Made by a program: the position numbers and the translations under genes
Assembly (NCBI GenBank): GCA_038087875.1
Contig: CM075979.1
Span: 7,688,001-7,752,000, forward strand
Direction: 5' to 3'
DNA from: Malacoraja senta
Taxonomy: Eukaryota
DNA length: 64,000 bases
Notes under the pieces: model-generated
What the model saw: only the letters and a program-made list of their open reading frames with translations
What the model was told of the DNA's origin: nothing
Databases searched by the model: none
Shown here: piece by piece, positions 1 through 64,000 of the stretch
Numbering within the stretch: position 1 is the stretch's first letter
How the letters are laid out: the number at the start of each line of letters is the position of its first letter

Positions 1-250
1 CGGGACCAGGCCCAGGCCCAGGCCCACGCGCGCAGGAGGTCGAGGAGCGCGTGCATGGAGCTGGAGGGTAAACCAGCGCGAGACCGGCGGGCGAACCGGG
101 GCCGCGCGCACCCGCAGTCGGAGGAGGGTCCGTGCACGCGCATGGGACTGATGGGTGAAGCGGTGCGCGTCCACCCGCGACCGGGCCGGGGGGGGGGGGA
201 TGGGGGGGGTAGAGAAGAGCGCGTGCGCCCCCGTGTTGTTGGCAGTCCGG

Positions 251-348
251 GCGCGCGGACTGGGCGGTGACGCGCTTGATGGCGGTCGCGCGGACTGGGT
301 GGTGACGCGCTTGGTGGCGGTCGCGCGGACTAGGCGGTGACGCGCTTG
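251..348. repeat. 35-bp GC-rich minisatellite (~2.7 copies) in the CpG island
   Basis: GGACT(G/A)GG(C/T)GGTGACGCGCTTG recurs at 257, 292 and 327. Confidence 0.9.
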
Positions 349-463
349 CTCGCTCGCGGCGACGGTTCGTGCTGAGGCCGCTCGCGTGGCGTCGCTTGTC
401 GCCGGCTGGTCAGTGAGGCGGCGGGACGGAGCTGAGGGGAGCGGGCGGGCGGGGGCCCGGCGG

Positions 464-497
464 CACCACCACCACCACCACCACCACCATCACCACC
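464..497 (+). repeat. (CAC)n trinucleotide repeat directly before the candidate start codon
   Basis: caccaccaccaccaccaccaccaccatcaccaccATG. Confidence 0.9.
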
Positions 498-503
498 ATG
501 AAG
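498..503 (+). CDS. Candidate first coding exon (Met-Lys) of an unidentified gene
   Basis: CACCATG Kozak context, then AAG|GTATGA donor inside the CpG island; phase 0 matches the open exon at 17302. Confidence 0.45.
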
Positions 504-899
504 GTATGAGGGTGAGAGACGGAGGGAAGAGCAGGACAATCCATCCATCCCCCCCACCCCCCCCAATCACCGCGCCCCCCCCCCTCCTCCCACTGGCCCG
601 GCCCGGCCCGGGGGTTGGGGTCCGGCCGCTGCGGGTAGGCCCCAGCATGAACATCGCTTGCTCCCTGGCGCTAAACCCGCCGACCTTGGCGCAGACCACC
701 CCCCCCCCCCCCCAAACACCCCACCTCACTGTCCGGCCGATCTACACGTCCAGGGGAGAGTGTTGTGGATAGACACACAATGCTGGAGTAACTCAGCGGG
801 ACTGGACAGAAGGAATGGGTGACGTTGTGCAGGTGCCCCCCCCCCCCCCCCCCCCGCGCACTGCGGTACTGGGGATGTGCCGCCTTGCCGTAGATGTCC

Positions 900-1140
900 T
901 CTTCTCCCTGCCCGGCCCTGCTCCAGTCCACTCTGGCCTCAGCCCTGCCCACTTCAGCCTCTGTTTTAGCTCATCCCACCTCAGTCCTGCCCTGCCCTGT
1001 CCAGCCCCAGCCTTGCCCTGTCCAGCCCTTCTCGGCCCTGCCCAGCACATCCTTGCCTAGACTTGCCCGGCCCTGCTCTTCTCAGCCCTGCTCGACCCTG
1101 CTCTTCTCAGTCCTGCCCTGCCCAGCCCTGCCCTGCTCCT
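900..1140. repeat. (CCCTG/CAGCC)-like low-complexity repeat
   Basis: Degenerate pentamer repeats such as ccctgccctgcccagccctg. Confidence 0.8.
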
Positions 1141-1466
1141 CAGTTGGACATGACAGATCCCAAGCATAGCACCAAGCTCTGGAGAAACTCAGTGGGTCAG
1201 ACAAACATCCTCTGTCCATCCCCCTCCACAGATGCTGCCAGACTTCCCCCACCACTTTGAGTTTGGCTTCACATTCCATCCTCTGCACTTTTAATGTATC
1301 TCCATGAAAGCAACAAGGTTGTTCATGTTAAAATGTATTGGTTTATTATTGATGGCAAATCTGTGAAAGTAAATCATCTTGGTTCTGTGAGAAGGTAAGT
1401 TAGTACAGGGACAGGTTGAGGTCAATCATTCCAAGTCCTGTTTGCCATTCAGTGAGATAATTGTTG

Positions 1467-4400
1467 AAACATAGAAACATAGAAAATAGGTGCAGGAGTA
1501 GGCCATTCGGCCCTTTGAGCCTGCACCGCCATTCAATATGATCATGGCTGATCATCCAACTCAGTATCCTGTACCTGCCATCTCTCCATACCCCCTGATC
1601 CCTTTAGCCACAAGGGCCACATCTAACTCCCTCTTAAATATAGCCAATGAACTGGCCTCAACTACCTTCTGTGGCAGAGAGTTCCAGAGATTCACCACTC
1701 TCTGTGTGAAAAATGTTTTTCTCATCTCGGTCCTAAAGGATTTCCCCTTAATCCTTAAACTGCGCCCCCTTGTCCTGGACTTCCCCAACATCGGGAACAA
1801 TCTTCCTGCATCTAGCCTGTCCAACCCCTTAAGAATTTTGTACGTTTCTATAAGATCCCCCCTCAATCTTCTAAATTCTAGCGAGTACAAGCCGAGTCTA
1901 TCCAGTCTTTCTTCATATGAAAGTCCTGACATCCCAGGAATCAATCTGGTGAACCTTCTCTGTACTCCCTCTATGGCAAGAATGTCTTTCCTCAGATTTG
2001 GAGACCAAAACTGTACGCAATACTCCAGGTGTGGTCTCACCAAGACCCTGTACAACTGCAGTAGAACCTCCCTGCCCCTATACTCAAATCCTTTTGCTAT
2101 GAATGCTAACATACCATTCGCTTTCTTCACTGCCTGCTGCACCTGCATGCCTACTTTCAATGACTGGTTTACCATGACACCCAGGTCTCGTTGCATCTCC
2201 CCTTTTCCTAATCGGCCACCATTTAGATAATAGTCTACTTCCTGTTTTTGCCACCAAAGTGGATAACCTCACATTTATCCACATTATACTGCATCTGCCG
2301 TGCATTTGCCCACTCACCCAGCCTATCCAAGTCACCTTGCAGCCTCCTAGCATCCTCCTCACAGCTAACACTGCCCCCCAGCTTCGTGTCATCCGCAAAC
2401 TTGGAGATGTTTGCATTCAATTCCCTCGTCCAAATCATTAATATATATTGTAAATAGCTGGGGTCCCAGCACTGAGCCTTGTGGTACCCCACTAGTCACT
2501 GCCTGCCATTCTGAAAAGGACCCGTTTACTCCTACTCTTTGCTTCCTGTTTGCCAGCCAGTTCTCTATCCACATCAATACTGAACCCCCAATACCGTGTG
2601 CTTTAAGTTTGTATACTAATCTCTTATGTGGGACCTTGTCGAAAGCCTTCTGAAAGTCCAGATATAACACATCCACTGGTTCTCCCTTATCCACTCTACT
2701 AGTTACATCCTCGACAAATTCTATAAGATTCGTCAGACATGATTTACCTTTCGTAAATCCATGCTGACTTTGTCCAATGATTTCACCACTTTCCAAATGT
2801 GCTGCTATCCCATCTTTAATAACTGACTCTAGCAGTTTCCCCACTACCGATGTTAGACTAACTGGTCTGTAATTCCCCGTTTTCTCTCTCCCTTTTTAAA
2901 AAGGGGGGTTACATTAGCTACCCTCCAATCCTCAGGAACTACTCCAGAATGTAAGGAGTTTTGAAAAATTATCACTAATGCATCCACTATTTCTGGGGCT
3001 ACTTCCTTAAGTACTCTAGGATGCAGCCTATCTGGCCCTGGGGATTTATCGGCCTTTAATCCATTCAATTTACCTAACACCACTTCCCGGCTAACCTGGA
3101 TTTCACTCAGTTCCTCTATCTCATTTGCTATTTCCTGCTATTCACCTGCTATTTCCGACAGATTATTTATGTCTTCCTTAGTGAAGACAGAACCAAAGTA
3201 GTTATTCAATTGGTCTGCCATGTCCTTGTTCCCCATGATCAATTCACCTGTTTCTGACTGCAAGGGACCTACATTTGTTTTAACTAATCTCTTTCCCTTC
3301 ACATATCTATAAAAACTTTTGCAGTCAGTTTTTATGTTCCCTGCCAGTTTTCTTTCATAATCTATTTTCCCTTTCCTAATTAAGCCCAATTGTCCTCCTC
3401 TGCTGGACTCTGAATTTCTCCCAGTCCTCTGGTAGGCTGCTTTTTCTGGCTAATTTGTACGCTTCATCTTTTAAACATAGAAACATAGAAATTAGGTGCA
3501 GGAGTAGGCCATTCGGCCCTTCGAGCCTGCACCGCCATTCAATATGATCATGGCTGATCATCCAACTCAGTATCCCGTACCTGCCTTCTCTCCATACCCT
3601 CTGATCCCTTTAGCCACAAGGGCCACATCTAGCTCCCTCTTAAATATAGCCAATGAACTGGCCTCGACTACCCTCTGTGGCAGAGAATTCCAGAGATTCA
3701 CCACTCTCTGTGTGAAAAAAGTTCTTCTCATCTCGGTTTTAAAGGATTTCCCCCTTATCCTTAAGCTGTGACCCCTTGTCCTGGACTTCCCCAACATCGG
3801 GAGCAATCTTCCTGCATCTAGCCTGTCCAACCCCTTAAGAATTTTGTAAGTTTCTATAAGATCCCCTCTCAATCTCCTAAATTCTAGAGAGTATAAACCA
3901 AGTCTATCCAGTCTTTCTTCATAAGACAGTCCTGACATCCCAGGAATCAGTCTGGTGAACCTTCTCTGCACTCCCTCTATGGCAATAATGTCCTTCCTCA
4001 GATTTGGAGACCAAAACTGTACACAATACTCCAGGTGTGGTCTCACCAAGACCCTGTACAACTGCAGTAGAACCTCCCTGCTCCTATACTCAAATCCTTT
4101 TGTTTTGATACTATCCCTGATTTCCCTTGTTATCCACGGATGCACTACCTTCCCTGATTTATTCTTTTGCCAAACTGGGATGAACAATTTTTGTTGTTCA
4201 TCCATGCAGTCTTTAAATGCCTTCCATTGCATATCCACCGTCAACCCTTTAAGAATCAATTGCCAGTCAATCTTGGCCAATTCACGTTTCATACCCTCAA
4301 AGTTACCTTTCTTTAAGTTCTGAACCCTTGTTTCTGAATTAACAATGTCACTCTCCATCCTAATGAAGAACTCAACCCATATTATGGTCACTCTTGCCCA

Positions 4401-4778
4401 AGGGGCCACGCACAACAAGACTGCTAACTAACCCTTCCTCATTACTCAATACCCAGTCTAGAATAGCCTGCTCTCTCGTTGGTTCCTCTACATGTTGGTT
4501 TAGAAAACTATCCCGCATACATTCCAAGAAATCCTCTTCCTCAGCACCCCTGCCAATTTGATTCACCCAATCTATATGTAGATTGAAGTCACCCATTATA
4601 ACTGTTTTACTTTTGTTGCACGCATTTCTAATTTCCTGTTTGATGCCATCCCCAACTCCACTACTACTGTTAGGTGGCCTGTACACAACACCCACTAGCG
4701 TTTTCTGCCCCTTAGTGTTTCATAGCTCTACCCATATCGATTCCACATCCTCCAAGCTAATATCCTTCCTTTCCATTG
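1467..4778 (-). mobile_element. CR1 LINE, 5'-truncated ORF2 (endonuclease C-term, RT, C-terminal domain, 3' tail), interrupted by a nested CR1
   Basis: Minus-strand ORFs with GVVYRPP/IMGDFN/SDHN (APE endonuclease), [28 protein letters not shown] (RT), RPHLEYCVQFWSP; (TTTCTATG)n tail at ~1467-1485; a few frameshifts. Confidence 0.95.
3473..4100 (-). mobile_element. Short CR1 3' fragment nested in a CR1 of the same family
   Basis: Own (TTTCTATG)n tail at 3473 and near-identical to 1467-2095; host sequence resumes at ~4101 (uninterrupted version at 38401-38445). Confidence 0.9.
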
Positions 4779-4829
4779 AGGCAGTCTTCGCAATTTCCTG
4801 ATTTGTCCCCACAAGTCACACCTATGAAG

Positions 4830-5850
4830 TAGATTAATTCTCTTGTCAATCTCTGATTTGAATATATTAAAAGTCTCTGCCCTTACAGCTCTCAGGTCCA
4901 GAGAATTCCAAAAAGTCGCAACACTCCAAGAGAAGAAACTCTTCCTCATCTCTGTCTTAAATTGGTTTTCATTGAAGCTATGCTTCCTAGTTCCAGTAAC
5001 AGTCAACAGGAAAAACATATTCTCAGCATCTACCATGTCAGTCTTCCTCTACACAATACATGACAACTTGTTCAACTTTTCCTCATGCCAAAGGAGGAAA
5101 TTGAAGCAGGTACAAAAATGACATTTAAAAGAGATTTGGTCAGGATCATTGATAAGAAAGGTTTAGAGGGGTATGGACCAAATATAGGTAAAAGAGACTA
5201 GCTTAGATTGGGTATCATGCTCAGCATGGATGAGTTGGGTCAAAGGGCATGTTTCCATGCCCTGTGGAAGTGTGTCCTTCCGTGATCATGGAGACCACAA
5301 ACATGTGCAATATTCCTGGTTTAATCTCACCAACGCTGTAAAATTACATCAAAACCTCTGATGTTTATACTCTGGATACCTTGCAGTAGAAGCAATATTT
5401 CATTAGCTTTCCTAACTGCTAGTTCTACCTGCTTGCTAACCTTTCATGTATTTGATCTTCAGATTCCGTTCTGTAATATGTTGTGGTCCCAGTTAGTTAA
5501 ATAATAATTTTCTATTTTCTTATTTTGAAATGGATAACCTTGCATCTTCTACATTATGCATTATCCTCTACCCACTCACTTAACGTATCTGTGTTTAGTC
5601 GCAGGCTCTCTGTCTCCTAACCTGCCTATCTTTGTACCATCATCAAATTTGACTACAGTATATTTGGCCCTTTCTTCTAAATGAACAGTTCAGTGTAAAA
5701 ATAGTTGTGGCCCCAGCACTGATCACTGTGGCACCCCATGAATTGACCAATTATTCCAGACTATGATTTCTCTTAGTTAGCTAGTCCCTATCCATGCCAA
5801 TATGTAACCTCCAATCCCTAAATGCTGTTATCTTGTACCACATTTTTGTA
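4830..5850. mobile_element. Cluster of older, decayed CR1-like fragments
   Basis: ORF 4728..5036 retains FKTEMRKSFF..FWNSL; degenerate RT-region DNA (ggccccagcactgatcactgtggcacccca) near 5710. Confidence 0.6.
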
Positions 5851-5949
5851 TTGACAAAAAGGCAGGTAAATTGGGCCTGTGCAGATGCCCATGGCTCCTC
5901 TCTGTCATATTTTGCTTGGGTAGCTGACTACCAACCCAATGGTATGAAT

Positions 5950-6285
5950 TAAATTCTCCAATTTTTGATACCTACCTCCTCCTTCTTTCCGCCACCCTCT
6001 TCCCCTCTCCCCTGTCCCGCACCAGTACTCACGCCTGTTCCGCAATTCCCCAATCCTTTTGTCTTACACCTTCTGTCTTTCCATCCCTGGTCTTTGGCTA
6101 ACATTCTGCCAATCAAACTCTCCCCACGATCAATTACCAGGTTTTATCCTGCTCCTTCTCTCATCCTGATTTCTTCCCCCATCCCCTCGACCAGACTGAA
6201 GAAGGCTCGAAATATCACCTATCCATGTTCTCAGATGCTGTCTGACTGGCTGAGTTACTCCAGCACTTTGTGTTTTATTTTGTAA
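5950..6285 (+). mobile_element. Decayed Penelope-derived terminal repeat
   Basis: ctgaagaagg..cgaaa, then agatgctg..gctgagttactccagcactttgtgt, as in the tails at 11927 and 26464. Confidence 0.6.
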
Positions 6286-8744
6286 ACTTACATCATCATC
6301 AAATTTGGCCACAGTACATTTGGCCCTTTTATACAAATCAAGTCAGTGTAGAAATAGTTGAGGCACCAGCACTGATCACTGTGGCACCCCATGAATGACT
6401 GATTATCAATCTGAACATGACCTATTTTTCCAGACTACGATTTCTCTTAGCGAGCCTCTGTTATCCATGCCGTTTATTTAACCTCCAAGCCCCGTAGGCT
6501 ATTATCTTGTATAGTAACCTTTTATGTGCCGCTTCATTGGGGTTGAGAGGGAAAGATAGATCAGCCACGATTAAATGGCAGGGTATAGTTGATGGGCTAA
6601 ATGGCCTAATTCTGCTATTATAACATGAACATTGAGCACTTTTTGGAGATTGAAATGAACTATCTCTGCAGGTGTCAAATAGTGAAATGTTACAGACACC
6701 CAATATTTCTTGACAAAAAGTAAAATCCTGCAAAGACAAAGCAAAACTAAGCAATGATGGTGCACAGCAGGTCAGCATGCATCTGTGGAGGGAGGAACTG
6801 ACTTGGAGTAATATGCTTACACTGTGTGCAACATTCATGATTTTTGTTAAATATCCTGATATCACTGCAATGCAAGATGAGATTTATGAAAGGACGTTGC
6901 GTTTATCTCTATCTCAAAAGTAGTTAACATTCAAATACAATTAATTGTAATGTGCTTCAACTAATATGATGAAGATTTTAAGAAGCATAATTAAATTCTG
7001 CAGAATTATATACCAAGCCAAACTCAAATTAATTTATGCTTTGTTAGAATCATGGTTTAAAAACGCTTACAATTACTGAGACAATGTCCTAACTTTCAAA
7101 AGGCCATTGTTGCAGAAAACATTTCATTAGTATGTTATGATCAGTCAGGGCAATTCACCTTATAAGAAAGGAATATACCCATGAATTGTCCAATCCTACA
7201 GGAGAAATCCTTGACGCTCCATTATACTTTGGATTGAGGTTCAAAATTGGAAGCTTTCTTGGATAATGAAATAAGTATAAAAAGTGACATAACTTTCCAA
7301 CTACAGAGTGAAATACCAGCTAGCTGTTTATAAATGTAATTGAAAGAATAGTGAAGAATATTTGACTTGCAGGTGCATTACAAAGAAGATTTTGCTCCAT
7401 AAGATGTTTGTCACAATGCCAAGTTAAAAAAATACCAAGCATCTCAGTCTTGGAATAATCAATGCCAGTGGTATGTGCAAATCTCAGTCAATGATGGTGA
7501 AATCTTTGTGTATTAATATTTGATTGTTAACATCAATAAATGTAATCCTCCGGTATCAACCTATTTCCAAAATGCTTTGTAAGAACTTAAGAAATAGGAG
7601 GAAAATTGGCCAAATAGTCCATCAATCCAATTTCACCATTCAGTATGTTATTTTTTATATTGACTCAATTTTCTTAACTCTTCCATTTTGTAACATGAAC
7701 CATTTTTCCAAGCAGTACAACTCCTATATCTAATCCATTCTCTTTGTTGATATTACTATTGTCAAGGTACGGTTTATCAATAAAAGAGTTTTTGTGCTAG
7801 TTATACAACGTGTACACTACCAAATGGGGAAGCAGGAAACTAGAATTATGGAGACACAAGAAAATGTAGATGCTGGAATCTGGAACAAGTGCTGTAGTAG
7901 GTTAGGCAGCATCTGTGGAGGGAATGGACAGATGGTATTTTGGTTGGGAGTGGTGGGAGTCTTGAAGTGGTGTCCTGACCCAAAATGTTAGTTGTCCATT
8001 CCCTCCACAGATGCTGCCTGACCCTCTGAATTACTCCAGCAATTTGTGTTTAGCTGTAGGTTTATTGTTGTCCAGAAGAAGGTCACACAATACTTTGCGG
8101 CTGTTACATCTGTGAAAGAGCTTGAATTTCAAGCTGTGACTTCAATTAATCTGCCCAAAGGATGGAGAATGATAAAAGCTAACCTTGAGCAACATTACAA
8201 CTTCTGTCCAATGATTTAAACATCAAAAACTGTTCCTAATAGTAGCACGGGCACCAGCTGTGTTGGAATGAAGGTTTTCTGGTTGCTGCCCAGGGTGATA
8301 CAACCTAACCGCATTTAATTTAACAGGAAAAGGTACTGGCACCATGGGTTTTGATATATTTTATGCAACATTGATATTTGGAAAAACAGGATGAGCATAC
8401 TCCCAACAGGCATGATACTCAAGAGTCCAGACTGTTGAATTGTCATATGTACCGACAACAGAACATTGACATTCTTACTTTCAGCAGCTTTACAGTCCCT
8501 TAAACACAATAGATACAGATACATTTTCAAAAATTAAATATATCAACAACCGTAATACTTGTGCAAAAAGACCCAAAGTCTAGTAGCTGCCATGCTCACG
8601 TGATCATTTGATCACCTGAAGCTCTGTTCCTAAGTTCAATAAATTTTAGGAAATATATTGTTATTCATGAGTACTTTCAGCAATTTAAGCTGCACAGTTA
8701 GTTCTGATATATATCGGATATAACAGTACTGATTAATTAAGGAA

Positions 8745-10229
8745 CATTATTTCAACCAGTCTCTGGCCCAGTCCACTGTCCCATCCTGTCTGAAGTCCTC
8801 CACCATAGTCCCCTTGCCCCAAAAACCCCACATTTCCAGCCTCCATGACTACCGGCCAGTCGCACTCACACCAGTGGTGATGAAGTGCTTTGGAAAAACT
8901 GATCCGGGGTCACATCACATCACTCCTGCCCCGAAGCTTTGACCCCCACCAGTTTGCGTATAGAGCGAACAGATCCACAGAGGACGCTGTAGCCACAGCC
9001 CTCCATGCTGCACTGTCCCATCTGGAGCAGCGGGGGAGCTACGTGCGGATGCTCTTTGTGGACTACAGCTCTGCTTTTAACACCATCCTTCCCCACAAAC
9101 TGGGGAACCTGGGACTTCCACACTCCACCTGCATGTGGATAAAGAGCTTCCTGTCGGGTCGCAGTCAGAGAGTCAGAGTGGGCCATCACACATCCACGGC
9201 CCTCAGCCTCACTACCGGCTCTCCACAGGGCTGCGTGCTGAGCCCCCTGCTTTACACCATCTACACATATGACTGCACCCCCGCCCACCACAGTAACACC
9301 ATTGTCAAATTCGCGGATGACACCACGGTGGTGGGGCTCATCTCTGGGGGGGATGAGTACGCCTACAGGGATGAGGTGGAGCATCTGACAGGGTGGTGTG
9401 AAGAGAATAACCTGCTCAACACCTCAAAGACCAAGGAGCTCATAATAGATTACAGGAAGAAGAAAACGGACATTACACCACTAATCATCAGAGGGGACTG
9501 TGTGGAGAGGGTGGCGGATTTCCGCTTCCTGGGAATCCACATTGAGGAGGACCTGATATGGAGCGTGAACACCTCTGCGCTGCTGAAAATGGTCCAGCAG
9601 AGACTGTACTTCCTGAGGGTGCTCAGGAAGAACAACATCACCCAGAGACTGCTGCTTTCCTTTTATCGGTGCTCAATAGAGAGCATCTTAACATACTGTG
9701 TATGCGTGTGGTACACCAGCTGCACAGCGGCTAAGAGGAAAGCGCTCCAGAGGGCTATTGACAACGCCCAGAAGATTGTCGGCTGCCCTCTCATCACCTT
9801 GGAGGACTTACACAGTTCCCACTGTTTCAAAAAATCCCAGAACATCATAAAGGACATTTTCCACCCCGGACACTCCCTGTTTGAACTGTTGCCGTCAGGC
9901 AGACGGTACAGATCAATGAGGACAAGGACAAAGACTCAAAAACAGTTTTTATCCCACAGCAATAACTACACTTAATGTAACCACCAAATGAGCGCAGGTG
10001 CGCTACATACCAAAGGGATTGTGAAATCGACAGAAGAATGTATGGTTGTGTGTTTATGCTTGTTTTTTTTCATGTTATTTATTTTAGTTGTTTATTTTAG
10101 ACATTTCTCTTTTACATATAGTTAGCTTTTAGATAATGTGTGAATGGTGCACTGACTGGTTGGCATTTTTAATTTTGTTGTACATGTATACATGTTATAA
10201 TGACAATAAAGTATTCATTCATTCATTCA
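8745..10229 (+). mobile_element. Rex1/Babar-type LINE, 5'-truncated, with RT ORF 8890-9975
   Basis: DPHQFAYRANRSTEDA, FVDYSSAFNTI, PQGCVLSPLLY, KFADDTTVVGLI, LLPSGRRYRS motifs; AATAAA plus (TTCA)n tail at ~10206-10229. Confidence 0.92.
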
Positions 10230-10590
10230 TTATGCTATGAATTGGTTATAACGCAATTTTGATTGGGAACTGGAGAACCACGCCAAAATTACTTGAAAAT
10301 TGATATGCAGAAATAATAACTGTCTCGATCTTAAAGAAAAGTCTAAGTAAAAGAACACTGGTTCCAGGTAACCGCCCTGCAGTAATCGGACACCATTGTC
10401 TCTTAAGAATGCAGGCTTCTCGTTCAAGTTGGTTAGAAATTGAAATTGACAAGCAATTGCTTCTAGTAACACTTGTGCAAAGATACTTACCTTGCTGTAA
10501 CAAAAATAACATTTTTGTTATAGCAAGGTAACAACAGTCTTCAGATACTTACCTTGCTGTAACAAAAATAACATTTATCATTGCTCGTTA
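10230..10590. repeat. Unclassified interspersed repeat (probably MITE-like); second copy at ~58385-58660
   Basis: Shared core gcagtaat(c/t)ggacac..tgtctctt..aagaa..caggct..gaaattgacaagca(a/g)ttgcttc in both copies; internal duplication at 10481/10543. Confidence 0.6.
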
Positions 10591-11578
10591 TGAAACAAAA
10601 TGAAATTAAACCTCAAATTAATTTTGTTTGAAACCAATGATGATTTTCTGAGTCATGAGATTAATGACCATGTCCTAATTCCATTCATTATTTAAAGGCA
10701 GGTTACAATATTTTAGCAAGTTGTGCAATTGACATGTTGGGGTTTAATTATGCCTTTTGTTGCTGGCAGAAGAAGTGCAATGTTCTCCAGTTTATGGAGA
10801 CATCCTACTAGCTGAACCACATCAGAAATACCTTCAAGATTCAAGAGAGTTTATTGTCTTGCACATCTCGTCAGGGATTGCAGAGGAATCATTGGCTGCT
10901 ACTACAAAAGCTGCTGTGTCACACACCATCCTGATTTGGAAGTGTATTATTTTTCCTTCATCACTGGTTCAAGCTTCTGGAACAACCTGCCTTAATATTA
11001 AGGGAATATTGCTGTATGAGATGCTGCTGTTCAAGAAAGCCATTCACCAGATTCTCAAGAGCAGGAAAGAATGGCCGTTTGGTGCTCATCATTATCGTTG
11101 AAAACATTAGCGACGCAGTGGTGCTGGTTTCCGACGGGCACGGTGACGGACGCACCACACATCTCTGTCCTCCATGCATCTGGCAAACTCCTCTTTTGTC
11201 TCTACACATGTCAGGGCTCTCGCTTAACTTTTTTTCCCTGTTGCCAGCCGGGCAACCTCGGCAGCTTTTTAGGTTGCGAAATGACAGTTTAGGTGGTCAT
11301 TTAAGACGGCTTGCATGACGTGTGCGATAATGTGCTCGGACGAAGTGCGTAGTTATCAGTCGGAATTATGCTCAATGAAGTATTCACATATTATTTCTGC
11401 TTCAAATATAGTCACAAACTTAACATATTCACCAATCAAGACATGATATATACCACAATGACATGCAGCAAAATTATAATACAGTATCTCAACTCTTTTT
11501 ACACATTGCAATTAATGCAATTTCTATTTCTTTCCACTTCCAAACAAAAATATGGTTATTCAGCGTATGATCAACCTC

Positions 11579-12018
11579 GGTGAGACCAAGCGCAGGCTTG
11601 GCGATCGCTTCGCACAACACCTCCATTCGCAATAACCAACCTGATTTCCTGGTGGCTCAGCACTTCAACTCCCCCTCCCATTCCGAATCCGACCTTTCTG
11701 TCCTGGGCCTCCTCCATGGCCAGAGTGAGGCCCACCGCAAATTGGAGGAACAGCACTTCATATTTTGCTTGGGTAGTTTACACCCCAGCGGTATGAACAT
11801 TGGCTTCTCCAATTTCAGGTGGTCCTTGTTTCTCCCTCCCTCCCCTCCCATTCCCAGCTCTCCCACAGCCTACTGTCTCCGCCTCTTCCTTTCTTTTTCC
11901 CGCCCCCCACCCCTCCCGATATCAGTCTGAAGAAGGGTCTCGACCCGAAACGTCGTCTATTTCCTTTGCTCAATAGATGCCTCACCTGCTGAGTTTCTCC
12001 AGCATTTATGTCTACCCA
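11579..12018 (+). mobile_element. Penelope-like element 3' fragment (GIY-YIG C-term plus terminal repeat)
   Basis: Encodes VAQHFNSPSHS..RKLEEQHFIFCLGSLHPSGMN; closely similar to 26120-26558. Confidence 0.88.
11927..11954 (+). ncRNA. Minimal type I hammerhead ribozyme-like core in a Penelope tail
   Basis: CTGAAGA-A-GGGTCTCGACCC(stem II)-GAAA-CG-TC; stem I pairing is weak. Confidence 0.5.
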
Positions 12019-12020
12019 TT

Positions 12021-12242
12021 CACACAAGTTCTGTTATCCCACTTTTCTCACCCACTCCCTGCACATTAGGGGCAATTTTATAGAGACAAGTTAACCTACA
12101 AAGCCAATGCGTCTTTGGGATGTGGGAGGAAACCCACATGCTTGCAGGGAGAATGTGTAAATTCAACACAAACAGTGCCCGAGAACAGGATCGAACGCAG
12201 ATCTCTGGCGTGTGAGGCAGCAAGTCCACCAGCTGTGCCACT
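12021..12242 (-). mobile_element. HE1-type tRNA-derived SINE (decayed)
   Basis: Minus strand reads GTGGCACAGCTGGTGGACTTGCTGCCTCAC..GTTCGATCCTG (A/B boxes) followed by the HE1-like core. Confidence 0.7.
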
Positions 12243-13225
12243 ATATTTTATTTTCCAACACACAAAAAATTATACGATGATAACTTTGGTTACTAAAAAA
12301 AAAGAAACTATCATTTTCAGTCTTCAATCTCTAAGTGACGCTATGTCCCCCTTTACAGCTACTGTATGTTTTAATTCAGTTCAACGCTATTGGGGCAGTA
12401 CATTGGCCATAAATTTGCTGCCTAAAATTGCCAGAGACCCGGAATTGATCCTGAATATCGGTGCTGTCTATGGAGTTTTTTCTCGTTTATTATGTTTACA
12501 TATTCTGTTGTGCTGCTGCAAGTAAGGATTTCATTGTTCTAACTGGGACGTGAGAGAATAAAACACTCTTGACTTACGTTGCTGATGTGTGGGATAGAAC
12601 TAGAGTACGGGTGATCGGTGGTCGGCGTGGACTCGGTGGGCCGAAGGGCCTGTTTCCACACTATCTTTAAATTAAACTAAAAACACTAAAACCAGAGGAA
12701 ATGTTAAGAAGGGTTTCTACCCGAAACGTCACCCAATTTTTTTCTATCCAGAGATACTGGCTGCTCCATGAGTTCCCCCGCACAATTAAAGCATGGAATA
12801 GTCTTCACCCTACCATAGGTACCAACCAGACGCAACTAAATTTGTGGTCGCAATGAAATTCTTGCTTGCTGCAGCACAACAGAATATGTAAACATAATAC
12901 AGAACAGGAGATAAAAGTTCAGTGTGTCTATATACTATAGACCATATATATACACAATAAATAAACAGATAAAATGCAATAGGCTGTTATTTTTCAGAGT
13001 TTGGTGGTGGTGGGTCCACCAGTTTAAATTCCATTTTGAATATTTTTGGAGGACCTGGAAACCAAGAAGCAAGAGTTACTCCAGGTGAGGCAGCGACCGG
13101 ACAGCAATGATGGCCAGAACTCCCACAATGCAAAGGGAGGGAGAAAGTGGCCGACGCCGCCCAGTTGCCATGGCAGTGCGCATGTGCAGGGCCACGGCAG
13201 ATGATGTGCTCGGCGGCTGGCCGTG

Positions 13226-13350
13226 CCGAGCGGAGACCCGAGAGCCGAGCGGAGACCCGAGAGCCGAGCGGAGACCCGAGAGCCGAGCCGAGAGCCTAGC
13301 GCTGATCGGAGAGCCTAGCGCCGAGCCGAGAGCTAGCGCCGAGCCGAGAC
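13226..13350. repeat. 19-bp GC-rich tandem repeat inside transposon copy 1
   Basis: GCCGAGCGGAGACCCGAGA x3 plus degenerate units. Confidence 0.85.
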
Positions 13351-14844
13351 CCGGACAGGGATGGCGGGTGGGTGTCCCGGTTGCTTGCCAAGCCGGGCAA
13401 AATGGCATGGCTTTTAGGTTGCCCGGCGGGACTGTAAGTTGCCATTGGCACCCAGGCAACCGCTTATTTCGAACCCTGCATGTGTCTTTCATCAACGTCT
13501 TCAGCATCGTCTTGATTGGCCGTCCTAGGTCAGGTCTGTAGGTTCCCACAGAACAACTTTGTTTGCTGGCATTTCTGGGTGGCGGTGGCAGTGACCAGCA
13601 AGCCTCATCCTTCTCGACCTTATCTTCTTGGTCAGAGGTGGATTTTTCCCATAGAGCAGGGTGTTGGTGATGTGGTCCCTCCAACTGACATTTTGAATTT
13701 TACTGAGCATTCGGGTGAAGGTACCATCGAGAGACTTGGACAGTGCTCGAGTGAGAGTCCATGCCTCACACCCGTACAATAATATGGCCTCTACAATTGC
13801 ATGGAAGAATCTCAGTTTGAGACCTTTAGACATCCGAGACGTCCAGATTTTCCCCATGTTATTGAGGGCTTACATGCGAGCGCTTTCCGGACCTTGATGT
13901 CATTCTCCAAGCTCTGCATCCTCGCTCCCAGGAACTTGAAGTCCTCCACTTTTTTGAGAGATGCATCGCCACTGGTCTTGAGAGGCTCATGGTCACCAAC
14001 GTTGTATGCCATGTACTCCGTCTTCTTGGCATTGAGGTGGAGGCCCACTTTCCTGCACTCCGTCTCGACCCTGCCGAGCAGCTCCTGTGACTCCCTAATC
14101 TGGTCTGACAGCAGGACGATGTCATCAGAGAAGTCGATGTCTGTCAAGTTGACTTCTCGAACGCCTTTGAGTGATTGTGAAACCGAAGTCCTCGTGTTCC
14201 TTGAGCGCCTGCCTCACGGCATAATCAAGGACAATGACGAAGAGAAAGGGTGCCAGCGTGTCTCCCTGTAAGACCCCCGCGAGGATCTTGAACACGTTTG
14301 GTGCTGGCCAGGTGCATAACACCGAACCCCCATGAATTATTATGGACCATAGGGGACATGAGCATACAGGTAAATGGACTCAAGAAACTACGGATTTGAT
14401 TGCAAGGGTAACAACCTAGAGGGCGGGTTTGGTGGGGAGGGGTGAGTGAACCAAGGAGTTCCAGAGGGAGTGGTCTGGGATGGGGATGGGAAGATGTGAC
14501 TGGTGGTGGGATCACGTTGAAATTTCCACCACCCTGGCAGCCCTTCAGGTGATGGCTGCAAAAAGTGTGCAAGGAACATGCGCCATATCTAATATGACAG
14601 ATGTTTACAAATGACTTCGTGTTTTTGTTTATATTGAAGCCAGCCAGTTATTTGTGACTGTTTTAGGTTTAACCCCTTGGTCTCTGCAGTGTGTAGAACA
14701 GGCACGTGTCATGAGTAATTACTCAGGGTAGGCAGTCAGTCGGCTTTAAAAAAATCTTAAACCGCGCATGCGCAGATTGTTCTCTCCGTAAGCTGTCAGT
14801 CGACTTTTATAAAGTCTTCAAAAGCCAAGTCTCTTAATAAACTA

Positions 14845-16056
14845 CCGTATTTCCCACCAATGAAGACGCACCCCCATTTTGAGTTGCTAAATTTTGAAAG
14901 AAGGCTGGTGGGACATAGAATTTCTCATGCTCAAAAAAATAAAAAGAAAGGAAGCAATTTCCCCAAGGCTTCCCCAAGGGGGGGGGGGGGAGGGGGGCGT
15001 GGAGGGTGACAGCAGGTGGAGAGATGGTGCGAAAAACGGGAGCACACCGGGACAAGTTGAATCAGTTGTGATCTTATGAATGACAATACTAGTTCAAGGG
15101 ACCAATTGGGGGGAGAGTTCCTTTCACAGCGTGTGGGGAGTCTGGCCAGGGGTAAAGTTGCGGGGAGGACAGGAGCATTGAGAAGGAGGGGGTCGGGGAT
15201 CATGCTAGTAACTCACTCACTGCTGCCGCGGCGCTCCGGGCACGGAGCCACCACATTGTGGCTGGGGAGGAAAGCAGCTTGGGTGGCTGCGAGTGGCCGC
15301 CGGGACTGGACAGCAGAACTGACCGCCACCTCAGCGCGATCTGCTGGCCCGCTCACCTCTGGCAGTGCTCTCCATCTGAACATCTCACCTGCCGGTTGAC
15401 GGCTTCGCTCATGTCAGCCGCTTCCCGCAAATCCTCAAATTCCGACAGCCGAGTAACCTTAATTGGTCCCTTGATCGCGCTGTCGGAATTTAAGGATTTG
15501 CGGGAAGCGGCTGACATGAGTGAGGCCGGCGAGCGGCAGGAGAGAGGTTTTCAGACGGAGAGCACTGCCAGAGGTGAGCGGGGGCCGGCAGAAGGAGCTG
15601 AGGTGGTGGCCGGTTCCGCTCTCTGGTCCCAGCGGCCGCTCAAAGCCACCCGAGCTACTTCTCCCCCCGGCCACAATGCGGTGGCTCCGTGCCCAGAGCG
15701 TCGCGGCAAGTGAGTTGCTGGCATGATCCCCGACCCCCTTCTTCTCAACGCTCCTGCCCTCCCCGCAACTTTACCCCGGGCCAGACTCCCCACACGCTGT
15801 GAAAGGAACTCTTTCCCCCCCCCCCCCCCAGCGGCGCTGTTCTTTTACAGCCGCTTCCCTTCAGCTGCCAGCAATGAGGGATAGACTTGGCTATCCCTCA
15901 GTGCAGCAACATCCTTCTTGATGTTGCTGTACTGAGGGATAGCCAAGTCTATCTTTCTTGGCTAACAACCTTCCAACTTCGGCTTCCAAGCCACATGTAA
16001 ATTTCCGTGCCTTATTTTTGGGTAAAAAATAGTGTCTTCATTGCCGGGAAATACGG
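14845..16056. mobile_element. Tc1/mariner-type non-autonomous element with a large internal palindrome
   Basis: TA|CCGTATTTCCC..AATGAAGAC and GTCTTCATT..GGGAAATACGG|TA TIRs with TA TSD; 15110-15455 is the inverse of 15478-15812. Confidence 0.85.
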
Positions 16057-17301
16057 TATTTAAAAACCTATAGCACCAAGAAATTTACTTACCACATTAT
16101 TGGTACACGAACTCCATTCTTCTCTCTTTGTTTCCTAAGAAACTCTTAAGATAATGGCAATCCATGTTCGAAAAACTCGCCAAGAAACTTGCGCTGCGCG
16201 TGCGCAGTACTGCAAAGGCAGAATTTCAGCTGCCTTCACCTCCCCTTGAAATTGGCGGCCTGAAGCAGCGTCGACGGCACATGAGCTGCACACACTTTCA
16301 CGTGTTGCAAGTACTGCGGATGAAAGGCACGGAGAATTATGCCTACCTAAAGAGATCGATCTGGCACGTGCCTGGTATAGAATTATAGAAAATTTATGAT
16401 GCAAAAGACGGCCATTTGGCTTATTACGCCCATTGAAAGAGCTGTCCAGCCTCATGCCGTAATTTGGCCCTGGTTTGCATATTCTTCAGGTAAACTTGCA
16501 AATTTTATAAGGTTTATAAATGTTTATGAGGAATTGGAGGATTTGGCTAGTTTGCTAAGTATTCACAAATTCTGTGATGGGTGCTTCTTAATGGGATGTA
16601 GGTTAACTTGTTGTTTGAGTGTCATATATATTTTGCCCAGCATTTTTGAGCTGTAGGATATTTCCTATAATGATGCTTAGATGCAATCTTTGTCTGATCA
16701 GTACCTAATCTGACATTCATTCCAAAGGGGAAATAAATTAGTACCAGATGAATAAAGGAAAATAAATGATAGTCAGTGACAATCTTCGCAGCATCTTGGA
16801 GGGATGTTGCAAACTGCCGTGCTTATGCTGGAAGTCTCCAGAGACACAATTTGTAATCAAAAGTATACCTAAGAATTTGGACTTAAAATGTAGGGTAAAC
16901 TGCGTATATAAAAAGAAATTAAGATTTTGCACTTTAAAAAAAATGTAGTTCTGACTACATAAACCTATAAAATACTTGAGCAGAACATGCAACTACATGC
17001 TAATCTTCATTACAGGGAGAAATCCTGGGAGTTTTGTTTGCTCATGGTGATGAAAATAACTTTTTGTATTTCGGGCAGTGCACGTGTCATATGTCTTAAG
17101 CATGCACGTGTCATATGTGAGGCCCAAATCTTTTGCAGTCATTTAAGGGTTCTTCCAATACTAATTTGGATAAGCTTTGGCTTTTCCTCAAAATAAACTA
17201 ATCTGAATGTGGAATATAAGGAAAGAAGAGACTTTTTATTTGTTGTTCATGCTGATAAACATCTATATTAATAATGATACAATTTATATTATTTTATACA
17301 G

Positions 17302-17410
17302 GGACCAGAGAAACAAGCTCAAATAACTGAAAGCATGGGAGATGTGACAGACATGGCAGACAATACTCAGGAAGATATTCCACCTTATCTTAGAGAAGAG
17401 CCTCCAGAAG
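17302..17410 (+). CDS. Probable internal coding exon: GPEKQAQITESMGDVTDMADNTQEDIPPYLREEPPE
   Basis: AT-rich acceptor ttattttatacAG, 109 nt open in phase 0, purine-rich exon-like composition, AAG|GTACTT donor; not a recognisable repeat. Confidence 0.55.
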
Positions 17411-18569
17411 GTACTTTTTAATTGCTGACTGAGAAATGTTGCATAATGCATTGTTTCACTGGAGCAATGGAGAAAATAATGGCCAATGTTGGTGCATATT
17501 TTAATTTAAACCTTTATGTGGCAGCGCAGATTAAATTTTGTAGCAAGACAATCTTGTTACCATGTTGTTACGAGTAATAGCAATAATTAAGATGACCTCA
17601 ATTGTCTCTATACAATATAGAAATGGTCTGTCTTGCAATAAAACAGTTTTTGTAATATTTGTAGGAATGCAATTGTATAAGTAAGCAATATTTTTTGGCA
17701 GGGAAAATTAACATTGAAAGAAGCATAAGAGAATTATTTTTGCAAAATTAGATTTATTTTATTCATGACTATTAGTTTTTGGGATCCAACTGTTGTCACA
17801 CTCGCCTTTGAGGTGGTGATGAGCTATTGCCTTGAAGAGGTACAGTCCATGTGGTGAAGGTGCTCCCACAATGTTGTTGGCAGCAAGTTTAGGGTTTTAG
17901 ACACAGTGACAATGAGTGATTGGCAATATATTTCCAAGGCAGGAAGATGTACAACATGGCCCTTCTTTACAATATTCTGATTTCTAATAGCTGAGAGATC
18001 GTGAGGGTTTAGGTTAATTATTGCAACATACTCCGAGGTACAGTGAAAAGCTTTGATTTGCATGTGGTGCAGTTGAATCTGAATAAACTATACATAACTA
18101 CAATCGAGCCAAACTCGTGTACAACGGGCAAAGCAAAGGGAAAGATACAAAATGCAGAATATCATTATTAGCATTGTAGCACAGCAGTTCCTGAGACAAT
18201 GTACAATGTCCAAAGCAGCTGTTCCTAAATCCGACGGTGCGCACTTTCAAGTTTCTGAATCTGACTGCCCGATGGAACGAGGAGAAGAAGGAATGACCAG
18301 GGTGGAACAGGTCAAGGATTCAGAGAAAATTGAATGTGAATGTTTAGCATTGTTATGAACGGACTCAAATCCACAGAAACCCATCTTTTGGTTGAGGGGA
18401 AAGGAAACTTGCTCAGAGTTGATTGGTCCCAAGTTCAGCTCTGATCTCCAAAGACAATTCAGAAAAGAGTTGGCGATTTTTAGCAGCGATATGACAAATC
18501 TGAAGGTTTCAGCCCGAAACGTTGCCTATTTCCTTCGCTCCATAGATGCTGCCTCACCCGCTGAGTATC

Positions 18570-20770
18570 CAGGGCTCTCACTTAACATTTTTTCCCTGTT
18601 GCCAGCCGGGCAACCTTGGCAGCTTTTTAGGTTGCCAAATGACAGTTTAAGTGGTCATTTAAGATGGCTTGCATGACGCGTGTGATAATGTGCTCGGACG
18701 AAGTGCGTAGTTACCAGTCGGAATTATACTCAATGAAGCATTCACATATTATTTCTGCTTCAAATAAAGTCACAAACTAAACATATTCACCAATCAAGAC
18801 ATGATATATCCCACAATGACATGCAGCAAAATTATAAGACAGTATCTCAACTCTTTTTACACTTTGCAATTAATGCAATTTCTATTAGTTCTTTCCACTT
18901 CCAAACAAAAATGTGGTTGCATTATTCAGCGTATGATCAACCTGTGTCAATAAATCCTGGACCATGGTAACATATATGCGTATGTATAGTTGTGAATGTT
19001 GCTCATTAAATAACTACAGTACTGATACTCCATATTAAGAGCGTTGATTTGCCATTAAAATGAATTCTGTAATAACGTGTCAACGGCAGCAGTGACAATC
19101 GAACACTGCGGTTTTAATGTTTCACGTGTTCACAATTTAATTAATCCATCTTTATGGATTAAAACAAATAATAACATTTGGAATTAAAACACATTTGATT
19201 GCATTCCGTTATCAAACATAGTCAATGTTCGCTCTGAAGACATTTCCAGCACAATAGGGTCAGGGAGGGGGGTGTGTGTGAATCAGTGCGTGGTGGATAG
19301 ATGGCGGGGTTGGGGGGGGGGGGGTTAGAAGGCAGTCGGTGCAGAATGGATGGATTGAGGCAGGTGAATTAGTACGTGATGGTTGGAGTAGGTAAAATTG
19401 TGAGGGGAGAGCACCGGGGATGTCAGTGGTGTTGAATGGGGGGGGTGGGGTTCAGTACAGGATGGATGGGGGTAGACAAAAGTGCTGGAGAAACTCAGCG
19501 GGTGAGGCAGCATCTATGGAGCGAAGGAAATAGGCAACGTTTCGGGTCGAGACCCTTCTTCAGACTATTCCCCCCATTCTTAAATGGGAGGATCAGTACA
19601 GGATGGATGGGGGGGGTGATCAGCGCAGGATGAATGGGGGGGTCAGTGCAGTGTGGATCGGAGGGTCTGCAGGATGAATGGGGGATCACTACAGGATGAA
19701 TGAGGGGAAGGTGCAGGGTAAATGGAGGGTGGGTCAGTATGGGATGAATGCGTGGATTAGTACAGGATGGATGGGGGATCAGTACAGGATGGATGGAGGA
19801 GAAGTGCAGGATGGATGGGAAAGGGGTAAGTACAGGGTGAATTGGGGAACCAGTGATGGATGGGGGGGGTGGCAGGAGAATCAATGCGAGGTGGATAGGG
19901 TGATCAGCGCAGGATGAATAGATGGGGAGGGGAGCACAGGGGATGTCAGTGAGGACTGAATAGAGGTGGGAATGGGGATCAGTGCGGGATGGAGTGGAGG
20001 GGTCCCAGGATAAGGGGGTGGAGGGGGCGTACAAGAGAGAGAGAGAGGGAGAGGGAGAGGGGGGGCGAGGTGGGGAGGAAGGAAGGTCAGCGCTCCTCGG
20101 ACAACATCGCCCCGCTGCCTTGGCCGTTGGGAACTCCTCGCCACCGCCTCCCGCCTCCGCCAGCCAACAGCAAGGTGCGGGGCCGGGCGGTGCAGCTCAG
20201 AGATCCTATAGCTATAAGATCAGACGAGTCAGAGCGAATGACGGGCCCCGAGCAGCAGCAGCAGCAGCAGCAGCGGCTGCGACAGCAGCTCCATCTCCTC
20301 CTCCTCCCGTCCACCCTGATAAGGGCCTCTGCTTGTAAATCCGGTAACGGTGGAAAACAAACCCTCCCGCACGCCGAGGCCTCCCCCTCCCTCCCTCCTT
20401 CCTCCCGGCCTCGGAGTGCGGGAGGGTTTGTTTTGAAAGCGCGGTTAGCGGATTTACAAGCAGAGGCCCTTATCAGGGCGGGCAGGAGATGGAGGAGATG
20501 GAGCTGCTGTTCGCGGCCGCTGCTGCTGCTGTTCGGGGCTCGTCATTCGCTCCGACCCTTCCTCACCCCGCACCTAGTATCTTTGCCCCGCATCACAGCC
20601 GCCGCCGACACGAAACGTCGCGTTCCTTTTCTCCAGAGATTGCTGCCTGACCCGCGGAGTTACTCCAGTTTTTTGTGTCTACCTTCGGTACAAACCAGTA
20701 TCTGGTTGCCAAGCCGGGCAAAATGACTCGGTGTCAGTGGCACCCGGGCAACCGCTAATTTCGAGCCCTG
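18570..20770. mobile_element. Non-autonomous TIR DNA transposon, 5-bp TSD GTATC; copy 2
   Basis: CAGGGCTC..GAGCCCTG termini; GTATC at 18565-18569 and 20771-20775; splits a Penelope-derived tail (gctgagtatc|..|gtatctccagcattttt). Confidence 0.88.
19536..19563 (-). ncRNA. Hammerhead-like core in a Penelope-derived tail
   Basis: Minus strand CTGAAGAAGGGTCTCGACCCGAAACGTT. Confidence 0.45.
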
Positions 20771-21259
20771 GTATCTCCAGCATTTTTGTCTACCTTCCAG
20801 ATAAATCCACATGTCTTTCATAATTTAATACTTTGCACTCTTGCCTTCAGCTTCTTTATCGAGCCTCACAGCAAATTCATTCTTGCCCCATATATTGATA
20901 TTAGCAGCTGATGATTTCAGAAATTGTCAGATCATAGTGTTGGTGAATCGTAAAGGAGAAGTCAGCTTCTCGACCACAGCTGAAAAATGTGCTCTCCAAG
21001 CTGGTCTTATTCATATAAATTGCATTCTTGCATTTGGAATATTACACTATTAGATTTTGTAAGGCTTTATTTCCTTTCACAACTCTTGCTTTTTATCAAA
21101 GTGAACCATGTTCCTCAAGACCATGTTAGGTTTACAGTTGAGGTCATGAGAACGTTGGGGCTGAAATACCACTTGTTTTGTACCTTCTATCTTGAAGTTA
21201 GAGCCCTCCCCCCCCCTCCCCAACAGTATCCTCAGAACCGGGGAGCAGCAAGCAAGTGT

Positions 21260-22140
21260 TCGCAGACATCATTACCTCTCCCTATGCCGATTGTGTTTCC
21301 CAACTGTTTTAAGAAGACCACTCATTCTGGTGCCAAGGAAAAACAAGATAGCGTGACTTAATGACCACCATCCCATGGCTCTGATATCCATCATCATTAA
21401 TTGCTTCGAGAGGCTGGCCATGGCACACACCATTTCTAACCTCCCATGCAGCCTAGATCCACTGCAATGCCTACTTCTGAATCAGATCCATGGCGGGTGC
21501 CATTTCCCTGGCCTTGCACTCATCCTGGAACATGCAGATAACAAGGACAACTGTGTCAAACTCCTGTTTATTGACGAAAGCTTTACCATCTACACCATTA
21601 TCTGATCCTTGACATCCTGTTTTGTAGACAAAAATTTGTAACCATCCTTCATGATAATTAACAACACCTCATAATTATCATGCCCCTCAAGGCTGCATTC
21701 GCAGCCTTTTACTATACTCCTCATACATTTATGACTGCGCGGCCAAATTCTGTTCTAACTCCACTTACAAGTTTTTATATGACGCTGAAGCTGGACGGAT
21801 TTCAAACAATGGCGAGACAGAACACGCAGAAAAAATAGAGAACTTAATAGCTTGGTTTAAAGATAACAACCTCTCCCTAATGTCAGAAAAACCAAGGAGC
21901 GAGTCATTGACTTCAGGAAGTGGGGTGGAATAAATGCCCCAGTCGAGATCAATAGTGCTGGTTGAGATGCTTGAGATCTTCATGTTCCTAGGTGAAAATA
22001 TAACCAATAATTTTTTTCCAGATCTAACCTGATTGACGTTTTAAGTAAGAAATACACCAGTCAGTCTATGTCCTCAGAAGTCTAAGAAAATTTGGCATGT
22101 CTCCAATAACACTAACTTTTACAGATGCACCATAGAATCT
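21260..22140 (+). mobile_element. Decayed Rex1/Babar RT fragment
   Basis: CFERLAM, LDPLQ, VKLLFID remnants; cctcaaggctgc (PQGC); many stops and frameshifts. Confidence 0.75.
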
Positions 22141-23702
22141 TTTCATTGCTTCACACAACTTTTTCAACTGACAGAGGCCTGATCTAAATGTAAGCTGTGG
22201 TGAGGCTGATCTGCCACCTGTTATACATTCTAAGTACCAAAGCCATTTTATTTGCTCGACACTAACCTCGCCTATCTTGATTTATCACTTAAACTGCATA
22301 ATATACTCTGCAGTTTCAGTTAACGCTGTGTGTTCAAACAAAGCTGAGTTCACCTTCTATCTTCTTGCGGGTTTTGAGATTCCTAACACTTATTGTTGTG
22401 TGGTTGTAGATGTGCCTCTTACCATTTGCTGCCTGTTTTAGTTCTGTAATGTTGATGTAGAATACTATTAAACATTCAATATTGCAAATCGCATATGGTG
22501 AGATATTAATCCAAGCTGGCACAAGTGTCCTCAGACACCTAAGATTAAACTGCTATTAGAATGGAAGAGATCAACGGGTAGGCTGTGGTTATGTAGCCAT
22601 ATACAAATGGTATAGCGCCTCATAGAGTTATGCTGCAAAGAAACATCTTCTTTGTGGTAATTAATACTGACCCTGAACTAATCCCATTTGCCTCTGTTTG
22701 GCCCAAGTCCCTCTGAACCTTTCCTATCCATGTACCTGTCCAAATGGTGCTTTCAGTACTTTACACATTTTACATAGTTTTAGTTTGTATCACAAAAGAA
22801 TGATGCAAGGTGAAAAAAAAATGTTCTTGAAAAATAGTCAATTATAGTCAAATAGTCAATTACTCTGTAATGCTGGTTGTGGTCAGAAATACTCGTGCAT
22901 CCACTTTGCTGCCATTTCTACCTACTTCTCCATAGAATCTCCATGTCATATTTTGCAGTTAACTAATAAAAGCTTATCAAAATTTGAAACTTTCAATTTT
23001 GCTGCTGTACACTAAATGTACAGCAGATGACTCTGCATGCTTTAAAACATAGTTGCCTGTGAAAACATTGTATAGCCCGTTTGTAATATTTTCATGTGCA
23101 AGTCGTGCAAAGGTTTTGTGCTTGTTAGATTGCATTAATGATTATCTTCTGTTTGCTTTTGATCTTTGGGAAAATGGCATGGACAGTTCGAATCATGCTG
23201 TTCCCCACCTGGATTTGCAGCATTTCTCCCCTTCCCTCTCCAATTATATCTCTGGCTTTAATTTGCATCTGTTCTATCCTTATCTCACACTTTTTGTCTT
23301 TATATCTCTGGCCTTTGCCCGACCATCTGCCAATCAAAAAAAACCCTCACCTGTATCTACCTTTCACTTGCCAGGTTTGTCCCATCCCTGCTTCTCTTCC
23401 AGCTTTCTTCCCCACCCCACCAGTGATGGAAATGGGTTTAGGAACTAGGGGTAAGCTAAGGTCCGTGAGGCTGAGTTTGGGAAGGGGGGGGGGGGGGGGG
23501 GGGGGAGGTAGACGCTATGAGCCCCCCGTGATACATTTTTTTTAACATGGTAAATTTCAGGGCCATTTTGAGCCTATATGCACTGGGTATGATGATTACA
23601 TACACATTGTGTCAGTAACTCAGTCAAATAAAGATAGGTATAACAAATTTATGTTTTGGTAAAAAAAATTCAGATTATTCACAAATTTATTGAGAATAAT
23701 AA

Positions 23703-23910
23703 TAGTGTACAGTTTACAACTTTGCTTATCTTGCTATATGTACTATATACATACAATGATCAGCCAATAATAATAGTGTACAGTTTACAACTTCACAAAT
23801 CTTGCTATATGTCCTATATATATACAATGATCAGCCAATAATAAGTGTACAGTTTACAACTTTACAAATCTAGCTAAATGTAGTATATACGTACGATGAG
23901 CAGCCAATAT
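23703..23910. repeat. ~70-bp tandem repeat x3
   Basis: AGTGTACAGTTTACAACT at 23704, 23775 and 23844. Confidence 0.9.
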
Positions 23911-24070
23911 ATAAATGTAAGTACAATCTACATTTCTGAAATTTCTACTTATTTATTAATGAACAAACGCAACAATTAAGTGAATTACACTCCAGTTTAC
24001 ATTACAAAATGTTCCATAATGGTACATAATCTCCATTTTTTTCTGTCACCTCTTTCTTTCTGCATGCCGT

Positions 24071-25335
24071 TTATTTAGTATGCCTTCTGCCACTAAGAAG
24101 CCATGTCCTCACATATTCTTCGGGGTTGAATTTTGACAGAGGAGGTCCCACCAACTTAATAAATAAAATAAATGAGAGATGATCAGTTTGAAGTCTTGCA
24201 CGTTGTGGTGACATGCAGAAATTTATGCCACTGAAGCTTCTTTCACGTTTTGCTGTTGATACCGGAATTGTATTTACAGCCGTTAGCAGCTGCTGAAAAT
24301 CTGCAGAAACTACCTTCCCTTTAGATTCCTTGAATTCTCTGAAGGCTCTGATACAAAGCCGACCATTTAAGCCAAATTGTTCTGCCATTTCTTCTACATC
24401 ATTATTCCCAAAGGTAAAAAGTGAATCTTCTGGAATATTGTTAATATCTAAATATTTCGACTGGTTAATTAACTTTTTACATTTATCATTGGAAGCTGTT
24501 GTAGATTCAAGCAGCCTGGATTTCATATTATTGACCAAACTCCTCAAAAACTGTTGTCTATGTATAGTAGGTACTTTACCAGCTCTCAAATTTATTCCAT
24601 TAAATATCATCTGGCTTGTTGCTTTCTCCACTTGAGTATAACATTTTCCTGGCTTCTCTATTTGACATTCAAGAACCTTGATAGTTCGTTTAATTTTCTC
24701 ATGTGCTTTACTAAGTGCACAATGTTGGTTCTGCAGTTCAAGTGACAGTTCAGACAACTCTAACAAACTGTCCATCAACAAGCCCAAATTATTTACGAAA
24801 GCTGATGATTCTAATACTTTTTCCAGCCCCTCGTACTTTGCTCTCTCGGCACTAGATCTTGTAGCATCACAGCTTGTATGCTCCCAAATAGCTTTATAAG
24901 ACTGCCACATTGCCTTTACAGTTCGGTAATACGAAGCAACCCATCTCACACTGAAAACACAACCAATTTTCAACAGTTGACAGTGAAGAGCCTCAGCGCA
25001 TGCAGTTAACTCATCCTGATTCTTAGGAGACCTATGATATAAGGAATACAATTCATCACAAAATATCTGAAATTGATTCAAACCTGCAACTTCATTTATA
25101 GCATCACCTACACTGAGTTCAAGCCTGTGACTGGCACAGTGCCAAACAGTTGCATTAGGGAAATCATCAAGAAATAGTTTTGCAACGGCTGCACTTTGTC
25201 CTAACATTACTGATGCACCATCAGTTACAAGTGATATGACATTTTCGTTTAGGTACTGTATTGAAAAAACACCTCTTTGTAAGCAACTTAGAAGCCCATC
25301 ATATATAGATTTTGCATTTGCACCATTTATAAACC
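24071..25335 (-). CDS. hAT transposase, KIAA1586/ZNF862-like, N-terminally truncated (~420 aa open)
   Basis: TDGASVMLG (catalytic D), CASHRLEL (CxxH), RW motif, C-terminal dimerisation region TIPVSTAKRERSFS. Confidence 0.85.
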
Positions 25336-25909
25336 TCACTATCTCCATCGCAGGTGATAGACTACTGACTGACATCCACTATAAACCCACTGACTCCCAT
25401 GGCTATCTGGATTACACTTCTTCCCACCCTGCTTCCTGTAAGGACTCCATCCCCTACTCCCAATTCCTCCGTGTACGCCGCATCTGCACCCAGGATGAGG
25501 TGTTCCACACCAGGGCATCGGAGATGTCCTCATTCTTCAGGGAACGGGAGTTCCCCTCTTCTACTATAGATGAGGCTGTCACCAGGGTCTCTTCTACACC
25601 CCGTAAATCTGCTCTCATTCCCCATCCCCCAACTCGTAACAAGGGCAGAGTCCCCCTTGTCCTCACCTTCCACCCTACCAGCCGTCACATACAACAAATA
25701 ATCCTCCAACATTTTCGCCACCTCCAACGGGATCCCACCACTGGCCACATCTTCCCATCTCCTCCCCTGTCTGCTTTCAGCAGAGACCGTTCCCTCCGTA
25801 ACTCCCTGGTCAATTCGTCCCTTCACACCCAAACCACCCCTTCTCATGGTACTTTCCCTTGCAACCGCAGGAAATGCTACACTTGTCGCTTTACCTCCCC
25901 CCTTGACTC

Positions 25910-26018
25910 ATAGAAACATAGAAAATAGGTGCAGGAGAAGGCCATTCGGTCCTTCGAGCCAGCATCGCCATTCATTGTGATCATGTCTGATCGGCCCCAA
26001 TCAATAACCCGTGCCTTC
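25910..26018 (-). mobile_element. ~110-bp CR1 3' tail inserted in the Penelope element
   Basis: atagaaacatagaaaataggtgcagg.. tail interrupts the Penelope frame at PLDS. Confidence 0.85.
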
Positions 26019-26463
26019 CTTCAAGGACCTAAGCAGTCTTTCCAAGTGTGGCAGAGGTTCACCTGCACCTCCTCCAACCTCATCTATTGCATCCGCTGCT
26101 CTGGATGTCAGCTGCTCTACATCCGTGAGACCAAGCGTAGGCTTAGCGATCGCTTTGCCCAACACCTCCGCTCGGTTCACATTAACCTACCTGATCTCCC
26201 GGTGGCTCAGCACTTCAACTCCCCCTCCCATTCCGAATCCGACCTTTCTGTCCTGGGCCTCCTCCATGGCCAGAGTGAGGACCACCGTAAATTGGAGGAG
26301 CAGCACCTCATATTTCGCTTGGGCAGTCTGCACCCCAACGGTATGAACATTGACTTCTCTAATTTCAGGTAGTCCCTGCTTTCTCCTCCCCTTCTCAGCT
26401 CTCCCTCAGCCCACTGTCTCCGCCTCTTCCTTTCTTCTTCCCGGCCCCCATCCTCTCATCAGT

Positions 26464-26491
26464 CTGAAGAAGGGTCTCGACCCGAAACGTT
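26464..26491 (+). ncRNA. Hammerhead-like core in the Penelope terminal repeat
   Basis: CTGAAGAAGGGTCTCGACCCGAAACGTT about 90 nt after the GIY-YIG stop codon. Confidence 0.5.
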
Positions 26492-26829
26492 GCCTATTTC
26501 CTTTGCTCCATAGATGCTGCCTCACCCGCTGAGTTTCTCCAGCATTTTTGTCTACCTTCAAATGTGTCTTTATCAGTTCTATCCAGTGCTGATACCTTTT
26601 GTGGCATTTGAACGCAAATGGTTCAAAGTGCATTTGTAAATTGGATTTATCCACTGTGATGAAGTTCTAAACTTAGGCTAGTGGCAAGTGCTGAAAACAT
26701 TTACTAGCAATTCTGCTTGAAGGAGATCAGTTCAGTTTAGTTTATTGTCATGTGTACTGGGGCACAGTGAAAAGATTTTGTTGCGTGCTATCCAGTTAGC
26801 AGAAAGACAATACATGATTACAATCGAGC

Positions 26830-27735
26830 CAAAGTTGGGTGGCAGTGTGAACTGTGAAGAGGATGCTATGAGAATGCAGGGTGATTTGGACAGGTTGAGT
26901 GAGTGGGCAGATGCAGTTTAATGCGGATAAATGTGAGGTTATCCACTTTGGTGGAAAAAAACAGGAAGGCAGACGATTATCTAAATGGAGTCGAGTTGTG
27001 CAAAGGGGAAGTACAACGGGATCTGGGGGATCCTTATTCATCAGTCAATGAAAGTAAGCATGCGGGTACAGCAGGCAGTGAAGAAAGCAAATGGCATGTT
27101 GGCCTTCATAACAAGAGGTGTTGAGTATAGGAGCAAAAAGGTCCTTCTGCAGTTGTACAGGACCCTAGTGAGACCACACCTGGAGTATTGTGTGCAGTTT
27201 TGGTCTCCCAATTTGAGGAAGGACATTCTTGCTATTGAGGGAATGCAGCGTCGGATCACCAGGTTAATTCCCGGGATGGTGGGACTGTCATATGTTGATA
27301 GAATGGAGCGGCTGGGCTTGTATACTCTGGAGTTTAGAAGGATGAGAGGAGATCTTATTGAAACATATAAGATTATTAAGGGTTTGAACACGCTATAGGC
27401 AGGAAACATGTTGCCGATGTTGGGGTAATCCAGAACCAAGGCCCACAGTTTAAGAATAAGGGGTAAGCCATTTAGAACAGAGATGAGGAAAAACTTTTTC
27501 ACACAGAGAGTTGTGAGTCTGGAATTCTCTGCCTCAGAGGGCGGTGGAGGCTGGTTGTCTGGATGCTTTCAAGAGAGAGCTAAACAGAGCTCTTAAAGAT
27601 AGCGGAGTCTAAGGGATATGGGGAGAAGGCAGGAACGGGGTACTGATTGTGGATGATCAGCCATGATCACATTGAATGGTGGTGCTGGCTCGAAGGGCCG
27701 AATGGCCTACTCCTGCACCTATTGTCTATTGTCCA
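26830..27735 (+). mobile_element. CR1 LINE 3' fragment
   Basis: KKANGMLAFI, RPHLEYCVQFWSP; (TATTGTC)n tail. Confidence 0.92.
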
Positions 27736-28158
27736 TTTAGATTTTCTTTTTGCTGTTATTGATGCAACATAAGCTTGTTAATCCTTTGATAATAACTTGC
27801 ATGTGGTTTGGACATGACCAGGTTCCAAATAGTAATATATGTGACTAATAACTGTGCTGAATTATACAGCTGTTCTACAGCATTACATTAAATGACAAGC
27901 AAGTAATATAACCCAGTTTCCCTGAGGCCTTCATGCTGCCTAAGTATGCCTTTCATCACAAAGCTTTGGAGTTTCAACTGTGGTGTGAGCTCAGCCATTT
28001 AGTGGTTAGATATCCTCTCTTCATACTGTTTGGCTGCCTTGTGCTGTAGTTAATCAAACTGCTTATCTTTTTGTTATTACCCATCCAAAAAAGCTGACAC
28101 CACACCTTCAATTTATGCATCATTCTCATGTCCTTGATCGCCAACTCTGATAGGCTTG

Positions 28159-28310
28159 TGTTACAAGGGAACAGGTTCAAGGATCTGACTAGTAGAACAG
28201 AAAAAGGTGCACTCGTCGGTTTAGTTGCAAATCAGTTTTATTGGCAAGAGAGGACAATAATAATACGTGCCTTGGTATGCACGGGGTCCAATTTTACAGC
28301 AGCACACGTC
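28159..28310 (-). repeat. Truncated 3' LTR (R/U5-like end only)
   Basis: 142 bp align without gaps to 29039-29180 with 14 mismatches; AATAAA at 28242-28237. Confidence 0.85.
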
Positions 28311-29006
28311 TCACCACACATGGTATAAATTAACTTGTTTATCGGAGGTCCCAAGCCTTAATGTCATCATCAATACCACCAGAGATAATCTGATTGCTTG
28401 TGTTATTAAACGTTGCTGCCAGTACTTGGTATGTATTTTGAAACGTATGGATTGCAGCCTTCTACAGAATGTCCCATAGCTTCACTGTTTCATCGTTGCT
28501 TCCAGTACAGACCAACTGTGGTCCCCGACGGGCACTCCGAGATCACTGTGTCCACACCGTCACACTGACCACTCCGAGCTCAGTGTCCACACCACTACAG
28601 TTTTGTCTGTTGATGCTGGAAAAAGCGTGCTGCCATCTGCGTTAAAATGCAATTCCATCACTGCTCCACTGTGGCCTTTCAATGTAGCATAATTATCGCA
28701 GTCGCCATATACATTCCGAAACAATACCAGTCGATGAAATCCTGCAGATGCCAGTGGTGATCCATTAAGGTGAAATTTACAACAATAAACCTCTCCCTCG
28801 TGACCCGCTAAAAGCATTAACCATATAACCATATAACCATAACAGCACGGAAACATTTAGAGGAGCTTGAAGACTCGAGGTTCTTGGTCCTGCCTGCAGC
28901 ACGGCCTGCTGCGGGCTCCCCTGCACTGAGGGCAGCAGCTTGTTGCGGGGGGTGCTTGGCCTGCACCAGCGCCATCTTGTTTGCTATTTCTTTTTACATT
29001 TTCTAT
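28311..29006 (-). pseudogene. SNRNP40: Processed pseudogene of U5 snRNP 40-kDa WD40 protein (N-terminal ~60%)
   Basis: Translates to VLQAGPRTSSLQAP, MLLAGHEGEVYCCKFH, NVYGDCDNYATLKGHSGAVMELH, ASTDKTV, ARRGPQLVCTGS, VKLWDI, TFQNTYQVLA, QIISGGIDDDIKAWDLR; no introns; stops and frameshifts. Confidence 0.93.
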
Positions 29007-29018
29007 TCTATTTGTCAG

Positions 29019-29036
29019 ATCCTGCCGACTATGCCA
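29019..29036 (-). promoter_or_regulatory. Primer-binding site complementary to the tRNA-Ser 3' end
   Basis: TGGCATAGTCGGCAGGAT, 2 nt after the LTR-terminal CA; 17/18 match to the complement of vertebrate tRNA-Ser (..ATCCTGCCGACTACG-CCA, recalled sequence). Confidence 0.85.
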
Positions 29037-29038
29037 AA

Positions 29039-29694
29039 TGTTACAAGGAAACAGGTTACAGGATCTGACTAGTAGAACAGAAAAAGGCTCACTCGTCTGT
29101 TTAGTTGCAAATCAGTTTTATTCTCAAGAGAGGATAAAAAGAATACTTGTCTTGGTATGCACGGGGTCCAGTTTTACAGCGAGCGCGTGCTCTCTCTCTC
29201 CCCCTCCCCCTCCCCCTCTCCATGTCTCTGTCTCTCTCGGCTCTGACTCAGCACGTCGGTGAACCCCTCTCATACATAAACTTGAACTAACATCTGGCTT
29301 ACTGGCGCCTACCTTTATACAAGTAAGAAATCAGGTGTTCAAATAGCTGCCGGGTAATCCTGGCCACTACCGCTGCTCCCAATTGTAAATTGTACCCAAT
29401 GGCAGGGGACTGCATCCGACCAAGGCCCCCAACTTTGGAAACAAAGTGCTATCATTTGCAGACTGGCGCATAAAGCAATACAGACTTGGGGTAAAGGCAA
29501 TACACACAGTGCTACAGACTTGGCTCATAAAGCAATACAGACTTGGGGTAAAGGTAATACACAGAGCACTGCCGGTTTGGCGCGCAATGGTTTAACCAGA
29601 CGTTGTCGGCTTCACCTTGTGGGAATTTAAACAAAGCGCTACTAGCCACAGCGCTGTGGGTCACAGACTGTTCAGGCAACATTCTCATATAGCA
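29039..29694 (-). repeat. 5' LTR (656 bp)
   Basis: Minus strand TGCTATA..TGTAACA; TATAAA at 29319-29314; AATAAA at 29122-29117; internal direct repeat near 29470/29526. Confidence 0.85.
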
Positions 29695-31290
29695 GCTTGT
29701 TATTTTCTTTTCCACTGTGCAGGTTTTCCTCTTGCCTGTATTGTCTAATTCTTCCACTTTTCTCCCAAACATTTCTGTGAGTATATTAAATAACCTTTTA
29801 CTTATTGGGCAGGTCCAATGGAGAAATGGTCAACCAGTAGCCCTCAATATTCTCACATGAGTCACCTGGAATTGGGGCAATTAGCCATTATGACATGCTT
29901 ACACAAAAATAATGTGGTAATGTGTATGTACGAGAGAGTGTGCATGAGTGTGAGCATGAGAGGGAGAGAGATTTCCAAGTTAGAGAATAAAACTGCATTA
30001 TACATCCTGCAGATGGCTCCAGAGTCGAGAGAGTTTGGTGTCTTGCATTAAAAAAAAAATCTTTCCAAAAAATAACTAGTCGCCTTTGCAATCTTGCACT
30101 ACTCGAATAATGGGAATAACTAACAACATTTGGAAACGTGGATTTATTTAATAGTTATTTAAAAACTGAACTATAAAAACTGGTGATTTGCACAAAGAAA
30201 ACAAGCAGAATAATGTGAAATGCTTGGGCGCAGAGTATTATTTATGCTCATTAAGTACAATGTTAATGTTAGAAACACAGACTTTGGAAACATGCTGCTG
30301 CAGATGTATTGGAAGAAGGTTAATGAATTGTTTTGGAGGTGAAAAAGTATGGTGTTAGTTCATTTGCTTTCTGTTCAAATATTAATATAAAAAAAAGATT
30401 TACATGATAATGTTTCAGTTGAGGTTATAAAATTTTCATGTTAAGGTTGATGTGTTAAATACTTTATGCACTAAGGGGGCTCAGGGACATAGGAAATACC
30501 AGGAATTGGCTATTTGACCCCTTGTGCTGCTTATCCATTCAGTGAGGTCTTGATCTTTTACCTCAGTACGGCTCTCGTGCACTGACCTCTTGTACCTTGA
30601 TTCCCTTAATCTCCAACCTTTATCTTGTATATACTCAGCATCAGAGCCTCCGCATCTCGCTCGGGTAGATATATTTGAAAACATTTTCACGCTAACTGAT
30701 GGAAGTTCTTGATCTCTGTCTCTTGGGGGAACTATGGTGAATCTCTTGATCCTCTTATAGCATCTATAATTGAAATGTATGAACATTATTCAGCCACATA
30801 TTTAAATTTTAAATTATTGTTCATCTATGTGCATATATTGCACATTCCCTGTTGAAGCATTTGAAAACTGCACTTGTCCACCACTGGATGGAGTGTAAGA
30901 GGCTGTAGACTACTTTATTCACATCAGAGGTTGTCAGTCTGTGGGGACGGAATAGCAGGTAAACTGCTATCGGATATTTTTAAGTAAATCATAACTGAAG
31001 GTAATTAATTATTTAGATGTCAAAGAGCTGAAACTGGATGCAAAAAATCAGAGACATTACATTGACATGAAAGTGTTTCACAGTAATGTTGTTCAATGAC
31101 ATAGGGTTACGTTTGTATGCCCTGAAATTTTAAACTGTGGGCCGGCCCATCTAAAACTAAATTTGTGAAGCAAGCCTTAATAAAAGAACCATAGATATTT
31201 GGAGTTCTCTTCCTCCAAAAGGCTTTGGTGGCCGGGATTATGATTTTTTCCAGACTGCAACGAACAACTTTGAAGATCAATAAACATTGA

Positions 31291-33245
31291 TATCTTTATA
31301 TGCGGATGATATATTATTGTATATTACAAAACCTCAAATCACTATACCAAATATATTAAATTTAATTGAAGACTTCGGATCTTTTTCTGGATATAGAATA
31401 AATTGGAATAAAAGTGAAATTATGTCAATAAAACCGAAAGATTCAACACATCTTTTAAAATTCCCTTTTAAAATAGCTACAGAAAAATTTAAATATTTGG
31501 GAATCGAAATTACCAGAACATATCAAGGTATGTTCAGGGCAAATTTTGACCCCCTACTTAATAAACTGAATACATTAATTAAATTCTGGAAAACGCTCTC
31601 GATGTCTTTAATAGGCCGAATAAACGCAATAAAAATGATCTTTTTACCACAAATTTTATACCTATTTCAATCAATTCCTATATACTTACATAAGAAGTTT
31701 TTTAAAAAACTCGACTCAGATATCACTAATTTTATATGGGACTATAAATCACATAGAATACAAAAAACCCATCTGAATAAACCTAAAGTATTGGGGGGTC
31801 TAGCACTACCTAATTTTATGTATTATTATTGGTCAGTAAATATTAAAAACATGATTCAACTGATGGATAACTCCGCCCAGCAAGTAGACTGGATTGTAAT
31901 GGAGAAAGAGGATTGCTCCTCTAGAAACATTGGAGCGATCCTCCTCTCTCCAATGAAACTGAATAACATAAACTATAATAAGAACCCAATTATTCATAGT
32001 ACAATCCGTATTTGGAAACAAATAAAACAAAATTTAAAATTAAGAAACTTATCACTTTTATTACCTATAGTCAATAACCCTTCGTTTAGTCCTTCTATTA
32101 TAGATAAAGCTTATACACAATGGGATAGACTAGGAATTAAAACGCTTGGTGACTTGTATGAAACTGGAAAATTACTTTCATTTCAACAATTACAAATAAA
32201 ATATAAACTCGGAAATAATCAATATTTTAAATACTTTCAAATATGCGACTATTTGAAAAAATATACAAAAGATCATTATAATAATCCAGTAGATGTATTG
32301 GACGAGGCATTGCAGATAAAAGCGGAATCAGCAAACTTAATATATTTGTATAATATTATTTTAAATGTACAAATACCACCTACGGAGGGTATCAGAAGAG
32401 ACTGGGAACAAGAGTTAGCTATTAAAATTTCAAAGGAAAGTTGGAATGAATACTTATTAAACGTGCATAAATGCTCGATTAATGTAAGACACACTTTAAT
32501 ACAATTTAAAATTTTACATAGATTATATTATTCGAAAACTAAAATTCATAAAATTTTCCCAAACGTATCATCTATTTGTGATAAATGTCAATCCCAAGAA
32601 GCAACTATAGCGCACTCATTTGTCTTCTGTACAAAAATTCAAAAATTTTGGAATGAGATTTTTGAAATCTTTACAAAGTTATTTAAAACAAGACTGATAC
32701 CCAAAGCAGAATGGATTATCTTCGGAATAACGGAAGATGATCCAGAACTAAATGTGTTTCAAAAGAAATTAATGGACTATGGGTTAATAACTGGAAAAAA
32801 GCTAATTCTAAAATTTTGGAAGAAGGCTCCAATACCAACTATAAATATGTGGATTTCAAATATGTTTGAAACATTACACCTAGAAGAGATAAGACTCCTC
32901 CTAGCAGGTAAACCAGATCACTTCCACCTGACGTGGTCTGCATTTATAGAATTATTACAAACATAGGGTGCAAAAGTACTTTAAAAAAATTAAAAATTGA
33001 GGTCAGGTAAGGGGGGATGATAGTTGAAGAGTTGGTATGTCCTATTTACGTGATGCTCAAAAAAACCCACTTGTTTCTCTTTTTTTCTCTTTCTCTTTTC
33101 TTTTCTTAGGGCCTATTTCTTAACTCTTTTTCTTTTTGTTTTTAATTTCGCTCTTATAGGGTCTTCGTCCTTTTTTGTTGTTACATTTTCTACACTTTTC
33201 TACACTTGCACTTTTTCCTTCACTTTAAAAATAAATAAATAAATA
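31291..33245 (+). mobile_element. L1-clade LINE, 5'-truncated, with an open ORF2 C-terminal portion (to 32966)
   Basis: SLYADD, SGYRINWNKS, FKYLGI, GGLALP, zinc knuckle CDKC..H..C; T-rich 3' UTR; (AAAT)n tail; 12-bp TSD AATAAACATTGA at 31279-31290 and 33246-33257. Confidence 0.93.
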
Positions 33246-33612
33246 AATAAACATTGAGAGGGAGGGATGAAAGACAGATAGATGGGGATGGGTATACATC
33301 AGCTGTGATCCAGTTGAATGTGGCACAGGCATGTGACACAGAACAGATTAAGTGTTGCAAAAACATCTCCAGTGACTAGAGAATGCCAATGTCCCACTGT
33401 TCTTTAATTTCCAACAGGATTAAAATTAGACGTGTCTTCCAGTGCTTGTTGTATAAGGATTCCTCTAGCTTCTGTGTTCTCCATTGATGACTTGGCCGGA
33501 AGATTAGCAGCCTTGATCAGCTGATTTTCTCAATGATGAATTGGCTCCCAGCTGTTCTCCACATCTGCCTGCCCCACAGCAGAACATTTGATCTTTGTAA
33601 ACTATTTTTCAG

Positions 33613-33635
33613 GATTGTGCGCATCAGCAACAGAG
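33613..33635 (+). CDS. Speculative 23-nt microexon ((G)LCASATE)
   Basis: tatttttcAG acceptor, GAG|GTGAGC donor, open in the phase left by exon 17302-17410. Confidence 0.2.
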
Positions 33636-34259
33636 GTGAGCACTAAAGGCAGTGTTTGTCCAGCGATCCGGTCCGTCAAACTGCAGGGATGATCAGGAAT
33701 GAAATTATATTAAGTTACTTATACAGTTGAATTGTAGGCATGATGAATGTGATGAAATAGTCTGCTAAAATGATAAGCCTCTGTCAGGTCACGTTGCCTC
33801 TCTGGAGTGGGTTGGGGAGTTGTAGAGGGCTGGGTCAATGCTGATACATATGCAGTGCTGTGCACAACGATAGATCAGTTCTGGAAGGGCAAAGGTAATG
33901 TGAACATGCTCTGCTCTTAAAGTGAGAGTAGAAAATCAAGGTTTATCGGGATATTTTTGAAATCGGGGAGGAACTGGTTATAAACAGTTACAGGGGCATC
34001 AGATTTGGCATATGGCAAATAAGGTTCGCTAGCTTTCAATTGAATGTTTTCTGGAAAATGTGGGGTGAAACTAAATTTTAAAAGCAAGTTATGAACAAGT
34101 TTTGTTCCATTGAATTTTGAAAGTGCAACTCACTTGTCATTAGACTGCCATGTTTAAAATATATTTACATTCTATTTATGTATTTTCATTAAATATCTTA
34201 ACTTGACAAGTTAAGCACAAGTATTTTGAGAAAAAGCAAAACTAAATGAACATCAGAAC

Positions 34260-36185
34260 AATGGACTGTCTTTAAGGAAGAGATGGTTCAGGTACAATTG
34301 ACGTATTTTCCCATGAAGAGCAAAGGAAAAACAAAAGAAGCCAGAACTGCTTGAATGATGAAAGAGGAAGATAAAGCAAAAATGGCTGCTTGCGGCAGAT
34401 GTTTTGTTGTAAATACCGGCGAGAACCAGCTTGATTACTGAAGAAATGGAGAGTGTGAAAACTAAAGCGAGAGGTAAAGAAAGCATAGAAGAAAAGATTA
34501 GCAGGCAACATAAATGGGAATTCAAGAGTGCTCTAGTAAAAGAATAAGAAATCAGTGGGATCTATTGACATGAAAAATGAGAACTTGCATGTGGATGCTA
34601 AGGGCAGTCATAATGCAATAAAAAGTACTTTTTTCTACCTTCAAGGAAGAGGGCACTTCCAAAGTAATAATAAAGGTGAAGAAAATTGAGACAATGGATC
34701 AGTTAACAATTGATGGTGTGGTGGTATTAGAAACATCGCCTGAACTTAAAATAGGTAGGTCGCCAGGAAAATATGGATACATCCTGTTTTCTGAGGGAAG
34801 GAAGGAAGAAAAGCCTGAAGGCACTGGCTGCAATCTTATAATGTGGGCTGGCTGCAAGGGCGGTGCCAGAGAAGTGGAGAATGGTGAATGGTTCAAAAAA
34901 GGCAGTAACAATAAAGCTAGCAACCACAGGCCAGTTAGTTTAACCTCTGTAGTGAGAAAGCATCAGAAACATTGATGCAGGACAAGATAACAGTCACCTG
35001 GAGGAAAATAGATTTATTAAGGCAAGGCAGTACAGATTTATGAAAGGCAATCCAGCTAGATCGAATTTATTAATGAGCTTTCAAATGGCGGCGATGAAAG
35101 TAATGCAGTTGAAGTAGTGTTTTGTTTAGATGCAGCATAACAGACTAATCAGCAAACTAGTCCCTTAAGATACTGTGGATGTGGATGCATAGATACTGTG
35201 GATGTGAAGTTTGCTTAGTAAGGAGCAATAGAGGGCCATGGTGAATTGTTATTTATCGGATTGCAGGAAGGTGAATAGTGGCTTTCAGCAGGTGCTGGTT
35301 TGGGGGCTATTTATGTTGGAGCTGTATTACTAACCAAGACTTTAGAGTGCAAGCTATAATTTCTATATTTACAGATGACTCAAAGCTTGGATGAATTGTC
35401 AGCAGAGTATAAACAGGTTGGAAGAATGGAAAGATGCAGGGAAATGTGGGATGATGCATTTTGTAAAGAATACTGAGAAAGGGTAATATTGATTAAAGGA
35501 TGATTTCTTGAAAGGGCTGCAGGAGCAGCGAGACCTGGGGGTTTGGGAGCACAAGTTATTGTAAATGGCAAGAACAGATGGAGGAAGTGGTTAATAAGGC
35601 TTATTCAATTTTGAGCTTACTTGAAAAAAAAATTGAAAACATAGCAGGGGAGTCATGCTAAAGCTTTTTTAAAATACTGGCCTGCCAGCAGTTGGTGTAT
35701 TGTTTTCAGTTCTGTATCCTTCATTATAGTAGGATGTGGAGGTATTGAAGGGAGCCCAAAGCCGATTAATGGGAATCTCCTACTGTGAGAGTCTACAATT
35801 TCAAAAATAGATGGAGATGCTGGGACTGTTTTCTTTGGAAAGGCTGGGGGCGAGATTGATAAAAGTGCATGAAATAATGCAGGATCTGGACAGAGTGTGA
35901 GGCTGTTCCCTTTGGTGGAGGGGGTTGGGATTAACGATCGTAGGTATAATCTAAAGGGGAAGAAAATTAAGAGTATTTTATGTAGCACTTGGTTGGAATC
36001 TGAAAAGCATTCTCTGCTGATGAGATTTCATTGCAGCCTTCCGCACGGAACTAATTAGCAATATGGTGAAGGTAAAAGAGAGGATATGGAGAAGGGACCA
36101 GGGGACCTGGTGAGTTAACCTGGTAGAGAGCAGGCATAACATTGATGGGTAGAATAGCCTCCTGAACTGTAACCTTTCCATGTTT
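34260..36185 (+). mobile_element. Old, heavily decayed CR1 ORF2
   Basis: [13 protein letters not shown] remnant; tttacagatgactcaaagcttgg (FADD-like); CR1-like 3' end near 36150. Confidence 0.7.
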
Positions 36186-36771
36186 CTAGAAGTAGCAGAA
36201 GCAGGAGGAGGCTTTAATCCCCCTGTGCCAGCACTGCAATTCAGTAAGATCATGGCTAATCATGTACCCCAGCACCACTCACAAGTAAACATGCTGTGAG
36301 CCTTGCTAATTACTTCCTGCATCTGCAAGTTAAGTTGATTATTCATGTGTAGAACATCCAGATTCCTCTGAACACCACCTTTGATTTATTAACATTTGAA
36401 AAATATTTTGCCTGTTTTTTTTTTTAGAAAGTAAATGAGCTCATTTTTTTCATATCATGTTCCATCTGCCATGTTTTACCCATTAACCTAGCCTTCTTCA
36501 TAACCCATGTTGCCTTGAATTTGATATTGTTGCCAAACTTGGATATATTCTACTTGATCCCATTTTCCAAATTATTGATTTGAAAATCTGAGTTTAGATT
36601 TAGAAAAGTACTGCACAGGAACAGGCCCTTTGGACCACAATGTCTGTGCCGAACAAGATGTCAAGTTAAACTCATCTCATCTGGCTGCACATGATCCATA
36701 TCCCTCGGTACACAAAAATGCTGGAGAAACTCAGCGGGTGCAGCAGCATCTATGGAGCGAAGGAAAAAGGC

Positions 36772-36799
36772 AACGTTTCGGGCTGAAACCCTTCTTCAG
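36772..36799 (-). ncRNA. Hammerhead-like core variant in a Penelope-derived tail
   Basis: Minus strand CTGAAGAAGGGTTTCAGCCCGAAACGTT. Confidence 0.4.
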
Positions 36800-37202
36800 A
36801 CTGATAGGGGGTGGGGAGAAGAAAGGAAAAAGAAAGGAGAAGAAATCTATATCCCTCCATTCCCTTTATATCCATGTGCCTATCTAAAAGCTCTTAAATA
36901 TTGTGTCTACCTCCACCGTTACCACCACCCCTGGCAGCATGTTCCAGGCACCAACCACACTGCAAAAAAGCATGCCCTTCACATTCCCTTTAAATTTTGC
37001 CCCTCTCCCTCAAATCCCCACAGTCCCTGAATGGAAACTCGATCAGTTCCCAACCACTGTGTGGCTGAACTTGTTTTCATGTTGAAAAACTTCTTCAACT
37101 ACACTTATTTTCTCCAGATCAAATATATATCTGTGGTAATTAGCATGGGTCCAAACTACACCTCTGTAATTATGGGAAATGTGGAACCATTTTTGTTTCA
37201 AT

Positions 37203-38445
37203 GATACATAGATACATAGAAAATAGGTGCAGGAGTAGGCCATTCGGCCCTTCGAGCCTGCACCGCCATTCAATATGATCATGGCTGATCATCCAACTCA
37301 GTATCCCGTACCTGCCTTCTCTCCATACCCCCTGATCCCCTTAGCCACAAGGGCCACATCTAACTCCCTCTTAAATATAGCCAATGAACTGGCCTCAACT
37401 ACCCTCTGTGGCAGAGAGTTCCAGAGATTCACCACTCTCTGTGTGAAAAAGTTTTTCCTCATCTCGGTCTTAAAGGATTTCCCCCTTATCCTTAAGCTGT
37501 GACCCCTTGTCCTGAACTTCCCCATCATCGGGAACAATCTTCCTGCATCTAGCCTGTCCAACCCCATAAGAATTTTGTAAGTTTCTATAAGATCCCCTCT
37601 CAATCTCCTAAATTCTAGCGAGTATAAGCCGAGTCTATCCAGTCTTTCCTCGTTACATTCTCGAACAATTCTATAAGATTCGTCAGACACGATTTACCTT
37701 TCGTAAATCCATGCTGACTTTGTCCAATGATTTCACCACTTTCCAAATGTGCTGCTATCCCATCTTTAATAACTGACTCTAGCAGTTTCCCCACTACCGA
37801 TGTTAGACTAACTGGTCTGTAATTCCCAGTTTTCTCTCTCCCTCCCTTCTTAAAAAGTGGGGTTACGTTTGCTACCCTCGAATCCTCAGGAACTACTCCA
37901 GAATCTAAAGAGTTTTGAAAAATTATCACTAATGCATCCACTATTTCTGGAGCTACTTCCTTAAGTACTCTGGGATGCAGCCTATCTGGCCCTGGTGATT
38001 TATCGGCCTTTAATCCATTCAATTTACCCAACACCACTTCCCGACTAACCTGGATTTCACTCAGTTCCTCCATCTCCTTTGACCCGCGGCCCCCTGCTAT
38101 TTCCGGCAGATTATTTATGTCTTCCTTAGTGAAGACGGAACCAAAGTAGTTATTCTATTGGTCCGCCATATCCTTGTTCCCCATGATCAATTCACCTGTT
38201 TCTGACTGCAAGGGACCTACATTTGTTTAAACTAATCTCTTTCTCTTCACATATCTATAAAAACTTTTGCAGTCAGTTTTTATGTTCCCTGCCAGTTTCC
38301 TTTCATAATCTATTTTCCCTTTCCTAATTAAGCCCTTTGTCCTCCTCTGCTGGTCTCTGAATTTCTCCCAGTCCTCTGGTATGCTGCTTTTTCTGGCTAA
38401 TTTGTACGCATCATCTTTTGCTTTGATACTATCCCTGATTTCCCT
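37203..38445 (-). mobile_element. Young CR1 with a ~0.8-kb internal deletion
   Basis: Near-identical to the 1467-4778 copy but jumps at ~37651 from the C-terminal domain to upstream RT sequence. Confidence 0.92.
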
Positions 38446-40764
38446 CTCAACTCTCTTCCCTCAGCACTATATGTGATACCAGCGCTTTGGTGTAGCTCCT
38501 GTGCTCATAAAATCTCGAAAATATCATTATTTTTGCGGCTGTTTTTTTTACCCTGGTCTCACTTTCACATGATCTACCTTGCGTTCTTCTTTTCCTTTGC
38601 ATTTCTGTCTCCACGTCAGGGGATATGTTGGTGAACAATATTTATTCAAAGTTCATAGACTTCCATTGCTATGCAATACGGACAATATTTTCTCTCTTCT
38701 TTTTTCCTGCAAGGATAGTGTTGCATTCTAGTTTTCCCCTGTTCTGTTGTATCTTCTCTGATTATGAGGCTTTCCACACAGATTCCTCTGAGATGTCTTA
38801 TTTTTTCCCCAACCACTGTTCTCTCTCTACCATTCTTGATAGAACCTGTGTCTGAGACCCACTTTTTGTACATGTATTCTCACACATTCTTCCCCTGGCC
38901 AAAGTAAGGATAGTATTGCCTTCGTCCTCACCTTCCACTTAGTTTAGTTTAGAGATACAGCATGGAAATAGGTCCTTCAGCAAACCGAGTCCATGCCGAA
39001 CAGCGATCCCCGCACACTAATGCAATGCTGCACACATACTAGGTACAATTTACAAATATACCAAGCTTATTAACCTACAAACCTACTACATTGCTAGATT
39101 CCATGAGGACTGCAATGACTAACAGGAAGTTTACAATCTCGTAGTTGAATATGCTTGTGCCAAAATCCAGAATCTGGGTTGGAGTTGGCAGCAGAAACTT
39201 AGAAATTACATTAATTTAAGATTATCCTTCAGAAATTTCAAAATATTTGTTTGCTTTTGGATACCGGCAGCCTCTAGAGTATTGAGGAGAGCAGCTATAA
39301 ATACATTTAATAAGAAACTACCACAGTGGCAATTGTTATAGCAAATAATCAAGCTCCACTTCATCAAATACTAATTACATTGTCATGTCCCTTTTCAAGA
39401 AATATCATCAGTGTGTGCAAAATTACCATGCACCTACACTGTTGTCAAGTTTGAGTGTTCAGTCCAGACAATATAATGGATCTTTACTGTTAGTATGTTG
39501 ATTGATTGACATTTCTTTTCTTTGGTTAGCTGAAGGCGGACAAAATTCATTGGGTTTTTTAGGTTTAATTCAATGTGCCGTATCTTTGGAACTGCTTGTG
39601 GCATGCATAAAGTTCATTTTGGGAACTGTTAAAATCATTACTGCATTCAGTAAGTGAAGGTAATAAAATTAAAGGTTTTTAATTATAGTGCACTTGCTCT
39701 GATTGGAGAAAATGAATTAGCCTACTATCCTGCAATTTGAAATGATTGCGAAATGATCGTTACACAAATTCGCAGAGCAGAAGGCGGTGAATTATATTAT
39801 TGACCGTGCCTGTAAATGTTAATGAGTGGCAGAATCCTGATTCATAGATATGTTAACTTTGGCCTCTCTATTTTCTACACCCTCTTTTACACAATGTAAC
39901 AATTTTTTGTATTGTAAATTTACTTCTATGTTCTGTCACAACGGCATCATATTTGTGAATTTTAAGGCAACCAAATTAAACTCATCCTTGTAATAATCCC
40001 TGCTGGCATATTTTATTTGTGCAGACTTGATTCTTGGCCACAACACACACAGCCGGCTTGAATTGTGTGGTGGTGTCATGATAGACCAGTGGCTGGCTTG
40101 GCTTCATGTGGAAAAGGATAGATCCATGGTGTTTTCACATGATGCAAGTATGTTTCACATGTACATGTACAAATGCAGTTCTTGTAATGGAGATACTCCC
40201 ACAATACTATTGTGGAGCAAATCTCAGCATTTCCTGTTGGACTACATGTTTCTCAGACTTCAGGAAAACAGTGAAGGGAGCTGCATAATTAGAAGAATAT
40301 TTGAGGCAGGAAGTTGGTGTTTTGCCCTCGTATGTTTTCAGAAGTAAGACTGTCAAAAATGTGGAATTATTATGTGTGACAATAATTCTTGCAGTTTGCA
40401 CGGTAAAAGAAAACAGTCTTTCTGTCTTTCAGCCTCAGTGGCAGGCTGTGCGATGAAATATGGTTGGATTATTTAAAATGTGAAAAATAATGAAGGTATT
40501 TTTAAAAAGGCAGAAGCAACAGTGTTTGTTCTTCTGAGGTAAGGGTGAATTTGGAGAAAGAAAATTAAGTGGTTGAGTGAATTCGGAGAAGAAGCAGATG
40601 TGAAGGCCTATTGGTTAGTATGTTGGCCGTGTGACATTGTCCTCCCACTTAGAAAGCGATTAGATTTATTGCTCAGTAGGAGACACGATAATCTGACCAT
40701 TCAGTGTCATAGTGTATCCCAGGTGGTTATTTTCTCTATTCTCTAAACTCAAGGCATTTTTTCC

Positions 40765-40970
40765 ACTTTTGCATCCATACCCTACACATTAACGGCAATT
40801 TACAAAGGCCAATTAACCTACAAACCCGCATGACTTTAGGATGTGGGAGGAAACGATCACCCGTGGGAAACCCATGTGGTCACAGGGAAAACAACACCCA
40901 AAGTCAGGGTCGAACCCAGGCCTCTGGTGCTGTGAGGCAGCAGCTCTGCCAGCTGTGACACTGCGTCACC
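40765..40970 (-). mobile_element. HE1-type SINE (decayed)
   Basis: tgtgggaggaaac core; gggtcgaacccagg B-box; ctgtgaggcagcagctct head. Confidence 0.7.
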
Positions 40971-43339
40971 GAGGGTATTAGCTAATGAAAGTTTCAAACA
41001 AACTTGGATTATTTTATCTGGACAGGTCGAAGGCTGAGAGGGAGACCTCGTAGACATTTATAAAATTATGAGAAACAACGTAGACAATCGCTGCCATTAC
41101 CTCGGGGTGGAAATGTCAAACATTGAAAGGAATAGCTTTAAGGTGAGAGGAAGATAGTTTAATGGATATGTGCTCAGCAAATCCTTTACACAGAGAGTGA
41201 TGGGTGCCAGGAGTGGCAGTGGTTGAAGCAGATATAACAGTGATGTTTAAAAGGCTTTTAGATAACACATTAATAAGCAGGGAATGGAAGGGTATGGAAC
41301 ACATACTCGCAGTAGGGATTAGTTAATTTGGCATCATGTTCAGCACAGACATCATAGGTCGGATGACCTCTCTTGTTTGCATTCATTTATACTGGTCGCT
41401 TGTGCATCTTCCGATTCCCTTCCCCCAACCCCTGTAAATTGTATCTTCTGCTGAATTGACCCAAAGCTCTGGCATGTCCACTGTAAACCCTTCCACCTAA
41501 CTGTTCCTTTAAGAACTTCCTAATGATCCTATTTTATGTCATTTTGAGTACCCCAGCTAATTGCCTTGGCTTTGATTTCCTTAAAATGAATTTATGTAAT
41601 ACTGCTGTGGTTTTTTTTTCTGTATTATGTAGGTTCATTATAAATGTCAGTCATTTTTATTGTTGATCCAGAATACTTCCCAAATGGCTATTTTGCCAAA
41701 ATGTATAATTGCTGGAAGAAAATTATTAATGTCAATTTTTTTGCTTTGGAAAATGGAGAGGACCAAGTTGGTAGGAAAGAACTGCAGATGCTGCTTGTCC
41801 CGGTGAGTACTCCAGCATTTTGTGTCTACCTTTGGACCAAGTTGGTATCTCCCTTCAATAGGAAGAGCTGATAGCCCACTCTATAATTCTCTGCTAGATA
41901 TTGGATGCCGTCTGTGACGGAGGGTTGTCATTGTCCACCGACTCTGGGTGGACAAGAGGATGGGGACTGGACTTTGTGCCTTCCCCACAGTGGGAACCAT
42001 TGTGGGGGGATGTTTTTGTGTTGAACTTCTTTTTGAACACTATGTTGTATTTTTATTAGTGTGCTGCAAGGACATCTTAATTTCCCCTGAATAAGGGGAT
42101 TAATAAAGTCTTATCTTATCTTATCTTATCTTATCTTACTTGGTGAAGGTGCATAACCTTCATTTCCTTCAGTTATAGCTACCCAATCCAGTGTTAGGTT
42201 GTGTACATTGTTTACAACAACGCTTGTGGTGAATCATGATAACAATAATCACTATCACTTCATAGGGATCATCAGCAGTGACCCTGTTTGACAATATTTG
42301 CTGTAGATTGGTAAAGGGTTGAATGTTTATTGTTGTGGGTCTGTTTCTTTTGTTTTTACTTCCTCTACTGCCTTCTCAGTAATTTATTCTGCGCTGTAAA
42401 CCTCTTGTGCACAGCACTTGAGCTTTAAAAAAATCACATTTAGTTTCCAAGTCTCGATTTCTTTATGGAAGCCTCTGATCGATGAACAGTTTGTTATATC
42501 CTGGGTGGTTCTTCTTCCTCTTCGACAGTTACTCAGGATTGCTGATGATGTTTTTCTTCCTTGGCTTTGTGGATTCTGAGACAGATGAGGTGAATGTAGG
42601 AACCACTGACTCTTTTGCAAATCGTGCAGCTAGTGCCTGACATGGTCGATAGTTTGTGAGATAGTGTGCCCCGTCTACTATTCGTCCGGTATATGTCTGT
42701 TCTAATGCATGGACACGGTTCTCATTATAAATCCACTTTTTCCCCCATGTTAAGAGGTCAGAAATTCCCAGGAGTCTGTGATGATTTGCCTAGGTGAGGT
42801 CTGCTATATGATTTTACTTGGTTGTATGCAAAACAAAGCATTTCACTGTACCTAGGTACATGAGACAATAAAGTATCTGAATCGTTGAGGGTGGTGACAT
42901 TGCATTTTTGCAAGGAAGCTCTTTATGCTTAAAACTCTTTCAGCTGAAAATCATGCATTTTGGTCAAATGAGTGATACATCTATTCTGATCAATTCAGTA
43001 GTGAATGCATATTTATGGTATAACTTATAGGGACTGTACCTTTTATGATTGTCATTGCTCAGCTACAAATACAGCAACTAGTGATTAGAAGAATGGGCTG
43101 GCATATTTTGCTCTGCTGCTGCAACTTTCATCTAAGTTGTTTATTTGTCCTTGAAGTTAGAAATGATCCTGATATCACTGGTTACTGTGGTTTTTATGAC
43201 CATGTAATTGGCTAATCAGACCAGCCTATTTTTTTGAACTTTCTGTAATAGCAGCTGCTTTGGGTAATTTACAGTGGCATACTGCTGTTACAAGATCAAT
43301 GCTACTTAGACTTTTGTTCTCTTGTCAGTTTTTGCACAC

Positions 43340-44590
43340 TGAGATATATGAATCAATATTAGACACGGGTGAGGTGCCAGAACACCGGAAGGTGGCTAAT
43401 GTTGTGCTTCTATTTAAGAAGGACTGCAATGAAGAATCTGGGTGTCAAAAATCTGTGGTAGGCAGGTTACTGGAAAGTATTCTGATGGATGAGATATACC
43501 GTATTTCCCGGCGTCCAAGACGCAATTTTTTACTCTAAAATAAGGCCTGAAAATTTACCTGCGTCTTGGAGGCTGAAGGTTAGGCCGAGCAATGCCACTC
43601 TCGTAGCGACTGCTCCGTGGAACCTGCCATGCCTTCGACCCTGGAACTGTGTGAAGTTGGAAGCAGCTGTAAAAGGACAGCACTGCTGGGGGGGGGGGGG
43701 GGGGGGGAAGAGTTCCTTTCCACAGCGTGTGGGAAGTCTGGCCCGGGTCAGCACGGCCTGGGCTGCTCAAAGTAGTAAACTTGGCTGGGCCGCCAGGGGT
43801 ACAGTTGCAGGGAAGGGAAGGAGCGTTGAGAAGGAGGGGGCCGGGGATCATGCCAGCAACTCACTTGCTGGGAAATACGGTATATGCATTTGAATAGACA
43901 GGGGCTGCATAGATAAAGTTAGAATGGCCATTCGGCCCTTCGAGCCAGCACCACCATTCAATATGATCATGGCTGATCATCTGAGATCAGCACCCCATTC
44001 CTGCTTTTTCCCCATATCCCTTGATTCCTTTAGCCCTGAGCTAAATCCATTGCTATTTGTGGATTATATACGATTTGGATGTGAATGTATAAAACATAAT
44101 TAATAAGTTTGCAGATGACTCTGAAGTGGATGATATGGTGGATAGTGAAAATGATTATCAAAAATTACATAAGGATCTTGCTCAGTTGGGCAAGTGGACT
44201 GAGGAATGATTTATGAAGTTTAATGCAGATAAGTACAAGGTGTTGCATTTTGGGAAGTCAAACCAGGGCAGGACCTTCATAGAGAATGGTAGGGCCCAGG
44301 GGAGTGTTGTAGAGCAGAGAGATCTAGTAGTGCAGGTACGTGGTTCCTTGAAAGTGGCGTCACAGGTAGACAGGGTGGTCAAGAAGGCTTTCAGCACATT
44401 GGTCATCATTGAGGGTATTGAGTACAGGCACCTAATGTTTTATTAGAATTCCAAATATGAGAGGGCATAGATTTAAAATGAGAGGGGCAAAGTTCAAAGG
44501 TGATGTGTGGAGGAAAGTTTTTACATAGAGTGGTGAGTGCCTGGAACGTGCTGCTGGGATTGGTAGTTGAAACAGATATGTTTATGGCAT
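43340..44590 (+). mobile_element. Decayed CR1 with nested insertions
   Basis: VANVVLLFKK, VVGRLLESI, aagtttgcagatgac (KFADD), FNADKYKVLHFG. Confidence 0.8.
43499..43880. mobile_element. Short Tc1/mariner-type MITE, same family as 14845-16056
   Basis: TA|CCGTATTTCCC..GGGAAATACGG|TA; shares the agttcctttc..cagcgtgtggg module. Confidence 0.85.
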
Positions 44591-44591
44591 T

Positions 44592-44876
44592 TAGTTTAGT
44601 TTAGAGATACAGCGCAGAAACAGGCCCTTCGCCCCACCGGTTCCATGCCGACCAGCGATCCCCGCACACATTAACAATATCCTACACACACTAGGGACAA
44701 CCTGTATGTCTTTGGAGTGTGGGAGGAAACCGAAGATCTCGGAGAAAACCCACGTGGTCACGGGGAGAACGTACAAACTCTGTACAGACAGCAGCCATAG
44801 TCTGGATCGAACCCAGGTCCCTGGCACTGCAAGAGCTGTAAGGCGGCAACTCTACCGCTGCGCCACAGTGCCGCCC
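44592..44876 (-). mobile_element. Near full-length HE1-type SINE
   Basis: Minus strand GGGCGGCACTGTGGCGCAGCGGTAGAG (A box)..GGTTCGATCC (B box)..CR1-like 3' end and (TAAAC)n tail. Confidence 0.85.
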
Positions 44877-47800
44877 GTTATTTAAGAGACTTTTGGATAG
44901 GCACATGGATATGGTGTGATTTGGATTATGCCTTGGTATCGTGTTTGGCACAGACATTGTGGGCCGAACGGCCTGTTCTTGTGCTGTACTGTTCTATGTC
45001 CTGTGTAGAACTCTATTCACAATCCCCAGCTCCCACGAGCCTCCCATTTTCTTGGTTCCCAGAAAATGTTGCCGTTCCTTTCTGCTGACCTAAACATGGC
45101 ATGAGTCTTGCATTGGCACATGTACAATGGGCACAATGTTATTTTTTCTCAATGTGCTGTAGTTTCCATGATTCAGAAATGGTTCCGTTTGACTTGAAAT
45201 CCACTGTTAGTTACACTTGAATGTGATTTAAAAACTGTTACTTCTTTTGTTCCTTACCATTTTCTTGGACTCAAAAACAAACTAAATGCATATTATTAGC
45301 TCAATTTACAAATCTTCACCCCAATCTGCTGCTGTATTGATGGATATAGTACAGTGTCTGCTCTGGTTAAAGAATGTGAATTGGATTGGCATGTAACAAG
45401 CATTTTTATGAAATTTTGTTAGCAGGTTTGATACGTGCCGAAAACCTGAGTCTCACCATTTTCAGCAATTTAGGTTTGTGTAGGCTTGCATATGCAGCTG
45501 GAACCAGGTGTTAGGAATATGCTTATGTTTGTGGCTCGAGCCAAGGACTGGGAAGAGTGGGCTAGGTATGTGGTTGGACTTGGGAGCTGAAGACTGGGTG
45601 CGTGAATAGGATGAGTGGGTTAGTGATTGAATTGAGAAGAGAGGAGAGGGCAGTAGTCACATGCCTAGGTTCATATGTATGTGTGTACAATGAAATAGTG
45701 CAAGTATGCACCTGCCAGGTGGCACCAATGCGTGTACCCAGCTATGTTTGGGCACAAAACCCCATGCAAAAGAGCCTGGACTCCATTCATCTTGGTCCTG
45801 CTTAGCACTGTTTTGATACCTCGCACTGGTGTGTGACAACTACCCCACATTAAAACAAACATGTACAGGCAATGTTTAATGCATAGCATGAAGTTTAAAG
45901 AGTGTTAGGACCTTCATGGACAATCTCAACAATGATAGACGTTAGGGCAGGTCCACTGGGCAGTTTGAAGAACAAGGTGGTAGCTTCACCACCTTATGGA
46001 AGGGCAAACCATAGGGAGAGGCAATGGGGAAGAACAATGGAGGACCCATTGTGGGGGGACTGCCAGAAGGAGGGGGGGGGGAGGAGAGCATTGGTGGAGC
46101 CGGTGGGGGTACTGTAACTTTATCAGCGCCGTATGTGTCGACTATTTGCATGCCTTGGGTATGAAAGCAAAGAATTTCACTGTGCCTAGTTACATGTGAC
46201 AATAAAGTATTCCATCCATTCCATTCCAAACCGGAAGAGAAATGCCATTTTCATGGAGAGAGTGTTTGCATTAAGAATGTGACGTTTATAAACTCCCTGA
46301 AGTGGTGGAGGCACACCACCTCAAATTACCCAGTGAGGTACCCCTGCCTTATCTGTGCAAGAGCCTACATTTCCCAACTTGGTATATTTTTTGTCAAGTG
46401 TGTTGAAATACAGTAAAAGCTTTTGTTGACATGCTGTCCAATCAAATCAGATAACGTACATGAATACAATCAAGCCGGGCACAAGGACAAGTTAAAGCAA
46501 AGAGAAAAATATGTGAATGCAGAATATAGATTTTCAACATTGTGCCATAACAGTTTTAGAGAAAATATCTGTAAAAATATCTGAGATTGGTTGGAAAATC
46601 ATGACTGAACCTAGCTTATGGAAAGACGGTTCAGAAGTCTGAAAATGGAGGGGAAGATGACATTGGTCTTATTAGCGAGATCTCAATCCACAAAACCAGA
46701 GTATAATTAAGGCCTTGATTTTGAGAGATTGCTGAAGAAGAATAAGAAGAAGAAATGAAATTCCAAGATGAACAAGAAGTTAGAATGGAGGAACACCATG
46801 TACCAGGCAGAAGAAAGAAAAAACATTAATAAAACTGCAGATACTGGAAATCAGCATCTGCATTGTTCATTGTTTCTAACATTTACCTGTCTTCTGAACC
46901 AGGAAAATAATAAAACAAAAAGTAATTTTAAGTTGCAGAGAAGGTGATGAGTTGGAGGGATAGGACAAAGACATTAATTATCATATGGAGGTATAATAAT
47001 TATGTCAAATGGATTAATGGGCCAATCCGGGGGTAATTATGCTGCTTTGTCCATTATGTTGGTTACAGCAGGGATGCAGGATGCATCCAGCATGTCAGGC
47101 TGTACTAATAAAGAGAAAAACTGCAGCAATATCACAGATGGATGACGTACAGCAGATCTAGCCAGTTTTGATACAGGCAGAGAATGCAAGGAGAACATAG
47201 AAATGGGGAGCAGGGAGACCACAGAGGATTTGATGGATTTAACATTCAAAGCCGTGCTTAACAGTTACGGCAGATCTTCATCATTAAGTATGAAGATTAA
47301 GCCAATAATGATGAAAAATGCCTTTGTTGACTCTCTTCATCTTTTAATGCTCTGACAGACTTGGTTGAAGTCTTCTGTGATAAAACCACTACAATTAGGT
47401 GTAATTATCATCACTTCTAGGTGAATTCATGTTTAAGAGCATTATTAAACTCGTGTTCTCATTTTAAGGAAATTAACACTGCAGCGGTTGATTTAAAAGC
47501 AATGCCAAGCTTTTTTTAACCCTGAAAATAATTACCATCTACTGCTCAAATTGTAAATTTGTTTTTATTCACCCTCTTCCTTGCTCAAAGAAAGAGGCCT
47601 TTATTGTGAATGTTCCATCATCTTGACATTTTAAGTGCAAATCATTTTGACAAACTGTTGACGAAGAATGATGGATGTAAACTCTGAATAAAAATCCTTG
47701 GAGGAAAGGGTGAAAATATTTTCCAAGAATATAAACCATTGTATATCTCAAGTTTTTCACGTGTTTTCAGACAAGCCTATTTTCCGATTGTGAAATCTTC

Positions 47801-48361
47801 TCTTGATAGTGCTTTTCTTTGTCATCAATGGCCTTTCTTGATTCCATTCTTAAGCAGTTTTTTTTTAAATATCCAGGCATGGTACAACTGTTTGTAAAAT
47901 TCTAGACGATAACCCATTGAAAAAGTTGCTTTCAAAAATAAATAGATGAGAAAGCTGTAATCCCTTGAATGGCTGAAAAGAAAGCTGCATGTTTCTAAAA
48001 TATAGTCACTCACTGAATGAAACCTGAGTATTGTATTGAACACATTTTATTTTGTGCTCATAAGAAGTGCCTTGAAATGTTTTGCTATGTTAAAGATGCC
48101 AATAACTGCAGATTATTGTTGGGTTTCAAGCAATTCATTATTTTCTTCTTATGTATTCAACCTTGAAATTCGTTAACTTTTCAGTTTAATTGTATCTGTA
48201 CTTTTAAAGTAAACTTAGCGCTTAAACGCTCTTTATGTTTTCGAATGAGAGAGAATTGGATTAGACTTGAGACATTGTGTAGTTTTTCAGAATGTTAATT
48301 AAATGCATATGGAAAAACTTGGACTTAATGTTGATTGGGAAGTTTTCAGCTGAATTACACT

Positions 48362-48940
48362 AACTAGAACATAGAATATAGAACCTTTTCAGCACTGGAT
48401 CATGCCCTGCTGAACATGATGCCAGGTTAACCGAATCTCTTCTGCCTGCATAAGATCAATGTCATTCCATTCCCTGCATATCCTTGTGCCTCCTCTTAAA
48501 TGCCACTGCCATATTTGCTTCCACCATGCCTGGCAGCACTCTGTGTGCAAAAAGTGTGTTACTCTGTGTGTAAAAAAAACATTTGCCAACACACCTGCTT
48601 TAAACTTTGCCTCATTCACCTTAAAGCTATGCCCCCTAGTCTTTGACACTTCTACCCTGAGAAAAAGGTTCTGACTGTCTACCCTATCTATGCCTCTCAT
48701 AATTTTCTGTACCTCTATCAGGTCTCCCTTTGGCCTCCAGTGCTCCAGTGAAAACAATCCAAGTTTGTCAGACCTCTCGTTATGGCTAATATCCCTAAAT
48801 ACTGGCAACATTATGTTAAACCTCGTCTGCACCCCTTCCAAAGCTTCCACATCCTTCCTGTAATGGTGCAACCAGAACTGCGCCCAATACTCCAAATGCA
48901 GCCTGAACAATGTCATACAAAACTGTAACATGACTTGCTG
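48362..48940 (-). mobile_element. CR1 3' fragment (older subfamily)
   Basis: RLHLEYWAQFW, LGLFSLE, SKTRGHS; (TTCTATG)-like tail. Confidence 0.85.
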
Positions 48941-49344
48941 TGGGATTGTGATGGAGTTTATTTCTAGAGGCATGAATAAAAGATGGTCATGAAAACATCC
49001 ATGAGGGAACTCAGAAGTCCATGAGGGAACTAACTAGTGATGTGAACGGGGCATGCTACCACAGGGCCAGTTGGTGAAAATAATACAGCACTTCTGAGGT
49101 TAAACGAGCACAAGAAGTGAAAAGGAATAACTGGGCTATATTGTTAGATTTATGAGCAAAAACGATATATTCTCAAGTGTATATTCAACAATAACCCATA
49201 CATGTAAGAAGCACAACTTTGAAGGACAAATTCACCAGAAGATATAAAATGAGCACTTTCTATTATAATTTTACAATGTTATCAACACTTGCTGTTGGAT
49301 TCTATGTGAATATAAAAAAAATAGGAAAGGATTAATACATCAAT

Positions 49345-50367
49345 TAGCAATGTTACAAAATTTTGAGATTTTAAAAATAAAGTCTGCAATTTATCCCATC
49401 AGATAAAGCATAAAAAGAAGTTTAATTTGACACCTAATTCACTTTCATATCTTCAGTATTAAAAAGGTTATGGCCATTTTCATACTCGGAAATTAGCATC
49501 TTGTTCCCTATTGCTTTTCCATTGACTTAACACAAAAGCTGTGATCGAGGACAGTCAAAAGCCCATAACTTTCTTAAAAATTAAGAGAACTGAAAGAAAT
49601 TTTCAGTTATTATAGATTGAAGCATTCTGAAACAAATATGAAACAATCTTACTTAGAAGACATGAAATTAAAGCATATAATTAGTTAGTTACCTAATTGT
49701 AGCTAATTGCAAAATTCAATTACTAGATCTAAACATCTATCAATTTCTTAAGAATAGATTAACATTTTTAAATAGCCTAAGTGTCCAAATAACATTCACA
49801 CAAGAATTCACAATATAACATAATTTTTAAATCTCATTGTCATGGATTTACAGGCCAAATGGAAGGAATTAAATGTTTAATACCTGTAAATTAATGGGCA
49901 TTTAAATCATTTTGCGAGTGAGGTTTTCTGGAATGCGATCATTTGGAACGTTGATTTGCGGTGAATTTAACCCCGTATCGGCATGAAAAAATCTGCTGTT
50001 AATTCGGGGAATAAAATCACCGTTTCGCATTAACAAATATGAATTAAAGGCTTCTTAAGAAGCACTTTTATACATTAAAATAAACCACTTTCGTTTACCT
50101 GTCCCGTGTGTGAAATCCGTCGGCGTTGACGGCTTCAGAAGCTGATTTTAAAATGACTCCAGCGCTGACATTGTCGATATAATAAAAATAAAAAATACAC
50201 AAAACACCCCTAGGAACGATTTTTCAGCAAATGCTTGTACTCCAACGAAATATAATACAGGACAAGGTAGTTTTAACCCCGCCCCCCCCCTTAAAGGCGC
50301 CAAAATCGCGCACACGGCCAGTGGCAGAATTACAGCGCCGCTGAAGGTAAGTATTGTAACATACCTC
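49345..50367. mobile_element. Probable non-autonomous DNA transposon with imperfect TIRs and a 7-bp TSD
   Basis: ATGTTACAA near the left end and TTGTAACAT near the right end; CATCAAT at 49338-49344 and 50368-50374. Confidence 0.6.
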
Positions 50368-51417
50368 CATCAATGATACTTGTTCTAACCCTAAATGGCT
50401 CAAGCTTAAAGATATATTGCTGACCTCTATTGTGCTGAGAAGCTGAGAAACATTTCTCAACTGTTCCCTGTAGCAAACTTCCAGATTGCAGTTAGTGATG
50501 ACTCACCTCGAAAACAGTATATTTTCCACCAGCAATAAAGCTTCCAGTTGCCTTAAACCCCGTAGAGAATTTGCAGTTCCCAAATGTTTGAGTAACCTAT
50601 TCTAATGTGTAACTGTTTGATTCTTTGTGGTCCAAACTTTCAATCGGGGCAAAGCAAAAAAGGAGTTTTGAGGAAGGGTGTCCCAAAGCCCAATCAGAAG
50701 TGTGTGTTTTAAGTATGATCATTAAGAATATGATTGATGGAATGTTGAGAATAGCTGGCTCTTGTTCTCAAGTAGCTGAAGGTGGTCATTACCCATGGGG
50801 TAGAGTGAATTGAGATGTGCAAAAGGCACTGTTAGAGATCCTCAGTTGGAGGGCAGGAATAGGTTCAAGAATAGCAAAGGCATTGCCATTAAAGGATTTA
50901 AACAAGGTGACAAGGATTTTAAATTTGATGTGATTTGAAATCTAGTTTAGTTGATGTGGGTGATATGTGAGCAGAACTGATGTGGGATAGGTAGACATTG
51001 GTTTTGGATGAGTGCAAATTAAGGCAGCATGTCTGAGTGGAAAGTTTTGCCAGCTAGTTGGATCCCATGCGGTCCAGCTCATTGCTTGAATGCACTTAAG
51101 ATATTTTGATTGGTCACAGAGAAAATCTCAGCAAACTAGGACGAAGCTGAAAAATGAGTTATACCGCTAACTCCATTAGGCACCAACACCAATGTGAAAG
51201 GATATCTGTGTATGTGAGCTCCAGTGTAAATTTACACACATCATTCTTGAAGCTGGAAGCATCTTTGTTTTATCGAAAAATACAAGATTTTGTGGTTTAG
51301 CACTGATGTAGCTGCAATTTTATTTTGCTGCCCTTCGTATTTTCACAGTACTCAGTATAAAATGGCTCGTCAATATGAAGTATAATTGCATTTTGTAATG
51401 TTGATTATGTTTTGTAT

Positions 51418-53645
51418 TATAATATGATAAGTTTTAATTTACAATTTGAGAGGGAGAAGGGTAAATCAGAGGTGTTGGTATTACAGTTGAACAATGGGGA
51501 CTATGGAGCCATGAGGGAGGAGTTGGCCAAAGTGGAAAGATACCCTAGCAGGGATGACAGTAGAACAACAATAGTAGGTATTTCTGGGAATAATACTGAA
51601 GATGCAGGATCGGTTCATTCCAAAGAGGAAGAAAGATTCCAAGGGGAGTAAGGGGCGACCGTTGCTGACAAGGGAAGTCGGGGAGAGTATAAAAATAAAA
51701 GAGAAGAAATATAACATAGCAAAGATGAGCAGGATACCAGAGGATTGGGTAACTTTTAAAGAGCAACAGAAGATAACTAAAAAGGCAATACGGGGAGAAA
51801 AGATGAGATTAGAAGGTAAGTGAGCCAAGAATATAAAGGAGGACAGTAAAAACTTCTTTAGGTATGTGAACAGGAAAAAAAAATTGTTATGGTCAAAGTT
51901 GGACCCTTGAAGACTGAAAAGTGGAACATTGAAATGGCAGATTAGTTGAACAGGTACTTTGGATCCGTCTTCACTAAGGAGGACACAAACAATCTTCCTG
52001 ATGTACTAGTGGCCAGAGGATCTAGGGTGGCGGAGAAATTGAAGGAGATTCACATTAGGCAGGAAATGGTGTTGGGTAGTCTGATGGGACTGAAGGCTGA
52101 TAAATCCTCAGGGCCTGATGGTCTGCATCCCAGGGTAATTAAGGAAGTGGCTCTAGAAATAGTGGACGATCTTTTTCCAATGTTCTATAGATTCAGGATC
52201 AGTTCCTGTGGATTGGAGGGTAGCTAATGTTGTCCCACTCTTTGAGAAGGGCGGCAGAGAGAAAACAGGGAATTATAGACTAGTTAGCTTGACATTGGTG
52301 GTAGGGAAGATGCTGGAGACAATAATAAAAGATGAAATAGCGGCACAATTGGATAGCAGTAGCAGGATCAGTCCGGGTCAGCATGGATTTACGAAGGGGA
52401 AATCATGTTTGACTAATCTTCTGGAATTTTTTGAGAATGTAACCAGGATTATGGACAAGGGCGAGCCAGTGGATGTAGTGTACCTGGACTTTCAGAAAGC
52501 ATTTGAGAAGGTCCCACATAGGAGATTAGTGAGCAAAATTAGAGCACATGGTATTGGGGGTAGGGTGCTGACATGGATAGAAAATTGATTGGCAGACAGG
52601 AAACAAAGGTTAGGAATTAACGGGTCCCTTTCAGAATGGCAGGCAGTGACTAGTGGGGTACCGCAAGGCTCAGTGCTGGGACCACAGCTATTTACAATGT
52701 ATATTAATGATTTGGACGAAGGGATTAAAAGTAACATTAGCAAATTTGCAGATTACATAAAGCTAGGTGGCAGTGTGAACTGTGAAGAGGATGCTATGAG
52801 GATGCAGGGTGACTTGGACAGGTTGAGTGAGTGGGCAGATGCATGGCAGATGCAGTTTAATGTGGATAAATGCGAGGTTATCCACTTTGGTGGCAAAAAC
52901 AAGCAGGCAGATTATTATCTAAATGGTGTCAAGTTCGGAAAAGGGGAAGTACAGCGGGATCTGGGGGATCTTTGTTCATCAGTCACTGAAAGTAAGCATG
53001 CAGGTACAGCAGGCAGTGAAGAAAGTGAATGGCATGTTGGCCTTCATAACAAGAGGAGTTGAGTACAGGAGCAAAGAGGTCCTCCTGCAGTTGTACAGGG
53101 CCCTAGTGAGACTGCACGTGGAGTATTGTGTGCAGCTTTGGTCTCCAAACTTGAGGAAGGACATTCTTGCTATTGAGGGAGTGCAGCGTAGGTTAACAAG
53201 GTTAATTCCCGGAAATGGCGGGACTGTCATTTGTTGATAGATTGGAGCGGCTGGGCTTGTATACTCTGGAATTTAGGATGAGAGGCTATCTTATTGAAAC
53301 GTTAGAGGCAGGAAACATGTTCCCAATGTTGGGGAAGCCCAGAACTAGGGGCCATAGTTTAAGAATAAGTGGTAAGCCATTTAGAACGGAGATGAGGAAA
53401 AACATTTTCACACAGAGTTGTGAGTGTGTGGAATTCTCTGCCTCAGAAGGCAGTGGAGGCTGGTTCTCTGGATGCTTTCAAGAGAGAGTTGGATAGAGCT
53501 CTTATGGATAGCGGAGTTAAGGGATATGGAGAGAAGGCAGGTACGGGGTACTGATTGTGGATGATCAGCCATGATCACCTTGAATGGCGGTGCTGGCTCA
53601 AAGGGCCGAATGGCCTACTGCACCTATTGTCTATTGTCTATTGTA
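51418..53645 (+). mobile_element. CR1 LINE ORF2 fragment with 3' tail
   Basis: [31 protein letters not shown]; (TATTGTC)n tail; frameshifted. Confidence 0.95.
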
Positions 53646-54089
53646 TTGTGTAGACTAGTAAATAGCAGTTTGTTCAAGTGGTTGAGCGACTTTGACAGGG
53701 CCAAAGATTTCTCTAAGTTGCTCTGCAAAGTTGATAGTTGGTTGTCTTGAATTGCTGCAGTCCATGTGATGTCATAAGCACTGATTATGAATTCCATGAC
53801 TTCAACAGTGACAATTGATTAATATCATTAAAACTAATTTAAGAATTAAGAACAATCGTTTTTATGGTCAGTTTTTAAGAAGCCGAATCAATTATAGAAA
53901 TATACATAAACTCCATTGTCATAGGAAACGGGAGAATGCACCAGTGCTTAGTTGACAACATTGAATAGCACTTTAGATAAAACAAAGTTTAATATGAAAC
54001 AGAATTGAAGGAGTTCATTTATGAGGTAGTGGGAGGATGCTTTATGATGGAATGCCCATTAGTCTCTGTGATACTGAATGTAACCCTAA

Positions 54090-54535
54090 TGGGCCTGTCC
54101 CACTTAGGCGACTACAAGAGACTATGTGGTCGCTGGTGGTCGCCAGGGTGTTGCCTGTATGGTCGTGAGTAGGCTCCTCAATCGCTCGAAGAGTCGTAGC
54201 CTCTTTCAGGTCGCTGAAAAATTGTCAACATGTTGGAAAATTTTCGGCGACAGTGGCGACCTTGGGTTTGATGCCAAATGAGCGTAGCTTGACGTAGGTG
54301 CTGTCGTAGGTTGTCACCAGGTTAATGTAGGCATTTGCCAGGATGTCGTCGGTTGTCGCCAGGATGTCGTCGGTTGTTGCCAGGTGACGTAAGTTGTTGC
54401 TGGTGCCGACCGGTGAATTTCAATGTCGTATTCGCCGGAAGTCCCCTAAAAAATCGCCTAAGTGGGACAGGCCCAATAGTCCATTCGCCGGTTTTTCGGA
54501 AGTCACCAAAAAAATCGCCTAAGTGGACAGGCCCA
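54090..54535. mobile_element. PIF/Harbinger-type MITE with a duplicated right end
   Basis: TAA|TGGGCCTGTCCCACTTAGGCGA..TCGCCTAAGTG(G)GACAGGCCCA|TAA; a second right TIR ends at 54475. Confidence 0.85.
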
Positions 54536-57500
54536 TAAGCCTTTCAGAAAGTTTAGTAATGGCGTTGCATGGAACTCTAGATTAGCTTTGTTCCTAAGCT
54601 TTATTTTTGAAACTAAGTTTTAAGTTTCATTATTAATCCTGATTCTCTGTAATCAGACTGTGTAGCAATTAAACCAGTATCTCCAATGTTGAGTGATTTC
54701 TATAATTTAAAAAAAATGCGTGTTTTTTTTTTCTAAGTTTATTCCATGTCTTTCCATATTACCTGATAAATTCTGGGTTAAACCTTTAAATTATTCTTTC
54801 TTCATCTCTGCACGTGGACGATCATGACCTCAGATCTTGCAAAAATGCTTAACATTACTTTTGAATTGTGGTCACTTTCCATAATTTCTGAAGATCCAAG
54901 TCCCATATACACTATTAAGATAACTAAATGGATTTTATTAGAGTAATATCAGCTCAAACATTGGGAAAAACTACTGACCTTTCTAAATAATGCCATGAGA
55001 TGTGCTATGAAAAGCATACCACGGGTTGCGTCACAGCTTGGTTTGGGAACAGCTCTGCCCAAGACCAATAGAAGTTGTGGACTAGATTCGCCACAATCAA
55101 CTCCATCTACACTTCATGCTACTTCAGGAAAGCAGCCAACACAAACAAGGACCATTTGCACTCTGGTTATTCCCACTTTTTCCATTGGGCAGAAGATACA
55201 AAAAGCTTGAAAGCTTATCTACCCTATTCTGGAACAACTTCTCCTCTGTTATCAGGCTTCGTTTATCCATAAGCTAAGGTACTGTCCAATTCACCTATAC
55301 CCAATTGAGGACATTGGACTCTGTCTGTGAAACTGATTTGCTACAATGCCGAGGACTATATTCTGCACTCTGTATCTTCCCCTTTACTGTATCTATTACA
55401 CTTGAATTTGACTTAATTGTATTTATTTATAGAATATCTGATCTGTTTGAATAGCATGTAAAACAAAGCTTTTCACTGTATCTCACTACACATGACAATA
55501 ATAAACCTAATATTATCAATACCAAGCATTCAGAACAAAGTTTTTAATGAATCTAGGTATACGTGACAATAATAAACACGTACCAGTACCAATACCAATG
55601 TATAACATCTTCATTTTCCTCCAGGCAGAACATTTAATTGGTCCTTGAGTGATTCCAGTGTTTTGTTTCTTTATTTCTCCACCTGAAAGAACAACCCAGG
55701 CATTGATCATTATTCTTAATGTGAGAAAATACTTTTTGTTAACATGACGATACATTATCCAAGGGTGCCCACAAATTAGAAGAAGAATTTTCAATAAAAT
55801 GTGTTAATGGCCATGTTTGATAATTTATATACAAACCTAAAGAAACTGATTGCATGATCATTCAACTATAGAAATGAAGTGTTGCTACAAACATTGCAAG
55901 ATATCAATAGCACCAATGAATTAATAAAGTAACGGAGCACAGGCAGCCACAGAATTTGTAAATTAATGGAGGATTGTGCTCGCCAGTCTACCAGTCAATA
56001 AGTTAATGAAGCAGCAGGCCTCGGTGGGGGCATTAGTCAAGCAGTGGATTTATCAGTGAATTAAGAGAGAAGCATACATTAACACTGAAGTCAATGTTGG
56101 TGATTTTAATACTGTAGCAGGTATAAACAAATTAAATACTGCAGTGAATTAAGAACGTAATTGAAAACTAGACTTCACAATAAATCAGCGTAGTTGTTGA
56201 CACTACCAAATTAACAAATTATTATGCTTCTGCCTGATACATTTCAGAAAGTTCTGGGTGGTGATAATTGATAATTCATCACCTAGCATGCTTTATTAAA
56301 AGACCAGGAGTTGCATGACTTGGTAAACAAATACATTTGGAAGTAAGTACTTGTGAATTAATGGACAAAGAGAGGAATTGTCATGGATTGATAAAGTAGT
56401 AGAGAAGAGCTCAAGAAGATGAGTAAGTTCATGTTTTCATTGTTATAAATCCTTTGAATCTAATTTTGGCTGCAGATTGTGGAGTTGTTTGTGGATTGGT
56501 GATAGAACCAGGAGGGAAGCTTGGACAATGAAAACAAATCAGACCTGGGAAGAGAAAAAAAATCAGGAAGAAGTACTTTTTGGATGAAGAGAAGCAAATG
56601 GGGGAACAAGTCAGTTGGGGGAGTTGTCTATGATGTATTTTGGAAAACAAAATTGTTAATGAATAAATCATGCAATAAATCTATTTTTGGGTGAGATGGA
56701 GATGCTAGGAGAAAAGCTGGGGAGCATACCAGGCGGTTAAGAAACTTGAAATGTGAACAAGACAGGAAGAAAAGTTCAATTAATTTTGATCAACAGCACA
56801 AATTGTTTGTGAATATGCATAGTGGGTCATGGATATTTCTGCCATTTGATTCTTGGTTTTGGGGGAAATGTAGCTGGTCACAACAGGATTGAGAAGAGAA
56901 AGCTCCACGGGATGGATTCCAAATAGTGCTAAATTAATACCTGAATTCGAACTAGCAGGTAGAAGACTATTCCACTTATTTTGAGCATTCTTGCAGGAAA
57001 AGGGGCCAGCATCAGCAAGCTATGTAGATGTTGGTAGGAGAGTAATGGTAACCTTATGAGGTTTCGAGAATTGTGATTAGCGGTTAATCTTCTGCAGTTT
57101 TCGAGGATTTATTCCCACTCTCAATTTCTATGCATAAGGATGCTTTTGGTGGCTAGATCTCTTGAATCGTATCCTTCAATTCATACTGTAATTGCTGATG
57201 TAATAGCTTTTTCTTTATAAGAGTTTGTCAAATATGTATGAATTGAAATTATAATGATATTACACTCAAACTACATGTTAACAGTAGACACAGAAAAATC
57301 AGATTGGGATTAAACATTGGGATTGGAAGTATCAAGAAAAGTGAGTGAGTGTGGGGGGGGGGGGGGAGGGGGGAGGGAGAGGAGGAGAGTAGCAGTATTT
57401 ATTATAGAAAACAATGGGAGTAGAAAAAACATCTCTGTAAGGAAGACAAAATATAATCCATGTTATTGAGTTAAAAGATAAACGATGAATCAAATTAATT

Positions 57501-57627
57501 AATTTGATTACTTCAAGTAGCTCTTGCTTTCTCTCTCCCTCCATCCCCTCCCCTTCCCTGTTCTTCCAGTCTTACTCTCTCAGACTACATTTTATCTCTG
57601 TACCACCCATTCCCCCCTGACATCAGC

Positions 57628-57655
57628 CTGAAGAAGGGTCTCGACCCGAAACGTC
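57628..57655 (+). ncRNA. Hammerhead-like core in a Penelope-derived tail (~57520-57745)
   Basis: CTGAAGAAGGGTCTCGACCCGAAACGTC. Confidence 0.45.
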
Positions 57656-58739
57656 ACCCATCCCTTCTCTCCAGAGATGCTGCCTGTTACTCCAGCATTT
57701 TGTGTGTATCTTCGATTTAAACCAGCATCTGCAGTTCTTTCCTACACAATCAAATTAATTGCATACTTTTCAACTACCGCATAGTGCAAGACGTAAAATG
57801 TTCAGTAAAAATAAGGAAATTAATTAAAGGTAAAATAATGAACAAGGAATTCAGAAATCCAGATGTAGGTAGATAAAGATGTGGAGTTCCAACAATGTAT
57901 ATTGGACACTGAAATGAAGAAAGTCCAGCGTGGGAGGGTTTGTTATTGGATTTACTAACAGGGAATGAGCCAGAGCATGTAAGGGAAGTAAAGATAATGA
58001 AGCAAGTGGGCAACAGTGAGCACAATGTATTGTACTATAACTAATAGACAACAATATAATTATGACAGAAATTATGGCAGAAATCAAATTTGTACATTGC
58101 CCTATTAAACAGTCCCTGTCTATAGAAATGCAAAAATATCTTATCCTTCAGAATCCTCTCCAGTAACACACCTACCACAGATGTTATACTCACTGGTCCA
58201 TATTTCCCAGGTTTTTCCTAAATAGAGGCACAACATTAGCCACCCTCCATCATCTGACACCTTACACATGTGTAACGATTATTCATATATCTCAGCCAGA
58301 GATATATGATTTCTTCTGTAGCTTCCCACAGTGTCCTCCTACTCCTATCACTTATGATCTGATGCAGAGGGTATCTGGAGATTTACAACGATAGTACCAG
58401 AAAGCAAACCTGGCTAGTGATTAATGTCCAATCTAAAGCAATATTTGGAATGTCATATGATATATTGTCTACCCTTGTTATTACGGAGCTCTTTTTAACG
58501 GATTTTTGATAGAGCGGATAGAGTGGCCCCGCAGTAATTGGACACTGCTGTCTCTTTAAGAACACAGGCTGCTAGTCAATGCGAGGGTCATAGAAATTGA
58601 CAAGCAGTTGCTTCAATGGATACTTGCAATGATTATTAAACAATGTAACAAACAACCTTTGGTATTTTTAGCATGCAGTAACAATCATAATTTTTTAGTG
58701 GTTAAAAAGAACTTTGTGTTTGAAAACAACTTGTATCAC

Positions 58740-59420
58740 AGAGTGACTGCTGGGTGGTTGGAGTGAATCCCTTACATGGTTGGAGCACCTCCTTGATGGT
58801 ACAGACTGTGAGATTGGAAAGTGCTGTCTAATTGACAATTGGCGGCAATTGCTGCAGTGCATCCTGTTGGTGATGCAAACTGCTGCTACTGTGTGTTGAT
58901 GGTGGAGTGAGTGCATGGTTGTGGATGCGGTGCCTATCACGCAGGCTGCTATGTCCATTATAGTGTCGAGCTTTTTGAGTGTAGTTGAATTTGCACTCAT
59001 CAAGGCAAGTGGAGAGCATTCCATCACACTCCTGACTTGAGACTTGTAAATGGTTCTGTTTCTGGTCAATGGAACTCCCTAAGATATTGATAGTAGGGGA
59101 TTTAGTGATGATCGGGCCACTGAGTTTCGGATATGATAGCTGGATGTTTCCTGTTGAATGTCAACATTGCCTAATACTTGTGTTGTGTGAATGTTCCTTG
59201 CCACTTATCAGCTAGGCTTGGATATTGCTGCAATTATTGTAGACTGCCTCATTATTTGAGGAGTCACAAATGCTGCTGAACATTGTATAATTATCAGCAA
59301 ACATTCCAACATCTGAAGTTACAATCGAAGAACGGTTATTGATGAAGCAATTGAAGATGGTTTGCCCCAGAACTCCTAAAGAGATGGCCTGTGTCTGAAA
59401 TGATTGATCTTGAACCACCA
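58740..59420 (-). mobile_element. Decayed L2/CR1-group LINE fragment
   Basis: LGQTIFNCFIN..GMFADN (RT) and IYKSQVRSVMEC remnants. Confidence 0.75.
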
Positions 59421-61645
59421 TCATTCTTCATGCAAAGTAAGAGTTAATCAGAGGTGTGTTATGTTTCATGATTTAATGGGAGAAATGTGCTAAAAGATAG
59501 ATGGAGAAAATGAAGAACTGATTTATTTGAATGTCTACAGTCCCATTTTCCGGTCTTTAATCATGATCCAAAGAAACAATGTCCTTTTACCAGATCGACT
59601 AGTTATTCAGAAGAGTGTTGATGTTTTATGTTTTGTAGCAAATTATGCTGACTCGTCTCCATGTCCGTAGTCTTTTTAATGTAAAGTGCACCTTTACTGT
59701 TCTGTTTTAGTAGCTGCAAAGCAATATTTTTATTCTCTGTAGTGTTTCAATGTTTTATTCACACATGACACCTATTGTAATCGTCTGGATAAATGCAATA
59801 ACTCGTTGTACAATTCGATTATAGAATATTTTTCATGAAATATGTGAACACTTTAAAAATAATTTACCTCTGAGATAATGACCATACTAACTAATAATTC
59901 CTTCTTTTTGCAATGGACAATTTTGTATTATTTCTGAAAGCCAAGACAAGACTAAACTGGTAAAATGAAACATTTTATATGAATTGAATTGGTTACTTTT
60001 GTTAACTGATTTGAAATTGCAAAGCATTAATGTATATAAACGTTGGCTTTTCTAATGTTTAACCAGGTCTTTCTTCAGGTTTGGCTATGATATATGTTAT
60101 GTATCGCTGATTTCTGTGAAGCCAATTTTTCCTCATTACTTACATTTGAAACACTGGGATACTTGGCAATCTATTCATTAAACGCATTATTAAAAAGTAT
60201 TTTTACTTGGCAATGTGCTAAGGCAGGTATAACTGTTTCTGGCAATTAGCTATTTGGTTTGCTCAAATAGTTTAAGAAGAGTTCAGTGTAATCAATAACT
60301 GATAAATAATTGCTTCGGTCTTTTAAGATTGTGAGATTGTTTGCTGTGACCTTATTAGATATGGTTTATAGTTTTGGCACATGATGCTCGCTGTAGTCAT
60401 TTTAATGCAGCTACACCAGGAGTTGCTAGGTAACGGTATCTTTTCAACATGCTCCTTAACTTTGGCATCAATTACTTGTATTCTCAGCAAGGATGGATGA
60501 TCTTTAGTCTCCCAACCTTGTCTGATCAACTCGAGGGAATTTAATGCATGCCTTAGTTTCTTATTTGTGACATAATTATCTCTCGGAAAATAGTAGCATT
60601 CGCAATACAGCTGTTGTGAAATCAGCACCATAGTCTCACAAAATTGCCATTTTGCAGATAAGCTGACAGTACTGTGATGCTGCCATCCTCCACCTGTTGT
60701 CAGCTCCATGAAGTGGAGCCAAATTGCTTTGATCCAGGGGAAATTATTTTACATTTTGCTGTCATCTTGTAAAATATTTTTGATTTAAGTATTTGCATAG
60801 CTACGTTTTATGCCTTGCGGATGGCTTCAAGTTCACTTAAAGCTGGCAACCTCTGACCCATCCACCATCTCCCATCTGGTTCCACCTGCCTATCATCCCC
60901 TCCCCATCCAGTTCTACCTATCATCTGCCAACCTCTATTCCACCCACCTGAGCACTGCTGTATAAAGGCAATCTTTCCTGTTTCCCCACAAACCTGATGC
61001 AGAGTATCAACTTCATACGTCGACCTACACTTTTCCCTCCACAGATGCTGCCTGATTTGTTGAGTTCTTCCACCATTCTCCAGTTTGCTATTCCAGCATC
61101 TGCAATCTCTTTTGTCTCATTTAACACAATTCTCCATTTTTGACTTTTCATCTCAAGTTGGTGCTTTTTAACTACAAATATTCTTCATTCCTATATTAAT
61201 ATATTCATACTCCTGAAATTTATATATATCTATAACATAGCATTTCAGGAGTATGAAAACCCTGACAAAATTTACCACTATTGATTATCAACATACCTAC
61301 TCAAAGGGTTAACTGATAAAAAGTAGAACAAATAAAATCTTGTATGTGATTACAGTTTTACAAGTAGTTCTTAGTTTTATTGTTCTATCTCATTTCTGTC
61401 TATGCTTGATCCAATTTCACCTTTGGGACATGAAAAGGATGCTGAAGAATAGGTTATTTGTGGATGTGATGCTAAAATTCATTTTAACAGAGTACAAAGC
61501 CAACCTGATGGTGATATCTAATTTATTGAAATTGATTGAAATGTATAGATATTCAAATGCAAAAACAAACCATACAAGACTGAGTATATAAAATCAATTA
61601 ACCTCCAAACAAGCAGACAATTTTCCTCATGTTAATTCCACATTA

Positions 61646-62621
61646 TAGAAACATAGAAACATAGAAAATAGGTCCAGGAGTAGGCCATTCGGCCCTTCGA
61701 GCCTGCACCGCCATTCAATATGATCATGGCTGATCATCCAACTCAGTATCCTGTACCTGCTTTCTCTCCATACCCCCTGATCCCTTTCGCCACAAGGGCC
61801 AATGAACTGTCCTCAACTACATTATGTGGGACCTTGTCGAAAGCCTTCTGAAAGTCCAGATATAACACATCCACTGGTTCTCCCTTATCCACTCTACTAA
61901 TTACATCCTCGAAAAATTCTATAAGATTCGTCAGACATGATTTACCTTTCATAAATCCATGCTGACTTTGTCCAATGATTTCACCATTTTCCAAATGTGC
62001 TGCTATCCCATCTTTAATAACTGACTCTAGCAGTTTCCCCACTACCGATGTTAGACTAACTGGTCTGTAATTCTCCGTTTTCTCTCTCCCTCCCTTTTTA
62101 AAAAGTGGGGTTACATTAGCTACCCTCCAATCCTCAGGAACTACTCCAGAATCTAAGGAGTTTTGAAAAATCATCACTAATGCATCCACTATTTCTGGGG
62201 CTACTTCCTTAAGTACTCTGGGATGCAACTTACCTGGCCCTGGGGATTTATCGGCCTTTAATCCATTCAATTTACCTAACACCACTTCCCGGCTAACCTG
62301 GATTTCACTCAGTTCCTCCATTTCATTTGACCTCCGGTCCCCTGCTATTTCCGGCAGATTATTTATGTCTTCCTTAGTGAAGACAGAACCAAAGTAGTTA
62401 TTCAATTGGTCTGCCATGTCCTTGTTCCCCATGATCAATTCACCTGTTTCTGACTGCAAGGGACCTACATTTGTTTTAATTAATCTTTTTCTCTTCACAT
62501 ATCTACAAAAACCTTTGCAGTCAGTTTTTATGTTCCCGGCCAGTTTTCTTTCATAATCTATTTTCCCTTTCTTAATTAAACCCTTTGTCCTCCTCTGCTG
62601 GACTCTGAATTTTTCCCAGTC
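61646..62621 (-). mobile_element. Young CR1 with a ~0.96-kb internal deletion
   Basis: Near-identical to the 1467-4778 copy; ORF 61743..62642 joins KAFDKVPH directly to the last residues of ORF2. Confidence 0.92.
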
Positions 62622-64000
62622 TGAATTTCTCTCGGTCCCCAATTATCCTTTTTTTTTAAATTTCTTCATCCACTAATCCAGTCTCCTTAGAGGCTCATTC
62701 AATGTGTGCATTAATATTTCATGTGTCCTCTTCAAAATGTCTAACATTTAATCTTGTATAAATTGTCCCTTGTCTGCTCTCTACCAGTTTTATCCTTTTA
62801 AATTCTACACTCTGTTTAAAAAGGGACACCGATTTGATTGTTAAATCAAGCTTTGTGATAGTATTTCTTCAAACTAGGTGGTATCTGAATGAATCTGCAC
62901 TGTACCTTTTCTGTACTAGCTTTTGCATTTCATCCATCTCTCACATAAGTCAATATCCGGACCATATTGGTATTGGTTTATTATTGTCACGTGTACTGAG
63001 ATACAATCAAAAACTTGGTCAATGACATACTTTCATGACATACTCAACAGGCATCAGTGTGTAACCATCGATATGATGCAATGCAACGATTTGTCAAGGT
63101 TTTTTCCAGCACTTTTCCCAAAAGTAACCTTTGTCACCTAGAATTAGCAGATGCTTGGAAATAAAATTTCCTCAATGTCAGACAAGAACAAAAGAACTGC
63201 TCACTGGACCACTTCAAGGTTACCTAAGAGTGCTTAAATGTATCATTTGCTAATGGCATTCACATCCAGGAGGAAGAAAAACAATACAAAAAATATTGGA
63301 ATAAAATGTAGAATTGCAAACACTTATTTTAACTGCCATATCAACTTGAAATGCTGCCTTCAGTGTCGTATAAGTCTACACTCTGAAATCTTCTGCTGAT
63401 CCAAAGTATTGATCCACCTCCCTTCAGAGGATAATTATTATATTTTTACCATAGTGTATGACCTTGGTGACATTGAATTCTATCTGCCACTTTCATCCCA
63501 CTTCTGATATTATTAATATCACTTTGCAGTTGCCTTTGTTCTTGTAAAGAATTAACTATGCCTCCTATTTTGGTAACATCTGCAGCTTTCCCCCTAGGCC
63601 TATATTTGAATCATTGATGTATGTAGTGAACAGAAGTGCCTCAAGAATTGAACCCTATGGGATAACATGACCCACTTGCAACCACTCTGAGAAACTGCCC
63701 TTAATTTCTTCACTCTGCTTTCTTCCTTCTCACCAATTATGAAGGAAGTGACACGCTTCCTTCTTTGCTTTTCTTCCTATTGTTGCTTCTCATTAAATTT
63801 TCATAATTCACACAGGGAAAAGGAAGCGAGGCCACTCAGTATTCTGTCACAGAGAATTCAGTTAAACTTAATGCGAGACGTTCAAAAGTGTCAACTACGT
63901 GGAGGTCAGGTGTATTCTTATCGAGAGGTGCATTTCATCTGTATTTGGTGCCATTCTATTCATGTAAATTGCCTGCCGTGTAATTAGTAGCATGTAAATT

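What the first reader, a model, noticed from the sequence alone, without database searches (positions are those of the whole stretch)
28154..29699. LTR retroelement whose whole interior is a captured SNRNP40 mRNA
Seen on the minus strand: TSD GCTTG, a 656-bp LTR (TG..CA, TATAAA, AATAAA), a tRNA-Ser PBS, about 12 nt, an intronless SNRNP40 coding sequence starting near its N-terminus (IENVKR..MALVQAKHP..), an LTR end fragment, then TSD GCTTG. There is no gag/pol and no poly(A) tail. Established: most vertebrate retrocopies are made by L1 target-primed reverse transcription and carry poly(A) and long TSDs; short TSDs with TG..CA ends are the integrase signature, and LTR-mediated retroposition by template switching is a known but rarer route. 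Inference: an LTR/ERV particle co-packaged the spliceosomal mRNA and switched template just after the PBS. This could be a one-off or part of an amplified gene-carrying non-autonomous family in elasmobranchs.
Basis: partly seen in the sequence, partly recalled or inferred. Interest (0 to 1): 0.9.

Follow-up and report, generated by a model that had tools for sequence, protein, structure and literature searches.

The report
LTR element carrying spliced SNRNP40 copy
A 1.5-kb decayed LTR retroelement in a skate-like genome has a spliced, truncated copy of the host splicing-factor gene SNRNP40 where its own genes should be; this is a clear but single example of an already described way of copying genes.

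Summary
The anatomy is real. On the minus strand: a 5-bp duplication, a 656-bp LTR (TG..CA, TATAAA, AATAAA), a 2-nt spacer, an 18-nt primer binding site matching tRNA-Ser at 17/18, 39 A-rich nt, 667 nt of SNRNP40, the last ~142 nt of the LTR, and the duplication again.

The cargo aligns to Amblyraja radiata SNRNP40 coding nt 29-672 at 89.7% identity. It crosses five exon junctions without introns, has no poly(A), and is a broken pseudogene.

Two details need correcting. The cargo starts at codon 10, not at "IENVKR". That stretch shows no nucleotide similarity to the skate gene and lies partly in a U5-leader stem around the primer binding site. The gap after the primer binding site is therefore 39 nt, not 12.

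The 3' LTR piece begins at the edge of a 32-nt G-rich purine tract in R.

Best reading: LTR-mediated retroposition by template switching, as in Tan et al. 2016. Whether the 3' junction formed during reverse transcription or by a later deletion is open.

I found no other copy in any searchable data, so "amplified family" is untested. It is a new member of a known kind, of moderate interest.

The parts
29695..29699 (-). Upstream copy of the 5-bp target-site duplication (CAAGC on the minus strand, GCTTG on the plus strand)
   Evidence: It lies directly next to the TG that starts the LTR.
29039..29694 (-). Complete 5' LTR, 656 bp, TG...CA. TATAAA is at 29314-29319 and AATAAA at 29117-29122. The terminal inverted repeat is imperfect (6 of 9).
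29459..29570 (-). 57-bp tandem duplication (2 copies, 89% matching) inside U3 of the 5' LTR
29190..29221 (-). 32-nt all-purine tract with three G5 runs, lying between TATAAA and AATAAA (presumed R). The 3' LTR piece begins at its 3' edge.
29019..29036 (-). Primer binding site, 18 nt, 17 of 18 complementary to the 3' end (with CCA) of vertebrate tRNA-Ser. A 2-nt spacer (29037-29038) precedes it.
   Evidence: (oligos printed in PMC13478228 and PMC3299991)
28999..29084 (-). U5-leader stem enclosing the primer binding site. The arms are 29059-29084 and 28999-29024, 26 nt, 88% complementary.
   Evidence: pair I1.: -37.5 kcal/mol, z = -5.4, and 0 of 200 shuffles fold as well.
28980..29018 (-). 39 A-rich nt (24 A) between the primer binding site and the cargo. 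The first 20 nt form the 3' arm of the stem, so they are element leader. The last 19 nt are either more leader or filler added at the switch. None of it is recognisably SNRNP40.
28313..28979 (-). Cargo: an intronless, truncated and broken copy of SNRNP40. It equals skate coding nt 29-672 (codons 10-224, exon 1 to partway through exon 6) at 89.7% identity. The last ~10 nt (28313-28322) are ambiguous between cargo and LTR.
28159..28300 (-). 3' LTR fragment: the 3' part of R (with AATAAA at 28237-28242) plus U5, ending in CA. It is 90% identical to 29039-29180. With gaps, the homology may extend to about 28322. There is no U3 and no polypurine tract ahead of it.
28154..28158 (-). Downstream copy of the 5-bp target-site duplication

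Best explanation
This is the product of one LTR-retroelement-mediated retroposition event.

Inferred route: inside a particle of an LTR/ERV-like element primed by tRNA-Ser, reverse transcriptase changed template twice between element RNA and a co-packaged, spliced SNRNP40 mRNA.
1. Minus-strand synthesis began at the primer binding site and copied U5 and the 3' part of R.
2. It stalled at the G-rich purine tract in R. It then jumped into exon 6 of the mRNA (codon 224) instead of making the normal R-to-R transfer.
3. It copied the mRNA back to codon 10.
4. It returned to element RNA in the leader, about 40 nt downstream of the primer binding site, and finished normally through the primer binding site, U5, R and U3.

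Shown by the sequence: the resulting DNA carries a U3 terminus on the left and a U5 terminus on the right, the two ends an integrase needs, and it lies inside a 5-bp duplication.

Inferred: because everything from U3 to the tRNA copy is duplicated at plus-strand strong stop, the 1.54-kb unit may be a solo copy of an enlarged LTR.

Shown by the sequence: the insert has since decayed. It is a pseudogene with no coding function.
For: - The cargo is spliced: five skate introns (0.6-7.4 kb) are missing, and a single 98-aa ORF spans three exons.
- There is no poly(A). The 3' truncation is large (coding nt 673-1047 plus the 3' UTR) and the 5' truncation small. This is the bias reported for LTR-mediated, not L1-mediated, copies.
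- The cargo lies inside TG..CA termini and a 5-bp duplication.
- A genuine tRNA-Ser primer binding site sits 2 nt after U5 and is wrapped in a strong U5-leader stem. The 5' side is therefore an authentic element 5' end that abuts the cargo directly.
- The 3' breakpoint coincides with the 3' edge of a 32-nt purine tract with three G5 runs, a plausible pause site.
- A 19-nt stretch of unknown origin at the 5' junction is within the 2-26 bp of 'de novo' filler reported at such junctions.
- Ages are compatible. Non-CpG divergence is 9.0% for the LTR pair and 8.7% for cargo against the skate coding sequence.
Against: - No other copy of the LTR family is available. The native leader and R sequences are therefore unknown, and microsimilarity at the two junctions cannot be measured. 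What can be seen at the 3' junction is weak (0-4 nt).
- A 3' end lacking U3 and a polypurine tract is not what a standard double switch gives. It needs either the enlarged-LTR/solo-LTR step or a non-canonical end.
- The stall at the purine tract was noticed after the fact.
- If both arose together, the cargo is somewhat more diverged from the skate gene than half the LTR-pair distance would predict.
- The LTR pair differs by 5 transitions and 9 transversions, which is unusual for simple decay, though the numbers are small.
Confidence: 0.45

Rival explanations
1. Same capture by template switching, but the integrated element at first had a complete 3' LTR, and perhaps a polypurine tract and more cargo or element interior. 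A later genomic deletion then removed everything from exon 6 of the cargo to the middle of R in the 3' LTR.
For: - The locus is old (about 9-10% divergence) and has taken many small insertions and deletions: 16 alignment gaps in the cargo.
- The standard model in PMC5131818 predicts two LTRs.
- Purine-pyrimidine tracts are also fragile in DNA, so the breakpoint at the tract fits this reading equally well.
Against: It needs one extra event. It also requires a deletion that happens to keep the U5 terminus and the duplication intact and to end exactly at the edge of the tract. Nothing in the sequence speaks directly against it.
Confidence: 0.3
2. Two unrelated insertions. A LINE-made SNRNP40 processed pseudogene landed in the leader of a resident provirus, in the same orientation. 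A deletion later removed its 3' part, its poly(A), the provirus interior and most of the 3' LTR.
For: - The window is full of LINE reverse-transcriptase remnants, so the machinery existed.
- A 5'-truncated start at coding nt 29 is normal for LINE-made copies.
Against: - No poly(A), no long duplication and no endonuclease-type site survive.
- Truncation is far larger at the 3' end, against the L1 pattern.
- It needs insertion within 40 nt of the primer binding site, the right orientation, and a large deletion with both ends placed just so. That is three coincidences.
Confidence: 0.12
3. The GCTTG match is chance and the two LTR pieces belong to different elements, or the arrangement is a DNA-level rearrangement (ectopic recombination or repair) or an assembly join.
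For: - The 5' LTR boundary rests only on the 5-bp match. The expected count is 0.06-0.09 if one searches 1-1.4 kb.
- The LTR pair differs by 10%, with more transversions than transitions.
Against: - The match is exact and directly adjacent to TG and CA at both ends.
- The two pieces are co-oriented and in register.
- There are no N runs or composition breaks in the region.
- The cargo is bounded precisely by element sequence on both sides.
Confidence: 0.06

Closest known systems
LTR-mediated retrocopies of metazoans (Tan et al. 2016, Genome Res 26:1663, PMC5131818): fly, mosquito, zebrafish, chicken, mouse, human
   Same: - A partial, spliced host mRNA copy replaces the interior of an LTR retrotransposon.
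- There is no poly(A), and the 3' truncation is larger than the 5'.
- Short filler can occur at junctions.
- The copy is flanked by the element's LTR sequence.
   Different: - Here nothing of the element's interior is left except about 40 nt of leader.
- The 3' switch or break lies inside R of the LTR, so U3 and the polypurine tract are absent on the 3' side.
- Microsimilarity could not be measured.
- The host is a cartilaginous fish, and the copy is old.
HERV-K / FAM8A1 processed pseudogene in human (Jamain et al. 2001, as cited in PMC5131818)
   Same: A single vertebrate ERV that captured a host mRNA, leaving an untranscribed processed pseudogene between LTR sequences.
   Different: It involves a different element class and host. 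I did not read that paper, so the junction details were not compared.
Maize Bs1 and rice LTR-borne retrocopies; yeast Ty1-mediated pseudogene formation (Elrouby & Bureau; Wang et al. 2006; Derr et al. 1991, as cited in PMC5131818)
   Same: Host exons between LTRs, made by reverse-transcriptase template switching. Bs1 went on to amplify as a non-autonomous element.
   Different: No evidence of amplification here. There is one cargo gene rather than three.
Retroviral transduction of cellular genes (oncogene capture; textbook knowledge, my own recollection)
   Same: Spliced host sequence inside a retroviral genome, with at least one junction made by non-homologous recombination during reverse transcription.
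   Different: - Classical capture starts from a read-through or fusion transcript and keeps the packaging signal, polypurine tract and both LTRs, so the product replicates with a helper.
- This unit lacks U3 and a polypurine tract at its 3' side, and its cargo is an inert fragment.
LINE/L1-type processed pseudogenes
   Same: An intronless copy of a housekeeping gene, decayed by stops and frameshifts.
   Different: No poly(A), a 5-bp rather than a long duplication, TG..CA ends, a primer binding site, and truncation at the 3' end.

Membership tests
LTR-mediated retrocopy (Tan et al. 2016) | The cargo is a processed (intronless) copy of a host mRNA | tested here: met
   The cargo aligns to skate SNRNP40 coding nt 29-672 across five exon junctions, with the introns absent. 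It also spans mudskipper exons.
LTR-mediated retrocopy (Tan et al. 2016) | The cargo is flanked on both sides by sequence of one LTR retrotransposon, replacing its interior rather than interrupting it | tested here: met
   The 5' LTR, primer binding site and leader lie upstream, and R'-U5 of the same LTR (90% identical) lies downstream. There are no element genes.
LTR-mediated retrocopy (Tan et al. 2016) | No L1 hallmarks: no poly(A), no long duplication around the cargo, no 5'-truncation bias | tested here: met
   The cargo ends at codon 224 of 348 and runs straight into R. It lacks only 28 nt of coding sequence plus the UTR at its 5' end.
LTR-mediated retrocopy (Tan et al. 2016) | Microsimilarity between element and mRNA at the switch points | tested here: inconclusive
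   At the 3' junction, 0-4 nt are ambiguous between R and exon 6. At the 5' junction there are 19 nt of unknown origin.
LTR-mediated retrocopy (Tan et al. 2016) | Integrase-type insertion: both element termini and a short duplication | tested here: met
   TG at 29694, CA at 28159, and CAAGC on both sides.
Endogenous retrovirus / LTR retrotransposon | LTR with promoter and poly(A) signals, and a tRNA primer binding site 2 nt after U5 | tested here: met
   The primer binding site matches tRNA-Ser at 17 of 18. U5-leader stem.
Endogenous retrovirus (Retroviridae) as opposed to Ty3/gypsy, BEL or copia elements | gag-pol(-env) of retroviral type, with the lineage assigned by reverse-transcriptase phylogeny | not testable with these tools
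   No element protein is present in this copy, and no relative of the LTR was found. 'ERV' is therefore a label of convenience. A 5-bp duplication fits several groups.
Amplified non-autonomous gene-carrying family (Bs1-like) | Several copies with the same junctions but different target-site duplications | not testable with these tools
   The source genome cannot be searched. There is one copy in 64 kb. No similar ORF was found among 5.8 billion proteins apart from true SNRNP40s. The cargo ORF is not on record elsewhere.
L1/LINE processed pseudogene | 3' poly(A) and flanking duplications of about 7-20 bp | tested here: not met
Solo LTR | A single LTR between target-site duplications, with no internal sequence | tested here: not met
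   A primer binding site, leader and cargo are present. Only the 'enlarged LTR' variant of this idea survives, and that is inference.

The most novel reading that the evidence does not exclude
The whole 1.54-kb unit is a solo copy of an enlarged LTR. An incomplete minus-strand strong-stop DNA, halted at the G-rich purine tract in R, jumped into SNRNP40 mRNA and back. This placed host exons between two R-U5 copies inside the segment that is duplicated to both ends of a provirus. If so, a replicating element lineage in skates once carried host exons in its LTRs, and sister copies (paired or solo) with the same junctions should exist.
Probability: 0.12. Interest if true: 0.6.

Novelty: new member of a known kind. 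Interest (0 to 1): 0.35.

Why it matters
It adds a cartilaginous fish to the animals in which LTR elements, not LINEs, have copied host mRNAs. It is also an unusually legible specimen: the duplication, both termini, the primer binding site with its stem, and both junctions all survive. The position of the 3' junction, inside R at the edge of a G-rich purine tract, hints that a switch can happen during strong-stop synthesis. In that case the product would have no element interior at all. If other copies confirmed this, it would refine the template-switch model. The cargo itself is a dead fragment and has no likely function.

Tried and rejected
- Exhaustive phmmer search with the 98-aa cargo ORF. 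The best 150 hits were all long multi-repeat WD40 proteins, so it was useless for finding the parent.
- PDB searches with the three N-terminal pieces. Nothing significant; the tail is too variable.
- Exact look-ups of window ORFs. They are not on record, so the source record and sister copies could not be reached this way.
- First word-indexed searches. They returned only partial SNRNP40s from other vertebrates. The skate protein came with the third search.
- Exact-pattern scans of metagenome and viral contigs with two LTR words conserved in both copies. Zero hits.
- ARAGORN and Rfam on the window. Nothing, so the tRNA comparison had to come from oligos printed in papers.
- Paralogous empty site. 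The immediate flanks are unique in the window.
- Idea that 'IENVKR' is the SNRNP40 N-terminus, with an 8-nt microhomology (ATAGAAAA) shared with the leader stem. Rejected: the nucleotides show no similarity to the skate coding sequence, although the residues loosely resemble the MID/MIE..KR start seen in P0201, P0155 and P0168.
- G-to-A hypermutation to explain that stretch. I considered this by eye only, ran no tool, and do not favour it.
- A cryptic splice acceptor at the cargo start. Also judged by eye and not favoured: the skate sequence upstream is purine-rich.
- A short-LTR reading (LTR of about 150 bp, preceded by a polypurine tract). Not favoured: the tract is 9-11 nt from the nearest TG, the short unit has no promoter signal, and the duplication fits the 656-bp boundary.
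Full report
**What is there.** I read 27900-29950 on the minus strand and located every landmark by script.
- CAAGC at 29699..29695.
- A 656-bp LTR at 29694..29039. It starts TG and ends CA, with TATAAA at 29319..29314 and AATAAA at 29122..29117.
- Two bases (TT).
- An 18-nt primer binding site at 29036..29019.
- 39 A-rich bases at 29018..28980.
- About 667 bases of SNRNP40-like sequence at 28979..28313.
- A 142-nt repeat of the last part of the LTR at 28300..28159, ending in CA.
- CAAGC again at 28158..28154.

The two LTR pieces are 90% identical without gaps. The LTR occurs nowhere else in the 64-kb window. The window has no N and no case masking.

**Primer binding site.** ARAGORN found no tRNA gene in the window and Rfam found no RNA family. 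I therefore searched the literature for a 13-mer taken from the window's own primer binding site. Two sources begin with an 18-mer that differs from the window's at one position, a G/A difference:
- the antisense probe for human tRNA-Ser(AGA) in PMC13478228;
- the template oligos for human tRNA-Ser in PMC3299991.

The tRNA-Ser assignment is thus supported, on the assumption that vertebrate tRNA-Ser 3' ends are conserved.

The primer binding site lies inside a strong stem. A U5 arm (29084..29059) pairs with a leader arm (29024..28999). The fold has -37.5 kcal/mol and z = -5.4, and none of 200 shuffles folds as well. From my own knowledge, U5-leader stems around the primer binding site are typical of retroviral 5' ends. 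The first 20 nt or so after the primer binding site are therefore element leader.

**Cargo identity.** The interior is readable only in pieces, in three frames.
- The 98-aa piece matches human U5-40K (3jcr_D) residues 58-138 at E 1.4e-50.
- A 40-aa piece matches residues 184-223 at E 1.2e-22.
- Pfam sees WD40 repeats.

Three word-indexed searches led stepwise to the Amblyraja radiata protein P0201 and its 18-kb gene, locus L002. I refined the skate exon bounds so that the joined exons translate to P0201.

The cargo aligns to coding nt 29-672, codons 10 to 224, at 89.7% identity over 619 columns. It crosses the exon junctions at coding nt 114, 244, 338, 504 and 627 with nothing in between. In the skate gene the corresponding introns measure 7.4, 2.4, 0.6, 0.7 and 2.8 kb. 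The same holds against the mudskipper gene, where the single 98-aa ORF spans three exons.

The cargo is a spliced mRNA copy, truncated at both ends, far more at the 3' end, and without poly(A). It is broken:
- 16 alignment gaps, 11 of which shift the frame;
- about 25 nt missing and 46 nt extra;
- 2 stop codons among the 195 parent-frame codons compared.

**Source genome.** L002 and the window share 107 repeat matches at up to 96% identity. The cargo also carries batoid-type residues. The window therefore comes from a skate or a close relative. I cannot say whether it is A. radiata itself.

**Correction at the 5' junction.** Elasmobranch, lizard and bird proteins do start MID/MIE..KR.. (P0201, P0155, P0168). 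At nucleotide level, however, the 39 nt after the primer binding site have no similarity to skate coding nt 1-28. They score 1, against 26 for the neighbouring control segment, and 1971 of 2000 shuffles score as well. Identity then jumps to about 90% from coding nt 29 onward.

The cargo therefore starts at codon 10. The preceding 39 nt consist of the leader arm of the stem plus 19 nt of unknown origin. Those 19 nt are either more leader or filler of the kind reported at 3 of 29 junctions (2-26 bp) in PMC5131818.

**The 3' junction.** SNRNP40 homology runs to about 28323. Ungapped LTR homology starts at 28300. A gapped alignment carries it back to about 28322, through a CpG-rich stretch. In the 5' LTR, the corresponding point is the 3' edge of a 32-nt all-purine tract with three G5 runs (29221..29190).

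The 3' piece holds AATAAA and U5 but no U3, and no polypurine tract precedes it. A TATAAA at 29319..29314 implies a transcription start near 29285, which would put the breakpoint in mid-R. If transcription instead starts just after the tract, the piece would be a complete R-U5, that is, a full strong-stop product. I cannot decide between these two.

**Mechanism.** The features match those published for LTR-mediated retroposition (PMC5131818): a partial spliced mRNA in place of the element's interior, no poly(A), larger 3' truncation, and occasional filler. That paper reports the mechanism in flies, mosquito, zebrafish (5 of 7 informative young retrocopies), chicken, mouse and human.

What is shown here is the anatomy, the splicing, the integrase-type ends and the absence of LINE hallmarks. 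The template switching itself is inferred.

For the unusual 3' end I favour, weakly, a switch during strong-stop synthesis at the purine tract, followed by a return into the leader. Such a product would be duplicated to both ends of a provirus, and the present unit would then be a solo copy. The equally simple alternative is a later deletion from exon 6 to mid-R. A LINE-made retrocopy inserted into a provirus, followed by a deletion, needs more coincidences. These are steps of reasoning, not results.

**Age.** Non-CpG divergence is 9.0% between the LTR pieces (12 of 134) and 8.7% between the cargo and the skate coding sequence (49 of 562). Jukes-Cantor distances are 0.106 and 0.111. The values are of the same order and compatible with one old event. 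Under strict simultaneity, though, the cargo would be expected nearer half the LTR-pair value. A species difference, the rearranged exon-4 part (84% identity) and small counts may account for this.

**Surroundings.** There is no retroviral gag, pol or env in the window. I found only LINE-type reverse-transcriptase remnants and a hAT-like ORF. The immediate flanks are unique in the window.

**What could not be done.** The source genome and other elasmobranch genomes cannot be searched with DNA here. Family size, the empty site, the native leader sequence and the element's lineage all remain open.

- the 3' end of a vertebrate tRNA-Ser;
- the human SNRNP40 protein;
- short primer-binding-site and polypurine strings of two well-known retroviruses.

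None of these was entered in a tool call, a note or this report. Every comparison reported rests on sequences returned by tools or printed in the cited papers. The only joined sequence is the exons of the skate host gene, as they stand, used to test the splice model.

**Verdict.** This is a real and well-preserved LTR-mediated retrocopy of SNRNP40 in a skate-like genome. It is a new member of a known kind. Its unusual 3' junction is worth a genome-wide follow-up.

Noticed in passing
window 29459-29570: The U3 part of the LTR contains a 57-bp tandem duplication (2.0 copies, 89% matching). This is the kind of repeat often seen in retroviral enhancers.
   Followed up: partly
window 29190-29221: A 32-nt all-purine tract with three G5 runs lies between TATAAA and AATAAA of the LTR. 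It could form G-quadruplex or triplex structures. The 3' LTR fragment starts at its edge.
   Followed up: partly
window 27002-27738, also 52940-53642, 1479-2205, 3485-4108, 37216-37648, 61661-61776, 43926-44022, 25918-26022: An interspersed repeat of about 740 bp occurs at least eight times, whole or in part, in the window at 78-91% identity. Related pieces lie in intron 1 of the skate SNRNP40 gene (L002 3322-3570, 7860-8033, 8714-8955). Pfam finds no domain in the two largest ORFs within it (26985-27395 plus strand, 27044-27502 minus strand).
   Followed up: partly
window 8890-9975, 31287-32966, 37615-38073, 61743-62642; 24071-25375: There are four ORFs with LINE-type reverse-transcriptase domains, one also carrying an ALKBH8_N-like segment and one a zf-RVT. 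A 434-aa ORF has a weak hAT dimerisation domain. The window is repeat-rich and no host gene was recognised.
   Followed up: partly
window 1-2000: The first 2 kb are much more G+C-rich (0.595) than the rest of the window (0.34-0.54). I did not examine them.
   Followed up: no
proteins P0158 and P0160 (ENA contigs of 658 and 1033 bp): These short ORFs from ENA contigs read through several SNRNP40 exons without introns and then go out of frame. They are probably processed SNRNP40 pseudogenes of another vertebrate, so SNRNP40 has been retrocopied elsewhere too.
   Followed up: no
window 28533-28586: Inside the part of the cargo that corresponds to exon 4 there is a short direct repeat (17 nt, spacing 37). 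Identity to the skate gene drops to 84% there, which suggests a local rearrangement after insertion.
   Followed up: partly
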